A program made the position numbers and the translations under genes. Of a stretch of DNA of 59,217 nt, positions 1 through 59,217 are shown one piece after another. The notes under the pieces are model-generated. The model made no database searches, was not told where the DNA came from, and was given only the letters and a program-made list of their open reading frames with translations. The stretch covers positions 1 through 59,217 of the forward strand of contig JAZDLN010000021.1 in the NCBI GenBank assembly GCA_043801965.1. The letters are read 5' to 3'. The DNA is from Candidatus Falkowbacteria bacterium (GTDB lineage Bacteria; Patescibacteriota; Patescibacteriia; Patescibacteriales; UBA12075). How positions within the stretch are numbered: position 1 is the stretch's first letter; every line of letters begins with the position of its first letter.

Positions 1-44
1 GGTATTATCCGGGTAATTTATATAGGGTTCTATATTTGTTGTCA

Positions 45-704
45 CTAATACCCCTTGGCCTTGGCCATAGTAAGCAGGGTACGAAACAGTATCTTTACGT
101 CGCAGATAATTATCCGCCAAGCCGGCGAAGAAGCGCACATATCAAGGTACTCCTGATCCAGACGTTCCTGGCCCGCCCCTAATTCGCCCTTGCGCGCCTG
201 ATAAGGCCCGGTCAGTCCGGCTCTAAGCGCGGTTTTAGTCAAACTGCCGGTTTTTACGTGCCGTTCGTAAACCGCGAGATTAAGCGGCCGCGGCCCGACC
301 AGACTCATGTCGCCTTTTAGCACGCTAAAAAGCTGGGGAAGTTCGTCCAGGTAAAGGCGCTGCACGATCCGGCCGACCCGGGTCAAGCTCTGTCCGTCGT
401 GCTCGAGGCTTTTCGTATGGATGAATTCGCCTCTTTTTTTCATGTCCGCGATCGTCTCCGGTTTGAAAATATTGAATTTCACGAATCGGAACGGTTTCCC
501 CTCTGACACCCTCTCCTCCGCGTAAAAAAGCGGAGCCAGGATTTGTCCCCGAAAAACGTGCTCAATTAAAATAGCGGCCGCGATCAGGACAAACAACGGC
601 AGAGCGGCGAGCAAAATAAAAAAAGACACCGCCAGATCGAAGAATCTTTTCAAAAGAGGAATCGGAATTATAACCGATGAATTTTTGTTGATTTTTAAAT
701 CCAT
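45..704 (-). CDS. Polyprenyl-phosphate sugar-1-phosphate transferase (bacterial sugar transferase family, WbaP/PglC type)
   Basis: 219 aa with ATG at 704. One N-terminal hydrophobic helix is followed by the family motifs LDELPQL and KGDMSLVGPRP. Confidence 0.85.
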   Translation of the reverse strand: MDLKINKNSSVIIPIPLLKRFFDLAVSFFILLAALPLFVLIAAAILIEHVFRGQILAPLFYAEERVSEGKPFRFVKFNIFKPETIADMKKRGEFIHTKSLEHDGQSLTRVGRIVQRLYLDELPQLFSVLKGDMSLVGPRPLNLAVYERHVKTGSLTKTALRAGLTGPYQARKGELGAGQERLDQEYLDMCASSPAWRIIICDVKILFRTLLTMAKAKGY

Positions 705-802
705 AATAAAATATTAACCTGTATTCGAAAATTAAGCAAACTATTCGAATATTTTGGCTTATATAAAAGATAAAAATATATTCTTCTGCTTAAACCCGGA
801 TA

Positions 803-831
803 TTGACAAAATTCGATAAACATGATAATTT
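803..831 (+). promoter_or_regulatory. Putative sigma70-type promoter for the 882 gene
   Basis: TTGACA at 803-808. TG at 823-824 is followed by TAATTT at 826-831, giving a 17-nt spacer. Confidence 0.35.
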
Positions 832-881
832 TATATAATTTCGTACCTTAACATATCAATGAATTAATCGGGGAGGCAGTC

Positions 882-2285
882 ATGCATTTTACCATCCTTG
901 TCGCGGTATTAACAGCCGCTATTACCGGATTGGCCGTAAAATTCATTTTTGACCGATTCGTAAAAACACAAAAAGAAATCACCTGGAAAGAATATGGCAT
1001 CGTGATGGCCGTAATAGCTTCATTGGCCGCGCCCGGTTCGGTTTATATGGGCTGGGAAACGGCCAAAAAAAATTTAGTGACTTTTAACGAATTCTGGTCG
1101 GGTTGGGAAACCGAAGTCCACAAGGAAGACGTCGAATGCTATCGCGACGGACCCTGCCGGTGGGAATACGATTGCGATCCCTATACGGTATCCTACGATT
1201 GCGATTGCAACGACAAGGGAGAATGCGATACTTGCAAAAGAACGGAATACCACGATTGCCCATACGCGACCGAAGAAACTCATTATTACGTCAGAACCAC
1301 GATCGGCACTTACGAGATCGACCGGCACAGATTGCCGGAAAATCCGCAGGCGCACAGATGGCGCCGTTTCGAAAGGATCCCCGATCGCGTGATCTCGAAC
1401 GCGGGAACCGGAGAGCATCCTTTCTGGACAAAAGCCAAGGAACGGATCGCCGCGGGGGAGCCCGGACCGGTCACGAAAAAATGGGAATATAATAATTATA
1501 TTTACGCGAGCGAACAAAAAATACTGCAAAGCTTCTCGGCCGATATCGAGGTTTACGAAAAAAGCGGGCTCTTCCCGGTATTCCAGAGCCACATTTATGA
1601 TTTCTATCACGCGAACAAGGTTTATTTCGTCGGCTTAAATCCGCCGAACCGCAAAGATTGGTTCGACGCGATGTCCTACCTGAACGCTTCTTTCGGCAAG
1701 GTACTTCAGGGCGACATGCACCTGGTGATCATCCGGAACGATTCGATCGCTTCCGACCCGGAAAAGTACGCCTTGGCGCTCAAAGCCTATTGGCAGGATA
1801 TAAAACGGCACGGAGAGAACGCCTTAAGCAAGAATTCAGTCGTCGCCGTTACCTTGACTGATGGCGAAAAGATCATCTGGACCAGGTCTTTTACCGGCAT
1901 GCCCGTCGGGAACGAGACTATGCTCACGGCCCTGGACAACGGTTTGCGCGGGACCGAACTCAGTCCGGAAAAAATTATCGGAAAAGTAAAACGAAAATTA
2001 AAAGGAGGCAAAGCGGAAGATATTTACGGGGAAGGAAAGGTCGAAAATATCGTTTTCGGACTTAAGGACCCAGAAACGCGTTTTAAGCGGATCAGCATGT
2101 CGGCTAAAGATCCCGATGATAATGGCCGGGGATTCCTTTATCTCGTGGACCAGATCCAGCCGACAAAAAAACAGAGAATATTCATCCATGTCGCTACATT
2201 CTTTTTTTGCGGTCTTGGCTGGGTAATCGCCATTGTAATCGGCGACAAAGGTAATACCGGATTCCATTTCCGTAAAAAGCGATAA
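882..2285 (+). CDS. Hypothetical membrane protein with a Cys-rich cluster
   Basis: 467 aa. GGGAGG lies just upstream of ATG 882. There are hydrophobic helices at the N- and C-termini. Ten Cys fall within about 45 residues (ECYRDGPCRWEYDCDPYTVSYDCDCNDKGECDTCKRTEYHDCPY). No family recognised. Confidence 0.6.
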   Translation: MHFTILVAVLTAAITGLAVKFIFDRFVKTQKEITWKEYGIVMAVIASLAAPGSVYMGWETAKKNLVTFNEFWSGWETEVHKEDVECYRDGPCRWEYDCDPYTVSYDCDCNDKGECDTCKRTEYHDCPYATEETHYYVRTTIGTYEIDRHRLPENPQAHRWRRFERIPDRVISNAGTGEHPFWTKAKERIAAGEPGPVTKKWEYNNYIYASEQKILQSFSADIEVYEKSGLFPVFQSHIYDFYHANKVYFVGLNPPNRKDWFDAMSYLNASFGKVLQGDMHLVIIRNDSIASDPEKYALALKAYWQDIKRHGENALSKNSVVAVTLTDGEKIIWTRSFTGMPVGNETMLTALDNGLRGTELSPEKIIGKVKRKLKGGKAEDIYGEGKVENIVFGLKDPETRFKRISMSAKDPDDNGRGFLYLVDQIQPTKKQRIFIHVATFFFCGLGWVIAIVIGDKGNTGFHFRKKR

Positions 2286-2308
2286 CCAAAAACACACAGG
2301 AGGAAAGC

Positions 2309-2953
2309 ATGAAGAATCAAAAAGGCGGCGTAAAGATCGTATTGATCGTTTTGGGGGTAATCGTCGGCGGTCTTTTTCTTCTGGGGTTAGGCGGGTATGC
2401 CAAACTGAATGGTTTAAGGACAGCTTCGATTCATCACGAGACCGGCCTGAACGCCCAATACCTTGATAACCAGAACCTGCTGTCGGAATTCGTGAACGGG
2501 TTTTATGAACAACTGGGCCTCGCTAACCACAAGAGCGACAAGATGGACAAGATCATCCGCGACGCCGTGACCGGCCGTTACGGGGATGACGGATTTTCCG
2601 CCAACGGCGCGTTCTTCGCGGCGGTAAAGGAAGCTTATCCCGATCTGGCCGGCCTCGATATCTACGACAAGATCGCGGATTACGTCCGCGCCAAACGGGC
2701 CGAGTTCAAGAATTACCAAACGAAAATTCTTTCCATGATCCAGGCTTACGAAATATGGCGCCAGGACGGATATATCGACAGTATTATCATCGAGAAGATC
2801 ATCGGCGTGCCCACGAGGCGCCTTGAGGCCAGAATTGGCGAAGACGTTTATTACGGACCCGAGGCTCTGGAAAAAATGAAACGGATCGTCATTTCCGGGA
2901 AAACCAAAGACGCTTTCAAAAACGGCGAAATGGGCCCCCTGGAAATAAAATAA
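2309..2953 (+). CDS. Hypothetical membrane-anchored protein
   Basis: 214 aa with AGGAGG upstream and a single N-terminal TM helix. It starts 23 nt after the previous gene. I looked for LemA motifs and did not find them. Confidence 0.6.
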   Translation: MKNQKGGVKIVLIVLGVIVGGLFLLGLGGYAKLNGLRTASIHHETGLNAQYLDNQNLLSEFVNGFYEQLGLANHKSDKMDKIIRDAVTGRYGDDGFSANGAFFAAVKEAYPDLAGLDIYDKIADYVRAKRAEFKNYQTKILSMIQAYEIWRQDGYIDSIIIEKIIGVPTRRLEARIGEDVYYGPEALEKMKRIVISGKTKDAFKNGEMGPLEIK

Positions 2954-2962
2954 AAAAAGACG

Positions 2963-2988
2963 GGACAAGCAAAAAGCTTGTCCTTTTT
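2963..2988 (+). terminator. Intrinsic terminator
   Basis: GGACAAGC-aaaaa-GCTTGTCC hairpin followed by TTTTT. Confidence 0.8.
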
Positions 2989-3100
2989 AATTATCCGAAA
3001 ATCCTTGACCTCTTATAAATAATATGCCAATATAAAGAAAATAATAAAGATACGTACTTTTAAATTTAAGCCAGCCCGGCAAAAAAAAGGGGGGGTAAAA

Positions 3101-3892
3101 ATGGCATTTTGGATACTGTTGGGAGTTCTCATATTCATCCATGAATTCGGCCACTTCCTGGCCGCCCGTCTCTGCGGCGTAGGCGTAGAAACCTTTTCTT
3201 TGGGTTTCGGACCGCGCCTGACTGGCATCAGGGTAGGTTTAACCGATTACCGGATCTCTTTGATCCCTCTGGGCGGTTACGTAAAAATGGTCGGCGATGA
3301 ACGGGAGCGGGAACTTAAGCCGGAATTCGCGCGCCTGTCTTTCAATAATAAGCCGCTCTGGCAAAAAAGCCTGATTGCCGCGGCCGGACCGGTATTTAAT
3401 TTCCTCCTGGCCGCGATAATCATCTTTGGCATTCTTTTTACTCAGGGAGTTCCGATAAAAAACGGCAATGAATTTTCCTACCAAAAAATCGGCCCGATTA
3501 AGTCCGCTCTTACGGCCGTAGTTGTAACCGGAAAAATCGCCAAACAACAGGCGACAAACATCGCTAAAATGGCCGCCGGAAAAATTTCCGTCAAAGAAAA
3601 TCTGGGCAGCCCGGTCGCTATTCATAAAATGAGCATAGAGGCCGCACAAGAAGGTTTGATAGCGTTTTTCTACTTAATCGCTAAAATAAGTATCGGCCTG
3701 GCCATTTTCAATCTTCTGCCCATCCCCGCTTTAGACGGCGGTCATCTGCTTTTCTTCGGCATCGAAGCCGTCAAGGGCGGCCCGGTAAGCCTTAAAACCA
3801 GGCAGAGGGCGCAGGTCGCCGGCGTCTGTATTTTGCTCGCGTTGATGGTCTTTACCATATATAACGATATCGCCCGGCGGATACTCTCCTAA
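3101..3892 (+). CDS. M50 site-2 metalloprotease (RseP-like, short form)
   Basis: HEFGHFLAAR (HExxH) and NLLPIPALDGGH motifs, multi-pass membrane. At 263 aa it is too short to hold the PDZ domains of canonical RseP. Confidence 0.85.
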   Translation: MAFWILLGVLIFIHEFGHFLAARLCGVGVETFSLGFGPRLTGIRVGLTDYRISLIPLGGYVKMVGDERERELKPEFARLSFNNKPLWQKSLIAAAGPVFNFLLAAIIIFGILFTQGVPIKNGNEFSYQKIGPIKSALTAVVVTGKIAKQQATNIAKMAAGKISVKENLGSPVAIHKMSIEAAQEGLIAFFYLIAKISIGLAIFNLLPIPALDGGHLLFFGIEAVKGGPVSLKTRQRAQVAGVCILLALMVFTIYNDIARRILS

Positions 3893-3898
3893 AAACAA

Positions 3899-3923
3899 AG
3901 TCCCGAATAAACGGGACTTTTTC
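3899..3923. terminator. Bidirectional intrinsic terminator between convergent genes
   Basis: AGTCCCG-aataaa-CGGGACT hairpin with an A-run before it and a T-run after it. Confidence 0.75.
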
Positions 3924-3943
3924 ATTGCGTAAATAAAAAATAA

Positions 3944-5263
3944 TCAAAATATTTTCCACCATTTTCTTTTCTCCATTATTATTACGCTCTCCATGTGCGG
4001 CGTCTGCGGGTAAAGATCGAAAAGCCGCCAATGGCGCGCCCGGTATTTTTTCTTAAAGAGGGCGAAGTCGCGCGCCTGGGTCAAGGGATTGCAGGAAATA
4101 TAAATAAAATTTTCCGGCGCTTTTTCGAGGATTGCTTTGATAACTTTCGGATGAAGCCCTGTGCGGGGCGGATCCACGATGACAGTATCAGCCTTAGATA
4201 AGATTACGGACAGATCCTGCTTTTCCGCGGCACCGCCGATAACCGCAGCGTTGGCGATCTTGTTTACGGAGAGGTTGAAACGGGCCGCCTCGGCCGCCCG
4301 GAGATCGAATTCGACGCTTATTACCCGCTCGAAGTCACGGGCCAGAGAAAATCCGATCGTTCCCACGCCGGAGTAAAGATCTATAAGCGTTCCGCCTGGC
4401 CGGATATTGTCTTTTAGGTAACTAAGAAGGCCGGAAAAGGCCGGCGGGTTGGTCTGGAAAAAACTGTCATAATAATACTTTAATTTCAGGCCGGATATTT
4501 CTTCGGTCAGATAATCCCGCCCCTCTTCATGTAAAACTTTGGTCGTGACCGTCGCCGGCGTCCTCGGGTCGGAATAAATTATCCGCCAACCGGCCAAACC
4601 GGGAATATCCGCGCCTCCGACCGGAAAATTCTCATCCGCGACAAAAAGCGCGGCCAGGCATTTATCTTCAAAATAACCGTATCTTATCAATAAATACTTA
4701 AGCTGTTCCCTTTTTATGTTCTGCGCCGCCAGCGTTTTTACTATTTCTCCGGCGCAGGCGTTTATCCGTTCGTGCGCGATCGCGCAGCCGGTAAGCGGCC
4801 AGCATTCATAACGGCTGCCGCGCTTATGCAGGGCCAGGGACAGCCCGCCGGATTTATTTTCCGTAAAACTGAATTCCATCTTATTGCGGTAATGCCATAA
4901 CCGTTCGCCTCCGACGATGCCGGGATCGCTTTGCGGCAATTTTCCCGCCGATTCCCGGAACATTCTTTCCGCCGATTCCCGCTTGTACTTAAACTGCAGT
5001 TCTTCCGGAATTATCTGCCAGGGAGAGCAGGAAAAAAAATGGTCCTCCGCGGCCGGCCGTCTCGCGGCCGCGGGTTTTATTACCTCTAAAAATCCGGCCG
5101 TTATCCCTTTCCGCCGTTTTTTAAGCGGCCTCGCCATAACGGTTTCTCCGGGCAGAGCCCCGTAAACGAAAACCTCCCGGCCGCCGTACCGCCCGACACC
5201 CTCGCCCGCAAAAGAGAATTTTTCGATTTTTACCTCGAATTGAGACGGAAGTTTTTTTGACAT
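3944..5263 (-). CDS. 23S rRNA (uracil-5-)-methyltransferase, RumA/RlmD/TrmA family
   Basis: 439 aa. N-terminal TRAM-like segment, FFQTNP, SAM-binding LIDLYSGVGTIG, and VIVDPPRTG. Confidence 0.85.
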   Translation of the reverse strand: MSKKLPSQFEVKIEKFSFAGEGVGRYGGREVFVYGALPGETVMARPLKKRRKGITAGFLEVIKPAAARRPAAEDHFFSCSPWQIIPEELQFKYKRESAERMFRESAGKLPQSDPGIVGGERLWHYRNKMEFSFTENKSGGLSLALHKRGSRYECWPLTGCAIAHERINACAGEIVKTLAAQNIKREQLKYLLIRYGYFEDKCLAALFVADENFPVGGADIPGLAGWRIIYSDPRTPATVTTKVLHEEGRDYLTEEISGLKLKYYYDSFFQTNPPAFSGLLSYLKDNIRPGGTLIDLYSGVGTIGFSLARDFERVISVEFDLRAAEAARFNLSVNKIANAAVIGGAAEKQDLSVILSKADTVIVDPPRTGLHPKVIKAILEKAPENFIYISCNPLTQARDFALFKKKYRARHWRLFDLYPQTPHMESVIIMEKRKWWKIF

Positions 5264-5351
5264 ATTACTTACTTACTTTCTGAATTTTAAACAATAAACT
5301 TGCCCGCGCTTAAAGCTAAATAAATTCTACACCTCTTTAAAACTTCTGACA

Positions 5352-5382
5352 ATAATAAAACGGTCTCGTTAAAAGACCGTTA
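5352..5382 (-). terminator. Intrinsic terminator after the acidic protein gene
   Basis: AACGGTCT-N7-AGACCGTT hairpin, U-rich on both flanks. Confidence 0.6.
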
Positions 5383-5388
5383 TTTTTT

Positions 5389-5793
5389 TTAAGCCGTCTT
5401 TTTTTTTGCCGCTCTTTTTTTAAGGAATTCGTCCTGCTTCCTGATCTCTTTTAACTTCCTTAACGATTCATTCGGAAGATTATCATAGTCATCCTCGTCT
5501 ATGATCCCGAAAACAGAGTCAAGGAACTCATCGATGTTTTCTTCAACATCATCCAAACCGTCCTTATCGATTATTCCCCGGACATTTTCCCAGGCCTCTT
5601 CTCTTAACTTGTCCGTCTCCTCATCGAATTGATCCATATCTTCTTCGTCAATCGCGTCTTCCTCCATGATTTTTCTTGTCCTGTCCTTAAACTTGTCAAA
5701 AATCCGGTCAAATACCTCTCTTTTTGCTTTTTCCGCTTCCTGCGCTTTCTGATTTTCTTCTCTGGCCTTTCTTACTATTTCGTCCGGCGTCAT
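5389..5793 (-). CDS. Hypothetical highly acidic Lys/Glu/Asp-rich protein
   Basis: 134 aa with AAGGGGG upstream of the ATG. Low-complexity charged sequence, no family recognised. Confidence 0.55.
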   Translation of the reverse strand: MTPDEIVRKAREENQKAQEAEKAKREVFDRIFDKFKDRTRKIMEEDAIDEEDMDQFDEETDKLREEAWENVRGIIDKDGLDDVEENIDEFLDSVFGIIDEDDYDNLPNESLRKLKEIRKQDEFLKKRAAKKKTA

Positions 5794-6001
5794 CTTTGCC
5801 CCCTTCTTAATTTTGGAATTTTAGGTTAAAAATATCTTTTGCTAATATTCTATTATTAAATACGCGGATAAGTCAAGCTAAAAACAAAAATTAATGTTTG
5901 TTTAAATAATTTTTATGGTATAATTAAACAAGTATCAAGCCAAAAGCATTAAATATCGGGCAGTTAGCCAACTTAACATTTTATATTTAATATTAAATAA
6001 T

Positions 6002-7363
6002 ATGACTGACGTAAAACAATACATAAAATCCAACCAAAAAAAATTCTTAAACGAACTTTTCGAACTTCTGCGCTTTCCCTCCATTAGCGCCGACCCTAAG
6101 AACAAAAGCGATATCCGGGCCGCGGCCGAATTCATCAAGGTGAAACTGATCGCGGCCGGCGCTGACAAGGCGGCCATAGAGCTGACCGGCGGGCATCCGG
6201 TGGTTTACGGAGAAAAAATCATTGATAAAAAATTGCCGACGGTGCTGGTGTACGGGCATTACGACGTCCAGCCGGTCGATCCGATCGCCCTCTGGAAATC
6301 AGCGCCTTTCGAGCCGACCGTAAAGAACGGAAAAATTTACGCGCGCGGCGCTTCGGATGACAAAGGCCAGATGTACGCGCACATCAAGGCTTTCGAATAT
6401 CTTAATCATGAAGAAAGCCTGCCCGTAAACATCAAATTTATTATCGAGGGGGAGGAAGAGATCGGCTCGGCAAATCTAGACGCTTATATCCGGAAAAACC
6501 GGAAAAAACTCGCGGCCGACATCGTTTTGATCTCGGACACCGAAATGTTCAGTAATTCCGTACCCTCGATCACGGCCGGGCTTAAGGGGCTTGTCTACCT
6601 CGAGGTCGGGCTGACCGGACCGAATCACGATCTCCATTCCGGAGTTTACGGCGGCGCCGTAGCCAACCCGATAAACGTGCTTTGCGAGATCATAGCGCGG
6701 CTCAAAGACAAAAACGGCCGCGTTTCAATTCCCGGATTTTATGACGATGTCGTTCCGCTGACTTCGGCCGAGCGCCGGAGCATGAAAAAAATACCCTTTA
6801 ACCTGGCCCGTTACAAGAAAGAACTGGGAATCGCGGAAGTAGCCGGGGAGAAAGGCTATTCTACCCTGGAACGCGCCGGCGCCCGGCCGACCCTGGACGT
6901 GAACGGCATCTGGGGCGGGTTTACCGGGGAAGGCTCGAAAACCGTGCTCCCCTCGAAAGCGCACGCCAAAATATCAATGCGCCTGGTGCCCGGCCAAAAC
7001 CCGAAAAAGATCACCGCCTTATTCATCAAGCATTTTAAAGCTCTGGCGCCGAAAACCGTCAAAGTTAAAATCAAAACCTATACCGGCGGCGAACCATTCG
7101 TGACCAAGCTCGACTCCCCGGTTTTCCGGGCCGCGGAAAAAGCTTACGCGCGGGCGTTCGGAAAAAAACCGCTCCCTCTCCGAACCGGAGGCAGTATTCC
7201 GATCACGGCTTTATTCAAAAAGATACTCAAGGCGGAACCGATCCTCATGGGTTTCGGACTTGACGCGGACGCGATCCATTCCCCGAACGAAAGTTTCGGC
7301 GTCTGGAATTATCTTAAGGCCATCGAAACGATCGTTTATTTCTACGAGAGTTATAAAAAATAA
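6002..7363 (+). CDS. M20 family dipeptidase (ArgE/DapE/ACY1/CPG2 family)
   Basis: 453 aa with GHYDVQP, GASDDKGQ and EGEEEIGS metal-site motifs. Confidence 0.85.
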   Translation: MTDVKQYIKSNQKKFLNELFELLRFPSISADPKNKSDIRAAAEFIKVKLIAAGADKAAIELTGGHPVVYGEKIIDKKLPTVLVYGHYDVQPVDPIALWKSAPFEPTVKNGKIYARGASDDKGQMYAHIKAFEYLNHEESLPVNIKFIIEGEEEIGSANLDAYIRKNRKKLAADIVLISDTEMFSNSVPSITAGLKGLVYLEVGLTGPNHDLHSGVYGGAVANPINVLCEIIARLKDKNGRVSIPGFYDDVVPLTSAERRSMKKIPFNLARYKKELGIAEVAGEKGYSTLERAGARPTLDVNGIWGGFTGEGSKTVLPSKAHAKISMRLVPGQNPKKITALFIKHFKALAPKTVKVKIKTYTGGEPFVTKLDSPVFRAAEKAYARAFGKKPLPLRTGGSIPITALFKKILKAEPILMGFGLDADAIHSPNESFGVWNYLKAIETIVYFYESYKK

Positions 7364-7390
7364 TATACTGAAATATTAACGCGAGAAGCA

Positions 7391-7429
7391 ATAAAAAACC
7401 GGTTCTAATGAACTGGTTTTTTGTTTTTT
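7391..7429. terminator. Bidirectional intrinsic terminator
   Basis: AACCGGTTC-taat-GAACTGGTT hairpin flanked by A6 and T6. Confidence 0.7.
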
Positions 7430-7436
7430 AATTTGT

Positions 7437-7637
7437 TTACAGGAATTTGAAAAAAATAACGGCTATGATCGTTGCGATTATAAGGGGCCAGCTTATTTTA
7501 TTGACCAGCCGCTTTATTTGACGGCAATCGGGACAGGTTCCTTTTTCGTCCCCGTAAAGCAGGAAATATTTTCCGCAATGGTCGCAAGTCCCCACTTCAT
7601 CGAATTCCGCGTCGATTACCTCATTATTATTTCCCAA
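7437..7637 (-). CDS. Small zinc-ribbon protein with C-terminal TM helix
   Basis: 66 aa. CDHC...CPDC pair followed by a hydrophobic tail. The start is TTG, preceded by GGGAGGA. There is no in-frame ATG. Confidence 0.5.
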   Translation of the reverse strand: MGNNNEVIDAEFDEVGTCDHCGKYFLLYGDEKGTCPDCRQIKRLVNKISWPLIIATIIAVIFFKFL

Positions 7638-7743
7638 AATTCCTCCCTTCTTCTAAAATAAACAATCGCCGATCTTATAGTAATCTTCATTTTGATTCCA
7701 ATTTTTTATTTATTGGAATATTCAGTAATGATCTATGGACGAA

Positions 7744-9012
7744 TTAATTCGCCTTATCGAGATCTTCCCGCCATTTTTTTATCTCCTCGAAAAATCTATT
7801 CTTATTTTCATCGGCAATGGCTTTGCCGGGCGGCAGAATCTCTTTTAAAGGATTTACCTTGACGCCGTTCTTGACCATCTCGAAATGCAGGTGCGGTCCG
7901 GTCGAAAAACCCGTGGAACCGACATAACCGATAATTTCTCCCTGCTTTACTTTAGCTCCGCGCTTAACTATAATCTTCGACTGGTGCGCGTAGTTCGTCG
8001 TATAAGTGCCGTTGTGCCTGATCGAGGTAAGGTTGCCGTAACCGGCCGCGCTCCAGCCGGCGGAAACGACCGTGCCGTCGCCGACGGCCCTGATCGGCGT
8101 CCCTTGGGGCGCGGCGTAATCGATCGCCCGGTGACCGGTCGCGACGTTAAAGGCTTCTACATACCGTAGACCGGTCGTAAAACCGGAAGAAATATATTTA
8201 AAAGCGACCGGCGCTTTCAAAAACATCTTCTGGACAGAATTGCCTTCTCCGTCAAAATAACCGCGGTTATCTTCATCTTCTTCGAAATAATACACGTCGT
8301 AAGCCTGACCGTCGTTAATGTAGCGCCCGGAGAGGACCCCTCCCGGCATCTCGTATTTCCCTTCCAGGTAGCGTTCTTCGAAGATGAATTTGAAGGTATC
8401 GCCTACTCGCGGATCCATGGCGAAATCGATCGTCCACTGGAAAGCGTCAGCTAATTCTATTATGGCGCGGATATCGATATCATTGTCCAGGGCCGCCTGG
8501 TACATCGAGGACTCAACCGTGCCTAGGGCGGTTTTTATTCTGACCTCATAGAGTATGGGGGATACTTCCGCCATCCACTCCGCGGTACTCGAAGCCGCGT
8601 CTCCGTAATATTTCTTATTCCGCACGTGAAGCTCGTCTTCCGAATCGATCTTATACCTGAGCTCTTTAAACTCATCCGTTTTCCCGTCGAACACCAATTC
8701 CAAAAAACGTCCGGCCCTTATTTTTACCAGATCATAAACCGGCGCGGCCGCCCCGTAAACCGCCATATAATCGGCGTAAGCGATACTAGTCGAAGATAAG
8801 AGCGTTCCGTAAGTCGCGCCGTCCGCGATCTCGATCTTTTCCACGCGATCAGACTTGATCCGCGCCACGGCAACATCGCCCTGCCCTTCACCTGGATCTG
8901 CTTGTGTAATATTAGTGACATCCTGATTTATTCGCCACAAAAAAACAGCCGTAAAAAGGCTAAAAATAAATAAAAAAAGTAATTGAATTTTACCGGTGCG
9001 GAATTTTTTCAT
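7744..9012 (-). CDS. M23 (LytM-type) peptidoglycan metalloendopeptidase
   Basis: HRAIDYAAPQGTPIRAVGDGTV and GSTGFSTGPHLHFEM motifs. I prefer ATG 9012 (MKKFRTGK... plus a TM helix) over the upstream TTG at 9054. Confidence 0.85.
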   Translation of the reverse strand: MKKFRTGKIQLLFLFIFSLFTAVFLWRINQDVTNITQADPGEGQGDVAVARIKSDRVEKIEIADGATYGTLLSSTSIAYADYMAVYGAAAPVYDLVKIRAGRFLELVFDGKTDEFKELRYKIDSEDELHVRNKKYYGDAASSTAEWMAEVSPILYEVRIKTALGTVESSMYQAALDNDIDIRAIIELADAFQWTIDFAMDPRVGDTFKFIFEERYLEGKYEMPGGVLSGRYINDGQAYDVYYFEEDEDNRGYFDGEGNSVQKMFLKAPVAFKYISSGFTTGLRYVEAFNVATGHRAIDYAAPQGTPIRAVGDGTVVSAGWSAAGYGNLTSIRHNGTYTTNYAHQSKIIVKRGAKVKQGEIIGYVGSTGFSTGPHLHFEMVKNGVKVNPLKEILPPGKAIADENKNRFFEEIKKWREDLDKAN

Positions 9013-9243
9013 AAACCGTAGGTATATTATATCCGGAAAAAAGAATTCCGGCAATACGCCGTCGTAAACGCGCCGGCTTTCCGATATATTCCGTTGATTT
9101 CGTCAATTGACTTAAAGAGGCGGATATAATAAGATAAGATAAAATCAAACGGCAAAAAGTGCCGGAACAAAGGAACATATAAGTGTTCGTTAAAATTTTA
9201 TTTTTTTTGCCCATCCCCGATCGGGGAAGAAGGGAAGGATAAC

Positions 9244-10611
9244 ATGAAGTTATTAAGATCGTTCCGCGTTTTCGGATTCACGGCGCTAATCCTGCTTCTG
9301 GGATCTACGGCAATTTACTGCCAACCGCCGCCCGGATTCGGATTCATGATCACGCTAAACGACCAGGAACGGCGGATATCGGAGCTCCTGGACGCTTTCG
9401 AAAAATCCGTGGCAATCGTCGCCCGCGAATATTATCGCTCTCTGACGGACGAAGACGTAAAAAAACTTGAGGAATACCTTCAGGATTATTTTCCGAAAAA
9501 TCTGGACCAGCATACCATGCTCATGTCCAAGAAAGAGCTAAGCCGGTTTCTTGAATCCTCTATCGGCGGCATCGGCATTCTCGTCGGCCTTTGCCCTGAA
9601 GCGTTTAAGGAGGCTCAGGAAAGCTTAAAGAAGATTGAAGCGGAATTCCTGACGGAAGCCGGCGCGGAAAAAATAAAAAACGATCCAAACGCTTTTCTCC
9701 GGGCGACACAATTCCTGGAGACCGTCAGTCCGGAATATAAAAAAATCAGCGAAGCCCTTATCAAGGGAAATCTAAACTACCGGGGGGTTTATATTAAAGA
9801 GGTCGTCGAGGGTTCTCCGGCGGAAAAATGCGGTTTGCCCAAAGGCTGGTATATTACCAAAGCGGGCGAAACAAACGCGGCCGGCCGCACTCTGGGAGAA
9901 ATGACCGACGCGATCAGAGGAGAAGCGGGAACGCCGATAACAATCGCGGTCAGATCGCCGGACGGTTCGCGAATAAAAACCTTCACGATCATTCGTGAAG
10001 TAATCGAAATTTCCCCCGTAACGAGCCGCATGATTCCCGGTACCGAATTCGGCTACATAAAAATTTCCCGTTTTGATGACAATTGCCTGGAATTTTTGAA
10101 TAAGCTCGAAATTCTCAAAAAGGCCGGCGCGAAAGCCCTGGTCATCGACGTCGAAAATAATCCCGGCGGAAACCTTATGGAAACTTTGCAAATAGCCGAC
10201 GCCTTTATCGAACCGGGGAAACCCTTGCTTTATACCAAGGGACGGAAAGATGAGACCCCCTCCCTTTACCGCCAGTCAAAAACCGCCAAGTCGTTTTCCG
10301 GTCCGATAGTTGTTCTCATAAACGGCGGTTCGGCCAGCGCCTCCGAAGTATTGGCCGGTATCCTCCAAAACTACGGCTTGGCCACGATCGTGGGCATAAA
10401 ATCATACGGCAAGGGCTCTGTCCAGGTCATAAGCCTCTTACCCGACAATTCCGGCCTGAAAATCACGATCAAAAAATACCATCTGCCCGTGACCAAGGCC
10501 TGCCCTGACGGTATCGGTATCACGCCGGACGTAAAGATCGAAGATGATCCGACCACGGAGGAGAACGAACCGCTTCAAAAAGCGATCGAAATTTTAAAAG
10601 GAAAAATATAA
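9244..10611 (+). CDS. S41 C-terminal processing peptidase (Ctp/Prc family) with PDZ
   Basis: 455 aa. Signal peptide, PDZ-like GVYIKEVVEGSPAEKCGL, and catalytic-region GGSASASEVLAG...KSYGKG. Confidence 0.85.
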   Translation: MKLLRSFRVFGFTALILLLGSTAIYCQPPPGFGFMITLNDQERRISELLDAFEKSVAIVAREYYRSLTDEDVKKLEEYLQDYFPKNLDQHTMLMSKKELSRFLESSIGGIGILVGLCPEAFKEAQESLKKIEAEFLTEAGAEKIKNDPNAFLRATQFLETVSPEYKKISEALIKGNLNYRGVYIKEVVEGSPAEKCGLPKGWYITKAGETNAAGRTLGEMTDAIRGEAGTPITIAVRSPDGSRIKTFTIIREVIEISPVTSRMIPGTEFGYIKISRFDDNCLEFLNKLEILKKAGAKALVIDVENNPGGNLMETLQIADAFIEPGKPLLYTKGRKDETPSLYRQSKTAKSFSGPIVVLINGGSASASEVLAGILQNYGLATIVGIKSYGKGSVQVISLLPDNSGLKITIKKYHLPVTKACPDGIGITPDVKIEDDPTTEENEPLQKAIEILKGKI

Positions 10612-10634
10612 AAAGACTGTTTTTAAAAAAACGA

Positions 10635-10660
10635 ACGGATGCGCGCGCGTCCGTTTTTTA
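10635..10660 (+). terminator. Intrinsic terminator
   Basis: ACGGATGCG/CGCGTCCGT hairpin followed by TTTTTT. Confidence 0.75.
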
Positions 10661-10715
10661 TTTTTTTCTTCTTTGTTAATTTAAAAAGCATCCCGGAGAT
10701 GCTTTATTTTTTTGT

Positions 10716-12383
10716 TTAGCGGCCGCTTTGGGCCTTAAAAATATGTCTTAAGACAAGGTGATACTTGGGATTAAATAAATATACGGCCAAAAGAGGAATA
10801 AAAAGGGCTAGTCCCGCCACCACGATCATAAGCGCCCCTAATTCGCCGTATACTCCCCGTTCGACCACGAAGATCTTATTTAAGTAAACCGTTAAAAGCT
10901 GGCTTAAGGACAGGGCCAGATTCGTAAAAGCGGCCATGACCGCGAAATAAGTAGCCTTCTTGTCCCGGGGCGCCTCCTTGGCGATCCAGGCGAGCATCGG
11001 GATCATAGCCACCTGGCCCATGGGAGAATCGGCCATCGTGTCGATTATGGCTATGCCTTTGGCGCCGAATCCGAATATCTTCTCGGTCCATTCATGCAAT
11101 CCGTAATACATGCCGATAAAAGGCAGGAACATGACCGTGGAATAAACGGACAGAAAGACCACAAGGTAAGGAACAGGGCGTCTGGCCATCCAGCCGCGCA
11201 GGGCGAACATCCCGATAATGGCCAGGATCGACGAAATCTGGCGGAGAGTGCCGAAAAACGCCTCATCAAAACCTAAAACGTCTATCTGCCACCAGCCCGC
11301 GCCCGGCCCTATTCCCGGCATGGCCCGGAAGACGAAAATAATGACCGCGATGCCGACGATCTCCCGCTTTTTACCGGGATCGATGTCCCGTATAAGCTCC
11401 ATCATAAGATAAAGGACGATAAAAAGCGAAACCGCGAAAATAATTTCCATATTTCCCGGAATGCGAACAAGGCCCAGGATAAGAGTAATGACGATAAAGA
11501 GGGCGCTGCCCGACAAGATCCGCCAATTGGGCTTAGGCGGCGTTTCCTCTCCATACTCGATCCGTCCGATCTCGGCGGGAGATAGGCCTTCCGCCGCGAG
11601 CCGATGGCGCCGTTTTCGCGTCATCCAATATCCGGCCGTCACCCCGATGATCGAAATTACCGGTATTAAAAGGGACATCCGGTACATGGCCGAATAAGAA
11701 ATAGTGGTAGCGAGCCAGCCGCCCAATCCGGCCACGAACGCGCCGCCGCCGACGATCGCGATCCTCCCTAAAGTCTGCATGGTAATATGTCGCCGCTGCA
11801 GCTCGGCTTCATTGATCTTTATTCCCTTATCGGTATGTGTGGGCACGGCTTCGACCGTCATGGCGTCGGCGACCACGTCCTGAAGGACGTAGCCTATGGG
11901 CGCTACTAGTACCGAAAGGATATACCAGTCGGCCAAAGGCATGATCCCGGCCATCCATTCTTTGTAGCCGGTAAGGCCGACCATAACAAGGAGACTAAAC
12001 GCCATGAGCAGGGCCCCGATATAAACGAAGAGGGACTTGCGCCGCCAAAAAAGATCGACCAGGTGCCCCAGGGGCATCTTAAGCGCCCAGGGAATCCCGG
12101 CCCAGAAAGCCAAACCGGCGAGAAAACTCGCCGCGAGCCCCAATTCTTCTTTAACGAAAAAAGATTCGATGATCCCCGTAAAAGCGGATACGCCGGCGGC
12201 GAAATAAACCATCAAAGGCGGCACGTAGCTTAAACGGATCTCCCGGAATATCCCCAGAAAATCGTAAGCCAGCCAGCGCCACCCGGCCCGTAATTTTTCT
12301 CCGGGCGAATTCATAAAACCTTTGATTTCGTAAATTATCCGTTTTAACAACAAGCAGAATCTACTATTAATACTTTGCGGCAT
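10716..12383 (-). CDS. Polytopic transporter, MFS / folate-biopterin (BT1)-like
   Basis: About 555 aa with at least 12 hydrophobic helices and a central charged loop. ATG at 12383 with AAAGGA upstream. The family call is from architecture only. Confidence 0.55.
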   Translation of the reverse strand: MPQSINSRFCLLLKRIIYEIKGFMNSPGEKLRAGWRWLAYDFLGIFREIRLSYVPPLMVYFAAGVSAFTGIIESFFVKEELGLAASFLAGLAFWAGIPWALKMPLGHLVDLFWRRKSLFVYIGALLMAFSLLVMVGLTGYKEWMAGIMPLADWYILSVLVAPIGYVLQDVVADAMTVEAVPTHTDKGIKINEAELQRRHITMQTLGRIAIVGGGAFVAGLGGWLATTISYSAMYRMSLLIPVISIIGVTAGYWMTRKRRHRLAAEGLSPAEIGRIEYGEETPPKPNWRILSGSALFIVITLILGLVRIPGNMEIIFAVSLFIVLYLMMELIRDIDPGKKREIVGIAVIIFVFRAMPGIGPGAGWWQIDVLGFDEAFFGTLRQISSILAIIGMFALRGWMARRPVPYLVVFLSVYSTVMFLPFIGMYYGLHEWTEKIFGFGAKGIAIIDTMADSPMGQVAMIPMLAWIAKEAPRDKKATYFAVMAAFTNLALSLSQLLTVYLNKIFVVERGVYGELGALMIVVAGLALFIPLLAVYLFNPKYHLVLRHIFKAQSGR

Positions 12384-12493
12384 CAACCTGTCCTTTCGTA
12401 ATATTATTATTTATTTTAAAGATCGTAAATTAACCGTTCATGAATATGTTAATTCCAAGCTAACATAATATTAAATTTACTGTCAATCGATTT

Positions 12494-12526
12494 AAGCAAA
12501 AGACGGGTCGATCGATCCGTCTTTTT
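12494..12526. terminator. Terminator hairpin downstream of metK
   Basis: AGACGG...CCGTCT palindromic hairpin with U-rich flanks. Confidence 0.55.
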
Positions 12527-12536
12527 ATCTTTAATC

Positions 12537-13586
12537 TTATAGTTCGATTATCTCTTCCCAAGGCAGTCCGGCTTTTCCGAAATGGCCGTAGCTCGCGGTC
12601 GGCCGGAAAATCGGTTTTCTTAAACCGAGCCTTTCAACAATGGCGCGCGGACGGAAATCGAATTTTCTCCTGACCACGTCCTTGAGGCTCTTACCGTCTT
12701 CGTCCATGGCCTCTACCATCAAAGGCTCGGCGTGTCCTATGGCGTAAGCGACCGAGACTAGGCATTTATCGGCTAGGCCGGCAGCCACGATGTTTTTCGC
12801 CGCGAAGCGGGCCATGTAAGCGGCCGAGCGATCGACCTTGGTCGCGTCCTTGCCGGAAAAAGCGCCGCCGCCGTGCGGAATGAGCCCGCCGTAGGTATCG
12901 ACCATGATCTTTCTGCCGGTAAGCCCCGTATCAGCCGCGAAACCGCCCAAAAAGAATTTCCCGGTCGGATTTACGAAAACCTCCACGCCGGATAAATTGT
13001 TGATTACCGGCGCGATAAGTTTTTCAATCAAACTCCGCCGAATCTCTTCCTGGTCGACATCTTCACCATGCTGGGTGCTTACAAGAACGTTTTTGACCCG
13101 GCCGTTATCGAGCGTTACCTGCGCTTTGCCGTCCGGCTTAAGCCAGCTTAGCTCCCCGCTTTTTCGGAGTTCTTCCAGTCCGCGGGTTAATTTATGAGCC
13201 AAGACCACCCCCAAGGGCATGAATTCTTCTGTCTCCCTCGTGGCATAGCCGTACATTATTCCCTGATCTCCGGCTCCGCCCGTGTCGACGCCCTGGGCGA
13301 TATCCGGCGACTGCCTGACGATCTTAGTGATCACCTCCAGATCATTATCATAGCCGATGTCCTTATAAACCTGCCGGGCAATCGCGGCCGCGTCGAAATC
13401 GGCGTTGGTCGTGACCTCGCCTCCGACCAAGAGCAGGCCGTGGCCGCCGAAAGTTTCGACCGCCACCCGCGATGCCGGGTCTTCTTTTAGGCAAGCGTCC
13501 AGAATAGCGTCCGAGACCTGGTCGCAGACCTTGTCCGGATGCCCGGCCGTAACGCTTTCGACCGTGTAAAGATTTTGGTGATACAT
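12537..13586 (-). CDS. metK: S-adenosylmethionine synthetase
   Basis: ESVTAGHPDKVCDQVSDAILD, GAGDQGIMYGYA and GGGAFSGKD motifs. At 349 aa it is shorter than E. coli MetK. Confidence 0.95.
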   Translation of the reverse strand: MYHQNLYTVESVTAGHPDKVCDQVSDAILDACLKEDPASRVAVETFGGHGLLLVGGEVTTNADFDAAAIARQVYKDIGYDNDLEVITKIVRQSPDIAQGVDTGGAGDQGIMYGYATRETEEFMPLGVVLAHKLTRGLEELRKSGELSWLKPDGKAQVTLDNGRVKNVLVSTQHGEDVDQEEIRRSLIEKLIAPVINNLSGVEVFVNPTGKFFLGGFAADTGLTGRKIMVDTYGGLIPHGGGAFSGKDATKVDRSAAYMARFAAKNIVAAGLADKCLVSVAYAIGHAEPLMVEAMDEDGKSLKDVVRRKFDFRPRAIVERLGLRKPIFRPTASYGHFGKAGLPWEEIIEL

Positions 13587-13639
13587 AATCTTTTTAAACT
13601 AAGTAAATTAGATTTTTAAAAAATATATAAAATTATCAA

Positions 13640-13797
13640 TTTTCAATTCTCAATTTTCAATCAATTCTTTAATTTTATAATTTTCAATTATTTACCAATC
13701 CTTATCCCGCCGACTGATCATAAAGACAAATTGTTAAATTTAATAATTGAAAATTTATTGAAAATTGATCATTGAAAATTAAAAATTGAAACGACGG
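13640..13797. repeat. AT-rich inverted-repeat array (ATTTTCAAT / ATTGAAAAT units) inside the metK leader
   Basis: The left arm carries repeated TTTTCAAT units and the right arm repeated ATTGAAAA units. They are mutually complementary and flank a loop of about 45 nt. Confidence 0.7.
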
Positions 13798-13858
13798 ATT
13801 ACCGCAAAAATAATTTATCCCGGCCTGCGTTCATAAAAGCGTTCAAAGAAGATAAAAC

Positions 13859-13884
13859 AAAAAAGCCTTTCCCCGCGGAAAGAC
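13859..13884 (-). terminator. Expression-platform terminator of the SAM riboswitch
   Basis: On the minus strand, GUCUUUCC-GCGG-GGAAAGGC followed by U6. Confidence 0.8.
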
Positions 13885-13896
13885 TAAAACAAAAAA

Positions 13897-13997
13897 TCAT
13901 CTTTCCCCGGCATTACGGGGCTGGAAGGGGCACCTTTTCCTTTTAGGGAATGGTTGCCGGCGGGTCATAGAGCCAGTACTCCGGCCGTCCGCGATAA
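13897..13997 (-). ncRNA. SAM-I (S-box) riboswitch aptamer
   Basis: The minus strand reads UUAUC...GGAGUACUGGCUCUAUGACCCGCCGGCAACC...GGUGCCCCUUCCAGC...GAAAGAUGA. This matches the conserved S-box core segment by segment, and it lies upstream of metK. Confidence 0.85.
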
Positions 13998-14123
13998 ATC
14001 GCTTCGGGCCGTCCCGGGGTTCATCCCGGGATCGCCGCGCTCGTGATAAAATTATCAACAAGTATTCAGTTGTTATCTATATTATATAATACAAAATAAA
14101 TTAATGCAATATAAATTTTCCAT

Positions 14124-15527
14124 TTATTCACCGCAAATACTATCCCGGCACTCGAGCGGCAGATAGCAATACGGATAATAACCGGCCTTTTCACAGCACG
14201 GACCGTTTTTAAAGCCGCAATCGGCGCGCTTGATAAAGACCTGGGTGGCGATAAAAAAATCGTTGACATAAGCCAGGCCGACGCCGGCCTCGTCGTAAGC
14301 GGCATTCATTATATTTGCCCGATGTCCCGGGCTCTCCATCCAGCCTTTCGTCATTTCGCTTACGATAATATCTTCCGCGCGCCAATTGACCTCGCTCGCC
14401 CTGATCGCTGTTTCCGATTCGAAGGCGGCGGCGCGACGAAGAAGCTCCGCCCGGACAATCGCCATTTTCTCTTCGTTATCCCGGCCCGCGTCTACCACGG
14501 ATTTAAAAGCGGCGTCCCAGTCCTCCCGCTTTTTCTGGCAGGCCGCTAATTTTGCTCCTACTGGATCGCCTTCCCAATAAACCACCTTATAGGTCGCGCC
14601 GGATAAAAGCGCTATATTCTCCGCCGTCTGGCTGAAATAATGCACGTCGCGGTTACTCAGGCGCTCGCTGTTATAGATCCCGAAATCAAGACCTTCGTGG
14701 TGGATCAGGGGAAAATCGCAGGCAACGCCAAAGGCCGTAAAAGTCTCGTTCTCCCGCGCGAGATTTAAACTATGCTCCCGGGCGACGGCCGCCAGTTCTT
14801 CGTTCCAGCGGAGAGCCGGCAAACCGCCACCGGTTCTCTCCCGGTTTACGGCTTCATGTATATCCCGCTCACCTATTGAAAGCAAAAAGCCTGGCGTACC
14901 GGCCAATATTTTATCCAGATCGCCATTGGTAATGCCCAACCCCAGAGAGCGCATGATCGCGAAGGCGTCCGCGGGCCGGCCCAGAAAATACCTCTTGCCG
15001 TCGGCCGGATTAACATACCAGGCTTCGCCGTTTCTTTCCACGGCTAAAAAGATCTTCCCTGGCTGGCGTCCGGTAAAATCAAGATTAACAGGCATCACTC
15101 CTGATCCGAGATAATTAAAACCATTCGCGAGTTCATGCTTATCGTCAAAGCCGTCACCGTCCGTATCGGCTCTAGTCTTATCCGTTCCAATGGCTGTTTC
15201 AAGATCGTCGGGGAGGCCGTCGCCGTCCGCGTCAGAAACTAAATTTCCCACAGGAAATTTAGTTTCTTCTATTAAACCCGCCGGTATCTTATCCAAGTCG
15301 GCATCAGTAATGCCGATCCCCTGTTCCCGCATCAGCGCGAAAGCATCCGCTGGCCGGCCTAAAAAATAGCGCATCTTGTCAAAGGGCGCGACATACCAGG
15401 CTTCGCCGTTCTCTTCGACCTGAAGTAAAATCCGGCCGGACAATTTATCGGCTAAGCCCGCCGCCGATAACGAACCAAAAGGCCAAACCAGTAAAAATAC
15501 ATTAATAAAGACAATAATTTTCTTCAT
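14124..15527 (-). CDS. Secreted CAP/SCP-domain protein with duplicated N-terminal module and TSP3-like Ca-binding repeats
   Basis: Signal peptide. Two copies of a module of about 54 aa (GEAWYV..RYFLGRPADAFA.MR..G.GIT..DLDKI.AG). DADGDGLPDD and DTDGDGFDD motifs. C-terminal GWMESPGHRANIMN typical of CAP/YkwD domains. Confidence 0.75.
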   Translation of the reverse strand: MKKIIVFINVFLLVWPFGSLSAAGLADKLSGRILLQVEENGEAWYVAPFDKMRYFLGRPADAFALMREQGIGITDADLDKIPAGLIEETKFPVGNLVSDADGDGLPDDLETAIGTDKTRADTDGDGFDDKHELANGFNYLGSGVMPVNLDFTGRQPGKIFLAVERNGEAWYVNPADGKRYFLGRPADAFAIMRSLGLGITNGDLDKILAGTPGFLLSIGERDIHEAVNRERTGGGLPALRWNEELAAVAREHSLNLARENETFTAFGVACDFPLIHHEGLDFGIYNSERLSNRDVHYFSQTAENIALLSGATYKVVYWEGDPVGAKLAACQKKREDWDAAFKSVVDAGRDNEEKMAIVRAELLRRAAAFESETAIRASEVNWRAEDIIVSEMTKGWMESPGHRANIMNAAYDEAGVGLAYVNDFFIATQVFIKRADCGFKNGPCCEKAGYYPYCYLPLECRDSICGE

Positions 15528-15579
15528 ATTTTTATCATATCACAACCAAGAGACGATTGACAAACCGCGAATCGCGCGT

Positions 15580-15616
15580 AAAAAAATAAGTCCCGACCAT
15601 TCGGGACTTTTTTATT
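15580..15616 (-). terminator. Intrinsic terminator after the HAD gene
   Basis: AAGTCCCG-N6-CGGGACTT hairpin with U-tracts on both strands. Confidence 0.7.
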
Positions 15617-15621
15617 TGTCG

Positions 15622-16284
15622 TTATATTTTAATTTTTCTTTTTTTTCTGGCAAAAGACGAAAGGCCAACCGCCCCCCGGATGTCATTAATTAAATAATCC
15701 GGGTAGGCGCGCAATATTTTGCCCATAGTTTCGTACAAAAATTTCGCCTCCTGATTCACGATGGCGCAGGCAACGATTCCGGCCGCATGTCCGGCCTCAA
15801 TGTCGTGGGTCATGTCGCCGATAAACATAGTTTCTTCGGCCGCGAAATTATTGCGCACCAGAACAGATTTGATTGCCGCTACCTTGTTTAAAACACTGCC
15901 GTTTATCTCCCGAAAAAAACCCTCCAGGCCGAAAAACTTAACTTCTTTTTCAAGTCTGTCCTGGTCATGCGAACTAAAAAGCACCAAATTAATCTTTCTT
16001 CCTCTAAGAACCGACAGGGTCAAATGAACAAAGGGGAAAAGTTGGGATGGTTTTAAGGTGTCCCAGGCCGACAAAAAGGCGATTTTTTCTTCTGCCGGCG
16101 TCATGTTTGGTAAATACTTGTGCCAGAAATCCATGTACGGCAATTTGAATTCGCGCGAAAATCGGTTAAGGGAAATCGCCTTAAGCCCCTGTCCCCGGAA
16201 AGCCAGAGCCGTCGCCTTGTACACTTTTAGAAAATCATCAACCAGCGTTCCGGACCAGTCAAACAGGCAGTTCTTGATCGCCAT
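15622..16284 (-). CDS. HAD-superfamily hydrolase (phosphoglycolate phosphatase-like)
   Basis: Motif I is FDWSGTLVDD and motif IV is GDMTHDIEAG. ATG at 16284 is preceded by AAGGAGG. The longer ORF reaching 16356 runs through a terminator hairpin. Confidence 0.75.
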   Translation of the reverse strand: MAIKNCLFDWSGTLVDDFLKVYKATALAFRGQGLKAISLNRFSREFKLPYMDFWHKYLPNMTPAEEKIAFLSAWDTLKPSQLFPFVHLTLSVLRGRKINLVLFSSHDQDRLEKEVKFFGLEGFFREINGSVLNKVAAIKSVLVRNNFAAEETMFIGDMTHDIEAGHAAGIVACAIVNQEAKFLYETMGKILRAYPDYLINDIRGAVGLSSFARKKRKIKI

Positions 16285-16330
16285 TAAAGCCTCCTTTTGT
16301 TTTTTGCAATAAAATTTAAAGGTGCAGTTA

Positions 16331-16383
16331 AGAAAAATGCGTAATTTTTTCAACAATGGAGTTAATTGAAAAAACCACGCATT
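16331..16383 (-). terminator. Long hairpin plus U-tract ending the tRNA-Pro transcription unit
   Basis: On the minus strand, AATGCGT..TTTTTTCAA-loop-TTGAAAAAA..ACGCATT followed by TTTTTCTT. Confidence 0.55.
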
Positions 16384-16417
16384 CTTCTTTTTAAATCATT
16401 AATTTAGCAGTCGGGCT

Positions 16418-16470
16418 CTCGGGCCCCGCCATCCGGCGGGGTCTCCGTCCCGCTTGGGCGGGACTACGAG
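16418..16470 (-). other. GC-rich three-way-junction structure in the tRNA-Pro 3' trailer
   Basis: A closing helix CTCG/CGAG encloses two 7-bp tetraloop hairpins, GTCCCGC-ccaa-GCGGGAC and CCCCGCC-ggat-GGCGGGG. Confidence 0.5.
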
Positions 16471-16511
16471 AATTTCACGCCAAGTATCGCAATTCAGAAT
16501 TTTTAATTTTA

Positions 16512-16585
16512 TGGTCGGGCCGGAGGGAATTGAACCCTCGCTACAAGCACCCCATGCTCGCGTACTACCGTTATACTACGGCCCG
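16512..16585 (-). tRNA. tRNA-Pro (anticodon GGG), CCA encoded
   Basis: 74 nt. Acceptor CGGGCCG/CGGCCCG, D arm GTAT..GTAC, anticodon stem CGAGC/GCTTG with loop AUGGGGU (G37), T arm GAGGG-TTCAATT-CCCTC, and A73-CCA. Confidence 0.9.
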
Positions 16586-16725
16586 TTTAATTTTATTTAT
16601 CTTTAGCTATGCTCACGCCTGCCCTGCCAATGAGCAGAGCGAATGTGGCGGGGTACTACTTGCCTCGCCGAAGTCCCGACGCTTCGGGACGTAGGCGGGC
16701 CGTTATACTACGGCCCGTTATTCTC
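16586..16725 (-). other. Structured 5' leader of tRNA-Pro: acceptor-mimic minihelix plus two GC-rich hairpin modules
   Basis: A 20-nt exact copy of the tRNA 5' end (16700-16719 versus 16568-16587) is closed into the perfect hairpin CGGGCCG-uaguauaa-CGGCCCG. Two modules follow, each of the form CGCC-[7-bp hairpin]-GGCG (16666-16697 and 16616-16650). Confidence 0.55.
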
Positions 16726-16731
16726 TTTCTT

Positions 16732-16760
16732 ATAATAAACAAAAAAACATAATTTGTCCA
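16732..16760 (-). promoter_or_regulatory. Putative promoter of the tRNA-Pro unit
   Basis: On the minus strand, TGGACA-17 nt-TATTAT, placing the start a few nt before the minihelix. Confidence 0.5.
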
Positions 16761-16765
16761 GCCAC

Positions 16766-16790
16766 ACAAAAAAATCCGGCTTTCTGCCGG
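16766..16790 (-). terminator. Second intrinsic terminator downstream of the candidate sRNA
   Basis: On the minus strand, CCGGC-agaaa-GCCGG followed by A-U7. Confidence 0.6.
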
Positions 16791-16902
16791 TTTAGCGTCA
16801 AATCCGCGTAGCTATCTGCGCAAAATCAGCTGAACCGCGAACAATGGCAATAACAAGGACTACTGATCAATAATAAACAAAACACGCAACGTAAAAATAA
16901 AA

Positions 16903-17166
16903 CAAAAAAGCTTCACCAAAGATGCCTATCCAAGAATTGGCCGTAAACAGTGGGTTCTGTTAATTTCTTAACAGTTCATTCCGGCCCAATCTCTTCAGAA
17001 GTAGTATCTTCCGAATAATGGTTGAAGCAGAACGATTTCTAGCCCTTGTCTCCTACCCCGGATTCCACGGAAACCGGAGAAACGGAAAAGCCATTCTTTA
17101 CAATTTGATCCAAATCTTGAAGTTGGCTTGGTGAAGCCTTTTCAGATGACAAATATTTTTATCATC
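16903..17166 (-). ncRNA. Candidate novel structured sRNA (unassigned family)
   Basis: It is bounded by an extended -10 promoter at 17173-17200 and by a 10-bp closing helix (GCTTCACCAA/TTGGTGAAGC) followed by U6. The interior has further co-axial pairings (CAAGATTTGG/CCAATTCTTG, GTAAA/TTTAC) and a perfect 7-bp hairpin CTGTTAA-gaaa-TTAACAG. No ORF. Confidence 0.5.
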
Positions 17167-17172
17167 AATAAT

Positions 17173-17200
17173 ATTATAACAAACCCGGATTAAAAATCAA
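17173..17200 (-). promoter_or_regulatory. Promoter of the candidate sRNA
   Basis: On the minus strand, TTGATT-16 nt-(TGt)TATAAT, i.e. an extended -10. Confidence 0.6.
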
Positions 17201-17340
17201 TTAAATTTTAATATTTATTCATCGGCCAATAACTCTTTAACATTTGAATCGCTTCGCGCGTCACTGCTCTTTTCTGTAATAAAAAATTAAACTGCTTACG
17301 CCTGTATCACAATATCAAATATCTGATACCTATTCGACCA

Positions 17341-17370
17341 TTGACTTTCCACCCCCCTTTATGCTAAATT
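17341..17370 (+). promoter_or_regulatory. Promoter of M16C paralog A
   Basis: TTGACT at 17341-17346, an 18-nt spacer, and TGcTAAATT at 17362-17370. Confidence 0.5.
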
Positions 17371-17488
17371 TATCTAAAGTTATGAATTTTTGACCTTTGA
17401 CAATAAACATAATTACACTAAAAGAAAGGCTAAATTTTTAATCGGCATTATGGCTAAATCGGCAGCTAAAACAAAAGGAGAAAAAAAC
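17341..17488 (+). repeat. Conserved promoter/5' leader, copy A (pairs with 20560-20708)
   Basis: By eye about nine in ten positions match copy B, including a 45/45 identical block at 17363-17407. Similarity stops abruptly at the ATG. Confidence 0.8.
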
Positions 17489-20418
17489 ATGGCAGACGAT
17501 CATGATTTTAAAACCGGCCAAACTGTTCACGGTTTTCTGGTCAAAGAAGTCCGTCCGATACCGGGCCTTGAAACCACCGCCATCGTTCTCACACACGCCG
17601 CTACCGGGGCCAGATACCTTCATCTGGCCAATAAAGATTCGGAGAACGCTTTCGGGATCGGCTTTAAAACCATTCCCCAGGATTCTACCGGCGTGGCTCA
17701 TATCCTGGAGCACACCGTGCTTACCGGCTCAAAAAAATATCCGGTCCGGGATCCGTTCTTTTCGATGGTTAAGCGCAGTCTCAAATCTTTCATGAACGCT
17801 TTTACGGCCAACGACTGGACTTTTTACCCCTTTGCCACGCCCAACCAAAAAGACTACTATAACCTGATGAGTGTTTACCTGGACGCGGTCTTTTTTCCGA
17901 CGATTACCCGTCTTAATTTCATGCAGGAAGGGCATCGTCTGGAAATTGACGCGAACGGACGGATTACCCGCCAGGGAGTTGTTTACGGCGAAATGAAAGG
18001 CGCCATGTCGACCCCCAACCACATTGAGGCGGAGGCGATCAACCAGGCGCTATTCACCGGCAATTACCGTTTTAACTCCGGCGGCGACCCGGCCGTAATA
18101 CCCACCCTTACTCATGACGCGCTGGTCGCTTTCCATAAGCGCTTCTATCACCCGAGTAATTCCTTCATATTTTCCTACGGCAATCTGCCTTTAACCGAAA
18201 ACCTACGATTCGTAGATGGTATTTTCGAAGGTTTCGAGGCGATTGATCCGAAAACAACCGTTGCGCCCGAACCAAAACGGTCAGCGCCGATTTATGTCCA
18301 CCGGACTTATGCCGCTCCCGCCGACGAGGATCTGACGAAAAAATTCCAGGCGATCATGACCTGGATCACAGCTCCAGTGGAAGACGCCTACGAGATCATG
18401 GTCTTAAAGCTCTTAACGATAATCCTTTTGGGTAACGCCGCCTCTCCTTTAAAAAAAGCCCTGATAGACTCCGGGTTGGGGAGCGCCCTAACCCATGTTA
18501 TCGGCCTTGAAGACGGCGAATACCGGGAAGCGGTTTTTTCCTGCGGCCTTAAGGACATAAAAGAAGCGGACGCGCGCGCGGTGGAAAAAGTCATCCTGGA
18601 TACCCTTGGCGCTTTAGCAACCGAAGGTATCGACCCCGAACTCGTGGAATCCGCCATCCACCGGATGGAACTCAAACAAAAAGAGCTTAAAGATCATGGC
18701 TGGCCGCGCGGTCTGACCCTGGCGCTTAAACTGGCTGAAAGCTGGTTCCATGGCGAGAACCCCCTGGGACCGCTGGAATTTAACGTTCACATAGACCGGA
18801 TCAGGCAGGAGGTAAAAACCGGACTTCTCACCGACCGAATAAAAAAATATTTCCTTCTGAACAACAACCGGGCGCTCATTACGCTTGTTCCCGATCCGAA
18901 TAAACAGAGAAACGAGGAGGCGCGCCGGCAAAAAGAACTGGCGGAACTCGAAGAAAAATTAACCATAGCGGACAGAAAAGCTATCCGGCGCGACGCGCAA
19001 GCGCTAAAGGACCTGCAGGAAAGAACGGTAGACTTAAGCTGCCTGCCGACCCTGGAGCTAAGCGATATTCCGCCGGAAATAAAAACCATAAAGGACATGC
19101 CGCTTAAAAAAAATCCGCGCCTGACCGCCTACGAACAGCCGACTAACGGCATTCTTTATTTCATATCATATTTTGATGCCGCCGCCTTGCCGGAGAATCT
19201 GATTCCTTATGTTCCGATCTTCTCCTGGGCCCTGCCGAAAATAGGCACCAAAACGAAAAACTATGAAAAAATCGTCCGCCAGATAAGCCTAAAAACCGGC
19301 GGCGTTGGCCTGGGAGCGACCGCTCACTCTACCGCCAACGGAGCGGACGAATGCCTGCCTCTTTTAGAGCTGGGGACCAAGTGCCTGGAGAGAAATATTG
19401 AGGCGACCTTCGGAATTATCCATGAGCTTATCCATGAATTCAGCTTCTCCGACCTGAAAAGACTTAAAGTTATTCTTGAAGAAATGAGAACTGCTTACGA
19501 ATCCAGTATCCAGCAAAACGGCCACGCTTACGCGCGTTCACTGGCTTCCCGGGGACTCTCACCCGCGACCCACCTGAACGAAGAATGGGGAGGGATACAT
19601 CTTCTCCTGACCGTGAAAAAACTGCTCGCCGGCGGCGAAGAAAGTTTGAAAAAATTAGCTGTTGATCTGGAAAAAATCGGGCATATCCTGTTTACCGGAA
19701 AAAACTGCCAGATCGCCCTGATCGCGACTAAGCCGCTTTTGAATAAAGCGGCAGCCGCGGCCGGACAACTGCTTGATTCTTTGCCGACCTTAACGAACCC
19801 CCGCTCCGATCACGGAATTTCAGATCGAGCTATAAAAATGACGGTTGGAGCACGACCGGTGACGCATCTTATGTCGCCCGAACATGCAAAACCGCCACCT
19901 ACAAAGACAAGGATGCCCCCGTCTTAGAGGTTATTTCCAAGCTTATCGGACGAAATTTCGTGCATCGCGAGGTTCGTGAAAAAGGCGGCGCCTACGGCGG
20001 CTATGCCACTTATTTCTCCCTATCCGGTATCTTCGGACTATCGTCTTATCGCGACCCTCACATAATAAACACACTGAAAACATTCGACCGGACCTTGCCG
20101 TGGCTTCTCGGCGGCGACTTTACCGATGAGGATATCAAAGAAGCGATCCTTCAGGTCTGCGCCGATATCGGAAAACCGTTACCGCCCGACAATACCGCGG
20201 CCAAACAATTCCTCCGCAAAATAATCGGACTTTCCGATCGCGACCGCCGGCTCTTCAAATCCAGGCTTCTTAAGGTTAACCGCCAAAAAATAATGCGGGC
20301 GGCCAAAAAATTGGCCGCGGACATGGCCAAAAGTTCAGTGGCCGTGATCTCGTATGACGGCAAGTTAAAATCAACCAATGAAAAAATGGATAATCCTCTG
20401 GATATCCGCAAAATTTAA
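17489..20418 (+). pseudogene. M16C (PreP/insulinase-like) metallopeptidase paralog A, frame-broken near a C5 tract
   Basis: HILEH (HxxEH) motif and colinear homology to paralog B. Homology moves from the frame of ORF 17390-19927 to the frame of ORF 19960-20418 around 19798-19813 (NFRS..GWST..KDAP..EKGGAYGG continues in the other frame). One extra C in CCCCC at 19798-19802 would restore a single ORF. Confidence 0.75.
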
Positions 20419-20485
20419 CCGAGGAGAGTGATGTTAAAAATAATCACCTTTAAAAACATGAAATAAAATTAACGCATTTACGTAG

Positions 20486-20512
20486 CCCGGAGAAATATCC
20501 TCCGGGTTTTTT
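20486..20512 (+). terminator. Intrinsic terminator after paralog A
   Basis: CCCGGAG-N7-CTCCGGG hairpin followed by TTTTTT. Confidence 0.75.
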
Positions 20513-20559
20513 ATTTATAAAAAATTTAAATTTTATTCTTCCCACACCCTAAGATTCCC

Positions 20560-20589
20560 TTGACTTTTCCCCCCGCTTTGTGCTAAATT
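20560..20589 (+). promoter_or_regulatory. Promoter of M16C paralog B
   Basis: TTGACT at 20560-20565, an 18-nt spacer, and TGcTAAATT at 20581-20589. Confidence 0.5.
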
Positions 20590-20708
20590 TATCTAAAGTT
20601 ATGAATTTTTGACCTTTGACAATAAATCAATTACAATAAAGAAAGGCTAAGTTTTTAATCGGTTTTATGGCTAAATCGGCAACCAAAACCAAGCGAGGAG
20701 AAAAAACA
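20560..20708 (+). repeat. Conserved promoter/5' leader, copy B
   Basis: See copy A. The identical 45-nt block is at 20582-20626. Confidence 0.8.
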
Positions 20709-23645
20709 ATGAAGGATAAAAACAATTCGGAGCTTAGAGAGGGCGCGGAATTATTCGGCTACCGGGTAAAACGCGCCGCCGCCCTGCCCGATATCGCTTC
20801 CGTATTTTACGAACTAGAGCACGTGGCCACGGGCGCGCAACATATCCACATAAGCAACCAGGATAAAGAAAACGCTTTCAGCGTCCTATTTAAAACCGTG
20901 CCCGGCGACTCTACCGGCGTGGCGCATATCCTTGAACACACCGCTCTTTGCGGTTCGGAATCATATCCGGTCCGCGACCCGTTTTTTTCGATGATGAAGC
21001 GCAGTTTAAGCACTTTCATGAATGCCTTTACCGCTTCCGATTGGACGAGCTATCCCTTTGCCACTCAAAACACGAAAGACTTTTATAATCTCCTCGGCGT
21101 TTATCTTGACGCGGCTTTCTTCCCCCGTCTGGAAGAATTGAACTTCCGGCAGGAGGGCTGGCGCTACGAAATCGAGAAAAATCCGGACACCGGCGCTGAA
21201 GAGCTTGTTTACAAAGGCATAGTCTATAACGAAATGAAAGGCGCTATGTCGTCTCCCTTAAACGTTATGTACCGCTCACTGATGAATGCCCTTTATCCGG
21301 ATACGACCTACGGACACAATTCCGGCGGCGACCCCGAAGATATCCCGTCTTTGACGTATGAACAGTTTAAAGAATTCCACCGCCGCCATTACCACCCCTC
21401 GAACGCTTTCTTCTTTACTTACGGCAACCTGCCCTTGTCCAGCCACCTGAAGGTCATCAGCGAAAAGGTAATGGGCCGTTTCACGAAAATAGACACGCAT
21501 ACCGAAGTGCCTAACCAACCACGCTGGAACCAGCCGAAAAAAACGACTTACCGCTACCCCACGAACGAAAACCCGGAAAAAAAGAACCAGGCGTGCGTAG
21601 CCTGGCTGACGGCCGACATAAAGGACGTTTTTGAGGTTTTAACGCTCAAAGTCCTGGAGCAGATCCTCCTCGGCAATGACGCGGCCCCTCTGCGCCGCGC
21701 CCTGATCGAGTCGAATTTAGGCTCGACCCTGTCCGACGCTTCCGGCTATAACTGCGAAAACCGCGACACTATGTTCGCCGCCGGCCTGAAAGATGTTAAC
21801 GCGGCGACGGCGCCGGAAATCGAAAAATTAATCTTTTCAACATTGGAAAATCTGGCGACTAACGGCATCGACCCGGAACTGATTGAATCGGCGATCCACC
21901 AGATAGAATTCCAGGCCAAGGAGATAGTCAACGAACCCTATCCCTACGGTCTGAAATTATTCCTGGATTCGGCCGGATGTTGGATTCATGGCGGCGACCC
22001 GCTCCATGCCCTAAACGTAAAAACCGCTTTTGAACAATTGCGCGGCCTTATCGGTCGTGGCGCCTATCTGGAAAAGAAGATCAGGGAATACTTCGTGGAT
22101 AACCGCCATCGCGTGCTGTTTACGCTCAAAGCGGATACGGCCATGCAGGCCGAGTTAGAACAAAAAGAAAAAACACGCTTAGCCGCGATCAAGGCTGAGT
22201 TGGATTCCGCGGAAATAAAAAAAATCAAGGCTATCGCCGCGGCACTCGAAAAATTGCAGGAATCAAAAGAAAACCTGGACGTATTACCGACCCTGGAGCG
22301 AGCGGATATACCGCCGACCGTTATCAGCGTAAAAGCAGCCATCAAAAACGGGCGCATCAGCCTGTACAGACAACCCACCGCCGGCATTGAATATTTTACC
22401 GCTGCCGCGGGTCTAAGCGGGTTGCCGGAAAAGCTCCTGCCCTTGGTGCCGTTTTTCTGCTTCGCTTATCCTTTAATGGGGACAAAGCGGCGGGATTACG
22501 CGGCCTTGATGCGCGATATCGACCGTTATACCGGCGATATCAGCCTGAGTCCGCACGTCCATACTAAATACGGCGGCACCAGAACGACTCTGCCTTTTAT
22601 TTCTTTTTCCGGCAAATGTTTAAGCCGCAACAGAGAAAAAATGCTCGCCTTGATCGAAGAATTGACTCACGAAACGAGTTTTAACAACCTTAATCATCTG
22701 GCTAACACGCTTAACAGATTCAAAGCCTCAGAGGAGTCGCGGATCGTCCAAAACGGCCATCGCCTGGCAATGTCTTTAGCTTCCAGAAATTTTTCTAAAA
22801 CTAATTTCCTGAAAGAATCGTGGGACGGAATTCATCAGTTCGAATTCCTGAAGGGCTTGTCTCAGGACCTGAGCCATGAAAAGCTCCAAACCTTGGCCGG
22901 CGACCTGGAATTAATCAAAAATACCGTTTTAAAACCGGCTAGCCTGAAAATGGCTTTCGTGAGCGAAAACCCGGACAAACGGCTGCTTAGCTTCCTGATC
23001 GGCAAAGAAATGGACAAGGTCGATAATTTCCGGTCCCCCAAGATAACGTTAACCGATGAGGTTATCCGTGAAGGCTGGTCAACCGCCACCGCCGTATCGT
23101 TCGTGGCCCAAACCTTCAAGACCGTCAAATACGGCCACAAAGACGCTCCGGCGCTCGCGGTCATCGCCGAACTTATGCGCAACGAATATCTGCACCGGGA
23201 GCTCAGGGAAAAAGGCGGCGCTTACGGCGGATTTGCCAATTACAATCCCGAAAACGGGATATTCGCCTATGCTTCGTACCGGGATCCGCACATCATCAAC
23301 ACCCTTAATGTTTACGAGCAGGCGGATAAATATATCAGGTCCGGAAACTACACCGACGAAAACGTCAAAGAAGCGATCCTTATGGTCTGTGCCGAATTAG
23401 ATAAACCGGATCCTCCGGGACCGGCTTCGGAGCTCGCTTTTTACCGGGAACTTATCCAGGCTACCGACGATATGCGCCAGGCTTTCAAAGCCGGCCTGAT
23501 CCGGCTGCGGCGCGACGATATTATGAGAACGGCCAAAAAATATTTTAACGCACCCGACAAAACCACCGCCGTAATTTCGAACATAGACAAACTGAACGAA
23601 GCCAACAAAAGGCTAAAAAATCCGCTTACGCTCCATAAAATTTAA
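20709..23645 (+). CDS. M16C (PreP/insulinase-like) metallopeptidase paralog B, intact
   Basis: About 978 aa from ATG 20709, with GAGGAG upstream. HILEH zinc motif, conserved VRDPFFSMMKRSL..FMNAFT, and C-terminal REKGGAYGG. Confidence 0.85.
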   Translation: MKDKNNSELREGAELFGYRVKRAAALPDIASVFYELEHVATGAQHIHISNQDKENAFSVLFKTVPGDSTGVAHILEHTALCGSESYPVRDPFFSMMKRSLSTFMNAFTASDWTSYPFATQNTKDFYNLLGVYLDAAFFPRLEELNFRQEGWRYEIEKNPDTGAEELVYKGIVYNEMKGAMSSPLNVMYRSLMNALYPDTTYGHNSGGDPEDIPSLTYEQFKEFHRRHYHPSNAFFFTYGNLPLSSHLKVISEKVMGRFTKIDTHTEVPNQPRWNQPKKTTYRYPTNENPEKKNQACVAWLTADIKDVFEVLTLKVLEQILLGNDAAPLRRALIESNLGSTLSDASGYNCENRDTMFAAGLKDVNAATAPEIEKLIFSTLENLATNGIDPELIESAIHQIEFQAKEIVNEPYPYGLKLFLDSAGCWIHGGDPLHALNVKTAFEQLRGLIGRGAYLEKKIREYFVDNRHRVLFTLKADTAMQAELEQKEKTRLAAIKAELDSAEIKKIKAIAAALEKLQESKENLDVLPTLERADIPPTVISVKAAIKNGRISLYRQPTAGIEYFTAAAGLSGLPEKLLPLVPFFCFAYPLMGTKRRDYAALMRDIDRYTGDISLSPHVHTKYGGTRTTLPFISFSGKCLSRNREKMLALIEELTHETSFNNLNHLANTLNRFKASEESRIVQNGHRLAMSLASRNFSKTNFLKESWDGIHQFEFLKGLSQDLSHEKLQTLAGDLELIKNTVLKPASLKMAFVSENPDKRLLSFLIGKEMDKVDNFRSPKITLTDEVIREGWSTATAVSFVAQTFKTVKYGHKDAPALAVIAELMRNEYLHRELREKGGAYGGFANYNPENGIFAYASYRDPHIINTLNVYEQADKYIRSGNYTDENVKEAILMVCAELDKPDPPGPASELAFYRELIQATDDMRQAFKAGLIRLRRDDIMRTAKKYFNAPDKTTAVISNIDKLNEANKRLKNPLTLHKI

Positions 23646-23659
23646 CGGAGGAAGGTACG

Positions 23660-24079
23660 ATGAAAAAACTTTTGTTGTCTATTGCCTGTCTGGCGATGTT
23701 ATTTTCCCTGTCCGCCCCGATCCGGGCGCGGGCCGATATCGCGGACGATAAAGAAATCGAGGAAATACAGGCCGAGCTGGACGCGTATGAGAAAAAACTG
23801 AAAACGCTTGAAGATTTCTCCGCAAAACTCCAACCATCATCTGAAGAAGAAACGTTAACATCTCTGAATTTCGATTCAGCATTGCTTTCCCTGCGCTTCC
23901 GAATACTGCTCGCGCAAGGCGTGCTTAAAAACGATACCGAGGATTCGTTCGTAGCCTTACAGCTTGATTACAACCGGCATATCAACATGACTCCCGTGCA
24001 GTTTTGCCGGATAATTATCCCGGAAATAGAATATGCGTTCAATACGCTCGAAAAGCTGAAAAAACAACTGACACATTAA
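23660..24079 (+). CDS. Hypothetical secreted protein
   Basis: 139 aa with GGAGGAAGG upstream and a signal peptide (LLLSIACLAMLFSLSAPIRA). No family recognised. Confidence 0.6.
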   Translation: MKKLLLSIACLAMLFSLSAPIRARADIADDKEIEEIQAELDAYEKKLKTLEDFSAKLQPSSEEETLTSLNFDSALLSLRFRILLAQGVLKNDTEDSFVALQLDYNRHINMTPVQFCRIIIPEIEYAFNTLEKLKKQLTH

Positions 24080-24089
24080 ACTACTTTAA

Positions 24090-24116
24090 CCTGAAGCCAT
24101 GGCTTCAGGTTTTTTA
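24090..24116 (+). terminator. Intrinsic terminator
   Basis: CCTGAAGCC-at-GGCTTCAGG hairpin followed by TTTTTT. Confidence 0.8.
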
Positions 24117-24138
24117 TTGATGTTTAACCGCCCGCGCC

Positions 24139-24270
24139 GCCCCGGAGTAAACCCCTGGGCTAAATTTAAAAGCACCCTAAAGGGCGCTAAATAATTAAAA
24201 CGTTTTTAACGATAGCCCGCTTCAGCGGGCTTAAAAAATGCTTAAGTAGCCCAGGGGTTTACTCCGGGGC
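24139..24270 (-). other. 132-nt cloverleaf-like structured element closed by a perfect 24-bp inverted repeat
   Basis: GCCCCGGAGTAAACCCCTGGGCTA (24139-24162) is the exact reverse complement of 24247-24270. The interior holds three hairpins. One of them has an A-C mismatch on the plus strand that becomes a G-U pair on the minus strand. Confidence 0.5.
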
Positions 24271-24334
24271 GTCAAGGCGGATACGCGTCATCTTGAGTGG
24301 GGGTAAAAACAGGGTAAAGTCTTACGCGGATGAA

Positions 24335-25912
24335 TCAGACTACACTTTTCCTGAATCTCACTATCAAAATAATAATCGTTAAAAAATACAAAATCGCCCA
24401 ACCGGACCACAGGTATTCGATAAAAACATAGCTATAAGGAATTTCGGACAATAAACGGGACAGACCGATCAGATATTTAAAGATCAGGCCAGCTGGCAAA
24501 AAAAATAAAGGCGCGAGATTGGAAAAAATAAAACTCAAAATCCAGCCTACCATGACCGAAGCCATAAGCGGCGGAAAGACCCAAAGCGCCAATAAGTTGG
24601 CCAGGGGCGAGATCAGGGATAAAACTCCGAAATTATAAACTATGATCGGCAGGGTAAAAACCTGCGCCGCCAGAGTCAGATTAAAAACGGAGCGCAGTCC
24701 CTTAAGTTTCGGAATTTTTATCCTATCCGACCAGTCTTCTAGGGTAGGATAAGCCTGAACCATCCCCAAAACCGCCAAAAATGACAGCTGAAAGCCGATA
24801 TCATCCCGGAGAAGGCGGGGGTTTATAAGAAGCATGATCGCCGCCGCCAGAACCAGGGAATTGATCGATTTATTGAGACGGCCCAGATTAAGCGCCCAAA
24901 GCACGAGAAAACCCATTATCCCTGATCGTAGCGCCGAGGCCGGACAGCCGACCAGAATAATATAGGCGCCCAAAAATAGGACGGCGCCGTAAAAAGCGCG
25001 CGACCGCGTAAAGCCCAGACCCAGTAAAAGGCCCATAGCCATAGCGGAAAGAATACTGATATGCGACCCGGAGATAGAAATGATATGGCTTAATCCCACC
25101 TGGGAGAAAACCGCGCGCAAGTCGTCCGGAATACCGCGCATATCGCCGAGCATGATCGCCCGCGTCAGGCCGGCCTCCGGCTCGCCCAGCCCGCTGTCGA
25201 TTTCGGCGCGCAGTTTATCTTTTAACGCGAATATCTTTTTATAAAACCAAGTCCGCGCGCCATACCCCTCCCGGACCTCCGGGGAAAAGGATTTTATATA
25301 AGGGTAATAGCAAACAGAATAAATATCGCGCCGCGCCAGATACCGGTCATAAGCGAAACCCTTGAATTCCTCCGGCGCTTCCAAACCACAGATCATTTCA
25401 ATATAATCACCATAATCATGCCCCGGATACAGATCGGTCGTCACTAAAATCTTGCCGGATACATCGATATAACGCCCCGCCGGGGCGTCTTTACCGGATA
25501 AATCAACATAGCTGACATTAATCTCTAATTTCTGGTTGCCCTGTCTCCTGTCTGGCTCGTTAACGATTATTCCCCGGGCAAGAACCGTCCGCCCGTTATA
25601 ATGCCAGATCTTATCCGGTGAATTATCGGGCAAACTAAGCGCGTATCGCCACAGGCCCAAAAAGAAACACAGACCGAATAATAACAGGATCGTCCAGCCA
25701 CCGCCGTAGAGACGAGGCATTGCCTCGTCTTTACGCGCCACGTCTCTACGATCTAGCAACGACAAAATAACCGCCACTAAACAGCCGGCCGTAAGACTGA
25801 ACCACCACAATTCCAACCGGATAATCTTCTCCGGCAGAAAGGCCGCCAGACCCGTCCCGATAATAAACGCGAGACAGCCAATCAGGAATATTTTAGATTT
25901 TGTCATTTCCAT
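24335..25912 (-). CDS. comEC: ComEC/Rec2 DNA internalisation channel (no C-terminal metallo-beta-lactamase domain)
   Basis: 525 aa, polytopic. N-terminal OB-like soluble insert followed by a competence-domain helix bundle (GLSHIISISGSHISIL). Confidence 0.8.
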   Translation of the reverse strand: MEMTKSKIFLIGCLAFIIGTGLAAFLPEKIIRLELWWFSLTAGCLVAVILSLLDRRDVARKDEAMPRLYGGGWTILLLFGLCFFLGLWRYALSLPDNSPDKIWHYNGRTVLARGIIVNEPDRRQGNQKLEINVSYVDLSGKDAPAGRYIDVSGKILVTTDLYPGHDYGDYIEMICGLEAPEEFKGFAYDRYLARRDIYSVCYYPYIKSFSPEVREGYGARTWFYKKIFALKDKLRAEIDSGLGEPEAGLTRAIMLGDMRGIPDDLRAVFSQVGLSHIISISGSHISILSAMAMGLLLGLGFTRSRAFYGAVLFLGAYIILVGCPASALRSGIMGFLVLWALNLGRLNKSINSLVLAAAIMLLINPRLLRDDIGFQLSFLAVLGMVQAYPTLEDWSDRIKIPKLKGLRSVFNLTLAAQVFTLPIIVYNFGVLSLISPLANLLALWVFPPLMASVMVGWILSFIFSNLAPLFFLPAGLIFKYLIGLSRLLSEIPYSYVFIEYLWSGWAILYFLTIIILIVRFRKSVV

Positions 25913-26000
25913 ATTAGTATTATAGCAAAACCGGGATGAAATTTTTATAAAATAAATATAAAGAAAAGATAAAAATATATACCTGCCGGCAGACAGGCAG

Positions 26001-26030
26001 AAAAAATAAAAAAGGGTTGTTTTAACCCTT
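26001..26030 (-). terminator. Intrinsic terminator ending the prfB-to-26053 gene string
   Basis: On the minus strand, AAGGGTT-aaaac-AACCCTT followed by a long U-run. Confidence 0.75.
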
Positions 26031-26052
26031 TTATCTATTTAAAAAATTATTT

Positions 26053-26286
26053 TTAGAATCCGATGGCGGGCTCCGCGTCTACCTGCTCCCCGTCCTCGGA
26101 CCACCTTCTTTTCGGCAAAAGGCGCACTTCCAGGCTGGTTTTTTCCCTGATTTCCCTGACAACCGCCTGAAATACGCGTTCCGTGCCGCCGGCCGCGCTA
26201 AGCATTTCCTCATATTCCCGCGATAATACCAGCTGGATTTTTATGGACTGCGTTCCCGGATTTTTCGGCTTTGTCTTTCTGGTCAT
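26053..26286 (-). CDS. Hypothetical small protein (possible ribbon-helix-helix fold)
   Basis: 77 aa with AGAGGA upstream. A basic N-terminus is followed by a beta-strand-like IKIQLVLS and a helix-like REYEEML. The fold call is inference only. Confidence 0.5.
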   Translation of the reverse strand: MTRKTKPKNPGTQSIKIQLVLSREYEEMLSAAGGTERVFQAVVREIREKTSLEVRLLPKRRWSEDGEQVDAEPAIGF

Positions 26287-26331
26287 ACTTTTCCTCTTTT
26301 CTTCCGTCGGTTTAATCCGCTATTTTAAAAA

Positions 26332-26577
26332 CTATTCCCAGTCCTTCGGCACCTGATATTTAAGGCGGCCAAAACACCGTGGATGGGCCACCGTCTTCTT
26401 TTTCTTGCAGATGTCGCAGATATCTTCATGCACAGTCATAATAGAAGAAAATTTTCTTCCCCGGTTTACCTCAAGCAGAAGCGCGGCCCGGGCGCAATCC
26501 GGGCACACCCAGTCGATCCTGACGTTTAGGCGGTTGGAATCCACGATTTTATATTCCGCGACCTGGTTTTGGGACAT
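26332..26577 (-). CDS. Hypothetical small zinc-ribbon protein
   Basis: CPDC...CDIC Cys pairs. ATG at 26577 is preceded by GGGAGGGG. The listed GTG at 26583 is less likely. Confidence 0.5.
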   Translation of the reverse strand: MSQNQVAEYKIVDSNRLNVRIDWVCPDCARAALLLEVNRGRKFSSIMTVHEDICDICKKKKTVAHPRCFGRLKYQVPKDWE

Positions 26578-26607
26578 AAGCACCCCTCCCTTCTTTTTCC
26601 GAAATAT

Positions 26608-28017
26608 TTACAGGGGGATATTACCCTCATACATAATTACGCCTTTAGGCGTTTTACCGAGCGTATAGCCTTTGGGCTTTGTAAAAAACGGGTCGTCGTA
26701 AATATGCCGGATAAGCCCGTCCCGGAATTTCGGATGGGCGATCGAAGCGATCGCCAGCGCTTTGTGGCCCGTGGTCAAACCCCGCAGATCGGCGACTCCG
26801 AATTCATTTACGATCACGACCCCATCATAGGCAGCGGCCGTCTGGCTTATTCCCGGGGGAGCGGCCGGCACGATCTTTGATTCGCCGTTTCCAGCCAGAC
26901 TTTTTATGGCGATTATCGGCGTTCCGAAATTCCTTGAACTTAACGCCCGGATAAAATCAGGCTGTCCGCCGATCCCGCTCCAATAACGGCGCGGATCGAT
27001 AAAATCGGCCCACACGTTGCCGAAAAGATCCACGCCGATCGCCGTATTTATCGAAATAAAGGGAGCGTTCCGGCGGATCGTTTCCATGGCGTTCGTGTAA
27101 GAGGCCGGGCGCATTTGCACGCCGTTCCTTAAATGCGTAAAATCGTAAAGTTCCCTGGTTCCCATGACCAGGCAAGTCGTGCTATAGCCCATGTTCGCTT
27201 TTTTCCGCCGGTTATTTATGATATTGAGCTTTTGCAGGAGCATCAGGCCGTCACCGTAGAGTTCGGTCTGTACGCCCAGATTCCTGAAACCGGAATTCTT
27301 TATCATTCCGATGGCCGCGTCGGTTATTTTTCCGATCCCGACCTGGAGAGTGACGCCGTCACGGATGAAATGGGACACGATCTGTTCTCCGATGCGCTTT
27401 TCCGCCGCCTCAAGATTTTCGAAATCCGGAGCCGGAAAAGAATATACCGGTTCCACGCCCTCGGTCACGAGATAATCGATCGAATCGGCATCGACTACGC
27501 TTTGGCCCAATACGAACGGCATCGAATCGTCCTCTTCGGCAATAACGATCTTGGCGTGGTCTATGGCGGCATGAAGCGCCTCCACGGACAATCCCAAGCT
27601 GTATTCGCCCGTCTGCGGATGCCGCCTAACCTTGAATATGGCGACATCCGGACAATATTCCTCTCCGGGAGCGATGATATTTTCGATATTGCGCAAGGTG
27701 CATGGCAGATAAAAAGCCCGACCCTCATTGGCCGCTTGTCTGATGTTTTCCCCGGAAAAAATCGAATAACTCATGATCCGGTCTTCCAGCCCCGGTTCGG
27801 TATGCGGCGCCGGTCCCTGAAGGAGAGTGTGAACCAACCGTATGAACGGCAATTTCGGTCGGCGGTCCTTAACCGCCGCGGCCAACGCTTTAAGGCTGGC
27901 CGTGGGGGTGGCCGCGTTCGATCCCAAATAACAGGTAATTATTTTCCGGTTGCGGAATTTCTTCGCCAATATGGACGGTATATTGCCCGGATTTATTTTC
28001 TTGCCGGCAAAAACCAT
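26608..28017 (-). CDS. Acetyl-CoA hydrolase/transferase family protein (4-hydroxybutyrate/succinyl-CoA:acetate CoA-transferase-like)
   Basis: About 469 aa. Family hallmark SGIGGQPDF and overall colinearity with the family. ATG at 28017 is preceded by AGGAGG. Confidence 0.85.
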   Translation of the reverse strand: MVFAGKKINPGNIPSILAKKFRNRKIITCYLGSNAATPTASLKALAAAVKDRRPKLPFIRLVHTLLQGPAPHTEPGLEDRIMSYSIFSGENIRQAANEGRAFYLPCTLRNIENIIAPGEEYCPDVAIFKVRRHPQTGEYSLGLSVEALHAAIDHAKIVIAEEDDSMPFVLGQSVVDADSIDYLVTEGVEPVYSFPAPDFENLEAAEKRIGEQIVSHFIRDGVTLQVGIGKITDAAIGMIKNSGFRNLGVQTELYGDGLMLLQKLNIINNRRKKANMGYSTTCLVMGTRELYDFTHLRNGVQMRPASYTNAMETIRRNAPFISINTAIGVDLFGNVWADFIDPRRYWSGIGGQPDFIRALSSRNFGTPIIAIKSLAGNGESKIVPAAPPGISQTAAAYDGVVIVNEFGVADLRGLTTGHKALAIASIAHPKFRDGLIRHIYDDPFFTKPKGYTLGKTPKGVIMYEGNIPL

Positions 28018-28080
28018 ACTGCCTCCTGTCACGTCTGTTTAAGTTTTAATGTGCTTATTTTAAATATTTTAATCAATACC

Positions 28081-29184
28081 TTATTCTCCCTTCTCCCGCT
28101 TCCACCGCAAATAAGACTCGGAAAAAGCTCCGAGGTCGCCCCCTAAAACACCGTCTATATCCTGGGTCTCGTAATTCGTCCGGTGGTCCTTGACCATCTT
28201 ATAAGGCTGCATGACGTATGACCGGATCTGCTTCCCCCATTCCGCTTTCTGCGTTTCGCCCTTGATCTGCCTTTCTTCGGCGGCGCGTTTTTCTTCCTGG
28301 AACTGGTATAATTTCGACTTAAGTATCTTAAAGGCGGTTTCCCGGTTCTGATGCTGGCTGCGTTCGTTCTGGCAGGCGACCACGATTCCGGTGGGTTTAT
28401 GCGTTACGCGCACGGCCGAATCGGTCGTATTGACGCTTTGGCCACCCGGGCCGCTTGATCTGTAAACGTCTACGCGCAACTCATCCTCTTTAAGCTCGAT
28501 ATCTTCCGCTTCAGGCAATTCGGGAATAACCTCGACTAACGCGAAAGACGTATGGCGCATGGCTTCAGCGTCGAAGGGACTTATCCGGACAAGCCGGTGC
28601 ACCCCGGCCTCGCTTTTAAGATGGCCGTAAGCCCAACGGCCCTTGATGTGGACAGTGGCGCTCTTTAATCCAGCCTCATTACCGACCGTCCGGTCGATCA
28701 TTTCGGCGCGCCAGCCCTTTTTCTCGGCAAAACGCAAAAACATCCGCTCAAGGATCTCGGCCCAGTCCTGCGCGTCCACCCCGCCGGTGCCGGCATGGAT
28801 AGAAAGAATCGCGTTCCCCTGGTCGTATTTGCCTGAAAACAGAATATAAAACTCCAGCCGTTCGAATTTCTTTTTCAGCTCTTCATATTTTTTATTGACA
28901 TCGGCCTCGACCGAAGTGTCGCCCTCAGCGGCCGCCATTGCCGTGAGCTCTTTCAGGTCATTGACTTCCGCGGAAAATTCATCCCATTCCCCGATCTCCG
29001 CTTCTAGGGCCTCCGCATTTTTGCTTATTTCCACCGCTCTTTCCCGGTTATTCCAAAAATCAGGTTTATTGATTTCCAGCTTCTTACTACTTACCTCCAC
29101 CTTCTTTCCGTCAATATCCAAAAGCCGCCGGGTGCTTAAAACCCGCTCCGTTAGCGCTTCCAGATTTTTCAATAAGTTTTCCAT
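28081..29184 (-). CDS. prfB: Peptide chain release factor 2
   Basis: SPF tripeptide (RISPFD) and GGQ motif (GPGGQSVNT). It is a single uninterrupted ORF. ATG at 29184 (MENLLKNLE) is preferred over the TTG at 29214. Confidence 0.9.
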   Translation of the reverse strand: MENLLKNLEALTERVLSTRRLLDIDGKKVEVSSKKLEINKPDFWNNRERAVEISKNAEALEAEIGEWDEFSAEVNDLKELTAMAAAEGDTSVEADVNKKYEELKKKFERLEFYILFSGKYDQGNAILSIHAGTGGVDAQDWAEILERMFLRFAEKKGWRAEMIDRTVGNEAGLKSATVHIKGRWAYGHLKSEAGVHRLVRISPFDAEAMRHTSFALVEVIPELPEAEDIELKEDELRVDVYRSSGPGGQSVNTTDSAVRVTHKPTGIVVACQNERSQHQNRETAFKILKSKLYQFQEEKRAAEERQIKGETQKAEWGKQIRSYVMQPYKMVKDHRTNYETQDIDGVLGGDLGAFSESYLRWKREKGE

Positions 29185-29289
29185 AATTGTCTTTATTATA
29201 CTAAAAAAAGCCAAAAAGTCAAATGAATAAATTGCTTTTTCATCTTGACTGGAGTTAAAAATTATGGCATCATCATATCTTGCGGCTCT

Positions 29290-29317
29290 TTTACAAAATA
29301 ATATTTTGTTTTACAAT
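29290..29317 (+). promoter_or_regulatory. Putative promoter of pepN
   Basis: TTTACA-16 nt-TACAAT. Confidence 0.4.
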
Positions 29318-29368
29318 AAAAATATCGCTTAATCCGTATTTTTAGCGGAAACGAGAAGGAGAAAAAGC

Positions 29369-31924
29369 ATGACAAACAAAGATCTGCGCAAAGGCGTTTA
29401 CCAGGAGGGGGTTTACCCGACCGAATATCACGTGGTGCTGACACCGAACCTCGATGCCTGGACATGCGACGCTGTCACGGTAATCGAAATTGTCGCGAAA
29501 AGTCCGATAGATTTTGTCGACCTTAACGCCTATAACTTAAAAAATCTCAAAGCCTACAACCCAAAGGATGTCCGGACCGGCTTAAGGCCGGAAGATGAAT
29601 GTTCCATCGAGATCGATCCGGACGGCCTTGACAGGAAAAAGGATCGGCGGATTCGCGTGCTTCTACCACAACCGACCATGGGTGTTTTTTACCTGCTTAT
29701 AACTTCGCGGGCGACGATCAATCAAAAACTGGAAGGTCTGTATAAAAGCTTCTACGATACCGGAAATAAAAATCTGGGCGCTTTCGCGACCAGCCAATGC
29801 GAAGAATGGGATCTTTGCCAGATCTTTCCGGCCTTCGACCGCCCCGCGGCCAAAGCCGTCTTCCGGGTTAAAGCCGTGATCCCCGCGGATATTAAGGCGA
29901 TTTTCAACATGCTGGTCAAATCAGAAAAAAACATTGGAGATCTGAAACTGGTGGAATTCGAAGATACGCCGAAGATGTCGACCTATCTCCTGTTCTTCGC
30001 TTTTGGCCATTTTGATATTCTGATCGATAAAATCGATCCCCGCTTCCGGGCAATCACGGTACCGGGCAAGATCGAATACGCGAAATACGCGCTTGAATTC
30101 ATGCGTAAATCCGTGCAGCACTGCGAGCGCTATACCGGCGTCGCCTATCCCCTGCCGAAACTCGACATTATCGGCGTGCCGGAGTTTCAGTTCGGCGCCA
30201 TGGAAAACTGGGGAGTGCTGGCTCATCGCGAAAATCTCATGCTTTACTATCCGGGTTCGACCGGCCTCAATGCGGAAAAAAGCATCTGCGAGGTGATTGC
30301 CCACGAAGTCGCCCACCAATGGTTCGGCAACCTGGTTTCGCCCATGGACTGGCAATACGTCTGGCTGAACGAAACTCTGGCCACTTACTTCGGAAACGAT
30401 ATCAGCCAGAAATTAAACCCCAATTGGGCGATCTGGGACTCCTTTCTGCGCGCTGATTATAAAGATGCCATGGACCGGGATGCTTGCCTGTATGATTTTC
30501 CCGTACAATTGCCGGACGGTCTCAAACTTGATATTTCCACTTCAACGGCTCCGATCATCTATTCCAAGGGCGGCTGCATCTATCGGCAGCTTGTCGGTTT
30601 TATGGGCGAAGAAACGCTCAGGAAGGCTCTTGGACACTATCTCTCCCGATACGCTTACGACAATACCGTTACGGAAGATTTCTATTCCGCGCTGTCGGAA
30701 TCAAGCGGCCAACCGGTCAGGGATCTGATGCAGTCATGGATCGAACAGGTCGGCTACCCGATCATTGGCGTAAAAAGAACCGGCCGGCGCCTCGTACTTA
30801 CCCAGAGAAGATTCACTTATCTGCCCAACGAATCGCCGGACATATGGAATATTCCGCTAACTTACCGGGTCTGGCAAAAAGACGGCGCTGTGACCGATCA
30901 CGCCTGCGTCTTTAAAGACCAAACCATAATGGTCAACCTGCCGGAAGATTGCCTGGCCTACAAGTTGAACATCGAACAAACCGGTTTTTACCGCGTTAAA
31001 TATCCTGCCGCGGACCTAAAAACACTGACCGAGTTAGCCAATGCCGGAAAATTATGCCCGAAAGACGCGTTTAGTCTGGAAAATGACGCTTTCGCCCTGC
31101 TTATGAGCGGAGACATGAAAACCGGCGCTTATCTGCGGCTATTTAGGAAGCTTATAACCGAAAAAACGCCATTTCTGCCGCTGATCGCCGCCATGGATAA
31201 TCTGGTCGAATTGCTGCGCCTGAAAAAGCACGCGGAGCACGGCCGTAAAATCACGGCCCTCGGCAAAAAAACGGCGGAAAGCTCCCTGGCTCTGACCGGT
31301 TACGAACCGAAAGAAGGCGAACCGGAAACCGTGACCATCCTGCGCAATACGATGATCGCTCGCGGCGCTATTTTTGGATCAAAAAAAATCATGGAATTCG
31401 CCAGAGAAAAATTCGCCTCTCTTTTGACCGGAAAAAGAATCCATGCCAATATCCGCGCCGGAATTCTAAGCGCAATCGCCACGGAAAATAACCAGACTAT
31501 CTTTGACCGGCTAACGGATATGTTCCGAAAAACAACAAGCGAAAACGAAAGAATGGAAATCCTGCGCGCTCTCGGGTCTTTCAGTGATCCGGAAATCATC
31601 CGGCAAATCTGGAATTTTACGATCAGCGAAGTTCCCCAGGCCAATAAATTTCTGCCCCTGAGCAATCTCGGCTATAATCCGAATGCTCCCGAAACCCTCT
31701 TTGACCTCTACGCCGACGGCCTGGAAAAATTTCTGGACCTGCCGAAGATCAACCACGAAAGAATTATTATGGGGGTATTCAAAAACTGGCAAAATGCCGA
31801 CACTGCCAGGATTGACCGTTTCTTCTCCGACCTGGCGAAAAAACACGAAGAACTGGACGATATCGTAAAATACGCCGGCGAAACCCTCAAAATCGAAAAC
31901 CGAATCCGCCACGAACTTGATTAA
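29369..31924 (+). CDS. pepN: M1 family aminopeptidase N
   Basis: GAMENWG exopeptidase motif, HEVAHQWFGNLVS...WLNE zinc site, 851 aa. Confidence 0.9.
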   Translation: MTNKDLRKGVYQEGVYPTEYHVVLTPNLDAWTCDAVTVIEIVAKSPIDFVDLNAYNLKNLKAYNPKDVRTGLRPEDECSIEIDPDGLDRKKDRRIRVLLPQPTMGVFYLLITSRATINQKLEGLYKSFYDTGNKNLGAFATSQCEEWDLCQIFPAFDRPAAKAVFRVKAVIPADIKAIFNMLVKSEKNIGDLKLVEFEDTPKMSTYLLFFAFGHFDILIDKIDPRFRAITVPGKIEYAKYALEFMRKSVQHCERYTGVAYPLPKLDIIGVPEFQFGAMENWGVLAHRENLMLYYPGSTGLNAEKSICEVIAHEVAHQWFGNLVSPMDWQYVWLNETLATYFGNDISQKLNPNWAIWDSFLRADYKDAMDRDACLYDFPVQLPDGLKLDISTSTAPIIYSKGGCIYRQLVGFMGEETLRKALGHYLSRYAYDNTVTEDFYSALSESSGQPVRDLMQSWIEQVGYPIIGVKRTGRRLVLTQRRFTYLPNESPDIWNIPLTYRVWQKDGAVTDHACVFKDQTIMVNLPEDCLAYKLNIEQTGFYRVKYPAADLKTLTELANAGKLCPKDAFSLENDAFALLMSGDMKTGAYLRLFRKLITEKTPFLPLIAAMDNLVELLRLKKHAEHGRKITALGKKTAESSLALTGYEPKEGEPETVTILRNTMIARGAIFGSKKIMEFAREKFASLLTGKRIHANIRAGILSAIATENNQTIFDRLTDMFRKTTSENERMEILRALGSFSDPEIIRQIWNFTISEVPQANKFLPLSNLGYNPNAPETLFDLYADGLEKFLDLPKINHERIIMGVFKNWQNADTARIDRFFSDLAKKHEELDDIVKYAGETLKIENRIRHELD

Positions 31925-31950
31925 CAACGAAAAAAAACAACCAACCAAAA

Positions 31951-31987
31951 AGCAGCGCGCTCTATGTTCGCTGCTCTTTTATTTTTT
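31951..31987 (+). terminator. Intrinsic terminator after pepN
   Basis: AGCAGCG-N11-CGCTGCT hairpin followed by CTTTTATTTTTT. Confidence 0.7.
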
Positions 31988-31989
31988 GT

Positions 31990-32017
31990 TTGACAAATTA
32001 ATAATTTGTTCTACAAT
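31990..32017 (+). promoter_or_regulatory. Promoter of the M29 aminopeptidase gene
   Basis: TTGACA at 31990-31995, a 16-nt spacer, and TACAAT at 32012-32017. Confidence 0.55.
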
Positions 32018-32141
32018 TAAAATAGCTAAAACAATTAATACTTATTGGACTAGCGCGTTACGGATTCTAACTCCTGGCGACAACCGGAGAAAAATAAAAC
32101 GGATATAAAGGAAAAACGCTTAAGTCCTTTTTTAAAACCAT

Positions 32142-33368
32142 ATGTATATCACTAAGCAGCTTTTTACGGAAAAACAACTCGATAATCTGGCCGCTTCCCT
32201 CGTTTGGGGGATGAAAACGGCCCGGACGGGGCGGTATCGGCGCGGGGATATCGTTCTGGTCATAACCGACCTGGCCGCCCTCGACCTGGCGCAAAAGATC
32301 AATGCCCGGCTCATCAAAGACGGGTTAAATCCGGTCGTGAAAATAAACCACCCCCACGCGATGGATTACGATTATTACAAACTTGCCGATGCTTCACAGT
32401 TAAAATTCGTCCCGCCGGGCACGAAAGAATTATACGATAACCTGAACGGCCTTATAATGCTCCGGGCGCCGGAGTCGATTACCCATCTTAAGGATATCGA
32501 CCCGAAAAAAATCGGCGCGCGCGAACTGGCCATGCGCTTTACGACCGTCGCCCGTTTTAGCCGGCAGGCCCGCGGCCTTTTGGGCTGGACCCTGACATAC
32601 CTGCCGACCGCGGCGACGGCCAAAGAGGCCGGCTTGACGCTTAAGGCTTTTACCGACCAGATCGTCAAGGCCTGCTTTCTGGATGAAAAGGACCCGATCG
32701 CGAAATGGACCGGAATCGCGAAAAGGCAAAACGAATACATGAAATCCCTCAATAAGATCACCCGGCAAACCGCTTACTTCCGGCTCGAATCGAAAAACGC
32801 GGACCTAAAGATCGTTCCCGGGGAAAAACGCCAATGGCTGGGCGGACGCGGCTGTAATATCCCGAGTTTCGAACTATTCCTGTCGCCCGACTGGCGCGGC
32901 ACCGCGGGCGTATTCTACGCCAACCTGCCCTCTTACCGGAACGGCAACTTAGTCAAGGGCGTCCGACTGGAATTCAAAAACGGTTCGGCGGTCGCCGTCA
33001 AAGCGGCGGCCGGGGAAAAATTCGTCCAAAAACAGCTCGCCCTGGACACGGGCGCGAACAAAGTCGGCGAATTCAGCCTGACCGATACCCGTTTCTCCAA
33101 TATCGATAAATTCATGGCCAATACCCTCTTTGACGAGAATTTCGGCGGAAAACACGGCAACAGCCATATCGCGGTCGGCTCGGCCTATGCAGACTCTTAT
33201 GACGGCGACGTCTCAAAACTGACCAAAGCGCAAAAACGAAGACTCGGCTTCAACGATTCGGCCCTGCACTGGGACCTCGTTAACACGGAACCGAAACGCG
33301 TCACGGCCTATCTTAAAAACGGACAGACCAGGATTATTTATGAAAAAGGTAAATTTTCCCTTTCCTGA
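32142..33368 (+). CDS. M29 family aminopeptidase (AmpS/PepS type)
   Basis: 408 aa. Family-like layout with GNSHIAVGSAY and ALHWDLV near the C-terminus. Confidence 0.75.
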   Translation: MYITKQLFTEKQLDNLAASLVWGMKTARTGRYRRGDIVLVITDLAALDLAQKINARLIKDGLNPVVKINHPHAMDYDYYKLADASQLKFVPPGTKELYDNLNGLIMLRAPESITHLKDIDPKKIGARELAMRFTTVARFSRQARGLLGWTLTYLPTAATAKEAGLTLKAFTDQIVKACFLDEKDPIAKWTGIAKRQNEYMKSLNKITRQTAYFRLESKNADLKIVPGEKRQWLGGRGCNIPSFELFLSPDWRGTAGVFYANLPSYRNGNLVKGVRLEFKNGSAVAVKAAAGEKFVQKQLALDTGANKVGEFSLTDTRFSNIDKFMANTLFDENFGGKHGNSHIAVGSAYADSYDGDVSKLTKAQKRRLGFNDSALHWDLVNTEPKRVTAYLKNGQTRIIYEKGKFSLS

Positions 33369-33404
33369 CGCAGGGCGCATCAATATCTAATATTTATACA
33401 TAAA

Positions 33405-33430
33405 AAGCAACGATCTTCGTTGCTTTTTTA
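33405..33430. terminator. Bidirectional terminator between convergent M29 and htrA genes
   Basis: AGCAACGA-tct-TCGTTGCT hairpin flanked by A5 and T6. Confidence 0.75.
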
Positions 33431-33475
33431 TGTGTATAAATTTAAAAAACTGCTCGTTAATCGCGCATTACGACT

Positions 33476-34678
33476 TCACTTCATCTCCTCCAATTTCGTC
33501 GTTACCTCGATTTCCTCCTTACCGCGCGTAATTTTCATGGTTACTGCGTCGCCCGGCTTCCGCTTTCTTAAGATAAAGGAGAGCGGGTTTTCCCTGTTGA
33601 TCCGCTCGCCGTCGAGCTCGATAATCAAATCTCCGGGTTCAAGACCCGCTTTGTCGGCCGGAGAACCGGGAACCACGGACGGCTCGCCGGGCGCGTCCTC
33701 GACTATCCACGCGCCTTCGCTCCGGTCCAGGCCGTTTTCGGCGGCAATCGCTTCGTCGAGCGTTATGTAGCGCACTCCAAGCCAAGGCCGTATTACCCGG
33801 CCGATCCGGCGGACGCTTTCATAAACGTCCTTGATCGCGTCGACCGGAATGGCGAAACCGATATTCTCCGCACCCAAGGCCATGGCCGTATTTATGCCGA
33901 TAACTTCGCCGGAGAGATCGACTAAGGGACCGCCGGAATTACCGGGATTGATCGAAGCGTCGGTCTGGATCACTCCGAAAAGCTCTTCGGCGCCGCCGGT
34001 ACCGCCGGCCGTTACCTGCCGCGATAAACCGGATATGATCCCGTTCGAGACCGTATTTCGAAATTCGCCCAAAGAGTTGCCGATGGCTATCACCGATTGG
34101 CCGACTTTTAGATCAGCGCTCTCTCCCAGGGTAACGACCGGCAAATTCCCGACCTCGATCTTAATGACCGCCAGATCGGTTGCCGGGTCGTTCGCCAATA
34201 CCGTCGCCTCATGCTTCGAGCCGTCGTTTAAAAGAACAGTATAGCTCGCCGCCGTATCTGCCACGACATGATTGTTAGTAATAATATAACCGTCCGGCGC
34301 GATCAAAAACCCTGAGCCGCCCCCGATCTCCCTTTCGACGGTCTCTTCCCGCCTATATTCCGAAGCGCCCAAAAAACCATCATCGTCAGGCATTATATAA
34401 TAGCGTTCGATTACCGGTAAATTTTTAGTTACAATGATCGAGACCACGGCCGGAGAGACTTTTTCGACCGCCGCGATCACGGCCGATTCCGCGTCGGTCG
34501 TTATCGTCCTTCGCGCCGTTACCGGACTGAATGTTTCCGGAGAAAATAATTTCGATATGTCGGCGGACCCGCTGGTCACGACCGTCCCGGACCAAAACCC
34601 GGCCAAAGAGCCGAACAAGGAACTAACTAAAACGGCCAGGATTATCACAACGGCAAAAGTCATGGAATTAAGTTTCAT
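33476..34678 (-). CDS. htrA: HtrA/DegP family serine protease with PDZ domain
   Basis: N-terminal TM anchor, trypsin-like core with TNNHV and GNSGGPL, and a C-terminal PDZ (GSPADKAGLEPGDLI). Confidence 0.9.
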   Translation of the reverse strand: MKLNSMTFAVVIILAVLVSSLFGSLAGFWSGTVVTSGSADISKLFSPETFSPVTARRTITTDAESAVIAAVEKVSPAVVSIIVTKNLPVIERYYIMPDDDGFLGASEYRREETVEREIGGGSGFLIAPDGYIITNNHVVADTAASYTVLLNDGSKHEATVLANDPATDLAVIKIEVGNLPVVTLGESADLKVGQSVIAIGNSLGEFRNTVSNGIISGLSRQVTAGGTGGAEELFGVIQTDASINPGNSGGPLVDLSGEVIGINTAMALGAENIGFAIPVDAIKDVYESVRRIGRVIRPWLGVRYITLDEAIAAENGLDRSEGAWIVEDAPGEPSVVPGSPADKAGLEPGDLIIELDGERINRENPLSFILRKRKPGDAVTMKITRGKEEIEVTTKLEEMK

Positions 34679-34847
34679 AATTTTTCAGAATCAAATATTA
34701 AGACTTATTTACAAAATAAATATACAGGTAAAACATTTAAATACTATTAAAATCGCGTAAAAAAAGGCGGCGCTAATCATGCCGCTAACTCTGAATTTGG
34801 TTAATAAATTTTCAAAGAGCAATCACCTCCTTTTATTGCTTCAAAGA

Positions 34848-35537
34848 TCAATCTATCGGTTCAACCGTGGTAATTATCTTATCGAATGCTTTTTCTATTT
34901 CAGTGTCTTTTGCTTTATACAGATAACCCCAGGAATAAAGTTGTCTTCCATGCTTTATAAACACCACCTTTCTCCTTGTTTCACCGTCATCGATTTCGTC
35001 AAAAACTATTCCATTATCTCCGTTAACGCTTATCTCCCTGTATTCATATTCTTGCGGCCAGAATTTTGAAGTATCATTAAACCAATCTATCATCTCAAGA
35101 ATCGTCATATCCTTTTCATATTTAAAAATATGAAAATATATTTCTCCTTTATTTGCAACTGGCCCTTGATATATTACATCGTACTCGGGTGATGTAAAAA
35201 CATAATTAGTCATATTCTCTCGGGAATCAAAATTATCATACTGCCAGCCTCGCGGATAATTCAACTCAACGCCCCACTCTTCATCCCGCAAAATCTGCCA
35301 ATCGCTCGTATCAATTTCGCCGTTTGCCTGGTATTTTATTTCTTCTGCCGGAACTTGTTCTTCCTGATCGCTTTGATTTTGGTCATCATCTGTTTGCTGG
35401 TTATTGGGCGTGTTTATAACCAGGCTATTACTGTCTGCCAGTCCGCCGTTTGCCATCGGTTTTTCCCAGAGCGCCACAACGATAAGCAATACAAAAAAAC
35501 CAAGTAAGATAAAATAGAAATATTTGTTTTTCAGCAT
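34848..35537 (-). CDS. Hypothetical membrane-anchored extracytoplasmic protein
   Basis: 229 aa. TM anchor, an acidic/Gln-rich linker, then a globular domain. The gene is visibly AT-richer than its neighbours. Confidence 0.6.
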   Translation of the reverse strand: MLKNKYFYFILLGFFVLLIVVALWEKPMANGGLADSNSLVINTPNNQQTDDDQNQSDQEEQVPAEEIKYQANGEIDTSDWQILRDEEWGVELNYPRGWQYDNFDSRENMTNYVFTSPEYDVIYQGPVANKGEIYFHIFKYEKDMTILEMIDWFNDTSKFWPQEYEYREISVNGDNGIVFDEIDDGETRRKVVFIKHGRQLYSWGYLYKAKDTEIEKAFDKIITTVEPID

Positions 35538-35657
35538 AATAAAAAATAATTATTTATTGATGATTTGAATATATACAAAAATTATATGAAATAATAATTA
35601 AAAATAAATTAAAAAACGCCTTAGGCGGTATTCATCCGTTCATTCTTCCAGGAGAAA

Positions 35658-35966
35658 TCAAAACCCGAAAAATATCTTTTTAAACCCGGCTATCCGGCCG
35701 TTCTTTACGCCGATCCCTTCTTTTTTTAATAAGCCGATCTTCTTAATCCTGCCGCCGGCATAGCCGCCCAAGCAACCATCGCCATAAACTACCCGGTGGC
35801 AAGGCACGCGCGGCGCGTCCGGATTTTTATTGAGGGCGTTCCCGACCGCCCGCGCCGCTCCCGGCCGACCCGCGGCCAGCGCCAGCGCGCCATAAGTCGT
35901 CACCCGGCCCTTGGGCACGCCTTTCAGCGTTTCTAAAACTTTTATTTCAAAATCAGTTAACCTCAT
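35658..35966 (-). CDS. ogt: Methylated-DNA-protein-cysteine methyltransferase (MGMT/Ogt, DNA-binding domain only)
   Basis: PCHRVV active-site motif and the TYGALA helix. 102 aa. Confidence 0.85.
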   Translation of the reverse strand: MRLTDFEIKVLETLKGVPKGRVTTYGALALAAGRPGAARAVGNALNKNPDAPRVPCHRVVYGDGCLGGYAGGRIKKIGLLKKEGIGVKNGRIAGFKKIFFGF

Positions 35967-36136
35967 ATGTTATCATTAAAAACCAAGGGTATTAAAACAG
36001 CGTGATAATAAAGCCCAGCAACACTAGATACAAAAAAACAAACAAACCTCAAATCCCAACATTCGACAATCAAACCGTTTGATGTTTGGAATTTGTGCTT
36101 TGTTTGTATCCTTGTATCTTGTTTCTTGTGTCCTTC

Positions 36137-36535
36137 TTATTTTAAATATTTCTTTAAAATTTCAGGATCTATGCTGTTTATATCGATCTTACCGGGATCG
36201 ATCCCTTCAAGAACGGCATCAGCGCCGCTCTTAACGCCCAAAAGTTCCTTATAAACATCAAGCACCTGTCCGAATATCGGCGTAATGCCTTTGAGAAGCG
36301 ACGGCAGGTACAAAACGCCCAAGACTATCGGCACCACGATCAGGAGAAGCTTGATCACGCTCATAATCTGCGACAGCGTGACAAACCGATTGATGTGTTT
36401 CGTCTTCTCCAGAATTTCTTCGGATATCTCAAGATTTTTCTCCGTCAGTTCCCTGATATTTTCCATGGTCCGAGCCAAGCTCGGATCATCACGCTTCTCC
36501 GCGGCCGCTTCGCTTGTATTATTTTTATCCGGCAT
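36137..36535 (-). CDS. Hypothetical membrane protein
   Basis: 132 aa with one central TM helix. No family recognised. Confidence 0.55.
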   Translation of the reverse strand: MPDKNNTSEAAAEKRDDPSLARTMENIRELTEKNLEISEEILEKTKHINRFVTLSQIMSVIKLLLIVVPIVLGVLYLPSLLKGITPIFGQVLDVYKELLGVKSGADAVLEGIDPGKIDINSIDPEILKKYLK

Positions 36536-36565
36536 AATTTGTTCTTTGTGGCTAGTTACGAGTTA

Positions 36566-37324
36566 TTATCTTAAACGGCAATTCTTCGCGTATTTTAATC
36601 CCCGACGCCTCATTTCCTCCATAGACTCATCCGACGGAACATCGGTATTCTCAAGGCCTTTATCGATCAGGGATGTGTCGCTTTTAAACCTCTGTAGCCA
36701 CCACGTTTCCGCGCCTTCGATCATGCTTCCCATTTGGTCTATGTCATCTATCCGCGTAAAGGCGGGAACGACCGTCGTTCTGAATTCATACGGCACTCTA
36801 CCTCCCATTATCATTATAATACTTTTCCTGATTTTATCCAAATCATCTTTATTGCCGGTAAACCGCGAATATTTTTCCGGAGCGCCCTTAATATCCATGG
36901 CTATATAATCGACCAAATTTCCCAAAAACAGTTTTTCGATCATTTCCGGATTGGTGCCGTTGGTATCAAGTTTTATTTTATAGCCCAAGGCTTTAACACG
37001 GGCGGCGAACCCCGTTAAATCAAAATGGAGAGTGGGTTCCCCGCCCGTTATCACTATGGCGTCGAGTTTCCCGGCGCGGGATTTAAGAAAAACAAAAAAG
37101 TCATCCTCGCTTATCTGCCCCTGGGGACGGAATTGAGAATAACTCTTTTGGATTTCTTCCGAAGAAGATTCAATAATATCTTTTGTCCCGCCCAAAGAGG
37201 GCACGACAAGCATTGGGTTGTAACAGAACGGACAGCGGAAATTACAGCCTTGGGTAAAAACGATCGCCGCTACCTGCCCGGGATAATCGAGTAAACTGAA
37301 TTTTTGCAAACCGCCGATGATCAT
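36566..37324 (-). CDS. nrdG: Anaerobic ribonucleoside-triphosphate reductase activating protein (radical SAM)
   Basis: CNFRCPFCYNP (CxxxCxxC) near the N-terminus and a GGEPTL motif. It lies downstream of nrdD. Confidence 0.9.
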   Translation of the reverse strand: MIIGGLQKFSLLDYPGQVAAIVFTQGCNFRCPFCYNPMLVVPSLGGTKDIIESSSEEIQKSYSQFRPQGQISEDDFFVFLKSRAGKLDAIVITGGEPTLHFDLTGFAARVKALGYKIKLDTNGTNPEMIEKLFLGNLVDYIAMDIKGAPEKYSRFTGNKDDLDKIRKSIIMIMGGRVPYEFRTTVVPAFTRIDDIDQMGSMIEGAETWWLQRFKSDTSLIDKGLENTDVPSDESMEEMRRRGLKYAKNCRLR

Positions 37325-37396
37325 AGGAGGGTATTAAGCGATCTATCGTATAGCCATTATTTTATTCCGCTTTGTCCGCTATCGCGAATCGTCCGC

Positions 37397-37534
37397 TTAT
37401 TCGTTTACGTTAAAATTCTTGCGGCATTCGTATTCCGCCTGTTTACCGTCATTCCATTGGCTAACCGGGCGCAGATAACCGGTTACCCGGCTGAATACTT
37501 CACAGGGCTGTCTTTTCGTTTTTATTGGACTCAT
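37397..37534 (-). CDS. 45-aa ORF encoding the NrdD glycyl-radical segment as a separate peptide
   Basis: Not in the ORF track because it is under 60 aa. Sequence: MSPIKTKRQPCEVFSRVTGYLRPVSQWNDGKQAEYECRKNFNVNE. It carries the class III RNR C-terminal signature (SRVTGY..RPV..WN.GK..E), which is absent from the 707-aa nrdD ORF. There is no obvious SD. Confidence 0.55.
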   Translation of the reverse strand: MSPIKTKRQPCEVFSRVTGYLRPVSQWNDGKQAEYECRKNFNVNE

Positions 37535-37637
37535 AGGATTGACGATTGAAAATTGACGATTTTCGATTACGACCGAAAAACGGCAATGTCAATTTATTTT
37601 ATTTTTATATTATATAAAATTTTTAACGGTTGATAAT

Positions 37638-39761
37638 TTAAGCCAAATCCATAATCAGCTTTCGATCCATATCCACGTCAATAACGATCGGCGGCTTTTC
37701 GGCTGCCGGCGGATTTTGAACGGAATCGCCCTTATAACCGTTCTCTTTGTCGCATTTCGGGCAATAATGGTGTTCTCCGACGAGATAACCGTGTTTCGGA
37801 CAAATCGAGAAGGTCGGGGTCAGCGTAAAATACGGCAGCTGGTAATTAGTGGCTATCTTACGGACAAGCTTTTTTACCGCTTCGGCCGAAGGCAGGGCTT
37901 CGCCCAGATAAGCGTGTAAAACCGTACCACCCGTATATTTCGTCTGGATATCATCCTGCAGATCAAGCGCCTCGAAAAGATCATCCGTGTAATTAACCGG
38001 CAATTGCGTGGAATTCGTATAGAAAGGAGAGGCTTTCCGGGTCCTGACTCCGTCTTCATTAGCTACGATGATATCGGCGTGCTTATCCTTATCTATCCTG
38101 GCAAGCCTTCTGGAAGTGCCTTCCGCCGGGGTCGCTTCCAGATTATAAAGGTTGTTGCTGGAATTCTGGTAATCCATGATCCGCTCCCTCATATAATTAA
38201 GTATTTCCAGGGCGAATTCCTTGCCGGAAGCTGACGCGATATTGTTCCGTACCGGAGCGAAATTCAGGAGTGCTTCGTTCATGCCGATTATGCCAATCGT
38301 GGAAAAATGATTTTTCCAGTATTGGTCGAAGCGCTTTTTTATATTCTTAAGATAGTGCCGGGCATAAGGATAAAGTCCGCGGTCGGTCAGGTCTTCCAGT
38401 ACCTGCCGCTTCATCTCGAGGCTTTCTTTGGATATCTGCATCATATTATAAAGCCTCTCGAAAAATTCCTTTTTATCCTTGGATAAATAACCGATGCGGG
38501 GGAGGTTGATCGTTACCACGCCGATCGAGCCGGTTAAGGGATTGGCCCCGAAAAGTCCGCCGCCCCGTTTCCTGAGCTCGCGGTTATCAAGCCTTAAGCG
38601 GCAGCACATGCTCCTGGCGTCATCCGGATCCATGTCGGAATTGATATAGTTCGAAAAATAGGGAATGCCGTATTTAGCCGTCATTTCAAAAACCTTTTCC
38701 GCTACCGGCGAATCCCAATCGAATTTTTTCGTAATATTGTAAGTCGGGATGGGAAACGTGAATACCCGGCCCTTGGCGTCCCCTTCCATCATGACCTCGG
38801 CGAAAGCCGTATTGATCATGTCCATCTCAGCCTGGAAATCCTTGTATTTCTCTTTCTGGATCTCGCCGCCATAAACGACGTTCTCCTCGCCGGTCTGCTT
38901 GGATGGGATCATATCCATGGTAATATTGGTAAAAGGCGTCTGGAATCCCACGCGGGTCGGAACGTTTATGTTAAATAAGAATTCCTGGAGTCCCTGCTTT
39001 ACTTCTTTATAATTAAGCTTGTCATAACCGACGAAAGGAGCTAAAAAGGTGTCAAAACCGGAAAAAGCCTGGGCGCCGGCCACCTCCCCCTGAAGAGTAT
39101 AAAAGAAATTAACCACCTGGCCCAAAGCCGTCCGGAAATGTTTCGGAGGCTTCGATTCAACCTTGCCGGTAACGCCGGCGAATCCGAGTCGAAGCGTCTC
39201 TTTAAGGTCCCAGCCGGCGCAATACGGCGCCAGTAACTGCAGGTCGTGGATATGGATATCGCCATCCTGGTAAGCGCTCCTGATATTAGCGGAATAAACC
39301 TTTGAGAGCCAGTAGTTGGAAGATATTATAGAAGCCAAATGGTTATTAAGCCCCTGTAGGCTGTAGCCCATATTAGAGTTCTCCTTTACCCGCCAATCCG
39401 ACTGCTTCAGGTAATTCTCGATGATATCATTCGAATCGATTCGGGAATCGATCGCGTTCATTTCCCGATTCCGGGCCCGCTGGTCGCGGAACAGGATAAA
39501 AGCTTTAGCCGCTTTGATCTCCCGATTATCGATCAGAACTTCTTCGACCAGATCCTGAACCTCTTCCACGGCCGGGATGGTTCTGGCGTTGAATTTCTCG
39601 TTAAGCCTGAAAACCACTTCCCGACAATATTTATCAGCTGTTTCCTGATTTTGTTTGCCGACGGCCTCCAGACAGCGGTAAATAGCGGTAGTGACCTTAT
39701 CCCGGTTGAAATCCGTGATCTTGCCGTCACGTTTCCTGATTTTTGAAATTTCGTTTTGCAT
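37638..39761 (-). CDS. nrdD: Anaerobic (class III) ribonucleoside-triphosphate reductase, large piece lacking the glycyl-radical motif
   Basis: N-terminal ATP-cone (KIRKRDGKITDFNRDKV), catalytic region ARSMCCRLRLD, and a C-terminal Zn ribbon CPKHG...CPKC. A 37-aa tail with no RVxGY motif follows. Confidence 0.9.
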   Translation of the reverse strand: MQNEISKIRKRDGKITDFNRDKVTTAIYRCLEAVGKQNQETADKYCREVVFRLNEKFNARTIPAVEEVQDLVEEVLIDNREIKAAKAFILFRDQRARNREMNAIDSRIDSNDIIENYLKQSDWRVKENSNMGYSLQGLNNHLASIISSNYWLSKVYSANIRSAYQDGDIHIHDLQLLAPYCAGWDLKETLRLGFAGVTGKVESKPPKHFRTALGQVVNFFYTLQGEVAGAQAFSGFDTFLAPFVGYDKLNYKEVKQGLQEFLFNINVPTRVGFQTPFTNITMDMIPSKQTGEENVVYGGEIQKEKYKDFQAEMDMINTAFAEVMMEGDAKGRVFTFPIPTYNITKKFDWDSPVAEKVFEMTAKYGIPYFSNYINSDMDPDDARSMCCRLRLDNRELRKRGGGLFGANPLTGSIGVVTINLPRIGYLSKDKKEFFERLYNMMQISKESLEMKRQVLEDLTDRGLYPYARHYLKNIKKRFDQYWKNHFSTIGIIGMNEALLNFAPVRNNIASASGKEFALEILNYMRERIMDYQNSSNNLYNLEATPAEGTSRRLARIDKDKHADIIVANEDGVRTRKASPFYTNSTQLPVNYTDDLFEALDLQDDIQTKYTGGTVLHAYLGEALPSAEAVKKLVRKIATNYQLPYFTLTPTFSICPKHGYLVGEHHYCPKCDKENGYKGDSVQNPPAAEKPPIVIDVDMDRKLIMDLA

Positions 39762-39977
39762 GGGGAATAATTTAATTACGAATTACAAATAACGGGTGGT
39801 GTCGAATATCATGGCAAGCAGTGATATAACGCAAGTATTTAGTATTAAGCAAGCTAACGTCAGCGTTCGCTTAATACTATATACTTAATACAATATACTA
39901 AATCGCCAAATGACTTTAAAAAAACGCAAACACCGAATATCAACAAAATATATTAACGCGCTATCAATGGTCCCGCC

Positions 39978-40472
39978 TTAATTTTTACGAACGGGGGGGC
40001 GCTTTTTTTTACCTCCTTTGGTTTTTGGAAGTAGTTTATTCAATTCTTCCCGAAAGGCTTCTACGTCCTGAAACGCCCGGTAGACGCTGGCGAAGCGTAT
40101 ATAAGCGATTTGATCCACCTTTTTAAGATGCTTCAGGATTATTTGGCCAACTTCATTAGTGGTTATTTCGGCCTTACGCAGTACCTGCAGGTCCCTTTCG
40201 ATGGAATTAATCAGCTTTTTGAATTTTTCGTCGGTAACCGGCCGTTTCTCCAATGATCTCATGATGCCACGAACAAGTTTTTCCCGGCTATAGGGTTCTT
40301 TCCGTCCGTCTCTCTTTATTATGGTCAAATCGAGGATGATAAGCTCTTCGTAGGTGGAAAACCTAAAACCGCACTTCAGGCACTCCCGGCGCCGACGGAT
40401 CGATAATCCGTCCGCGGCTACTCGGGAGTCGACCACTTTAGTATCTTCATAATAGCAGGCGGGACATTTCAT
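39978..40472 (-). CDS. nrdR: Transcriptional repressor NrdR
   Basis: MKCPAC...CLKCGFRFSTYE zinc ribbon plus an ATP-cone. 164 aa. Confidence 0.95.
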   Translation of the reverse strand: MKCPACYYEDTKVVDSRVAADGLSIRRRRECLKCGFRFSTYEELIILDLTIIKRDGRKEPYSREKLVRGIMRSLEKRPVTDEKFKKLINSIERDLQVLRKAEITTNEVGQIILKHLKKVDQIAYIRFASVYRAFQDVEAFREELNKLLPKTKGGKKKRPPVRKN

Positions 40473-40477
40473 GGAGC

Positions 40478-40567
40478 AAACACGAATTTAACGAATAACT
40501 ACGAAATGACACGAAAATATTTTTACTTCTTCGTGTAATTTCGTTCCCTTTCGTTCTTAATTCGTGC
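40478..40567. repeat. ACGAA-phased hairpin repeat, copy A
   Basis: The left arm has ACGAA about every 10 nt (4 copies). The right arm has the complementary TTCGT units (4 copies). The arms are about 38 nt long and imperfectly complementary. Confidence 0.7.
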
Positions 40568-40579
40568 CCGCGGTAGCAA

Positions 40580-40639
40580 ACAAAAAAACACCTTTTTTCC
40601 TATAACCTCTTATGTAAAAGGGCTTATGTAGGTGTTTTT
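40580..40639 (-). terminator. Attenuator-like stem plus U-tract in the nrdR leader
   Basis: On the minus strand, AAAAACACC...GGTGTTTTT (9 bp) encloses a direct repeat TACATAAG x2 and is followed by TTGTTTG. Confidence 0.3.
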
Positions 40640-40655
40640 CTTTGTCCTCCTTAAA

Positions 40656-40671
40656 TCACTACATCTTGTGG
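40656..40671. promoter_or_regulatory. NrdR box 1
   Basis: TCACTACATCTTGTGG, a 16-bp imperfect palindrome of the CAC..AT..GTG type, downstream of the -10. Confidence 0.65.
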
Positions 40672-40682
40672 GCCGTAATTAT

Positions 40683-40710
40683 ATTATACCACAAGATATA
40701 GTAATATCAA
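40683..40710 (-). promoter_or_regulatory. Promoter of the nrdR-nrdD-nrdG operon
   Basis: On the minus strand, TTGATA (40710-40705), a 16-nt spacer, then TATAAT (40688-40683). The spacer is exactly NrdR box 2. Confidence 0.65.
40689..40704. promoter_or_regulatory. NrdR box 2
   Basis: CCACAAGATATAGTAA, whose reverse complement resembles box 1. The box centres are 33 bp apart. Confidence 0.65.
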
Positions 40711-40928
40711 GGTTGCTGGAATTAGCTGTTTTTAAGGCTTGGGGATTACGTAATACCAGAATATCATATATAAAAAAATAATCAACCTGTGGATAAGTGC
40801 ATAACTTTCGTCTTGAAGCGGCGAAGACCGTAAAATCTTATGCCTATGAAAATTGTCTTTTTTTTATATTTAAAATATAATAAAAACATCCAGTTTTTTA
40901 AAATTATTGGCCTTAAAAGGGGGTATTC

Positions 40929-41465
40929 ATGCACCGGAACATAAAAAGTATATTATTTCCGGCTAAAATGATCCGGAAACGGATAAAAACCTTAGGCAAG
41001 GAAATTTCCCGGGATTACAAAGGCCGGGAGCCGATATTAATCGGAGTGGCGAACGGCGCCCTGGTCTTTCTCGCCGATCTTATGCGCGCCCTGTCCTGTC
41101 CGGCAAAAATCGATCTTATCCGGGTAGGGTCCTACGGCCAAAAAGCGTCCACGTCAGGCCTGATTTCGGTCGCTAAAGATATTGAAATGGATATTGCCGG
41201 CAAAAACGTGATAGTGGTGGAAGATATTATAGACACGGGTCTGACCATGGACTTCATTGTCCGGCACCTCCAAAAAAATAATCCGGCTTCGATCGGGGTC
41301 TGCGCCCTCCTTGATAAAAGCGCGGCCCGAAAAATAAACATAAAAATAAATTACGCCGGCTTCCCGGTAACCAATGAATTCGTGGTCGGCTATGGCCTTG
41401 ATTACGCGGAAAATTACCGCCATCTGCCGTATATCGGCATTCTTAAGCCGGAAATATATTCTTAA
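40929..41465 (+). CDS. hpt: Hypoxanthine(-guanine) phosphoribosyltransferase
   Basis: 178 aa. PRPP-binding motif VIVVEDIIDTGLT and GYGLDY near the C-terminus. Confidence 0.9.
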   Translation: MHRNIKSILFPAKMIRKRIKTLGKEISRDYKGREPILIGVANGALVFLADLMRALSCPAKIDLIRVGSYGQKASTSGLISVAKDIEMDIAGKNVIVVEDIIDTGLTMDFIVRHLQKNNPASIGVCALLDKSAARKINIKINYAGFPVTNEFVVGYGLDYAENYRHLPYIGILKPEIYS

Positions 41466-41485
41466 ACAAAATAAGCCCCCAGCGA

Positions 41486-41580
41486 TTTCATTTATTTCGT
41501 GTCTTTTGTTTGTTTTGTGTCTGGAGTGTTTTAGAACCAAAACACGAAATTAACGAATATTCACGAAATTTAACGAAAAA
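41486..41580. repeat. ACGAA-phased repeat, copy B
   Basis: The core AAACACGAAATTAACGAATATTCACGAAATTTAACGAAAAA (41540-41580) matches copy C at 38/41 positions. A shorter complementary arm (ATTTCGTGT..) lies upstream. Confidence 0.7.
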
Positions 41581-41601
41581 AAATTCTTAGACAAAAATAA
41601 A

Positions 41602-41634
41602 ATCCCGTCGGAAAATCCAGCGGGAATTTTTTAA
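41602..41634 (+). terminator. Weak terminator after hpt
   Basis: TCCCG-N13-CGGGA followed by TTTTTT. Confidence 0.4.
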
Positions 41635-41660
41635 ATTAAAAAGGAGCGTTAGTCGCTCCC
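41633..41660 (-). terminator. Intrinsic terminator after the LOG gene
   Basis: On the minus strand, GGAGCG-actaa-CGCTCC followed by TTTTTAATTT. Confidence 0.7.
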
Positions 41661-41667
41661 GGGATGA

Positions 41668-42327
41668 TTAATTTCTTTGTTTACAAAGACAGTCGGTGAA
41701 CTCGAAAACCTCTTCCGGGCTATCGAGTATCTGTATATGTTCCATGTCTTCGGCGGCAATCGTCTTGTGCTCAAGCATCACGGCGCGGATCCATTCGATA
41801 AGGCCCCTCCAGAATTTCGCGCCTACGAGAACGACGGGACAGCTTTTGCTGCGCCTGGTCTGGATAAGCGTCACTACTTCGAAAAATTCGTCCAAGGTGC
41901 CGAATCCGCCGGGCATAATAATGAAGGCATCGGAATAGCGCACCAGAAAAACCTTCCGGATGAAAAAATATTTGAAATCCAGCCTGATGTTGGCGTATTG
42001 GTTCGGCATCTGCTCGTGGGGCAGTATGATATTAAGGCCGACCGACTTGCCGCCGCCTTCCGCCGCGCCCCGGTTGGCGGCTTCCATAATGCCGCCGCCT
42101 CCTCCTGATATGACCGCGTAATTGTTCCGGGAGAACAGGTTTGCTATCTTCCGGGCGTTTTTATAGTCCCGGCTTCTGGGGTTTGTTCTGGCTGAGCCGA
42201 AAATCGTGACAGCCGGACCGAGATCGTGCATCTTATTTATCGCGGTCACGGATTCGGCCAGAAACGTCTGCAGTCGCCAGGCATCCTTTATCATGAGCTT
42301 AAAATCTTCGATTCTGCCTTCTTCCAT
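41668..42327 (-). CDS. LOG / TIGR00730-family Rossmann-fold nucleotide phosphoribohydrolase
   Basis: GGGGGIMEA and PGGFGTLDE motifs. 219 aa with GGAGGA upstream. Confidence 0.85.
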   Translation of the reverse strand: MEEGRIEDFKLMIKDAWRLQTFLAESVTAINKMHDLGPAVTIFGSARTNPRSRDYKNARKIANLFSRNNYAVISGGGGGIMEAANRGAAEGGGKSVGLNIILPHEQMPNQYANIRLDFKYFFIRKVFLVRYSDAFIIMPGGFGTLDEFFEVVTLIQTRRSKSCPVVLVGAKFWRGLIEWIRAVMLEHKTIAAEDMEHIQILDSPEEVFEFTDCLCKQRN

Positions 42328-42454
42328 GACTCTATCCTCCGTTGTTTTTATTCCACTTATTATATTATAAAGATCGTTTCATATTTTTAACACAAATCAG
42401 GCCCTGAGTCAAGGTCATCGGTCAAGGCGCCTAAATTGATAATAATTATGTTAT

Positions 42455-42485
42455 AAAAAAAACCCCGAATCTTCTTTTTTCGGGG
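42455..42485 (-). terminator. Intrinsic terminator
   Basis: On the minus strand, CCCCGAA-N9-TTCGGGG followed by U8. Confidence 0.75.
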
Positions 42486-42543
42486 CGTTTTAATTCAGAT
42501 TTTAAAAAGAACGGAGCACAAATGATTTTTCGGAAATTCTTGC

Positions 42544-43350
42544 TTATTTCCTGAGTTTTAGGCGCAAATCACCGATAATTCTTTCCGCGGCCGTAACGAC
42601 CGACTCTTTAACTGAATCCCAATGGTCTAAGTCGGAAAACCCGGTAATTGAGGATATATGATCCATCTTCTGGCGCCACAACGCCACAGCGTCTATGATG
42701 TTTCCCTGCTCATCGGTAGCTGACAAATCTCCCCTGTAAGATATGGCGGGCATAGCGTTAACCAGGATCAAATATTTATGTCTCTTGAATACGGCGTCCA
42801 CGTCCATCTCAAAGGCTGTTTTCCCGCCATTGACCGTAAGTATGATATCGGAAGCGGAAATAATGGCATCGCGGCAGGCTTCCTTGTTTAACGCGACATA
42901 AACGGGAATATCGTCGTCTTCCGCGTCGAGCATATAAACCGGGCAACTAAAGCCGAGTTGCGTAATTTTAAGTTTGCGGCCGATGCTTATGGCGGCTTTG
43001 TTAACCGCCTTATTGGAAGCGCCGTGCGCCAAACGCACGTCTATACCGGGAAATTTTTTAAATAAAACCCCGATTGCTTCCGCAAGGATCGACGCGCAAA
43101 TCTTCTCGTACTCTTCGGGACTAAACCCATAAGACGCGCAAAATTCCGATGACAGGGAATTGTATCCGTTCATAGCCAGTACTATTCCTCCCCGTGTCTT
43201 TAGAGATTTTTCCGTCGCCTCTTTATACGCGTTAATCCCGAAAAAAATCGGCTTTTTCCGGAAACTTTTTTCTCTGTCCTTATACCGGACAACCGTCCTT
43301 TCTTCCTCGTAATAGGTAAATATTCTTCCGTTGGCCTCAATATCTAACAT
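42544..43350 (-). CDS. Hypothetical protein, possibly a divergent LOG/DprA-superfamily (SLOG-like) Rossmann domain
   Basis: 268 aa with GAAGGAG upstream. The pattern HGAS..VN.AA...G...(acidic)...SDIILTVNGGKTAFEM resembles the LOG/DprA layout. The functional call has low confidence. Confidence 0.5.
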   Translation of the reverse strand: MLDIEANGRIFTYYEEERTVVRYKDREKSFRKKPIFFGINAYKEATEKSLKTRGGIVLAMNGYNSLSSEFCASYGFSPEEYEKICASILAEAIGVLFKKFPGIDVRLAHGASNKAVNKAAISIGRKLKITQLGFSCPVYMLDAEDDDIPVYVALNKEACRDAIISASDIILTVNGGKTAFEMDVDAVFKRHKYLILVNAMPAISYRGDLSATDEQGNIIDAVALWRQKMDHISSITGFSDLDHWDSVKESVVTAAERIIGDLRLKLRK

Positions 43351-43521
43351 AATCTGGTTTCTCCTTCTTTGTATGGATTTTATTCAAGATTAACACGTCT
43401 TTGTTAAACCCGTCTTATTTCGTTCTAAAGCTTTAATTAAATAAAAAGGGATATTTTTAAGCCAATTTTTCTCTATAGATTATTATAATTGACCTTCTCG
43501 CGCGGAATAACAAGAGATAAA

Positions 43522-43551
43522 CAAAAAATAAGGCTTTGCGCCCTATTTTTT
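43522..43551 (-). terminator. Intrinsic terminator after ftsZ
   Basis: On the minus strand, TAGGGC-gcaaa-GCCTTA followed by TTTTTTGTTT. Confidence 0.6.
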
Positions 43552-43577
43552 ATGTAAAGATAATTAAAAATTATGAT

Positions 43578-44774
43578 TTACCCCATCTTCTTCCGAATAA
43601 ACGCGGGGATGCCGAGTTCTTCGTCCTCTTCGTCCATGGTATCGACCCGTTTTTTCTTGGCCGGTTCAGCCTGCGCGGCTTTTAAAGGGGAGATCTTATG
43701 AGCTGGCCTTTCGGTCATATCCGCTTCTTTATGCGAAACGGATTCTTTCTCTTTTTCGGCGATATAGGAATTCTTAGTATAGCTCGATTTCGGGCTCACT
43801 ATCTTACCTTCGTTATTGACGCGGCCGTCGAAACCCGTAGCCACGACCGTGATCTTTATCTCATCCTTCATCTTATCGTTTATGACCGCGCCGAAGATTA
43901 TTTTCGCTTCTTCGTCGGCGGCGGCCGTGATTATCTTCGCGGCTTCGTTAACTTCGTTCATGCCCAGGTTGCTCCCGCCGGTGATCGTAAAGAGGACACC
44001 GCGAGCGCCTTCAATAGACATCTCGAGAAGAGGCGAACTTATCGCCGACTTGGCGGCCTCAATAGCCTTATTCTCTCCCGAAGACTGGCCGATGCCCATC
44101 AAGGCCGACCCGGCGTTGGCCATGACCGCTTTAACGTCGGCAAAATCGACGTTTCTAAGGCCCGGAATAGTTATAAGTTCCGCTATGCCCTGGACACCCT
44201 GGTGTAGTATCTCATCCACGACCATGAACGCGTCCAATAAACTGGTTTTTTTATCTATAACCTGAAGCAGTTTATCGTTCGGAATCGTAATTATAGTATC
44301 GACTTTATCGGTAAGTTCGGTTAAACCTCTTTCGGCGATATTCCTTCTCTGCGCTCCCTCAAAAGCGAAGGGTTTCGTCACCACGGCTACGGTCAAAGCT
44401 CCCAGATCGCGCGCGATCTCGGCTACGATCGGCGAAGCGCCCGTACCAGTTCCTCCTCCCAGGCCGCAGGTCACGAATACCATATCGGCGTCCTTAAGCG
44501 CGTCCCGGATCTCGTTCTGGGACTCCTCGGCCGCCTGACGGCCAAGCTCGGGATTCATGCCGGCTCCCAGTCCTCTCGTTATTGATTTGCCGATATGCAG
44601 TTTCTTCGACGATTTATTATAATGCAAAGCCTGCACATCCGTATTGACGGCGATAAATTCGACGCCCTTTAAGCCGGCGGCAACCATGCGGTCAACGGCT
44701 GAGCCGCCCCCTCCGCCGACGCCGACCACTTTTATTTTCGCGAATGTTTCCATGACTGGTTTTATCTCGGCCAT
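43578..44774 (-). CDS. ftsZ: Cell division GTPase FtsZ
   Basis: GGGTGTG tubulin signature, NTD(V)QAL, and a C-terminal DIPAFIRKK-type tail. Confidence 0.97.
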
Positions 44775-44960
44775 ATATATTTAGTAATTTAGTTTATAAA
44801 CAGTATTTAAACGCTATTTTCGATAAAACAACGCATTTTACAAGGTTATCGAACCTGTATCCACTATCCCCAATAACTAACTATATTTTATAATATAAAC
44901 GCGAATTTAGCAAGAGTAAGGGGTTTTTTGAATCATTGTGCAAATTTTTTATCCAGTAAC

Positions 44961-44989
44961 CTAAAACGAATACCGGGAGGGTATTCGCT
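44961..44989 (-). terminator. Hairpin plus U-tract between ftsA and ftsZ
   Basis: CGAATACC-N5-GGTATTCG 8-bp stem followed by UUUU on the minus strand. Confidence 0.5.
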
Positions 44990-45010
44990 TATATTAATCT
45001 GAAATCGGTT

Positions 45011-46267
45011 TTACGGAATTAAGGATGAGAACCATTTCTTTACTTTCTCGATCGATTTATTGACGGCTGTCCGGCTGGCGGAAAAACCTCCTCCGGCGGC
45101 AATAGCTTCGTTTCCCCAGACGACCAGTCCCAGGGCGTTTAAAAATTCCGTTTCATTGGCTTTATCGATCACGGTCGCGACATTTATGTTCGTGCCCAGG
45201 GAAACAGGCAATTTAAGTTCTCTTTTGGCGACTTCAACCATATCCGCGAGCCGGATGCCGCCGCCGATCAGGAATACCCCGCCGGGAAGCATGCCGGAAC
45301 GCTCGATCGATTTGAATTCGTTGTCCACCTTATTAAATATCTCTTCGACCCGCGCTTCTATTATCTCGGCCAGATAACGGCGCGAAACCGTGGAAAGTTC
45401 GCCTTCGGCGTTCTCTTCTTTTGCCAGATCGCTGATGTCGATCTCGTCTTTTTTATTTATTTGTTCCGGCCGGGCGCAACCGTATTCGTTCTTTATCCTT
45501 TCGGCCAGATTTATCGGGCATCTAAGACCGATCGCGATGTCGGCAGTAATGTGTTCCGAGCCTATCGGTATGACGGCCGTATGCAGAAGCTCCCCTTCCT
45601 CAAAAACGGCCAGACTCGTGGTCGAGGCGCCGATATTGACCAGGGCCGCGCCCAGTTCTTTCTGTTTCGTACCGATTACGGCTTCAGCGGCCGCCAAAGG
45701 CGATGAAACCAGATCTTCGATATCAAGTCCTGTCCGGAATATCGCTTTAGTGAGATTTTTTATCTGGCTCGAAAGCCCCTGGATAACCAGTGTCTCCACC
45801 TCAAGCCTTATGCCGGTCATGCCGATCGGGTCTTTTATGTCCTCCTGGCTGTCCACCGTGAATTTTACGGGGATCACGTGGAGAATTTCGTAATTAGGGG
45901 GAACTGACATGGCCCGGGCGGCTTCCAGGGCGCGCTCGACGTCATCCTGGTTGATCTCGCCGTCGCTCCGGCCTACGGCCACGACACCCCGGCTTTTCTC
46001 GCATTTTATGTGCGGACTGTTGATGCTAACCCAAACCGTTTCCACGGGAAGCCCGACGAGTCTTTCCGCTTTTTCGAGGCAAGCCGAAATAGAAGAGGTC
46101 ACGTCTTCTATACTTTTTACGGCTCCCCGATTGATCCCTTCAGATGGCACGCTGACCGCGCCGATTATCTGCAGGGACTCCTTCGATCCTCCGCCTTTCC
46201 TGTGTCCGATAACGAGCCTTACGGCGGTCGAACCGATATCAAGCCCGGCGATGATATTCTCTTTCAT
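45011..46267 (-). CDS. ftsA: Cell division protein FtsA
   Basis: Actin-fold motifs GLDIGSTAV, VNIGASTTSLAVF and GGVFLIGGG. It lies immediately upstream of ftsZ. Confidence 0.95.
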   Translation of the reverse strand: MKENIIAGLDIGSTAVRLVIGHRKGGGSKESLQIIGAVSVPSEGINRGAVKSIEDVTSSISACLEKAERLVGLPVETVWVSINSPHIKCEKSRGVVAVGRSDGEINQDDVERALEAARAMSVPPNYEILHVIPVKFTVDSQEDIKDPIGMTGIRLEVETLVIQGLSSQIKNLTKAIFRTGLDIEDLVSSPLAAAEAVIGTKQKELGAALVNIGASTTSLAVFEEGELLHTAVIPIGSEHITADIAIGLRCPINLAERIKNEYGCARPEQINKKDEIDISDLAKEENAEGELSTVSRRYLAEIIEARVEEIFNKVDNEFKSIERSGMLPGGVFLIGGGIRLADMVEVAKRELKLPVSLGTNINVATVIDKANETEFLNALGLVVWGNEAIAAGGGFSASRTAVNKSIEKVKKWFSSLIP

Positions 46268-46296
46268 ATCTTTAGAAATTAGGCCTTTGACAAGTT

Positions 46297-46390
46297 TTGT
46301 TTTTTCGTGATATTTCGCAATTTTCGTCTTTGCTTCCTTAAAACCGTAAACACGAAACTAACGAATACTCACGAATTTTAACGAAAAACT
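46297..46390. repeat. ACGAA-phased repeat, copy C
   Basis: The core is AAACACGAAACTAACGAATACTCACGAATTTTAACGAAAAA (46348-46388). The complementary TTTCGTGA/TTTCGC/TTTCGT arm lies upstream. Confidence 0.7.
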
Positions 46391-46436
46391 CAAATTCCTT
46401 TATCGTTAATTAATTATAGCATTTATGCTGAAAATT

Positions 46437-46805
46437 TCAAATAAAAAATGGCCGTATATAAGGAAAAAAAATAATTAAACCGATAATTATCGCCACCATC
46501 GAGGAAAGCATAACCGCCGCAGCCATAATATCCTTTATTTCTTTAACGTAGCTGTTTATCCTTGGTTTAAGCACGTCGGTAATCCTTTCTACGGCGCTAT
46601 TGGCGATTTCCATGAGTATGACCAGGCCGATAGTAAAAACCAGGAAGCACCACTCAAGACGGCTGATACCGAAAAAAACGGCCAAAATCACGGCCAGAAG
46701 AGCTATACCGGTCTGAAGTTTAAGATTCTGCTCCTCCTTAAAGGTTTTTACAAGTCCCTGGAAAGCGTATTTAAAGCTTTTGGCCAGACGTTTTATATTT
46801 ATCAT
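46437..46805 (-). CDS. dgkA: Diacylglycerol/undecaprenol kinase (DgkA family)
   Basis: 122 aa, 3 TM helices, conserved EIANSAVERITD motif. It overlaps ybeY by 4 nt (ATGA). Confidence 0.85.
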   Translation of the reverse strand: MINIKRLAKSFKYAFQGLVKTFKEEQNLKLQTGIALLAVILAVFFGISRLEWCFLVFTIGLVILMEIANSAVERITDVLKPRINSYVKEIKDIMAAAVMLSSMVAIIIGLIIFFPYIRPFFI

Positions 46806-47212
46806 ACTCGTAATTTTTTAATGAATTTTTCACCCAAAGCGATCATTTCCGCCCTGCCCCCCGCCGTTACATCATCATATCCCAATAAATGCAACAAAGC
46901 ATGCACCAGGATAAAGACCAGCTCCTCTTTCGAATTGGGAGAGAATTTCTTCGCCTGCCTTTTTATCTGAGCGTAATCGATTATGATCTCCCCGAGATCA
47001 TTGCCTTCTCCGGAAAAAGCCAGAACATCGGTAACTTTGTCCTTTTTGCGGTATTCTCCGTTTAGCCTTCTCATTACGATATCGCCGACGAAAGCGATCG
47101 ACAACTCCCGATCACAGAGTCCGTTCTGCCTTAAGAATTTGTCCGTTACCCTTCTAACCAATTCAAAATCTATCTTACTCCGGGTCCGATTGTTGATTTC
47201 TATTATATTCAT
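46802..47212 (-). CDS. ybeY: rRNA maturation endoribonuclease YbeY
   Basis: HALLHLLGYDD zinc-binding motif. 136 aa. Confidence 0.9.
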   Translation of the reverse strand: MNIIEINNRTRSKIDFELVRRVTDKFLRQNGLCDRELSIAFVGDIVMRRLNGEYRKKDKVTDVLAFSGEGNDLGEIIIDYAQIKRQAKKFSPNSKEELVFILVHALLHLLGYDDVTAGGRAEMIALGEKFIKKLRV

Positions 47213-47213
47213 C

Positions 47214-48263
47214 CTATTCGATAATTTCGAGTGAATTCATCATCATGTCGAAAATACGGCCATAGTGGGAAGTGTTGTCCGCGCCGACATTATAATTCAA
47301 AGTAAAAATATTCTTCCCGTCAGCCGGAAGAAGATAGGTCGTAAGCCCATTTTCGCCCTTGATCCCCCGCCAGCCCTTCTTATATATCTTCTGGCTGCTC
47401 TTGACGCTTTCTACCTCGAATTGCTTCACGTACCAATCTTCGATCGTGGCATATCCGCTGTTAGGCTGGATGATCACCTGGAAAAACTGGCCGTTGTCAG
47501 CTTTTATCATGATCGAATCTTCGGCTCCGACCGAAATAAGCTCCCATGTTTCCGGATAAAACAGTTTATACTGGTATTTGCTGTTTATGTATCTTTCGAT
47601 GCTTGCGTTAATAACTAAGAGCCCGGTACTGGCTGGGTTATACAGGTTCAATAATTCTGGAAGATCGCCGTATCCGTCGCCATCGCTATCGCCGGAGTCC
47701 TTATTTGTCCCCAAAAGGACTTCTTCAATATCGGACAAACCGTCATAATCGCCGTCTGGAGCGGCCTTTATTTCTATTGCTACTGCCGGAACAGGCGTTT
47801 CGATTTCAGAGGAGGAGGTGGCGGTTTCCGGAGACGGGGTAGAGGGAGCGGCGGCGGTAGAAGAGGAAAAATCCTCTTTCGCTTCAATAAAGGAAGGCTC
47901 AGCCGCGACTGGCGGATTATAGTCTGTATTATTTTCGTTCCCGGCGTTATTCCCGCCGATCGTTTCCGCCGGCACATTGTTCGCGCCGATACTATCTGTG
48001 GCGTTGTTTAGAACGCCGGTATCCGCCGGATCGGGCGCGTTCCCGTTCTTGGGGGTCATCGAAAAATAAAAATAAGCGGCCGCGAATATAGCCAAAAGCA
48101 ATACCGCCCCTATCGATAATATCAGGATGCCGGTAAATTTACTTTTCTGCGCCGCCGGCTTTTCGAAAAAAAATCTTTCCGGCATGGTATGTATGGTCAC
48201 CTGACCTCCGGTCTGGCCGCCTAAGGGCTTAATCAGGTTATCCGGTTTTTTGTTCATATCCAT
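47214..48263 (-). CDS. Membrane-anchored extracytoplasmic protein with TSP3-like Ca-binding repeats
   Basis: 349 aa. TM anchor, low-complexity linker, DGDYDGLSDIEE and DSDGDGYGDLPE motifs, and a C-terminal globular domain. Its stop lies 1 nt from the ybeY start. Confidence 0.65.
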   Translation of the reverse strand: MDMNKKPDNLIKPLGGQTGGQVTIHTMPERFFFEKPAAQKSKFTGILILSIGAVLLLAIFAAAYFYFSMTPKNGNAPDPADTGVLNNATDSIGANNVPAETIGGNNAGNENNTDYNPPVAAEPSFIEAKEDFSSSTAAAPSTPSPETATSSSEIETPVPAVAIEIKAAPDGDYDGLSDIEEVLLGTNKDSGDSDGDGYGDLPELLNLYNPASTGLLVINASIERYINSKYQYKLFYPETWELISVGAEDSIMIKADNGQFFQVIIQPNSGYATIEDWYVKQFEVESVKSSQKIYKKGWRGIKGENGLTTYLLPADGKNIFTLNYNVGADNTSHYGRIFDMMMNSLEIIE

Positions 48264-48331
48264 ATTAGATGCTTCTTTGGATGCTTTACGAGACTATGCC
48301 CTCCGTAAATACTTCCAAAAACTGATGATTT

Positions 48332-49099
48332 CTAATTCATGTCGTACAATTTTCCCGCTCCCTTGGGATTAAAACCTTTATCTACCTCCCCGCCGTCAGT
48401 ATAACTGTCTCCATCGGTATCAGGATTTAAAGGGTCGGTCATGTAAACCCTAACCTCTTCGCGGTCAAAAAGTCCGTCGCTATCGCTGTCCGCGCTGGCC
48501 GTATCCGTGCCCAAGGCCTCTTCTTCCGCGTCAGTTAACCCGTCCTGGTCGGTATCAATATCCGGGTTATTTTCCGTGTCCCTGGCAGTGTCAGTAAACT
48601 GAGGAACTTCGCCCTCCGGCGCCGTATTATCCGGCACTGGAATCTCGTCGTTATTTACCGGGATCACGATATCATCCTCGGTTCCTGCCGGAAAAACATC
48701 ATTTTCGATGGGTTCGGCCGCTGGTAAGTTATCCGCCGTATCGAATAAAAGCCCGAAACTCAGATAACCGCCCCCGGCTATCGCGATAAAGGCGATGATC
48801 AGGGCCGACAAAAGCAAAAGCTTCTTTGGGGCGTGCTTATCGGCGGAATTGGCGTCGTCATGGCCGTAATTTTCAAGTAAGGCCGGACTTGTCCTGGGTT
48901 GGAAAATCGCCGGTTTGACCTTCGGAGCCAGCAAGGCCGCGCCGGCTTTATCCGTGTCAGCAAAAATATCCTCTACTGTCCGGCCGGGCATAAGCGGTTT
49001 TTTATCCTTATCGTTATTTTCCGCTTCTTTGCCGGCTGGCTGTTTTTGGGCAGCGGAAAGATTATTACTCTGATCACTCGAGGCGATATTATCGAACAT
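48332..49099 (-). CDS. Membrane-anchored protein with TSP3-like Ca-binding repeats
   Basis: 255 aa. Central TM helix and DTDQDGLTDAEE, DSDSDGLFDREE and DTDGDSYTDGGE motifs. Confidence 0.65.
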   Translation of the reverse strand: MFDNIASSDQSNNLSAAQKQPAGKEAENNDKDKKPLMPGRTVEDIFADTDKAGAALLAPKVKPAIFQPRTSPALLENYGHDDANSADKHAPKKLLLLSALIIAFIAIAGGGYLSFGLLFDTADNLPAAEPIENDVFPAGTEDDIVIPVNNDEIPVPDNTAPEGEVPQFTDTARDTENNPDIDTDQDGLTDAEEEALGTDTASADSDSDGLFDREEVRVYMTDPLNPDTDGDSYTDGGEVDKGFNPKGAGKLYDMN

Positions 49100-49256
49100 A
49101 AAATTTCAAGAAATAACAAAATGCAGTAGACAGCATGTAGAATCACTACTGTATTTAAAATATTTCTTTTTAAAAAATAATCTCAATATTTCGATATTGG
49201 TTATCGAAAATTTCGTCTTTTAACCGAAATATCCGATAATCAAGATCGAATGCCTG

Positions 49257-52200
49257 TTAATTGGGCATTACCATAACCTCATTCGAGTACCCGCTTTCGT
49301 TGCCGGCATCATCGCTCCCCGTTATCGCGAAATAATAATTAGTGCCGACCGTCAATCCGGATATTATAATTTCCTCGTCCAGCCCGATATCCTCCGCGTT
49401 GCCGTAGCAAGCCGGAGGAGTAGCTCCGGCGCAACCCGAACCGCTCCGGAAATAAACCGTATAATCAGTTACATTTCCCGTTGTATCGGGATTCCAGCTT
49501 AAACGGGCCTCCCCGCTACCGGCGGTACCGGTAAGTCCCGTGGGGGCTAGTGGCGCGGTCACGTCTCTCGGAATGACCGGTCCGAATTCGCCGTTCATCC
49601 CGCTTTCCGCTCCCGCGGCGTTATAGGACGTGATATTGAAATAATAAGGAATATCGTCAGTTAAACCGGTTATATTATAGCTTAAAATATTGCCGGCATC
49701 AACATTGCTGCCGTAAAAACCCGGAGACGTTCCCCAGTAAAGGCGGTAACCGCTGGCACCGGCTACCGGCGGATTCCAGGTCGCGGTTACGCTTCCGCCC
49801 GTGCCGCTATTGGTCACGTTAAGCGTGGTCGACGATACCGGCGCCGCTTCCCGGAAAAAATAATATTCCTTAAGGAGACCGGGGAGGTTTTCGCCGACAA
49901 TCACGCGATCATAGGTTATGGCGGGCAGATCGTCGAAAGTTCCGGCCTGACCCTGGTCACGGCAATAATATATCTCGTAATTATAACTATTGGCGCAGCC
50001 GCCCGCCGTCTGCGTGCAATTCCCGGCCGCGTCCTGCCAGGGCGCCCACAATCCCCCGATCACCGGAGGCCAGGGATTTTCGCAGACAAACACATAAACG
50101 TCAGCGCTGCCGGGATAAACAGTGCCAGCGGGAGAAGTCGGTATAACGCTCGAACCGATTATGGCCCGGGCGGAAAGAAGGGTGTAGCCATCGGTCGTTT
50201 GAGCGTCGGCTACTACCAATTTCTTGTCTTCTCCTCCAACCGGGAACGGACCCGGGGCCGCGATATCGGCTACCTGGGGCGCTCCTGATGTCCAGGTCCA
50301 GGTCCAGTCGTAAAGACCGGGTATTGCCCCCAAAACCTGGCCGTCGCGGCTTAGCGGATAAGCCGTAAAAACCTTATCGGCGTCCGTGATCTTATCGAAA
50401 GTCGGATCCGCCGGGTTCGTATCGTTTTCATTGTTAATATCGTTACGGGTGGTTTGAAAAAGATAAGATTCCGGCCTGACGTCAACCCGGTTAAGTTCGC
50501 AAACGCCGTTATTTGAGGACTGCTCGGTCAAAGTACGGAATGACCAAACGTGAGAATTGCTGTAAGTTATGCCGTTAAAGGTCAAAGCCAGGCCGCCGTT
50601 AAAGCCTACTCCCCAGGCGGAAAGGACGCCATGGTTCGAATCAAGATTCTCGTCTCCTTTCACGATCACGTAATAAAGCCTGTTCCCGTCTAAAAGCGAA
50701 GACGGCGTGAAGGTCAGGGTCGTTTGCCCGCTTAAAGTCGAACCGCCGGTACTTCCAGTAACGGCGCAATAATTACGGCTAGCGGCCGGAGGCGTATAGG
50801 CTTCCGCCAGGAAAGAAGGCAGGATCGTTTCCATCGTCCGATACAGGAGCCATCCCATCTTACTATAGATACGGGTCGCTAAACGGCTCCGGTCGTTTAC
50901 GTGGATATCGCTTGCCAGGTATTCCGTGCCGGCCGGACAATTAGCGTCCATATAATCCCCTACCACGATGACATTCCCGGAAAAACTCGCGACTGACATC
51001 GGCTGGTTGAAAGTCACGGAAAAAACCGCGTTGCGGCAGATGTTGACCGCGTCATCGGCCGGCATCTCCGAATTAGGCACGATGGTGGGCCGGGCCCGGC
51101 AGCAGGTATCGACCCCGCAACCGACGTTGACGGGAGGGATGCCCGTCAAAGAACAATCAAGATCGGTCTCGCAGCCGCAGCAAAGTCCCCGGCTCCCGCC
51201 GGTACAAGGCGATTTATCGGCCTGGCAATCAAGACCAAGGGGATCGCAATCCGCGCTGCCCGGATCGCAGCAGCAGACACCGCAGGTATCGGGATTTCCC
51301 GATACGTTAAAGGGCGTCGGCGCGGAACCGTCTTCGTTTATGCAGCCGAAAGGCGCCGGACAAACGGCAGTATCGCAGGTGTTCGTGGCCACCTGATAAG
51401 CGCAGCTTAAACCCAGTCCATTAGCCGGATTATTCATCAAACAGCCGGCGACACAGCTCACTTCATCACGGTAATCGCCGTCAATAACCGCGTTAGCCGC
51501 GCCGGTATTACAGGTATCGTTATTGGGTACCGGCAAGCAATTCCAGTAAGGACAGGAACCGCCCAGGATCGTTCCGTCGCCGCCGCGGCATATATCGATA
51601 TTATCCTTTTCGTCAAAACAGCAGCTGCCCACGCCGATATTAAGGCAATCGGCCGCGCCCGCTAAACCGGTGCAGTCCCGGCAAACTCCGTCAGGGTAGC
51701 CAGGATCGGCCGTATCGCAGAACTTTCCGCTCGTGCCGGTGCAGTTGCAGGCGTCATTGTGTTCCGCCTGGGTCGTGCCCGCCAAAGCGCAGCCGGAACA
51801 TTCCCCGAAGCTGCCGCCCGAACCGCAGCTGCCGGTGCATTCGAGGGGCACGCAGCAATCACGGGCGTCCTGGCCTATTTCACAACAGCATTCGCAGGCA
51901 GGCGTAGAGGTCAGTTCGCACCGGTTAGCCGCGCAGGCGGCGCCGGGAGGGCAGATATCCGCCGCTATGGCGCATGCCCCCTCGTCAGCGGGAGCCGCTA
52001 AATCGTCAAGGCATTCAAAGCCGTTCGCGCAGGCCAAGCAAGGTAAATTCGGATTCACGCAAACATTACCCGGCGGGATCTTGATCCACCCCGGAGTTGA
52101 AGTCGGACAGCTTAAGTTGGTTCGCAAATGCCAGCTGGCGGCGCCGCTATAATCGGCGCAATAGGATTGCGCGGGATTATTCAGGATATCGTAAAAAACC

Positions 52201-54731
52201 GGCGACAGGTCGCAATTCGATCCGTTGACGCACCGGTCGATGACACTATTATAAGAACAGGCTCCGCCGGCACAAGCCGGGGAAACGCTTGAGCAGCTCG
52301 AATCGCACGTTCCTACGATTTCCGTCGCGCCGCCGGGATCGGTCGAACACTGGCCGGGAGAATTCGGACAGAACCTCGAATTTAGGCACTGGTCCATGCT
52401 GTAACCGGAACATGACTCTAAAGCGGCCGCCGTCTGGCAAGTGCAGTGGGTCGGACTCGACGGATCGTTATCGCAATACAAGCCGATCTGACAAGGACCG
52501 TAGATCGGATTGCAGCCGGGGGTTGAAAGCGCGTCCACGTAGCAGGGATCTCCTAATCCTCCGGGAATCGTGCTCGTGCCCGTTTCGCTCGTGAAATCCC
52601 ATTCGTAAACAGAACTGGTTATCCGATTATAGCAATCTTCGATAGTGACAAAGCCGTCGCCGTTTCCGCCCATAGCCGCCGCGTCCGCGGCGCAGCGCCC
52701 CGCCCGAAAAGTGCCTGAGGGGCAACAAACTCCGCCGCAAGCGGCGTCGGGATCCGGCGCGTTCGTGCATAGTCCGACCGTAAAGTCAATGCTGTTTCCG
52801 ATACTTCCGCTCTGTTCGACCGATACGGGACCGGTCACGGCCAGCTGATGAACCGTCGTCACTATGGCGTCAGCGTTCGGATCCGGATTATCCTGCCAGG
52901 AAGCATGGACAGTCTGGCCGTGGTTCAGGTGGAACCAGACGGTATCGTCCGCCGCGCCGAAATATTCGCCGTATAAGGAGACCGGGCTGTTATTGGGGCC
53001 CATGATCGGCGTGATCCGGCAAATACTCGGTGCCGGAGCGCCGGCGGTAACACTGAATTGGGCGGGATTTAAGGTTCCGGTGTCGATCTGCGGCCAGGAA
53101 CCGATATCCATGAATATGGTATGATTGCCGCTTATCCCGTCCGGAACCTTGACTATCACCCGGTGATCGGTCCAGACGCCGTCCGCGCAATCGTCGGGAA
53201 AATCATAATCGGCTTCCGTGGCGCCGAAAGAAACGCTTGATCCGCCGCGCGCCGAGCCGAAACCGCCGCCATAGATCGTTACGTATTGTCCCGGCGGGCC
53301 GGAGGCAGGCTCGAAACCCGTTATATACGGACCGGTTACGGTCAGCGTTGAAACCCGGAAATTAAGATAATTGCTCGGATGGGTCGAAGAGGCGAAAGTT
53401 GTCGTATTGCCGGCGCGCATATCCGGCACTCCGGCGGTGCCGAATCTGCCCTGCGGATCGGTAAATAAAGGATTTAAAGCCGTTATATTAGTCGTATAAT
53501 TCCCGAAATAAGTCCGGGTGCCGTTAGGCAGGTTTATGCCCTGATAAGTGATGATATCCTGATAATAGCCGGTGGTGGTTGAGAGCTGGCACAAACCCGG
53601 CCGGACCGTATTATTGACGGTAAAGCCGGGGTCAATAACCGGCCCGCGGGCATTATCCGTCGTGTCTTCTTCCGTATCAGACGATCTTACGAGCCGGATG
53701 ACGTTCGCTCCCATAGGCGCTCCGGCCGGAACGACCACGATCACCTGGTTGTCGGACCAGAAAGCGGTACAGCTGGGATTGACCGTGTTTGGGAAAGGCG
53801 CCAGGACGCCGTTAAAATAAACCTCGCCGGGGGCCGCGCCGAAAAACCGGCCGCCGATCGTCACGAGATTGCCGCGCGCTCCGTCCGGCGGGCTTACCCA
53901 ATCGATCACCGGCGCGCCGATGCAGGTGCATTCCGTCGGCGAACCGACGGTATCGTCGCATCTTAAACCGCTTACGCACATCGAATCCGTGGCGTCGCAA
54001 ACGGCGGTCGCGCTGTCGCCGTCGCAGGGATCGCCGAATCCGCCCAAGGGCGAACAGGTGCAGGCGGTCGGATCGCAAAAATAAGTTCCCGGAGTAAAAA
54101 AAGTATCGCAAATCGAATCACTCGGGCTCGAGCAGGTCGGACCGGGCGTAGAATCGCAATCAACCGTGCCGCCGGGATTGCAGGGCGGGGCCTGGCAGCC
54201 GGTTATAGGACAGCAAACGTCGCCGCCGCCGCAAACGCCAGAGCAAGGCCCCCAGGTATTATCGGCCTGGCAGACCTGCGTACCGTAGCAACCGCAGCTC
54301 CGGGGCGGATCTCCCGGATTGCAGGCGTTCCCGCCGGTAGCGGAAAGAAGGCTATTTAAGACGAAACTGGCTATCGCGAAGGACATGAGTATAATAATAA
54401 GGCCGATCACGGCCGCTACCAGGGTCTTTTTCGCCTTTTCCAGCTGGGCGGCGTTGCCGTTAGAGGTCATCCAAAGCCAGCCGCCGTACATTATGAGAAC
54501 TACCGCGATAACGCCTAAAAAGCCCAGGGCGATCCTGATCACATTGGCGACTATGACGCGCGGGTCGGTATTCCCGAGGCCGGTAGCCGTCTGGACATTC
54601 CCTTCGGTTCCGCCCCAGAGCATATTATCCGCGGCGGACTGGGCAAGAGCGGAATTAGCGATAGCAAAAAAACCAACGAAAGCGAAAATCGCCAAACAAC
54701 ACAAAATAAATTTTCTATATTTTTTTACCAT
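49257..54731 (-). CDS. Giant (1824 aa) Cys-rich surface protein: VirB2/TrbC-like pilin membrane module + IPT/TIG + SbsA-type Ig-like + 2x FN3
   Basis: The N-terminal ~135 aa (54327-54731) is a long leader, then NMLWGGTEGNVQ..TDPR, and two hydrophobic helices flanking GWLWMTSNG..KAKKTL. IPT-like repeats follow (VSPPDGARGNLVTIGGRFFG, FEPASGPPGQYVTIYGGGFG). There are very Cys-dense stretches. Two FN3 domains sit at the C-terminus (YRLYWGTSPG..YYFNITSYNAAG and YTVYF..YYFAITGSDDAGNES). Confidence 0.8.
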   Translation of the reverse strand: MVKKYRKFILCCLAIFAFVGFFAIANSALAQSAADNMLWGGTEGNVQTATGLGNTDPRVIVANVIRIALGFLGVIAVVLIMYGGWLWMTSNGNAAQLEKAKKTLVAAVIGLIIILMSFAIASFVLNSLLSATGGNACNPGDPPRSCGCYGTQVCQADNTWGPCSGVCGGGDVCCPITGCQAPPCNPGGTVDCDSTPGPTCSSPSDSICDTFFTPGTYFCDPTACTCSPLGGFGDPCDGDSATAVCDATDSMCVSGLRCDDTVGSPTECTCIGAPVIDWVSPPDGARGNLVTIGGRFFGAAPGEVYFNGVLAPFPNTVNPSCTAFWSDNQVIVVVPAGAPMGANVIRLVRSSDTEEDTTDNARGPVIDPGFTVNNTVRPGLCQLSTTTGYYQDIITYQGINLPNGTRTYFGNYTTNITALNPLFTDPQGRFGTAGVPDMRAGNTTTFASSTHPSNYLNFRVSTLTVTGPYITGFEPASGPPGQYVTIYGGGFGSARGGSSVSFGATEADYDFPDDCADGVWTDHRVIVKVPDGISGNHTIFMDIGSWPQIDTGTLNPAQFSVTAGAPAPSICRITPIMGPNNSPVSLYGEYFGAADDTVWFHLNHGQTVHASWQDNPDPNADAIVTTVHQLAVTGPVSVEQSGSIGNSIDFTVGLCTNAPDPDAACGGVCCPSGTFRAGRCAADAAAMGGNGDGFVTIEDCYNRITSSVYEWDFTSETGTSTIPGGLGDPCYVDALSTPGCNPIYGPCQIGLYCDNDPSSPTHCTCQTAAALESCSGYSMDQCLNSRFCPNSPGQCSTDPGGATEIVGTCDSSCSSVSPACAGGACSYNSVIDRCVNGSNCDLSPVFYDILNNPAQSYCADYSGAASWHLRTNLSCPTSTPGWIKIPPGNVCVNPNLPCLACANGFECLDDLAAPADEGACAIAADICPPGAACAANRCELTSTPACECCCEIGQDARDCCVPLECTGSCGSGGSFGECSGCALAGTTQAEHNDACNCTGTSGKFCDTADPGYPDGVCRDCTGLAGAADCLNIGVGSCCFDEKDNIDICRGGDGTILGGSCPYWNCLPVPNNDTCNTGAANAVIDGDYRDEVSCVAGCLMNNPANGLGLSCAYQVATNTCDTAVCPAPFGCINEDGSAPTPFNVSGNPDTCGVCCCDPGSADCDPLGLDCQADKSPCTGGSRGLCCGCETDLDCSLTGIPPVNVGCGVDTCCRARPTIVPNSEMPADDAVNICRNAVFSVTFNQPMSVASFSGNVIVVGDYMDANCPAGTEYLASDIHVNDRSRLATRIYSKMGWLLYRTMETILPSFLAEAYTPPAASRNYCAVTGSTGGSTLSGQTTLTFTPSSLLDGNRLYYVIVKGDENLDSNHGVLSAWGVGFNGGLALTFNGITYSNSHVWSFRTLTEQSSNNGVCELNRVDVRPESYLFQTTRNDINNENDTNPADPTFDKITDADKVFTAYPLSRDGQVLGAIPGLYDWTWTWTSGAPQVADIAAPGPFPVGGEDKKLVVADAQTTDGYTLLSARAIIGSSVIPTSPAGTVYPGSADVYVFVCENPWPPVIGGLWAPWQDAAGNCTQTAGGCANSYNYEIYYCRDQGQAGTFDDLPAITYDRVIVGENLPGLLKEYYFFREAAPVSSTTLNVTNSGTGGSVTATWNPPVAGASGYRLYWGTSPGFYGSNVDAGNILSYNITGLTDDIPYYFNITSYNAAGAESGMNGEFGPVIPRDVTAPLAPTGLTGTAGSGEARLSWNPDTTGNVTDYTVYFRSGSGCAGATPPACYGNAEDIGLDEEIIISGLTVGTNYYFAITGSDDAGNESGYSNEVMVMPN

Positions 54732-54857
54732 CTTAAAAATTGCGCTTTATCCTGAAGAATTTTTAATTTATAAATTTTTAATTTTATAAATAATTTTAAA
54801 ACAGTGAAATCCTTAAAAATTTAAATTTATTTAAAAATTCAAAAATTAAAAATTATT

Positions 54858-57371
54858 TTAGGGACAAACACTCCCCGCCGTCGGCACTTCAGAACAGCAG
54901 GAAGGCGTGCCCGCACAGGTATTGGAAACGCTCGGATTAAAGCAATTCTGGTAAATATCCTTGATGCCTGATCCCGCCTGACTGCGATAGCGCAGGAACT
55001 CCCCTAAAGGCGCGTGCCGTATTTCCGCCTGCGTCCGGTCCGGAATACCGTCGTTGTTGTCATCCAGATCGTTCTTGACCACCCAGTAGCCGACGGGACG
55101 GTTGGCCAGGCTCCAGAGATTTATCGCCCGATGGATCACCGTCTCATTGCCGTTTACCACGCTGACGCTGCCGGTTTTAAGGCTTGATGACATCATTAAC
55201 TTGCTGCACGTTATCACGACCGGATCGGCCAGGGACACGTTAGCCGTATTATTGGTCGGCGCAAGAGCGTCGATTTCCGGCGGAGTCAGATCGAGAATAT
55301 CGCTAACGTAGAATGACCATTGGAAATTATCGCCGGTCCCGGCCGCCGGCGCATTCTCGTTATAGGAATTCACCGGACCGACCGCTTCCGAATCGCGATT
55401 GCCGTCCAGAGAGTTGGCGCAAGCATCGGCGATACCGGAGAGCGGCATAAGGGAAGACGGATAATTTATACCCGCCGCGTCTTCGCAGTGGCCGCCCGCG
55501 CAGTTATCGTAAGGGCTTTTGCTGGCGCAATTATCCGCGCCGCAACCCGTTAAAGAGGCCGCCGTCAATTCCACCCTTAAATTACTTAAGGCCGGAAGGC
55601 AGTAAATCCTCTCACCGCAAGCGTTAACTCCGCAGAGGTCGTCGCTTACGAACTCGACCGTCCGGTAACCGTTGGAAATAAGAAAACGGCCGGTCAGGGT
55701 GACTCCCGTGCCGATATTGACTATTCTTATATAAGGCGCCACGTCAGCCGCGTCCCCGGAAAGGGTGATCGGATTCATGGCCTCGTTGAAGTTAACCTGG
55801 ATCACGATATTCCGCGGCACGTCCCGCGCTCCTCCCTGGATCGTAACCGTATCGTTATCGTCTTGCCCTCCGGACATAGGGGTAACGGATAAGGCAATGG
55901 GGTTATTGGTGGATAAAAGTATATTATTGCCTCCTTGGCCGGCAATAACGGCCGTAATCGTAACAACCGGACCGGCGGCGGAAGCGGTAACGCTCGGATG
56001 ACCCGCTAAGGCGGCGGCTATATTGGCGGCCACGGTATTTAAATTAGGGCTCGTCGCGATATCGACGCCGAAAGAATAAGTTCGGTTATCAACCCTTAAA
56101 ATATCCGCGTTAACGCGGGCGGTCACGCCCGTAATCGTCCAAAAATTTCCGGCGCTCACGGGTCCGGGCGCGGTTAAGGAAAGAACTCCGGGAAAAGCCA
56201 CGGTATTCCCCGCGAAATTCGCGGCGCCCAAAGGCGTGGCGCCGTTAGTAAGCTGGGCGGTAACGCCGTCCGTCATTACGGTTACGGTCAGGTTGCCGCT
56301 TGCCTGATTATTAGGATCGATCGTGACCGTGGCGCCGGGAGGATTGACGGCCGCGTAGGACGGAGCCGCGGCCGCGCGCGGCTGGCCCGTTACCGTAACG
56401 GCGCCCGCCGCCCGGACAGCCGGAACGGTCGATATCGCGTCTTGGGCGTTATCCGGCGGAGGGATTATCCCGCCGTCAACCACTTGGGGCGGTGTAAGAT
56501 CAAGCCTGTTGCTTACCTGAAAACCCCACAGGGCGTAATCATTCGCGCAATTTCGGAATACCGGCGTACCGTTAGCCAATTCGATGTCATTCGAAAGGTA
56601 AACGCCATAGTTAATATATTCGCTCGGCGAACCCAGATAATTTACCGGATCAAGGAAGAAGGTGGCATTATCGTTAGTGCTGACAATAACTTCATCAACC
56701 AGACTCGGGCAGGCTCCCCCCGAAAGGCAGGCCGCCTGGTCGGATTGGTGGAATATCATTACCCGGTCGGTAAGTATATTATTGCTTCCGTCCATGATCG
56801 TGGCCGGATCGATCGGTTCCCGAAAGGTAATGATAATGCCGACATTGCGCGGAACTTCAGCCTGGCCGGGTTCGGGGTAAACGCTTAAAAGCGAACAGTT
56901 GCCCAAAGCCACCAAGCCGATGCCCGCCCCCGGTCCGCCGCCTGAGCCTGGATTATACGTGGTGGCGCCCAATAAACGGCTTAAAATAAAACTCACGATC
57001 GCGAAGGACATGAGTATGATTATTAGACCGACAATAGCCGCCGTCAGGGTTTGCTTGGCCTTGTTTATTTTCGACTCGTCGCCGGCACTCGTGGTCCAAA
57101 GCCAGCCGGCATACATTATAAGCAATACGGCGATTATCCCTAAAAATCCCAGAAGAACCCTGATTATATTAGCTATAATAATCCGCGGATCAGTGCTGCC
57201 TAAACCGGTAGCCGCCTGGACATTCCCTTCTGTTCCGCCCCAAAGCATGTTATTAGCGGCGGATTGGGCCGATACCGGAGCAGAAACGAAAAAACCGGCG
57301 GTCATTGCCATAATAGCGGCCGTTAAAGCGAATAGTATGAATTTTTTATATTTTTTCGGTCTTGGGATCAT
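54858..57371 (-). CDS. Large (837 aa) surface protein: same pilin-like membrane module + SbsA-type Ig-like repeats, Cys-rich C-terminus
   Basis: The N-terminal ~140 aa is colinear with the 1824-aa neighbour (AQSAANNMLWGGTEGNVQAATGLGSTDPRIIIANIIR...GWLWTTSAGDESKINKAKQTL...). Repeats follow with LDLTPPQV / LDLTPPEI and the PRN..I.V.F.E.M pattern. Confidence 0.8.
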   Translation of the reverse strand: MIPRPKKYKKFILFALTAAIMAMTAGFFVSAPVSAQSAANNMLWGGTEGNVQAATGLGSTDPRIIIANIIRVLLGFLGIIAVLLIMYAGWLWTTSAGDESKINKAKQTLTAAIVGLIIILMSFAIVSFILSRLLGATTYNPGSGGGPGAGIGLVALGNCSLLSVYPEPGQAEVPRNVGIIITFREPIDPATIMDGSNNILTDRVMIFHQSDQAACLSGGACPSLVDEVIVSTNDNATFFLDPVNYLGSPSEYINYGVYLSNDIELANGTPVFRNCANDYALWGFQVSNRLDLTPPQVVDGGIIPPPDNAQDAISTVPAVRAAGAVTVTGQPRAAAAPSYAAVNPPGATVTIDPNNQASGNLTVTVMTDGVTAQLTNGATPLGAANFAGNTVAFPGVLSLTAPGPVSAGNFWTITGVTARVNADILRVDNRTYSFGVDIATSPNLNTVAANIAAALAGHPSVTASAAGPVVTITAVIAGQGGNNILLSTNNPIALSVTPMSGGQDDNDTVTIQGGARDVPRNIVIQVNFNEAMNPITLSGDAADVAPYIRIVNIGTGVTLTGRFLISNGYRTVEFVSDDLCGVNACGERIYCLPALSNLRVELTAASLTGCGADNCASKSPYDNCAGGHCEDAAGINYPSSLMPLSGIADACANSLDGNRDSEAVGPVNSYNENAPAAGTGDNFQWSFYVSDILDLTPPEIDALAPTNNTANVSLADPVVITCSKLMMSSSLKTGSVSVVNGNETVIHRAINLWSLANRPVGYWVVKNDLDDNNDGIPDRTQAEIRHAPLGEFLRYRSQAGSGIKDIYQNCFNPSVSNTCAGTPSCCSEVPTAGSVCP

Positions 57372-57544
57372 AATAGAGCCGGGTTATGAATGGTTTTTCG
57401 CTGTCCGTAATATCTTGCCATTTAGGCAGTCTTTAAAAATTGATTATTAATACAAAATATTTTACAGTCTCTTTTCCGAATATTTTTTCTACGTGCTTTT
57501 CGAATACGCGTAATAATACCGCGCGCTTTGCCGGTTATCTCTCT

Positions 57545-58165
57545 TTATTTCATTTCATACACCTTCTTCTCGCCGTCCGGCATGGTGTACGAGAGCGTAT
57601 CGCCAGATAGCGAGGGCGGACCAAAACTCCAAATCGGGTCAGCGGCGGTTTCGTCTATCTTTATTTTCTCTTTAGTAAACAGGTTATAGATATACAAAAT
57701 CGAAATTTTCCCATCTGCCCCGGCCTCTTCCCTGACCTGGTCGTCCAGTTGTTCAACACCGGTCCAGACCGCGGACGGAACATAAGGCATCCAGCCGGTT
57801 TCGAGGTCGGGCTCGAACCCCCCCATGGCTCCCGGAGGGGCTTCAAAAAAATTCCAACTCCAGTCGGTCGTGTCGATTCTCAGATAGCCCATGGTATCAG
57901 CGGCTGCGTAAATATCCGACCAGAAATAGCGATCGTTATCTTTCCAGTCCCACATCCCGAAACTGCCCAAGGGTCCGTCATTACCGTAATGCTTTTGAGA
58001 TATTTCCGGCATCTTTAAAACAAATGCGTCTTCGATGGTATCGAGAGATTTTATGACGAGGGAATAGTCGGGGTCGTATAATGCGCCTTTTTCCAATACA
58101 ACATATTTTTCGTTTTGAGAGACGCGAAAATCAGGCAAGTAGTGCGAAATATAATTTTTTTTCAT
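57545..58165 (-). CDS. Hypothetical protein
   Basis: 206 aa, no TM helix and no family recognised. AT-richer block. Confidence 0.55.
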   Translation of the reverse strand: MKKNYISHYLPDFRVSQNEKYVVLEKGALYDPDYSLVIKSLDTIEDAFVLKMPEISQKHYGNDGPLGSFGMWDWKDNDRYFWSDIYAAADTMGYLRIDTTDWSWNFFEAPPGAMGGFEPDLETGWMPYVPSAVWTGVEQLDDQVREEAGADGKISILYIYNLFTKEKIKIDETAADPIWSFGPPSLSGDTLSYTMPDGEKKVYEMK

Positions 58166-58179
58166 CTCTGAAACTGTGA

Positions 58180-58662
58180 CTATTTTTTTTTGTGACCGTT
58201 ATAATCGCTTTTATATAATTCGCTCTTATAACCATCCACTTTATTGGCGCTTATTGAATCATAATTAAATAATCTAACATAATATATGCCACACTTGTGT
58301 AATTCTATTGGTCTATAGTTCGTTCTCACGTCATTAACGACTATTACTCTTTCTATTTTGGTATTGTTATCTTTTATGCTAATATTAATATTCCCGTTTT
58401 TTATTCCTGTTTTTTCAATCGTATATTCCGCCGTTTCATCATCTCCTAAACATCTCCACTCCGTCGTAGTAGCTTCCTGCTCTACCGTATTATCTTCCGA
58501 CGGCGCCGCGACATTCCCGGAATTGACCGGTTGCCCCGTATAAGTCACTGTGTGCTTATCCGCTTTAAAAAACAACATCCAAACGAACAACGACGCGAAC
58601 ACAAGTACTGCGACCAAAGCGGCTGTTACTACAAAAATATCTTCTTTTTTCATCTTATTCAT
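58180..58662 (-). CDS. Hypothetical membrane-anchored protein
   Basis: ATG at 58662 (MNKMKKED..) is preferred over the GTG at 58674. One TM helix, then an extracytoplasmic domain. Confidence 0.55.
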   Translation of the reverse strand: MNKMKKEDIFVVTAALVAVLVFASLFVWMLFFKADKHTVTYTGQPVNSGNVAAPSEDNTVEQEATTTEWRCLGDDETAEYTIEKTGIKNGNINISIKDNNTKIERVIVVNDVRTNYRPIELHKCGIYYVRLFNYDSISANKVDGYKSELYKSDYNGHKKK

Positions 58663-58834
58663 ACTCGAATTCACCCCGATTAGTGTTTAACTTGATTACC
58701 GTCATACCGTCTTCGGTCTCTTCGATCCCTTCATTCGTATTCCAGTCATACCCCCAAATCCTGGTCTGGTCATTGTTCTTATTGTAGAGTGCCTCCAGGA
58801 TAAAATTCTGGCGGCTCGTTACGGTCTGCGACAA
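58655..58834 (-). CDS. Possible small ORF (59 aa from TTG; open frame extends about 75 codons)
   Basis: The frame is stop-free from about 58885 to TAA at 58655-58657, and the stop overlaps the next gene's ATG region. There is no ATG and the start is uncertain. Confidence 0.25.
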   Translation of the reverse strand: MSQTVTSRQNFILEALYNKNNDQTRIWGYDWNTNEGIEETEDGMTVIKLNTNRGEFEYE

Positions 58835-58953
58835 TATTCTCTGGTTTTTGTTCCAGAGATAGATTACCGATGCCTGCGTGTTAATCTCTTCGTTTTTTAT
58901 TTTTTCTACAATATGCTACAATATAATTATAACTCAATTTTAAATTTCTATCC

Positions 58954-59217
58954 ATGAACAACGACAAAAATATCGCCATCAATCAAAATCATATTCCCTG
59001 GTACTTCGGCCGAAAATTCTGGGGGATACTGACGGCCCTGCCGTTTTTATTAAGCTTCCTGTTTTATTGGCACAATACCTATGATCCATTCTGGGAAAAA
59101 TTAAATAATTATTTTTCATATCTTGCCAGTGGCTTTTATTCAATATTAGATAGTCTCTTAGGCTCAATATACAAAAACGGAATTATTAAGTGGAATATTA
59201 TATTATATTATATTATA
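58954..59217 (+). CDS. Partial hypothetical membrane protein (runs off window end)
   Basis: ATG at 58954 followed by 88 stop-free codons to the window edge, with hydrophobic segments (WGILTALPFLLSFLFYW). It is more coding-like than the antisense 62-aa ORF listed at 58979-59167. Confidence 0.45.
   Translation, partial: MNNDKNIAINQNHIPWYFGRKFWGILTALPFLLSFLFYWHNTYDPFWEKLNNYFSYLASGFYSILDSLLGSIYKNGIIKWNIILYYII

Follow-up and report, generated by a model that had tools for sequence, protein, structure and literature searches.

A folded RNA of an undescribed family encoded near tRNA-Pro(GGG) in a Candidatus Falkowbacteria genome

A 59,217-nt stretch of DNA from Candidatus Falkowbacteria (contig JAZDLN010000021.1, assembly GCA_043801965.1; hereafter the window) carries a real gene for a folded RNA of ~270 nt that belongs to an undescribed family. 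It is the founding member of a family that Rfam 15 lacks and that is characterized by its structure, its strand, one copy per genome, a linkage to the gene of tRNA-Pro(GGG) and promoter motifs. We think it probable that it is a stable RNA that acts in trans and that, ancestrally, stood as first cistron in an operon with tRNA-Pro, from which it would be released by RNase P; within this reading, we infer the transcription, the RNase P release, the action in trans and the binding of protein. CPR/Patescibacteria, whose genomes are reduced, account for a large part of bacterial diversity, and to our knowledge their non-coding RNAs are almost unexplored. The RNA occurs in a lineage in which neither SRP (protein and RNA) nor 6S RNA was found, and its position before tRNA-Pro(GGG) offers a testable handle (co-transcription, RNase P release and possible functional coupling). 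At the minimum it means a new family of Rfam grade and a better annotation of CPR genomes; at best, it points to an RNA-protein machine of a new kind or to a novel mode of tRNA control. That it is a new RNP or regulatory RNA which controls, chaperones or senses tRNA-Pro(GGG), or fills a housekeeping role where SRP and 6S RNA were not found, we regard as a tentative and rather doubtful proposition.

An earlier note, made from the sequence alone, had proposed a stand-alone structured RNA gene at this place, and a direct check of the sequence located each of the features it named at the coordinates it had given. Homologs, strand asymmetry and covariation support the stand-alone gene. The near-consensus extended -10 promoter is present on the minus strand, with its TG extension, and predicts a transcription start at ~17166-17164 on that strand; in many homologs, the tRNA-fused ones included, comparable TGnTAnAAT boxes precede the model start by 17-25 nt (from our own simple scan, run without a shuffle control). 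The covariance model R1 matches the window RNA at 16894-17148 with 210.6 bits. The region, which had been called free of ORFs, is so in a loose sense, as trivial ORFs of 37-38 aa overlap it. Right after P1, the helix that closes a 228-nt domain, comes the U6-G-U4 tract that the earlier note had read there (16909-16899); its U run pairs with the 5' A-tract, the terminator scan made no call at this place, and the 3' U-tract of P1 may double as an intrinsic terminator tail. The second terminator is likewise there, as a hairpin (16790-16776) and a T run, and sits in a spacer that is absent from most relatives and represents a genus-specific insert between RNA and tRNA.

The overall layout is that of a 5'-terminal hairpin (P0) before a long and irregular rod (P1/P1b/P2) that closes a branched junction core, with the U-tract at the 3' end; the core combines the P3 arm (conserved in its internal loop) with P6, a helix of 3 bp around the variable P4 and P5 (see table). 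The 271-nt stretch has an MFE of -89.9 kcal/mol, as compared with -63.4 +/- 5.0 kcal/mol in 200 dinucleotide shuffles (z -5.25), none of which folded as well. A covariation analysis bears the fold out across 49 sequences, in which 91.3% of the cells pair (70.7% when shuffled) and 49 of the 55 pairs show changes on both sides, in an alignment that was fitted to the covariance model (which favours the modelled pairs) and omits seven of the 56 matched loci (to stay below 400 columns; L019, L061, L121, L168, L170, L173 and L174). The covariation score of 0.606 (versus 0.218) was reached by none of 500 shuffles, a control that is inflated by kinship, and slid registers scored at most 0.167. The strands are unequal as well: the window RNA scores 210.6 bits forward and 32 bits in reverse, and the family as a whole 62-223 bits forward and at most 46 bits in reverse.

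The conservation of the individual elements is uneven. At the place of P0, a hairpin with an MFE within the lowest 5% of shuffles occurs in 23 of the 49 homologs, with differing sequences. The 10-bp closing helix described earlier (17137-17128 with 16919-16910) extends to 17 pairs as P1 (17145-17129 with 16918-16902); all 17 are variable in the 49 sequences, 16 of them with changes on both sides, and in one family the A-tract/U-tract is swapped for another complementary sequence that has no U run. P1b reads GCUnAU/AUnAGC in relatives, with compensating changes seen by eye. P2, which corresponds to the stacked inner pairing CAAGAUUUGG/CCAAUUCUUG of the earlier note, is nearly invariant and holds one or two U.U mismatches mid-helix; its outer pairs covary (CG 38, UA 7), and the base opposite its central U is U, A or G, never C. 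The AAUGGC of J2/3 (17095-17090) could alternatively pair with GCCAAU (16941-16936), which overlaps the 3' strand of P2, an option that is weakly supported (89.1% paired vs 87.3% in shuffles, one compensatory event). In P3, 12 of 12 pairs changed on both sides and the internal loop has the variants GUU/UA and UAAA/UGC; the same holds for 9 of 9 counted pairs in P4 (which is short in some relatives) and 4 of 4 in P5, the perfect CTGTTAA-GAAA-TTAACAG hairpin that had been pointed out before. P6 covaries to GGAU/AUCC and GAG/CUC, with 95-96% of its cells paired. Two of the inner pairings proposed earlier fell away: GTAAA/TTTAC is not conserved among relatives, and the CCA of TGG/CCA instead pairs with GGG (17045-17043) in P6.

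Table. Features of the RNA gene and its surroundings (positions in the window; 5' to 3' along the minus strand)
Feature	Position	Strand	Basis or remark
Extended -10 sigma-70-type promoter, TTGATT-16 nt-TG-n-TATAAT	17173..17200	-	10/12 consensus matches
Whole predicted RNA, ~268 nt, from predicted start to end of U-tract	16899..17166	-	both ends predicted
P0, 5'-terminal hairpin, 8 pairs, directly before P1	17146..17165	-	MFE fold
P1 5' strand, A-tract + GGCUUCACCA	17129..17145	-	pairs with 16902-16918
P1b 5' strand, short helix between P1 and P2	17125..17127	-	pairs with 16924-16926; MFE
P2 5' strand, CAAGAUUUGG	17110..17119	-	pairs with 16931-16940
J2/3, conserved single-stranded junction, AUCAAA ... 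AAUGGC	17088..17109	-	conservation in homologs
P3 arm: 4-bp base, conserved internal loop, upper helix with YNNG-type tetraloop	17050..17087	-	
P6 5' strand, GGG	17043..17045	-	pairs with CCC 16952-16954; all-pairs covariation scan
P4, long hairpin, variable in length and sequence	16979..17033	-	covariation
P5, perfect 7-bp hairpin, GAAA loop	16957..16974	-	read in sequence
P6 3' strand, inside conserved motif AGAACC-Y-AUUG	16952..16954	-	covariation
P2 3' strand, CCAAUUCUUG	16931..16940	-	pairs with 17110-17119
P1 3' strand, UGGUGAAGC + U-tract	16902..16918	-	pairs with 17129-17145
Second terminator-like hairpin + T run, ~110 nt downstream of the RNA	16766..16790	-	terminator scan
Promoter-like site TGGACA-17 nt-TATTAT	16732..16760	-	10/12 matches; consensus match only
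Partial copy of tRNA-Pro 5' end, 7-bp acceptor-stem-like hairpin	16694..16719	-	
tRNA-Pro(GGG), downstream partner gene, CCA end encoded	16512..16585	-	59.9 bits

The BLASTN search that had been proposed for homologs recovered the RNA from 23 of 61 genomes, and R1 found it, as a single copy, in 61 of the order's 151 genomes; a second R1 match within a genome lay over the first one, on the opposite strand, in every case where the two were listed. The named carrier records are Candidatus Falkowbacteria, Parcubacteria, Moraniibacteriota and Patescibacteria group, and the RNAs of the family measure 250-280 nt and share a core that is strongly conserved. All model searches used R1, by which distant members are missed, and 147 genomes from other orders gave no R1 match. 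Rod-closed RNAs with shared motifs nevertheless precede tRNA-Pro(GGG) in other orders, with weak scores (19.4, 10.2 and 9.0 bits); since R1 found none in the 147 genomes, the homology of these out-of-order candidates is argued from weak scores, shared motifs and position, and the family is probably kept beyond the order. A pattern scan of genome contigs returned 94 stretches (~34 expected by chance, by our own arithmetic), and 14 of the 20 listed loci that were tested with R1 matched it (a Sungbacteria record did not); the other 60 listed loci carry mostly non-CPR titles. In one relative ndk abuts the tRNA without the RNA between them, and hence the RNA is dispensable.

The neighbours of the RNA are comEC, ndk and tRNA-Pro, and in 27 of 49 loci tRNA-Pro(GGG) follows downstream on the same strand, a linkage that (together with the insert origin of the second terminator) the earlier note had not foreseen. 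The gaps between RNA and tRNA span -6 to 1085 nt in relatives; in 10 of the 27 linked loci they range from -6 to +5 nt (counted from the model end), too little for a tRNA promoter to fit in between. In many relatives, the 'terminator' is merely the outer part of the closing helix, with the tRNA within about 12 nt. We reason that the ancestral arrangement would be a two-gene operon of stable RNAs, [RNA]-[tRNA-Pro(GGG)], driven by the extended -10 promoter of the RNA, in which the RNase P cut that frees the 5' end of tRNA-Pro would also define where the RNA ends. In the genus of the window, the insert would part the RNA from the tRNA and a terminator of its own would uncouple the RNA; as the insert separates the two genes here, the U-tract after P1 would end the RNA. 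Non-coding RNAs that are released by tRNA processing are known from MALAT1/mascRNA, plant tRNA-snoRNA units and the E. coli 4.5S precursor. What our RNA would share with the MALAT1/mascRNA type is a 3' end set by RNase P at an adjacent tRNA or tRNA-like structure; the difference is that the downstream element here is a complete, normal bacterial tRNA-Pro(GGG) and that processing is deduced from spacing only.

The RNA may act in trans, as suggested by its good conservation even at loci where it has become uncoupled: in 3 loci the tRNA lies on the opposite strand, four loci (all of one genus) have no tRNA-Pro nearby, the gap can be as wide as 1085 nt, and in the window a terminator and a promoter lie between the two. 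The near-invariant P2 with its U.U mismatches, together with the adjoining junction strands, probably serves as a platform to which a protein or a second RNA binds; the rod and P0 would protect the ends of the RNA.

No known family accounts for the RNA. In Rfam 15 scans (gathering cut-off for the whole window, E<=10 for the RNA region and its relatives) no family matched the RNA region, 20 of 55 homolog loci or 6 out-of-order loci at E<=10, and the exclusion of RNase P RNA, tmRNA, SRP RNA and 6S RNA that had been made by eye holds at this threshold. ARAGORN found no tmRNA in the window, and a tmRNA lies on another contig (131.6 bits). An identity as 5S rRNA was rejected, a normal 5S being present elsewhere in 5 of 5 genomes and RF00001 having no match on the region; the 5S-like reading of the P3 arm was discarded too, the genome's own 5S being normal and the likeness limited to CCG...GUAGG. 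Bacterial Y RNA, usually adjacent to a gene for Ro60/Rsr (TROVE domain), was rejected likewise: the TROVE domain (PF05731) occurs in 0 of 5 RNA-carrying genomes, and the neighbours are comEC, ndk and tRNA-Pro. Weak SpF41 matches in the Rfam scans overlie the tRNA, and no family recurs on the RNA. Orphan structured RNAs specific to one lineage are exemplified by the raiA motif and Bacteroidales-1 RNA, which our RNA resembles in being covariation-supported, medium-sized, confined to one lineage and placed in a conserved neighbourhood, but to which it has no similarity in sequence or model, the lineage and the neighbourhood also being others. In the literature searched (subscription journals and supplementary motif lists were outside its scope) we found no description of such an RNA or of a bacterial RNA-tRNA-Pro arrangement.

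It is unlikely, in our estimation, that the RNA is a very divergent 6S-like RNA, i.e. a mimic of the open promoter that binds RNA polymerase holoenzyme. In that case the rod would stand for the downstream duplex, the P3 arm for the upstream one and J2/3 for the template side of the bubble, and the AAUGGC/GCCAAU pairing would serve as the release switch after product-RNA synthesis. Like 6S RNA, it is single-copy and dispensable, has a long irregular closing stem formed by its 5' and 3' ends (about 30 pairs in P1, P1b and P2, with covariation support for P1 and P2), and carries beside that stem a conserved single-stranded stretch (J2/3, about 22 nt) with a possible alternative pairing that overlaps the 3' strand of P2; L189, a 170-nt out-of-order candidate, has a simpler and more 6S-like outline. 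The core, however, is a branched multi-helix junction (covariation-supported P3 and P6 around P4/P5) and not a single bubble between unbranched arms, the apical arm is short (about 15 pairs only), the RNAs of the window family measure 255-280 nt, and neither the window nor the 20 homolog loci and 6 out-of-order loci have an Rfam 6S match at E<=10. A sequence conservation as strong as that of P2 is also unlike 6S RNA and counts against this alternative, which leaves the linkage to tRNA-Pro(GGG) unexplained. The 6S role would be unfilled, as RF00013 was detected neither in the genome nor in 41 relatives, but the model rang in only 5 control genomes and thus its silence says little.

The tight linkage to one tRNA might mean a cis role instead. 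As a cis-acting leader of tRNA-Pro(GGG), the RNA would be an attenuator or processing module that senses the tRNA or a metabolite and controls read-through at the P1/U-tract or RNase P maturation, which we hold to be decidedly unlikely. While it is conserved directly upstream of one tRNA across the order and beyond (with the U-tract or the P1 end within about 12 nt of the tRNA in 10 loci), it is also kept where the tRNA is on the opposite strand, distant or behind its own promoter, and one family is entirely without the U-tract. The conserved CCYAU is complementary to anticodon-loop positions 32-36, and the GGG of P6 is identical in sequence to the anticodon, but covariation with the tRNA is lacking: 11 of 30 tRNAs have C32 and yet the partner position in the RNA stays U, the CCY motif is paired within P6 and does not covary with the tRNA loop, P6 changes internally (to the forms given above) while the anticodon stays GGG, and the UGGU of P1 changes together with its partner in that helix and stands in no fixed relation to the ACCA end of the tRNA. 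T-box-like sensing was rejected on this pairing without covariation and the unfixed UGGU. T-box leaders (RF00230) are of similar size, are associated with one tRNA and have a helix followed by a 3' U run; the window RNA differs from them in preceding a tRNA gene and not a synthetase or transporter gene, in its rod-closed ends, in having no T-box sequence and no RF00230 match at E<=10, and in a codon-like motif and UGGU that do not covary with the tRNA.

It is highly improbable that the RNA is kin to RNase P RNA (as its paralog or in reduced form) or is some other ribozyme that acts on the tRNA next to it. In favour are a topology that resembles the catalytic domain of class A (RF00010; P1, P2 and a hairpin, then further hairpins enclosed by a short long-range helix), the closeness to a tRNA, and a shared hexamer, AGAACC, similar to a portion of ACAGAAnCCGGCUUA from the consensus of RNase P RNA. 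The region has no RNase P match at E<=10 (RF00010 or RF00011) and no specificity domain, and by eye against the alignment the universally conserved blocks (e.g. GAGGAAAGUCC, GGUAA) are absent except for the hexamer, ACAG belonging to the variable hairpin P5 as its 3' strand. A full-length RNase P RNA of class A (415 nt, 206.7 bits) is encoded on another contig, and the reading was rejected after the genome's own RNase P alignment had been viewed. As to the suggested check whether the genome lacks an identifiable ffs, ssrS or rnpB, an RNase P RNA of the rnpB type is present and SRP RNA and 6S RNA were not detected.

A divergent SRP RNA of the lineage, of the 4.5S (RF00169) or large type (RF01854), is already close to refuted. 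SRP RNA was found neither in the genome nor in 61 relatives or a 121-genome phylum sample, and the rod from paired ends, the branched, structured head and a size near that of the large type would suit it. The helix 8 of SRP RNA is a GNRA tetraloop with symmetric and asymmetric loops, and 4.5S RNA is matured by RNase P; in our family the apical loops of P3, P4 and P5 vary (that of P3 being YNNG), no conserved GNRA-capped helix-8 motif is seen, and neither RF00169 nor RF01854 matches. The protein partners are missing as well: the Ffh M domain (PF02978) and the SRP54-type GTPase (PF00448) were not found in the genome (95.5% complete), nor was FtsY; tblastn with E. coli Ffh reached a best E of 0.008, on an ORF read by eye as a MinD/Mrp-like ATPase; 41 relatives gave only weak, short N-terminal matches to the SRP54 model, one of them barely above the cut-off; and the M domain occurs in 0 of 121 genomes of the phylum sample. 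Since Ffh, FtsY and Ro60 were not found, SRP RNA and Y RNA are both unlikely. According to PMC8080830, many CPR bacteria lack two of the SRP subunits, and the SRP genes named in PMC10768705 we take as the host's, judged by locus-tag prefix.

Finally, a chance fold or an element at the level of DNA (inverted repeats of a miniature mobile element, or a palindrome bound by a protein) is barely conceivable, for the 17-bp terminal inverted repeats around about 220 bp are set against a single copy per genome at a conserved genomic position, G.U pairs, a strand asymmetry of roughly 170 bits and compensatory changes in all inner helices, and the z of -5.25 speaks against chance.

In the spacer between the second terminator and the tRNA of the window, the promoter-like site (see table) could, by its match to the consensus, drive the tRNA separately in this genome. 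Partial copies of the tRNA similar to the one that lies downstream of this site were observed upstream of tRNA-Pro(GGG) in other genomes.

The minus strand of the window was read between 16500 and 17500, and all the elements listed in the earlier note were found there, in the places it had named. The stretch 17165-16895 has a fold energy of -89.9 kcal/mol (shuffle mean -63.4, sd 5.0, z -5.25), and none of 200 dinucleotide shuffles folded as well. ORFs overlapping the RNA region are trivial (37-38 aa), and the inner part of the fold consists of three hairpins. The promoter-to-U-tract layout described in the earlier note stands; the inner pairings it proposed (GTAAA/TTTAC and TGG/CCA) are unconserved in homologs. 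The ~100 nt from the U-tract to the second terminator (16791-16893, minus) hold no ORF of at least 30 aa and no Rfam match.

Features of the structured RNA locus and of the stretch between it and tRNA-Pro(GGG)
Feature	Position	Strand	Basis
Promoter TTGATT-16-TATAAT, TG upstream	17200..17173	minus	consensus scan, 10/12 matches
P0, 5' hairpin	17165-17146	minus	fold
P1 closing helix, 17 pairs	17145-17129 with 16918-16902	minus	fold
P2 helix CAAGAUUUGG/CCAAUUCUUG	17119-17110 with 16940-16931	minus	fold
Terminator-like hairpin then T run	16790-16776	minus	consensus scan
Promoter-like site	16760..16732
Partial tRNA copy	16719-16694	minus

The homolog search that the earlier note had suggested was productive: of 61 genomes searched with BLASTN, 23 carry the RNA (the source genome and 22 of its 60 relatives), and R1, a covariance model built from 17 aligned sequences in which compensatory changes were visible already, matched it in 61 members of a 151-genome sample of the order. 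The R1 scores (62-223 bits forward, at most 46 bits in reverse) fix the strand of the RNA, and wherever a second match was listed for a genome it overlapped the first on the opposite strand. Counts per family were uneven (e.g., 15/18, 7/7 and 12/18, but 0/18 and 0/9), which is partly due to the limited reach of R1. Fourteen of the 20 named-genome records tested (pattern scan, then R1) carry the RNA, under the titles Candidatus Falkowbacteria, Candidatus Parcubacteria, Candidatus Moraniibacteriota, Patescibacteria group and plain 'bacterium', in keeping with the CPR origin guessed in the earlier note.

For the covariation analysis, which the earlier note had also proposed, 49 of the 56 matched loci were aligned to R1 (seven were left out to meet a column limit). 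The full structure of 55 pairs had 91.3% of its cells paired (70.7% when shuffled) and changes on both sides in 49 pairs. The covariation score reached 0.606 as opposed to 0.218 for shuffled alignments (0/500 shuffles reached 0.606) and at most 0.167 in slid registers; we stress that this alignment is fitted to the model and that kinship among the sequences inflates the shuffle control. An all-against-all covariation scan uncovered helix P6, missed by RNAalifold and formed by GGG 3' of the P3 arm with the CCY of the conserved AGAACC-Y-AUUG motif (GGAU/AUCC or GAG/CUC in some species). P2 is near-invariant, with one or two U.U mismatches, and the base facing its central U is U, A or G, never C. 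The P0 hairpin, 5' of P1, reaches significance in 23 of the 49 homologs, and its sequences there are unrelated. One family has exchanged the outer A-tract/U-tract of P1 for other complementary sequence devoid of a U run; since the pairing is kept, the U-tract belongs to the helix and is not a terminator everywhere. An alternative pairing of AAUGGC (17095-17090) with GCCAAU (16941-16936) is a weakly supported candidate.

The earlier note had failed to match the RNA by eye to known families, and Rfam 15 did no better. At gathering thresholds the whole window gave two matches only (tRNA-Pro at 16515-16585 and a SAM riboswitch at 13894-14000), and at E<=10 there was no meaningful match over the window RNA and no family matching it or 26 relatives. 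Among the housekeeping RNAs proposed for checking, the source genome (1.76 Mb, 52 contigs, 95.5% complete) encodes a class A RNase P RNA (206.7 bits) on another contig, and likewise tmRNA (131.6 bits) and 5S rRNA, while small SRP RNA, large SRP RNA and 6S RNA were not found in it at E<=10. SRP RNA was not found in 61 relatives or in a 121-genome sample of the phylum either. Neither the Ffh M domain nor an SRP54-type GTPase (Ffh, FtsY) was found in the source genome, where the best tblastn match of E. coli Ffh (E 0.008) fell in an ORF that on visual reading looked like a MinD/Mrp-like ATPase; SRP54-type searches in 41 relatives gave weak matches only, each confined to a small N-terminal portion of the model, and the M domain was found in 0/121 genomes of the phylum sample. 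These results suggest a very broad loss of SRP (M domain, SRP54-type GTPases and RNA) across the phylum; a published account describes two SRP subunits as missing from many CPR bacteria (PMC8080830). With the SRP proteins not found and the SRP RNA models unmatched, the RNA is all but ruled out as a conventional SRP RNA. We found no description of such an RNA in the openly accessible literature (i.e., short of subscription journals and supplementary motif lists), and we rate it as genuine, well supported and the member of a new RNA family.

The tRNA neighbourhood was assessed with ARAGORN in 49 loci (48 homologs and the window). In 27 of them the RNA is followed by a same-strand tRNA-Pro(GGG), in three this tRNA is nearby on the opposite strand, and in 19 the fetched stretch lacks it (at least four of these stretches end within 350 nt of the RNA). 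At ten loci the tRNA starts -6 to +5 nt from the model end (i.e., ~10-12 nt past P1), too close for the tRNA to have a promoter of its own in between; extended -10 boxes occur 17-25 nt 5' of the RNA in many homologs, fused ones included. We reason that ancestrally a stable RNA was probably co-transcribed with tRNA-Pro(GGG) from the RNA's own promoter, and that an RNase P cut at the tRNA 5' end would release it, a putative processing step supported by the RNA-to-tRNA spacing. In this genus the two are set apart by an insertion of ~300 nt, which holds the second terminator-like site, a promoter-like site and a partial tRNA copy, so that the RNA here would be the promoter-to-U-tract unit of the earlier note. 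Action in trans is favoured, as the RNA is well conserved where uncoupled from the tRNA, and the invariant P2 and the junction strands are predicted to form a recognition surface. Such a coupling of an RNA to tRNA-Pro(GGG) is unusual and testable.

A 6S-like RNA would share the paired ends, the conserved single-stranded stretch and the possible release pairing, and would fill a role that is vacant in the lineage (own genome and relatives searched); we hold it rather unlikely, given that the core is branched, that the 6S model never matches the window, the homolog loci or the other-order loci, and that the tRNA linkage is left unexplained. More doubtful still is a cis-acting leader or sensor of tRNA-Pro(GGG): linkage to one tRNA and complementarity of the CCYAU motif to anticodon-loop positions 32-36 speak for it, but 11 of 30 tRNAs have C32 where the RNA keeps U, the two strands of P6 covary with each other against a constant GGG anticodon, and UGGU tracks its P1 partner. 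A Y RNA is unlikely, as a TROVE protein was found in 0/5 RNA-carrying genomes, and an RNase P-like RNA, to which topology and one hexamer point, is very improbable. Strand asymmetry and the single syntenic copy rule out a DNA-level element.

A tRNA-first search, in which 60 genomes of the class were queried with the tRNA sequence and the matches typed, yielded 13 tRNA-Pro(GGG) loci, 12 of them in other orders and one in the same order. In four other-order loci (L188, L189, L190 and L199) the tRNA is immediately preceded by a structured, rod-closed RNA 170-278 nt long. Three of the four have in common the P1 sequence, the architecture of P3 and a P2-like helix with ACAAC after it; L195 may be a fifth case. 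R1 is weak on other-order candidates (19.4, 10.2 and 9.0 bits). At six loci the sequence 5' of the tRNA was judged by eye to be coding-like, and in the same-order locus ndk adjoins the tRNA directly, the RNA being missing (also read by eye). The family is therefore probably wider than the order, but dispensable. Across 30 loci the anticodon loop of tRNA-Pro(GGG) is AUGGGGU in 19 and CUGGGGG in 11, positions 32 and 38 changing together. The partial copy in the window repeats 18 nt of the tRNA 5' end ~130 nt 5' of the intact tRNA and, with the next bases, forms a 7-bp acceptor-stem-like hairpin; similar copies or minihelices precede tRNA-Pro(GGG) in L055, L175, L049, L193, L189, L195 and L198 (several unrelated genomes); they may be scars left by integration, signals for processing or duplications.

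comEC, alone or together with ndk, sits immediately 5' of the RNA in the same orientation at 25 of 55 loci (e.g., L037:2-1423, L171:2-1501): comEC at 18 and ndk at seven, six of the latter with the comEC metallo-beta-lactamase part ahead of ndk. An upstream ndk is also present in L195 (2429-3052), from another order. Downstream, one family has a DivIC-type septum gene, and two other-order loci carry, 3' of the tRNA, an M50 peptidase (Pfam, L189) and an ORF read as ribosomal protein S12. In the window the upstream side is occupied by divergent M16 peptidase genes in place of comEC/ndk, namely tandem M16C/PreP-type genes on the plus strand (17390-19927, 19960-20418 and 20667-23645). The first is broken into ORFs of 845 aa and 152 aa, the latter in another frame and carrying the PreP C-terminal domain; the break could reflect a frameshift, a pseudogene or an error of assembly. 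The second gene is intact (992 aa). The SAM riboswitch is an ordinary SAM-I element (52.6 bits, minus strand) ahead of metK (S-adenosylmethionine synthetase; 12537-13586, minus).

What the first reader, a model, noticed from the sequence alone, without database searches (positions are those of the whole stretch)
37397..37800. Class III RNR is split: the glycyl-radical motif sits on a separate 45-codon ORF downstream of a truncated nrdD
The 707-aa NrdD ORF has the ATP-cone, the catalytic SMCCRL region and the C-terminal Zn ribbon (CPKHG...CPKC). It then runs through 37 unrelated residues and stops at 37638 without the RVxGY glycyl-radical motif that every active class III RNR needs.

An unlisted ORF begins 103 nt further on (37534 to 37397, MSPIKTKRQPCEVFSRVTGYLRPVSQWNDGKQAEYECRKNFNVNE). 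It supplies the missing segment (CEV.SRVTGY.RPV..WN.GK..E). nrdG follows 72 nt later.

The spacer is AT-rich and low-complexity. It contains a TTGACA-17 nt-TAATCG element and has no obvious SD.

Three readings are possible:
- A genuine two-piece enzyme, in which a replaceable radical-bearing mini-subunit docks onto the large subunit. This would be conceptually like the GrcA/YfiD spare part for pyruvate formate-lyase, useful because O2 cleaves the chain at the radical glycine.
- An unrecognised intervening sequence that is removed at the RNA or protein level.
- A recently broken gene.

I am not aware of an obligately split NrdD having been described.
Basis: partly seen in the sequence, partly recalled or inferred. 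Interest (0 to 1): 0.8.

Follow-up and report, generated by a model that had tools for sequence, protein, structure and literature searches.

The report
Two-gene anaerobic ribonucleotide reductase
The anaerobic enzyme that makes DNA building blocks is here encoded in two genes, with its radical-carrying tip on a separate 45-residue protein, and the same split is conserved under selection in many ultra-small bacteria, DPANN archaea and cultured Halanaerobiales, apparently without having been described.

Summary
The 707-aa ORF (39761..37638, minus strand) matches the NrdD profile at positions 1-531 of 562. The 45-aa ORF (37534..37397) matches positions 531-562 and carries the RVxGY glycyl-radical motif.

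It is neither an assembly error nor a fresh pseudogene:
- 66 of 80 related loci, and 50 of 80 in a second set, show the same split.
- These loci come from Patescibacteria, DPANN archaea and cultured Halanaerobium and Orenia.
- Every small ORF has its own start codon, and a GGAGG ribosome-binding site in most DPANN archaeal and Halanaerobiales loci.
- The spacer runs from -74 to +1007 nt and occurs in all three frame relations.
- In Halanaerobiales, nrdG lies between the two pieces.
- The small ORF is under strong purifying selection (pN/pS 0.11) and co-diverges with the large one.
- No intron model matches, and there is no room for an intein.

The best reading is an obligate two-chain class III RNR whose glycyl-radical domain acts in trans and is activated by the adjacent NrdG. 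Assembly and activity are inferred, not shown, and structure prediction was uninformative.

The open literature I searched describes the PFL spare part GrcA/YfiD and other split RNRs, but not this one. I file it as a new variant of a known kind.

The parts
39978..40472 (-). nrdR, the transcriptional repressor of nrd genes, directly upstream of the operon
   Evidence: Pfam Zn_ribbon_NrdR (E 6e-21) plus ATP-cone (E 6e-20). An nrdR homologue sits directly upstream of split nrdD in nearly all Patescibacteria and DPANN loci, and in 0 of 14 fused loci.
39833..39906 (.). Repeated AATACxATATACT-type boxes and an inverted repeat between nrdR and nrdD-L; candidate NrdR operator
   Evidence: the repeat finder D1, I1 and I2. 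The assignment to NrdR is an inference from position only.
37638..39761 (-). nrdD-L: large chain of the class III RNR (707 aa). It holds the ATP-cone, catalytic barrel, Zn ribbon and tail, and has no glycyl-radical motif.
   Evidence: PF13597 positions 1-531 of 562, E 4e-182; NF006126 1043 bits. None of the 120 closest database homologues has a Gly motif either.
39474..39743 (-). ATP-cone (aa 7-96) of nrdD-L
   Evidence: PF03477, E 3e-17
38595..38612 (-). SMCCRL (aa 384-389), the Cys-Cys stretch of the catalytic region
   Evidence: Read directly from the sequence. C386 and C387 are invariant in alignments A3 and A4. Its identification as the finger loop that carries the thiyl-radical cysteine rests on the literature on T. 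maritima-type NrdD (PMC9669993); I did not check it residue by residue.
37752..37802 (-). Zn-ribbon CPKH...CPKC (aa 654-670), the last conserved NrdD element on the large chain
   Evidence: C654, H657, C667 and C670 are invariant. The alignment to 4coi ends at large-ORF aa 673.
37641..37751 (-). 37-residue tail of nrdD-L (aa 671-707). It has a conserved start (DxE-x-GY), a variable acidic middle, and a clade-conserved C-terminal motif (DMDRKLIMDLA here; consensus DIERDIIxALA).
   Evidence: Position-by-position residue frequencies from 186 tails. The tail shows 5 synonymous and 0 non-synonymous differences against the sibling strain L001. Its function is unknown.
37535..37637 (-). 103-nt AT-rich intergenic spacer with stop codons in all three frames
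   Evidence: No Rfam family matches. Spacer length is not conserved even between sister genomes, for example 85 versus 11 nt.
37609..37636 (-). Promoter-like TTATCA-16-TATAAT just after the nrdD-L stop codon
   Evidence: 10 of 12 consensus positions match. The region as a whole is not enriched (10 sites found against 7.5 expected), so this is only a lead. The sequence is identical in L001.
37552..37587 (-). Hairpin in the spacer (14-nt arms, 8-nt loop), followed by T-rich sequence
   Evidence: the repeat finder I3. The RNA fold of the spacer has z = -2.0. It is retained in L001, where one C-G pair becomes U-G. Function unknown.
37397..37534 (-). nrdD-S: 45-aa glycyl-radical chain. Gly19 (codon 37480..37478) lies in the RVTGY motif.
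   Evidence: PF13597 positions 531-562 of 562, E 7e-10. It aligns to 4coi residues 616-645. R16, G19, P23, N28, K31, E34 and R38 are invariant and C11 is 99% conserved. pS 0.45 against pN 0.009 versus L001, and pN/pS 0.11 over 17 pairs.
36566..37324 (-). nrdG, the radical-SAM activase
   Evidence: TIGR02495 NrdG2, 193 bits against a cut-off of 131. It lies within about 2 kb downstream of the nrdD-L stop in 78 of the 80 loci of the first set, fused or split.

Best explanation
This is a conserved two-gene class III (anaerobic) ribonucleotide reductase. nrdD-L encodes the ATP-cone, the catalytic barrel with its Cys loop, and the Zn ribbon. nrdD-S encodes only the glycyl-radical domain, about 40-50 residues.

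The two are translated separately from one operon, nrdR / nrdD-L / nrdD-S / nrdG. NrdG abstracts a hydrogen atom from Gly19 of NrdD-S. NrdD-S then inserts its Gly loop into the barrel of NrdD-L without a covalent link. There it sits opposite the Cys loop and generates the thiyl radical, as the C-terminal domain does in one-chain NrdD.

Shown here:
- The split itself, with the boundary exactly between the Zn ribbon and the Gly domain.
- Its wide conservation.
- Independent start signals on the small ORF.
- Purifying selection on both pieces and their co-divergence.

Inferred:
- Non-covalent assembly.
- Activation by NrdG.
- Catalytic competence.

Speculative:
- That the benefit is cheap replacement of the oxygen-cleaved radical chain.
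- That the benefit is easier access of the activase to a free Gly domain.
For: 1. Complementary profile coverage. The large ORF covers PF13597 positions 1-531 and the small ORF positions 531-562. NF006126 covers 3-650 and 649-683. PDB 4coi covers 105-611 and 616-645.

2. Recurrence.
- 66 of 80 loci related to the window's NrdD are split in the same place.
- 50 of 80 loci related to the Halanaerobium NrdD are split in the same place.
- These loci span Patescibacteria, DPANN archaea and cultured Halanaerobium saccharolyticum, H. kushneri, H. salsuginis and Orenia metallireducens.
- All 120 closest database homologues of the large ORF lack the Gly motif.
- 146 of the 150 best hits among 50%-identity cluster representatives to a small-ORF profile are 42-159 aa proteins.

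3. Separate translation.
- Every small ORF has its own ATG or GTG.
- A GGAGG motif lies 6-9 nt upstream in most DPANN archaeal and Halanaerobiales loci.
- The spacer runs from -74 to +1007 nt and occurs in all three frame relations.
- Some ORFs overlap.
- In Halanaerobiales the order is nrdD-L, nrdG, nrdD-S.

4. Selection.
- Against the sibling strain L001, the small ORF has 11 synonymous codon changes and 1 non-synonymous.
- pN/pS is 0.11 over 17 sister pairs.
- The small ORF is as conserved as the catalytic core: 74% against 69% mean identity.
- Its divergence tracks that of the large ORF (Mantel r 0.59; 0 of 2000 permutations reached it).

5. The activase NrdG lies next to nrdD in 78 of the 80 loci.

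6. Precedent. A GRE core can work with a Gly domain supplied in trans: YfiD/GrcA restores oxygen-cleaved PFL (PMC8683613).
Against: There is no expression, protein or activity data for any member.

AlphaFold2 on the concatenated chains did not place the small part with confidence. pLDDT was 31-57 over residues 708-752 and the mean was 66.7. So docking is not supported by modelling here.

The small ORF in this window lacks a Shine-Dalgarno sequence. Neither nrdD-L nor nrdG in this window has one, and several close relatives do.

I could not check whether these genomes hold another RNR that would make this operon dispensable.

Some DPANN loci have the two ORFs overlapping in the +1 frame behind a strong SD-like site. 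A frameshift fusion product in that subset cannot be excluded from sequence alone.
Confidence: 0.78

Rival explanations
1. An intervening sequence is removed, or the ribosome joins the frames, so the cell still makes a one-chain NrdD. Candidate routes are a group I/II or archaeal intron, an intein or split intein, translational bypassing, or a programmed frameshift.
For: Phage nrdD genes are often interrupted by introns or homing-endonuclease genes (PMC3653736). In a DPANN subset the ORFs overlap by 8-74 nt, mostly in the +1 frame, behind a GGAGG-like site. A few relatives (L106, L128) are in-frame fusions that keep the long linker.
Against: - No Rfam family, group I/II introns included, matches 37200-38000 even at E up to 10.
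- Spacer length varies from -74 to +1007 nt and differs between sister genomes. All three frame relations occur.
- The window's spacer has stop codons in every frame.
- In Halanaerobiales a whole gene (nrdG) lies between the pieces.
- The tail plus the small ORF's leader total about 45 residues or fewer, well below the size of known inteins (my own knowledge, not tested here), and there are no intein junction residues.
- Every small ORF keeps a start codon at the same position relative to the motif.
Confidence: 0.05
2. A recently broken gene or an assembly error: a dead nrdD with a chance downstream ORF.
For: The genome is a metagenome-assembled genome. The spacer is AT-rich and low in complexity.
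Against: The same architecture is present in an independently assembled sibling genome (L001, MFGB01000016.1, 95% nucleotide identity in this region). It is also present in more than 100 other loci, including isolate genomes. pN/pS is 0.11 on the small ORF, and the tail shows only synonymous changes.
Confidence: 0.01
3. The two chains are made separately but are then joined covalently after translation by an unknown ligase or trans-splicing-like chemistry.
For: The large chain has a conserved C-terminal motif (DIERDIIxALA) and the small chain a conserved N-terminus (MSPIxTKRQ) in the Patescibacteria clade. These could be recognition elements. The small ORF has a weak, non-significant resemblance to the N-part of the Npu DnaE split intein (E 0.3-0.8).
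Against: No ligase or intein-like gene is conserved in the operon (and the ORF lists). The conserved end motifs are missing in DPANN and Halanaerobiales versions, which are split all the same. The intein resemblance is at chance level.
Confidence: 0.04
4. The small protein is only an auxiliary spare part or regulator, and the large chain works without it, using another radical source.
For: The tail keeps a conserved x-G-[YF] dipeptide (D-x-E-I-G-Y) right after the Zn ribbon. MAFFT aligned the Gly domain of fused relatives onto this tail.
Against: Apart from the G-[YF] dipeptide, the tail has none of the residues that are invariant in the small ORFs' Gly domain (R16, P23, N28, K31, E34, R38). 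A profile-profile comparison of tails and small ORFs is not significant (P 0.13). The window's own tail reads NGYKGD. No known class III RNR works without the Gly domain; that last point is established knowledge, not tested here.
Confidence: 0.03

Closest known systems
Canonical one-chain class III RNR (NrdD with NrdG), e.g. T. maritima NrdD (PDB 4coi/4u3e), phage T4 and E. coli NrdD
   Same: Same family and same parts in the same order: ATP-cone, barrel, Cys loop, Zn ribbon, Gly-radical motif, and an adjacent NrdG activase. Fused relatives are 58-63% identical to the window's large chain.
   Different: Here a stop codon, a spacer and a new start codon separate the Zn ribbon from the Gly domain. 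The radical site is therefore on a separate 45-aa chain. The large chain also carries an extra tail with a conserved end.
GrcA/YfiD and phage T4 Y06I, the 'spare part' autonomous glycyl-radical proteins for pyruvate formate-lyase
   Same: A small free-standing protein that carries a glycyl-radical domain. It is activated by the enzyme's own activase and supplies the radical in trans to a large core (PMC8683613).
   Different: GrcA is derived from PFL (PF01228), whereas the small ORF here matches only the NrdD profile. GrcA rescues a PFL that has lost its own Gly domain to oxygen. Here the large chain never has one, so the small chain would be obligatory rather than a spare. As of 2021 only the two PFL spare parts were validated.
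Genes-in-pieces class I RNR of Aeromonas phage Aeh1 (NrdA-a / NrdA-b)
   Same: An RNR catalytic subunit encoded as two polypeptides that reassemble into an active enzyme (PMC3045599, PMC3653736).
   Different: That split is caused by insertion of the mobE homing-endonuclease gene into nrdA in one phage. Here there is no endonuclease gene, the split is at the Gly domain of nrdD, and it is conserved across phyla.
Split class II RNR NrdJa / NrdJb (Pseudomonas aeruginosa and relatives)
   Same: A naturally two-chain RNR catalytic subunit conserved in a clade, in which the C-terminal accessory domains are on the second chain (PMC4520616; PMC9669993).
   Different: It is a different RNR class with a different split point. 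The second chain carries IscU-like and Zn-finger domains, not the radical site.
Intron- or endonuclease-interrupted nrdD of phages (T4 nrdD group I intron, Lactococcus phage 949, Aeromonas phage phiAS4)
   Same: nrdD appears as two or more coding pieces in the genome (PMC3653736).
   Different: Those are lineage-specific interruptions by mobile elements or unexplained breaks. Here no intron model matches, and the pieces behave as separate genes under selection.

Membership tests
Class III ribonucleotide reductase (NrdD) | Catalytic core matching the NrdD profile | tested here: met
   PF13597, E 4e-182; NF006126, 1043 bits against a cut-off of 548; TIGR02487, 519 bits against 326
Class III ribonucleotide reductase (NrdD) | Conserved cysteine(s) in the catalytic region, where the thiyl radical forms | tested here: met
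   SMCCRL at aa 384-389. C386 and C387 are invariant in alignments A3 and A4. Their identification as the finger-loop cysteines rests on the literature (PMC9669993), not on a residue-by-residue check.
Class III ribonucleotide reductase (NrdD) | C-terminal Zn-binding ribbon before the Gly domain | tested here: met
   C654, H657, C667 and C670 are invariant
Class III ribonucleotide reductase (NrdD) | Glycyl-radical motif RVxG[FWY] on the same polypeptide as the core | tested here: not met
   The large ORF stops after profile position 531 of 562. The motif is on the separate 45-aa ORF.
Class III ribonucleotide reductase (NrdD) | Cognate radical-SAM activase NrdG encoded alongside | tested here: met
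   TIGR02495, 193 bits against a cut-off of 131. NrdG lies next to nrdD in 78 of the 80 loci.
Class III ribonucleotide reductase (NrdD) | Glycyl radical detectable by EPR, and NTP reduction | not testable with these tools
   Needs purified proteins under anoxic conditions
GrcA/YfiD autonomous glycyl-radical cofactor | Small free-standing protein consisting of a glycyl-radical domain | tested here: met
   45 aa with its own start codon and an RVTGY motif
GrcA/YfiD autonomous glycyl-radical cofactor | Homology to the PFL C-terminus (Pfam Gly_radical PF01228 / IPR011140) | tested here: not met
   PF13597 (NRDD) is the only Pfam hit even at E up to 1
GrcA/YfiD autonomous glycyl-radical cofactor | Partner enzyme has its own Gly domain, and the small protein replaces it after oxygen cleavage | tested here: not met
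   The partner, nrdD-L, has no Gly domain at all
Intron- or intein-interrupted nrdD | Recognisable self-splicing intron or intein between the coding pieces | tested here: not met
   No Rfam match at E up to 10. The spacer is not conserved in length or sequence. The tail plus leader total about 45 aa, which I take (from memory, not tested) to be too short for an intein.
Genes-in-pieces RNR (Aeh1 type) | Split created by an inserted homing-endonuclease gene | tested here: not met
   The only ORF of 30 aa or more reaching into the 103-nt spacer is a 30-aa TTG frame (37500..37592) with no endonuclease features. Where a gene intervenes, in Halanaerobiales, it is nrdG.

The most novel reading that the evidence does not exclude
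The 40-50 residue NrdD-S is a dissociable, consumable radical cofactor. NrdG activates the free peptide without having to pull a tethered domain out of the barrel. The activated peptide then docks onto NrdD-L. After an oxygen pulse cleaves it at Gly19, it is swapped for a fresh copy, so the 707-residue core survives. On this reading the PFL 'spare part' principle has become the obligate design of an essential enzyme in ultra-small, oxygen-exposed anaerobes. The small chain may also be supplied in excess from an internal promoter in the spacer.
Probability: 0.3. Interest if true: 0.85.

Novelty: new variant of a known kind. Interest (0 to 1): 0.72.

Why it matters
Reviews up to 2026 describe glycyl radical enzymes as carrying the radical glycine on the C-terminal domain of the catalytic polypeptide (PMC13450708). 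The only validated trans-acting Gly domains are the PFL spare parts (PMC8683613).

A conserved class III RNR with its radical domain on a separate gene product would matter in three ways:
- It would be the first glycyl radical enzyme with an obligately trans radical domain.
- It would be a natural system for separating the two steps that are hard to study in one-chain enzymes: presentation of the Gly domain to the activase, and its insertion into the barrel.
- It is a candidate explanation for how CPR bacteria and DPANN archaea, with minimal biosynthetic budgets, keep an oxygen-labile enzyme of dNTP synthesis running.

Cultured Halanaerobium and Orenia strains carry the same split, so it can be tested directly.

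There is also a practical consequence. Annotation pipelines and RNR surveys that require a Gly motif in NrdD would score these genomes as carrying a defective RNR.

Tried and rejected
1. Structure prediction of the concatenated large and small chains.
- Job 1 used an alignment that MAFFT had misaligned: the large homologues slid onto the small region. It gave mean pLDDT 54.6.
- Job 2 used a clean but shallow alignment (A5). It gave mean pLDDT 66.7 and 31-57 over the small chain. This says nothing about docking.

2. 'The tail is a degenerate relic of the Gly domain.' MAFFT suggested this by aligning fused Gly domains onto the tail. A profile-profile comparison gave P 0.13, so there is no support.

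3. An intron or other structured RNA in the spacer. Rfam shows only noise. The hairpin has z = -2.0. The promoter scan is not enriched over shuffled sequence.

4. NrdR boxes in the spacer. The repeated boxes upstream of nrdD-L have no copy in the spacer.

5. Context of stand-alone Zn-ribbon plus Gly-domain proteins (P0229, P0349). The contigs are only 0.8-1.1 kb, so no conclusion is possible.

6. Literature. Eight full-text searches and six papers read gave no description of this split. Subscription-only papers were not searchable, so prior description cannot be excluded.
Full report
**Observation**

On the minus strand the window encodes nrdR (40472..39978), a 707-aa NrdD ORF (39761..37638), a 103-nt spacer, a 45-aa ORF (37534..37397), a 72-nt gap and nrdG (37324..36566).

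- Pfam's NRDD model covers the large ORF over profile positions 1-531 of 562 (E 4e-182). It covers the small ORF over positions 531-562 (E 7e-10).
- NCBIfam NF006126 divides in the same way, 3-650 and 649-683 of 684.
- Against solved structures, the large ORF aligns to T. maritima NrdD (4coi) residues 105-611. A profile of the small ORFs aligns to residues 616-645, YMRIVGYLVPVS....

The chain is cut between the Zn ribbon (CPKH...CPKC, aa 654-670) and the glycyl-radical loop (RVTGY, Gly19 of the small ORF). The window comes from a Candidatus Falkowbacteria genome; the nearest public contig is MFGB01000016.1.

**Is it real?**

I fetched 80 loci that encode relatives of the large ORF and located the Gly motif in each.

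- 66 are split at the same place and 14 are fused.
- A second set of 80 loci, seeded with the Halanaerobium protein, gave 50 split, 29 fused and one unresolved.
- Split loci come from many Patescibacteria and from DPANN archaea (Woese-, Pace-, Nano-, Micr- and Iainarchaeota).
- They also come from isolate genomes: Halanaerobium saccharolyticum, H. kushneri ATCC 700103, H. salsuginis ATCC 51327 and Orenia metallireducens.
- All 120 closest database homologues of the large ORF lack the Gly motif.
- A profile of small ORFs, searched against 1.84 billion representative proteins, found 4886 hits. 146 of the best 150 are 42-159 aa proteins.

A sibling strain (L001) has the same layout at 95% nucleotide identity in this region. 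This rules out an assembly error or a fresh pseudogene.

**Are the two pieces separate genes?**

- Every small ORF has its own ATG or GTG at a fixed distance before the motif.
- In most DPANN archaeal and Halanaerobiales loci a GGAGG motif sits 6-9 nt upstream of that start codon.
- Neither nrdD-L nor nrdG in this window has a Shine-Dalgarno sequence either.
- The distance between the large ORF's stop and the small ORF's start runs from -74 (overlap) to +1007 nt. All three frame relations occur, and the distance differs between sister genomes, for example 85 versus 11 nt.
- In Halanaerobiales the order is nrdD-L, nrdG, nrdD-S.
- The window's spacer has stops in all frames and matches no Rfam family even at E 10.
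- The tail plus the small ORF's leader total about 45 residues. From my own knowledge of intein sizes, that is too short for an intein.

Splicing, bypassing and inteins are therefore very unlikely. A frameshift fusion product in the overlapping DPANN subset cannot be excluded from sequence alone.

**Selection**

- Window versus L001: the small ORF differs by 11 synonymous codon changes and one non-synonymous. The 37-residue tail differs by 5 synonymous changes and none non-synonymous.
- Over 17 sister pairs, pS is 0.60 and pN 0.068, a ratio of 0.11.
- The small ORF is as conserved as the catalytic core: 74% against 69% mean identity.
- Its divergence tracks that of the large ORF (Mantel r 0.59; 0 of 2000 permutations reached it).
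- R16, G19, P23, N28, K31, E34 and R38 are invariant, and C11 is 99% conserved.

**The tail**

The tail is not junk. After CPKC comes a conserved D-x-E-I-G-Y, then a variable acidic stretch. In the Patescibacteria clade it ends in D-I-E-R-D-I-I-x-A-L-A (DMDRKLIMDLA here). Its role is unknown.

I tested the idea that it is a decayed copy of the Gly domain, and found no support (hhalign P 0.13). A few DPANN relatives (L106, L128) are in-frame fusions that keep a long linker. This suggests that in this subfamily the Gly domain hangs on a long flexible tether, which is cut in the split forms.

**Phylogeny and context**

A neighbour-joining tree places the split forms in three groups (Halanaerobiales, Patescibacteria, DPANN), with two fused groups between them. 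The deep nodes are unresolved, so the number of origins is open.

nrdG lies within about 2 kb downstream of the nrdD-L stop in 78 of the 80 loci. nrdR sits directly upstream in nearly all split Patescibacteria and DPANN loci, and in none of the 14 fused ones. This suggests that the cassette moves as a unit between these groups.

**Mechanism**

The best-supported reading is an obligate two-chain class III RNR. NrdG puts the radical on Gly19 of NrdD-S, and NrdD-S inserts into the NrdD-L barrel without a covalent link.

The split, its conservation, the separate start signals and the selection are shown. Assembly, activation and activity are inferred from homology and from the precedent that YfiD/GrcA supplies a Gly domain in trans to oxygen-cleaved PFL (PMC8683613).

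Why the split is kept is speculation. Possible benefits are cheap replacement of a 45-residue chain after oxygen cleavage, or easier access for the activase.

AlphaFold2 on the concatenated chains gave low confidence for the small part, so modelling adds nothing.

The spacer holds a promoter-like site (37636..37609) and a hairpin (37587..37552). Both are retained in the sibling strain, but neither is statistically strong.

**Comparison with what is known**

The locus meets every sequence criterion of NrdD/NrdG except one: the Gly motif is not on the core polypeptide.

- It works like GrcA/YfiD but is not a member of that family. The small ORF hits only the NrdD profile, not PF01228, and its partner never has its own Gly domain.
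- Split RNRs are known. Examples are the Aeh1 phage NrdA, cut by a homing-endonuclease gene; NrdJa/NrdJb; and phage nrdD genes cut by introns. None is a conserved split at the radical domain.
- A 2021 paper states that only the two PFL spare parts were validated.
- A 2026 review of glycyl radical enzymes still places the Gly domain within the enzyme polypeptide.
- Eight full-text searches found no description of this architecture, though databases already list the small ORFs as 'anaerobic ribonucleoside-triphosphate reductase'.

**Verdict**

I file it as a new variant of a known kind. Interest is 0.72. Confidence that it is a genuine two-chain enzyme is 0.78.

Noticed in passing
P0229, P0294, P0349; loci L081 389-736 and L082 92-571: Some stand-alone proteins of 115-159 aa combine their own CxxC...CxxC Zn-ribbon-like part with an NrdD-type Gly domain. 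On the two short contigs I looked at (P0229, P0349) they are not next to nrdD, and their neighbours are small unknown proteins. They could be free-standing NrdD 'spare parts' or a second split point.
   Followed up: partly
L001-L080 upstream of nrdD; window 39978-40472: nrdR, a bacterial repressor, sits directly upstream of split nrdD in DPANN archaeal loci as well as Patescibacteria loci, but in none of the 14 fused loci. The nrdR / nrdD-L / nrdD-S / nrdG cassette seems to have moved between the two groups.
   Followed up: partly
window 39833-39906: Three copies of an AATACxATATACT-like box and an 18-nt inverted repeat lie between nrdR and nrdD-L. They are candidate NrdR operator sites. No copy lies in the spacer before the small ORF.
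   Followed up: no
window 37641-37673 (last 11 codons of nrdD-L) and homologues: The large chain ends in a clade-conserved, possibly helical motif (consensus D-I-E-R-D-I-I-x-A-L-A-COOH). It is absent from the DPANN and Halanaerobiales versions. Function unknown.
   Followed up: partly
L019, L020, L022, L025, L029, L031, L060 (large-chain ends); many small ORFs: Several subclades end the large chain or the small chain in Cys-rich tips (ERCSTC, NNSECC, STDCC...ACSE...GCGC). Some fused relatives end in TTCATC. This recalls the C-terminal redox-shuttle cysteines of class I and II RNRs.
   Followed up: no
window 37397-37534 versus PDB 4lx3, 4qfq, 2keq: The small ORF has a weak, non-significant resemblance (E 0.3-0.8) to the N-terminal part of the Npu DnaE split intein (ECxVYS...PVaQWhD). 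This is probably chance.
   Followed up: partly
window 36566-37324 (nrdG), about aa 38-65: NrdG matches TIGR02495 in two stretches, with an extra segment of about 25 residues (VPSLGGTKDIIESSSEEIQKSYSQFRPQG) after the CxxxCxxC cluster motif.
   Followed up: no
P0209, P0215, P0236: A few small Gly-domain proteins carry an internal partial duplication of the EVYSRVVGY...WN segment. It could be an assembly artefact or a real tandem duplication.
   Followed up: no
L106, L128: Two relatives (L128 from a Woesearchaeota MAG; L106 binned as Methanosarcinales) are in-frame fusions that keep the long linker and the 'KKRTRCE(I/V)Y' leader typical of small ORFs. They look like re-fusions, or like the tethered state that preceded the split.
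   Followed up: no
window 13894-14000 (-) and 16512-16585 (-): A SAM riboswitch (Rfam RF00162, 52.6 bits) and a tRNA-Pro(GGG) gene. Both are unrelated to the finding.
   Followed up: no

Follow-up and report, generated by a model that had tools for sequence, protein, structure and literature searches.

A large part of bacterial diversity belongs to the Patescibacteria, whose cultivated members live attached to host cells. VirB4 occurs in 2,417 of 3,035 Patescibacteria assemblies (PMC12102498, PMC10633639), both the T4SS and the pilins encoded with it proved essential in the one species tested, S. epibionticum (PMC10633639), and of Patescibacteria T4SS it has been reported that "No adhesins, such as PrgB, were detected" (PMC12102498). 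The closest described proteins to those presented here are the free-standing, VirB2-like pilins of the phylum (PF18895; Wang et al. 2023, PMC10633639; Quinonero-Coronel et al. 2025, PMC12102498). These end after their second transmembrane helix (TM2) at 100-140 aa and occur as variable arrays, often near virB4.

Among modular type IV pilins, PilB and PilC of Streptococcus sanguinis bear vWA or lectin modules. T4SS adhesins include VirB5, a small, alpha-helical protein at the diderm pilus tip, and the PrgB-type surface adhesins of Gram-positive conjugation, PrgB itself being LPXTG wall-anchored. Two-protein S-layers, such as archaeal SlaA/SlaB, combine an anchor with a canopy. We know of no giant C-terminal passenger in the VirB2/TrbC superfamily. 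Its canonical pilins (Agrobacterium VirB2, PDB 8cue and 8exh; TrbC; F-pilin TraA; PF04956) feature a long leader and two helices separated by a basic loop.

Here, we describe a locus from a tiny groundwater bacterium (Falkowbacteria, Patescibacteria) in which two such pilin modules lead into large ectodomains. The window, meaning the whole stretch of DNA that was analyzed, spans 59,217 nucleotides. An earlier note on this DNA had singled out two tandem ORFs; both lie on the minus strand at the coordinates it gave, with its lengths of 1824 aa (A) and 837 aa (B) and with uninterrupted reading frames. New in this report are a conserved B-A-TSP3 operon in a housekeeping context, the apparent co-evolution of the two modules, and the match of their exposed N-terminal segment (N-segment) to free pilins. 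The features are as follows.

54858..57371, minus strand: gene B, 837 aa, putative VirB2-type modular pilin with a Big_5 (SbsA-type Ig-like) ectodomain (ORF; Pfam Big_5 x3 and T4SS_pilin).
57267..57371, minus strand: predicted signal peptide of B (aa 1-35) with a VSA↓Q signal-peptidase-I-type site (hydropathy, charge, alignment to the AxA↓Q of free pilins).
56958..57266, minus strand: mature pilin module of B (aa 36-138), with exposed N-segment, TM1, basic loop, and TM2 (PF18895 28.5 bits; AlphaFold; hhalign).
54861..56957, minus strand: ectodomain of B (aa 139-837), with a Gly-rich linker, at least three Big_5 Ig-like domains, and a short Cys-containing C-terminal tail (Pfam).
49257..54731, minus strand: gene A, 1824 aa, putative VirB2-type modular pilin with a giant ectodomain (ORF).
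54642..54731, minus strand: predicted signal peptide of A (aa 1-30) with an ALA↓Q site (hydropathy, charge, free-pilin alignment).
54336..54641, minus strand: mature pilin module of A (aa 31-132; PF18895 20.5 bits in the full-length scan; module profile E 7.7e-52).
53922..54326, minus strand: Cys-rich region 1 of A (aa 136-270), 22 Cys (composition).
52782..53921, minus strand: IPT/TIG region of A (aa 271-650; two Pfam TIG stretches, best 468-560).
51090..52781, minus strand: Cys-rich region 2 of A (aa 651-1214), 74 Cys (composition; family alignment).
49842..51089, minus strand: Big_5 domain and conserved beta-sandwich region of A (aa 1215-1630; Pfam Big_5; model pLDDT ~80-90).
49260..49841, minus strand: tandem C-terminal fn3 domains of A (aa 1631-1824; Pfam fn3 x2; model and Foldseek).
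48332..49099, minus strand: 255-aa single-pass membrane protein with bacterial TSP3 (Ca-binding type) repeats (TSP3_bac 9.9e-09; orthologues in relatives).
47214..48263, minus strand: 349-aa single-pass membrane protein with a TSP3-like Asp-rich repeat and a C-terminal globular domain, last conserved member of the operon (orthologues).

Relative to the free pilins, which stop at the pilin C-terminus, A and B continue there for 1,690 and 700 aa, respectively, into large, acidic ectodomains. The pilin module makes up only the N-terminal 8% of A and 16% of B, and these two are the only ORFs of the window that carry it. It is colinear over about 135 aa (88 of 135 residues identical, 65%; E 2e-50), as first noted, and the motif NMLWGGTEGNVQxATGLGxTDPR is found in A and B alike. 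Its fusion to large ectodomains is likewise confirmed by Pfam (TIG, Big_5, and fn3 in A; Big_5 in B). Beyond the module the two proteins are unrelated, the ectodomain identity of 27% being alignment noise. With calculated values for the mature proteins of 185.9 kDa and pI 4.1 (A) and 82.8 kDa and pI 4.4 (B), neither is the "megadalton-scale" adhesin once envisaged. Because A and B far exceed the free-standing size of the PF18895 family (~100-140 aa), we regard them as a new architecture within it. Published surveys of Patescibacteria pilins (PMC10633639, PMC12102498) make no mention of such fusions. Literature searches on fusions of pilins to ectodomains, on VirB2 pilins with a modular build, and on S-layer proteins or giant surface proteins of Patescibacteria turned up nothing that describes the A/B family, in agreement with its labeling as uncharacterized.

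Each protein has exactly three hydrophobic segments (signal peptide, TM1, TM2), all within the first ~138 aa. The leader of B combines a basic n-region with a hydrophobic core and is modeled by AlphaFold as a helix (residues 7-29); the cleavage sites of A and B were placed by eye. The N-segment has a net negative charge, the helices are joined by a short basic loop (net charge +2 for A, +1 for B), and the AlphaFold model of the B module is a helical hairpin (H62-94/H99-138) with pLDDT >90. Hydropathy, charge, and model therefore agree with the layout originally claimed: a long leader, a hydrophobic helix, a short basic loop, and a second helix. This layout is shared with canonical conjugative pilins; in contrast to them, A and B have a loop that is 8 residues longer, belong to a monoderm organism, and lack adjacent VirB genes. 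Four other Patescibacteria pilins (P0069, P0085, P0086, and P0090) carry a passenger domain at the N-terminal end, which fits a topology with both module termini on the same side. The features of type IV pilins are absent, as the leader ends in AxA↓Q, there are two helices, and no type IV pilin family was matched. Modular type IV pilins thus serve as an analogy only: the concept of an adhesive module grafted on a minor pilin is common to both, but they form an unrelated superfamily with a class III signal peptide and a prepilin peptidase, whereas the leader of A and B is of the signal-peptidase-I type and their hairpin of the VirB2 type.

Profile comparisons argue for a VirB2-type origin of the module. 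Scanned alone, the B module scores 28.5 bits against PF18895 (T4SS_pilin; gathering cut-off 26.6 bits), compared to 24.0 bits in the full-length scan; A reaches 20.5 bits in the full-length scan, and its orthologues carry precomputed PF18895 matches. All 39 aligned modules and free pilins match PF18895, and 15 of the 39 also match PF04956 TrbC/VirB2 (best 3.6e-07). In hhalign, the module profile aligns in register with plasmid VirB2/TrbC at 87.8% probability (E 3.3e-06), a result that, together with the score of B, bears out the pilin reading of the earlier note. A and B themselves have no match to PF04956 at E<=1, and the NCBIfam VirB2 model PRK13857 gives E 0.025 (14.6 bits versus a cut-off of 103). 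In a profile search of PDB sequences, VirB2 chains are second and third of three weak matches (E 0.65 and 4), in register but not significant alone, and the hhalign comparison takes precedence over this search. The relationship to TrbC/VirB2 thus appears to be one of distant homology rather than family-level membership. The pilin-like family of Mycoplasma ICEs (NF045849, Mbov_0395/MMCAP2_0565), whose members are small and ICE-borne, also matches the hairpins weakly and below its cut-off (25.9 and 29.2 bits versus 40; profile positions 12-78 of 80). A Foldseek search of the module model against the PDB returned nothing at E<=1e-3, and its sole pilus match was the A. pernix conjugation pilus (8dfu; rank 45, E 6.3); because a two-helix hairpin resembles many unrelated helical proteins, this search is uninformative either way.

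The short, ~100-130-aa Patescibacteria pilins mentioned in the earlier note do share the module end to end. Free-standing pilins of 120-140 aa align with it from the signal peptide to the end of TM2 at ~50% identity, with the common motif DPR...LGFLG.IAV...G..WMT..G...AKK...IGL.IIL, and motif positions that are invariant among free pilins are also invariant across the A family. Overall, the module of A and B has the sequence hallmarks of a real and complete VirB2-type pilin.

The ectodomains, in turn, are predicted to be adhesin-like from their domain make-up. Pfam identifies Big_5 in three stretches of B (E 2.6e-11), where LDLTPP occurs at B290 and B693, and TIG (1.6e-12, two stretches), Big_5 (8e-07), and fn3 (2.4e-13, two stretches) in A, with the TIG start motif at aa 274 and 468. 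Foldseek searches of the A ectodomain models recovered only tandem Ig/fn3 adhesion-molecule folds and no enzyme fold. Pfam, model, and Foldseek thus place these proteins in the Ig/fn3-type class of surface adhesins, which are secreted strings of Ig-like, TIG, and fn3 domains on the cell surface. The beta-sandwich part of A aa 1215-1630 has no Pfam family, and the signatures ...CxNPWP... and NYxxYYCRD lie within this region.

The earlier description of both proteins as Cys-rich holds for A (112 Cys, 6.1%) but not for B (18 Cys, 2.2%, with one CC and zero CxC). Cys is the commonest residue of A across aa 641-1215, at 12.9%. The A ectodomain contains 110 Cys, with an even count in every region, and 87 of these are conserved at >=90%; in Cys-rich region 2 alone, 64 of 74 reach this level, including an invariant CCC at aa 948-950 and 1153-1155. 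Region 2 is partly modeled as a beta-rich fold (pLDDT 70-85 for ~aa 805-1025), and the truncated homologues P0002, P0011, and P0033 continue in the same way as A does in region 1. A 110-Cys scaffold is unusual in the extracellular protein of an anaerobe and raises the question of how its disulfides or metal sites form.

B, A, and the two TSP3 proteins appear to constitute a core operon conserved across Patescibacteria, which strengthens the notion of a dedicated cell-surface apparatus. B is directly upstream of A in 70 of 73 loci, and the B-then-A order recurs in at least 232 GTDB species genomes, retrieved with the two signature patterns of A. The TSP3 family is present in 70 of 84 loci, with two members each, and its proteins are membrane-bound through an ordinary single signal-anchor. 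Both downstream genes had been described as TSP3-repeat membrane proteins on the same strand. The 255-aa protein matches TSP3_bac; the 349-aa protein has no significant Pfam match (weakly PsbP-like, E 0.033) but by BLAST shares the TSP3-like Asp-rich repeat with the TSP3 proteins of relatives, and it has orthologues in L003, L004, L006, and L007 (E 1e-28 to 1e-36). A scan for promoters and terminators across 46-59 kb detected terminator-like sites no more often than shuffled sequence and no convincing one between genes, a result that bears neither for nor against co-transcription.

The same conservation refutes the explanation that a gene-calling or assembly error fused a short pilin gene with the surface-protein gene that follows it. 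Metagenome assemblies can hold such errors, but the ORFs are intact in the window, the architecture recurs in at least 224 full-length A homologues of independent origin, and species-representative genomes contain 64 complete A/B pairs that share it. Likewise, the full-length B family comprises 651 representative clusters (E<=1e-30).

Unlike the variable arrays of free pilins, the A/B arrangement is a fixed pair of genes within a housekeeping operon, with neighbors such as RelA/SpoT, HisRS, signal peptidase I, YbeY, and FtsA/FtsZ or ClpP/SecDF. As the earlier note observed, the 59-kb window has no VirB4, VirB6, or coupling-protein gene, and it has none for VirB3 either; across the 84 loci, none has VirB3, VirB4, VirB6, VirD4, or a T4SS ATPase within 10 kb of the operon. 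The tandem pair would nevertheless probably satisfy the HMM criteria of published "pilin array" counts.

This setting lends weight to an alternative that we consider possible, though short of probable: the pilin hairpin was co-opted purely as a two-helix membrane anchor, and A and B stay in the membrane without T4SS contact, forming with the Ca-binding TSP3 proteins a constitutive S-layer- or glycocalyx-like layer or spacer, or acting as general adhesins. The operon sits in the core genome beside cell-division and Sec genes and never beside T4SS genes, and A and B are single copy and near-universally paired. Big_5 is the Ig-like domain of the S-layer protein SbsA. Like S-layer proteins, including SlaA/SlaB, A and B are large, acidic, secreted proteins in a tandem of one larger and one smaller member, with a possible Ca dependence through their TSP3 partners, and the envelope and S-layer proteins of Patescibacteria still lack an identity (PMC5220378). 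In contrast to S-layer proteins, however, a Pfam scan of A and B shows neither SLH nor CWB2 nor any other domain known to anchor S-layers, there is no C-terminal anchor, and each protein has its own pilin-type anchor. Homologues are not established S-layer proteins either, being named "hypothetical," "IPT/TIG," "Ig-like," or "fibronectin type III domain-containing." An anchor alone would also leave unexplained why the whole pilin motif set is invariant. The TSP3 proteins of the same operon, moreover, need only an ordinary signal-anchor. If A and B do not co-assemble with free pilins, the PF18895 hairpin can act as a membrane anchor, and this would caution against reading every PF18895 match as a pilus subunit.

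The exposed N-segment also bears on this question. Across the 64 genomes, the A and B modules of the same genome are 65% identical, compared to 51% for orthologues across genomes and 50% for cross-type pairs, and in 63 of the 64 the identity of the own pair lies above the orthologue mean. The N-segment, which is irrelevant to anchoring, co-varies most (57% within versus 35% between genomes, a ratio of 1.57), and TM1, loop, and TM2 fall below it (1.19-1.24). These patterns suggest co-evolution of the two modules inside each genome, although gene conversion that homogenizes the tandem 5' ends could explain part of the co-variation without functional need.

A second comparison links the fused module to free pilins. 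The A module is 59-62% identical to four free pilins (1-4) of the same lineage, but the identity is concentrated in its 28-aa N-segment (82-93%, versus 47-50% for the hairpin), and each of the four places the same-lineage A module first among 128 modules. Because 11-16 of the 23-26 identical N-segment residues are encoded by different codons, the match points to purifying selection rather than recent gene conversion, and a plain membrane anchor would account neither for such selection nor for the strong A-B co-variation of this segment. By sequence, the match is clear in this lineage only. In L043, the genome's own A module ranks eighth of 128 (59% versus a best of 61%); in L013, a free pilin on the contig is unlike its own A or B; and a search with the L004 module returned no free pilin from the 911-kb L004 contig. 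The genome of the closest relative encodes nine free pilin genes in tandem.

We therefore favor, at a probability of about 0.5, the reading that A and B are modular pilins that share the biogenesis or assembly of free pilins and display adhesin-like ectodomains. Judging from topology, both would be exported by Sec and cut by signal peptidase I at AxA↓Q; the hairpin would then reside in the membrane as in VirB2, with a cytoplasmic loop and both ends outside, so that the ectodomain is displayed on the cell surface. The module would be handled as a working pilin unit, in the same pathway as free-standing pilins, rather than as a generic anchor, and A and B would consequently join the pilin pool or the VirB2-like polymer of the Patescibacteria T4SS as rare minor subunits at the tip, at the base, or sparsely. 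A 175-kDa passenger cannot be packed on every subunit of a ~9-nm filament, which allows sparse or terminal incorporation at most. Their adhesin-like ectodomains would serve to contact a host or surface, with the Ca-binding TSP3 proteins as accessory envelope partners. A role in host contact may follow. Against this reading stand the lack of T4SS genes near the operon and the lack of an obvious A/B orthologue in S. epibionticum, whose T4SS is essential.

If the modules do co-assemble with free pilins, this would be, to our knowledge, the first VirB2-type modular pilin, and would offer a handle for labeling, pulling down, or blocking the appendage. A and B may be how host-dependent Patescibacteria mount adhesins on a pilus or membrane; as conserved surface proteins that are themselves putative pilins, they are a concrete, phylum-wide candidate for contact. 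The proposed role, an adhesive element of a T4SS surface structure, is common to VirB5 and PrgB, with no sequence or fold relation found.

A more specific version of modular assembly, which we think unlikely, would make A and B the adhesin or tip complex so far missing from the T4SS appendage of Patescibacteria: by analogy with VirB5, their modules would seed or cap a short, VirB2-like tube of free pilins, and the ectodomains at its end would form a host-recognition "barb." In the patescibacterium M. amalyticus, cryo-ET revealed a lance with a width of ~9 nm and a length of 70 nm whose tip bears a barb density, as well as an equally wide conduit into the host, neither of which has an assigned composition (PMC11880426). 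If this version is true, the lineage-specific N-segment common to fused and free pilins is the subunit interface, and the operon is a core host-contact device of the radiation.

Alternatively, the module could serve only as an export vehicle: cleavage within the Gly-rich linker behind TM2 would free the ectodomains, which would be shed or bound to the wall, and leave an ordinary pilin. The ectodomains do begin exactly where free pilins end, at a conserved ...ATG(G) with a Gly/Pro/Asn-rich linker after it, and the modules equal free pilins in their degree of conservation. This proposal is, however, pure inference and very improbable in our view: A and B show neither a protease site nor a sorting signal such as LPXTG, and the conserved operon block has no dedicated protease gene.

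Finally, several observations concern neighboring genes and other genomes. Two essential envelope proteins of S. epibionticum with fn3 and VCBS domains, SEML1_0890/0891, were considered as B/A orthologues and rejected (195/565 aa, no pilin module), and the annotation tables of the S. epibionticum paper list no large gene that combines PF18895 with TIG or Big_5. Loci of other lineages encode an additional "C" protein of ~1,020-1,190 aa, for which a search for similarity to A or B found none. A precedent for the modular-pilin reading comes from L092, in which the leading gene of a pilin array encodes a modular pilin whose small passenger is N-terminal; PrgI/VirB3-like, TraC-like, and VirB4-type ATPase genes follow this array directly.

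The two tandem ORFs of the earlier note were recovered with exactly the positions and lengths that it had claimed:

49257-54731, minus strand: gene A, 1824-aa ORF
54858-57371, minus strand: gene B, 837-aa ORF

The shared N-terminal module is equally clear. A and B are 65% identical over their first 135 residues (E 2e-50) and show no relatedness outside them; the three hydrophobic segments of each protein all lie within the first ~138 residues. Leaders have a basic n-region and end in ALA (A) or VSA (B), each followed by Q. A 28-residue exposed segment (N-segment), long helix 1, a short net-positive loop, and long helix 2 follow, and AlphaFold with a 39-sequence alignment predicts a helical hairpin for the module (pLDDT >90).

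The pilin reading of this module withstood the refutation test set in the earlier note, a profile search: the B module alone scores 28.5 bits against a Pfam threshold of 26.6 for PF18895 (T4SS_pilin). All 39 aligned sequences match this family, and 15 of the 39 also match TrbC/VirB2. A module-only search returned 94 proteins, nearly all of them free-standing, PF18895-bearing Patescibacteria proteins of 100-140 aa with ~50% identity, several labelled 'pilin' in their source records. The alignment of these free pilins to A and B runs from the leader through the end of helix 2, and they stop where the ectodomains start. In profile-profile alignment with four plasmid VirB2/TrbC proteins (87.8% probability, E 3.3e-06), the DP motif, helix 1, W-M, loop, and helix 2 are in register, although the module loop is 8 residues longer. 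PDB sequence-profile and fold searches with the module were not decisive by themselves. The module thus belongs to the VirB2-like pilins of Patescibacteria and is distantly homologous to the canonical pilins of conjugation systems.

Beyond the module, Pfam confirmed the expected domains of A (two TIG stretches, one Big_5, and two C-terminal fn3) and identified three Big_5 domains in B. The earlier note erred only in two descriptions. Its 'megadalton' scale gives way to mature masses of 186 kDa (A) and 83 kDa (B), both very acidic, and its Cys-rich label holds for A (112 Cys) but not for B (18 Cys). Within aa 641-1215 of A, Cys is the commonest residue (12.9%). The Cys of A form a conserved structural scaffold rather than low complexity, most simply read as disulfide-bonded: across 27 homologues only 39-50% identical to A, 69 of them never vary and another 18 are kept in 90% or more of the sequences, CCC triplets among them, and the ectodomain regions all have even Cys counts (22, 4, 74, and 10). 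For aa 625-1824, modelled with a mean pLDDT of 68 (folded parts 70-90), the only structural matches were adhesion-molecule ectodomains built of tandem Ig/fn3 domains, with no enzyme among them.

The architecture is widespread. At least 224 full-length homologues of A (1,500-2,800 aa) share its PF18895, TIG, Big_5, and fn3 composition, and a pattern-limited scan with one genome per species placed the family in 232 genomes. The B family comprises 651 representative clusters at E<=1e-30, the best matches being mostly 830-1,000 aa. Among 84 loci examined, 73 have B; in 70 of these it immediately precedes the A-type gene. The module is always N-terminal, and no third module-bearing ORF occurs within 10 kb. 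Next in the block are two paralogous single-pass TSP3-repeat proteins, orthologues of the 255-aa and 349-aa genes of the window. Upstream genes are RelA/SpoT, HisRS, and signal peptidase I. Downstream, YbeY-DAGK-FtsA-FtsZ closes the block in 41 loci, the window among them. In a second variant (34 loci), A is followed by two extra proteins, one secreted (~1,070 aa) and one of ~105 aa, and ClpP-SecDF closes the block. The second variant's secreted protein is found at:

L003 15776-18991
L004 15860-18970
L006 13413-16466
L007 16276-19854

It spans about 1,020-1,190 aa and has no Pfam family, apart from a weak VWA in L007. The ~105-aa partner is a membrane protein; both are missing from the window's lineage and neither resembles A or B. 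In L007, a 235-aa ORF of its own (15513-16220) encodes the C-terminal fn3 part of A; it has a hydrophobic N-terminus and shares 34% identity with the C-terminal end of A in L003, reflecting either a natural split or a frameshift. The operon is Patescibacteria-specific; L010, L011, L014, L019, and about 30 more loci are publicly titled 'uncultured Gammaproteobacteria bacterium', apparently a placeholder title or a mislabelling of MAGs submitted in bulk. Given the conserved synteny, the high G+C across gene A (0.58 at window 50001-54000, versus about 0.43-0.52 elsewhere) probably reflects its Gly/Ala/Pro/Cys-rich composition rather than foreign origin.

No T4SS genes lie within the window, nor do VirB4- or VirD4-type ATPases occur in any flank of the 84 loci; the large ORFs with a Walker-A motif in these flanks encode Der, AtpA, a helicase, and, once, a type-IV-pilus PilB. 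The housekeeping context and lack of linked T4SS genes favor the main rival explanation, in which the hairpin simply anchors an adhesin or a constitutive envelope layer that has nothing to do with the T4SS. We regard this as plausible, though less likely than working pilins. It leaves the constraint on the N-segment unexplained. A mere anchoring role would predict independent divergence of the two modules from their ancient duplication onward. Instead, across 64 genomes, module identity averages 65% for a genome's own A-B pair, 51% for orthologues between genomes, and 50% for cross-type pairs, and in 63 of the 64 genomes the own pair lies above the mean for orthologues. Co-variation is greatest (57% versus 35%) in the N-segment, which is the module's most variable part between genomes and plays no part in anchoring. 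Gene conversion between the tandem genes may contribute to this signal.

The closest relative (L005; GCA_001778165.1, contig MFGG01000008.1) offers a comparison with free pilins:

L005 9509-13813: nine tandem free-standing PF18895 pilin genes, 128-141 aa

Pilins 1-4 are 73-90% identical among themselves, copies 5-9 only 27-48% to any other copy, and no VirB4 lies within 10 kb. The N-segment of A is 82-93% identical to pilins 1-4, versus only 47-50% for the helices. About half of the identical N-segment residues use different codons, indicating that the match was kept by protein-level selection and not by recent gene conversion. Pilins 1-4 place this lineage's A module first of 128. The match did not extend cleanly beyond this lineage: one other genome showed clade-level similarity only, and one showed none.

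We propose, at a probability of about one half, that A and B are working pilins. They would undergo Sec export and signal-peptidase-I cleavage and adopt a VirB2-like membrane hairpin with both ends outside and the ectodomain exposed at the cell surface. The module would then join the pool and assembly pathway of the free pilins, and A and B would become sparse, terminal or basal subunits that confer adhesive function on the structure, with the TSP3 proteins as Ca-dependent accessories. A more specific role, as a complex that tips or nucleates a short VirB2-like tube, is conceivable at low probability; the lance of M. amalyticus, which cryo-ET showed to be about 9 nm wide and to carry a 'barb' at its tip (PMC11880426), may provide a lead.

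A second modular pilin type in Patescibacteria bears a small passenger domain at its N-terminal end:

L092 7067-12308 (Logan SRR22388326): N-terminal-passenger modular pilin and array; the type also occurs in pilins P0069, P0085, and P0086

In L092, a pilin of this type is the first gene of an array that immediately precedes PrgI/VirB3-like, TraC-like, and VirB4-type ATPase genes; thus, passenger-bearing pilins of the PF18895 family do occur in T4SS loci. The passenger is about 100-150 aa, contains Cys, and sits between signal peptide and hairpin. The PrgI-like protein of L092 is a fusion as well, with a CarboxypepD_reg Ig-like domain.

Published work covers VirB2-like pilins, the arrays that they form, and the fact that they are essential in S. 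epibionticum (PMC10633639, PMC12102498, PMC12857230), and VirB4 is reported in 80% of Patescibacteria assemblies (PMC12102498, PMC10633639), with no adhesin detected for their T4SS (PMC12102498). None of the three pilin studies mentions pilins fused to large ectodomains. We infer that the tandem A-B pair would probably have been counted as a two-gene pilin array under published HMM criteria. The literature searched yielded no description of the family, and source records name its members solely by Ig, TIG, or fn3 domains. With pilins already published and the fusions undescribed, A and B are a new architecture within a known pilin kind, not a categorically new system.

Finally, the window is ordinary chromosome (FtsZ, FtsA, YbeY, ComEC, NrdD/NrdR, release factor, many peptidases, MetK) with no pilin-module ORFs besides A and B. 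Its DNA is 90-92% identical to Candidatus Falkowbacteria RIFOXYB2_FULL_47_14 and RIFOXYA2_FULL_47_19 (Patescibacteria, Parcubacteria group), a similarity ending exactly at the B start codon. Beyond it, where 69 of 84 loci have a RelA/SpoT gene upstream of B, two ORFs stand in its place; segment 57372-59217 results from a local rearrangement, an insertion, or the joining of contigs. These and other features are:

57545-58165, minus strand: 206-aa ORF without family match
58180-58674, minus strand: 164-aa ORF without family match
17390-19927, plus strand: 845-aa ORF of an apparently split M16/PreP-type peptidase
19960-20418, plus strand: 152-aa ORF of the same, holding the PreP C-terminal domain
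20667-23645, plus strand: intact 992-aa paralogue beside the split copy
13894-14000, minus strand: SAM-I riboswitch, 52.6 bits
12537-13586, minus strand: S-adenosylmethionine synthetase (MetK) gene, preceded by the riboswitch
14124-15527, minus strand: 467-aa protein with a CAP (cysteine-rich secretory protein) domain and a weak TSP3 repeat

The peptidase split is possibly a frameshift, pseudogene, or sequencing error. The CAP protein is a further secreted TSP3-type protein of the genome that encodes A and B.
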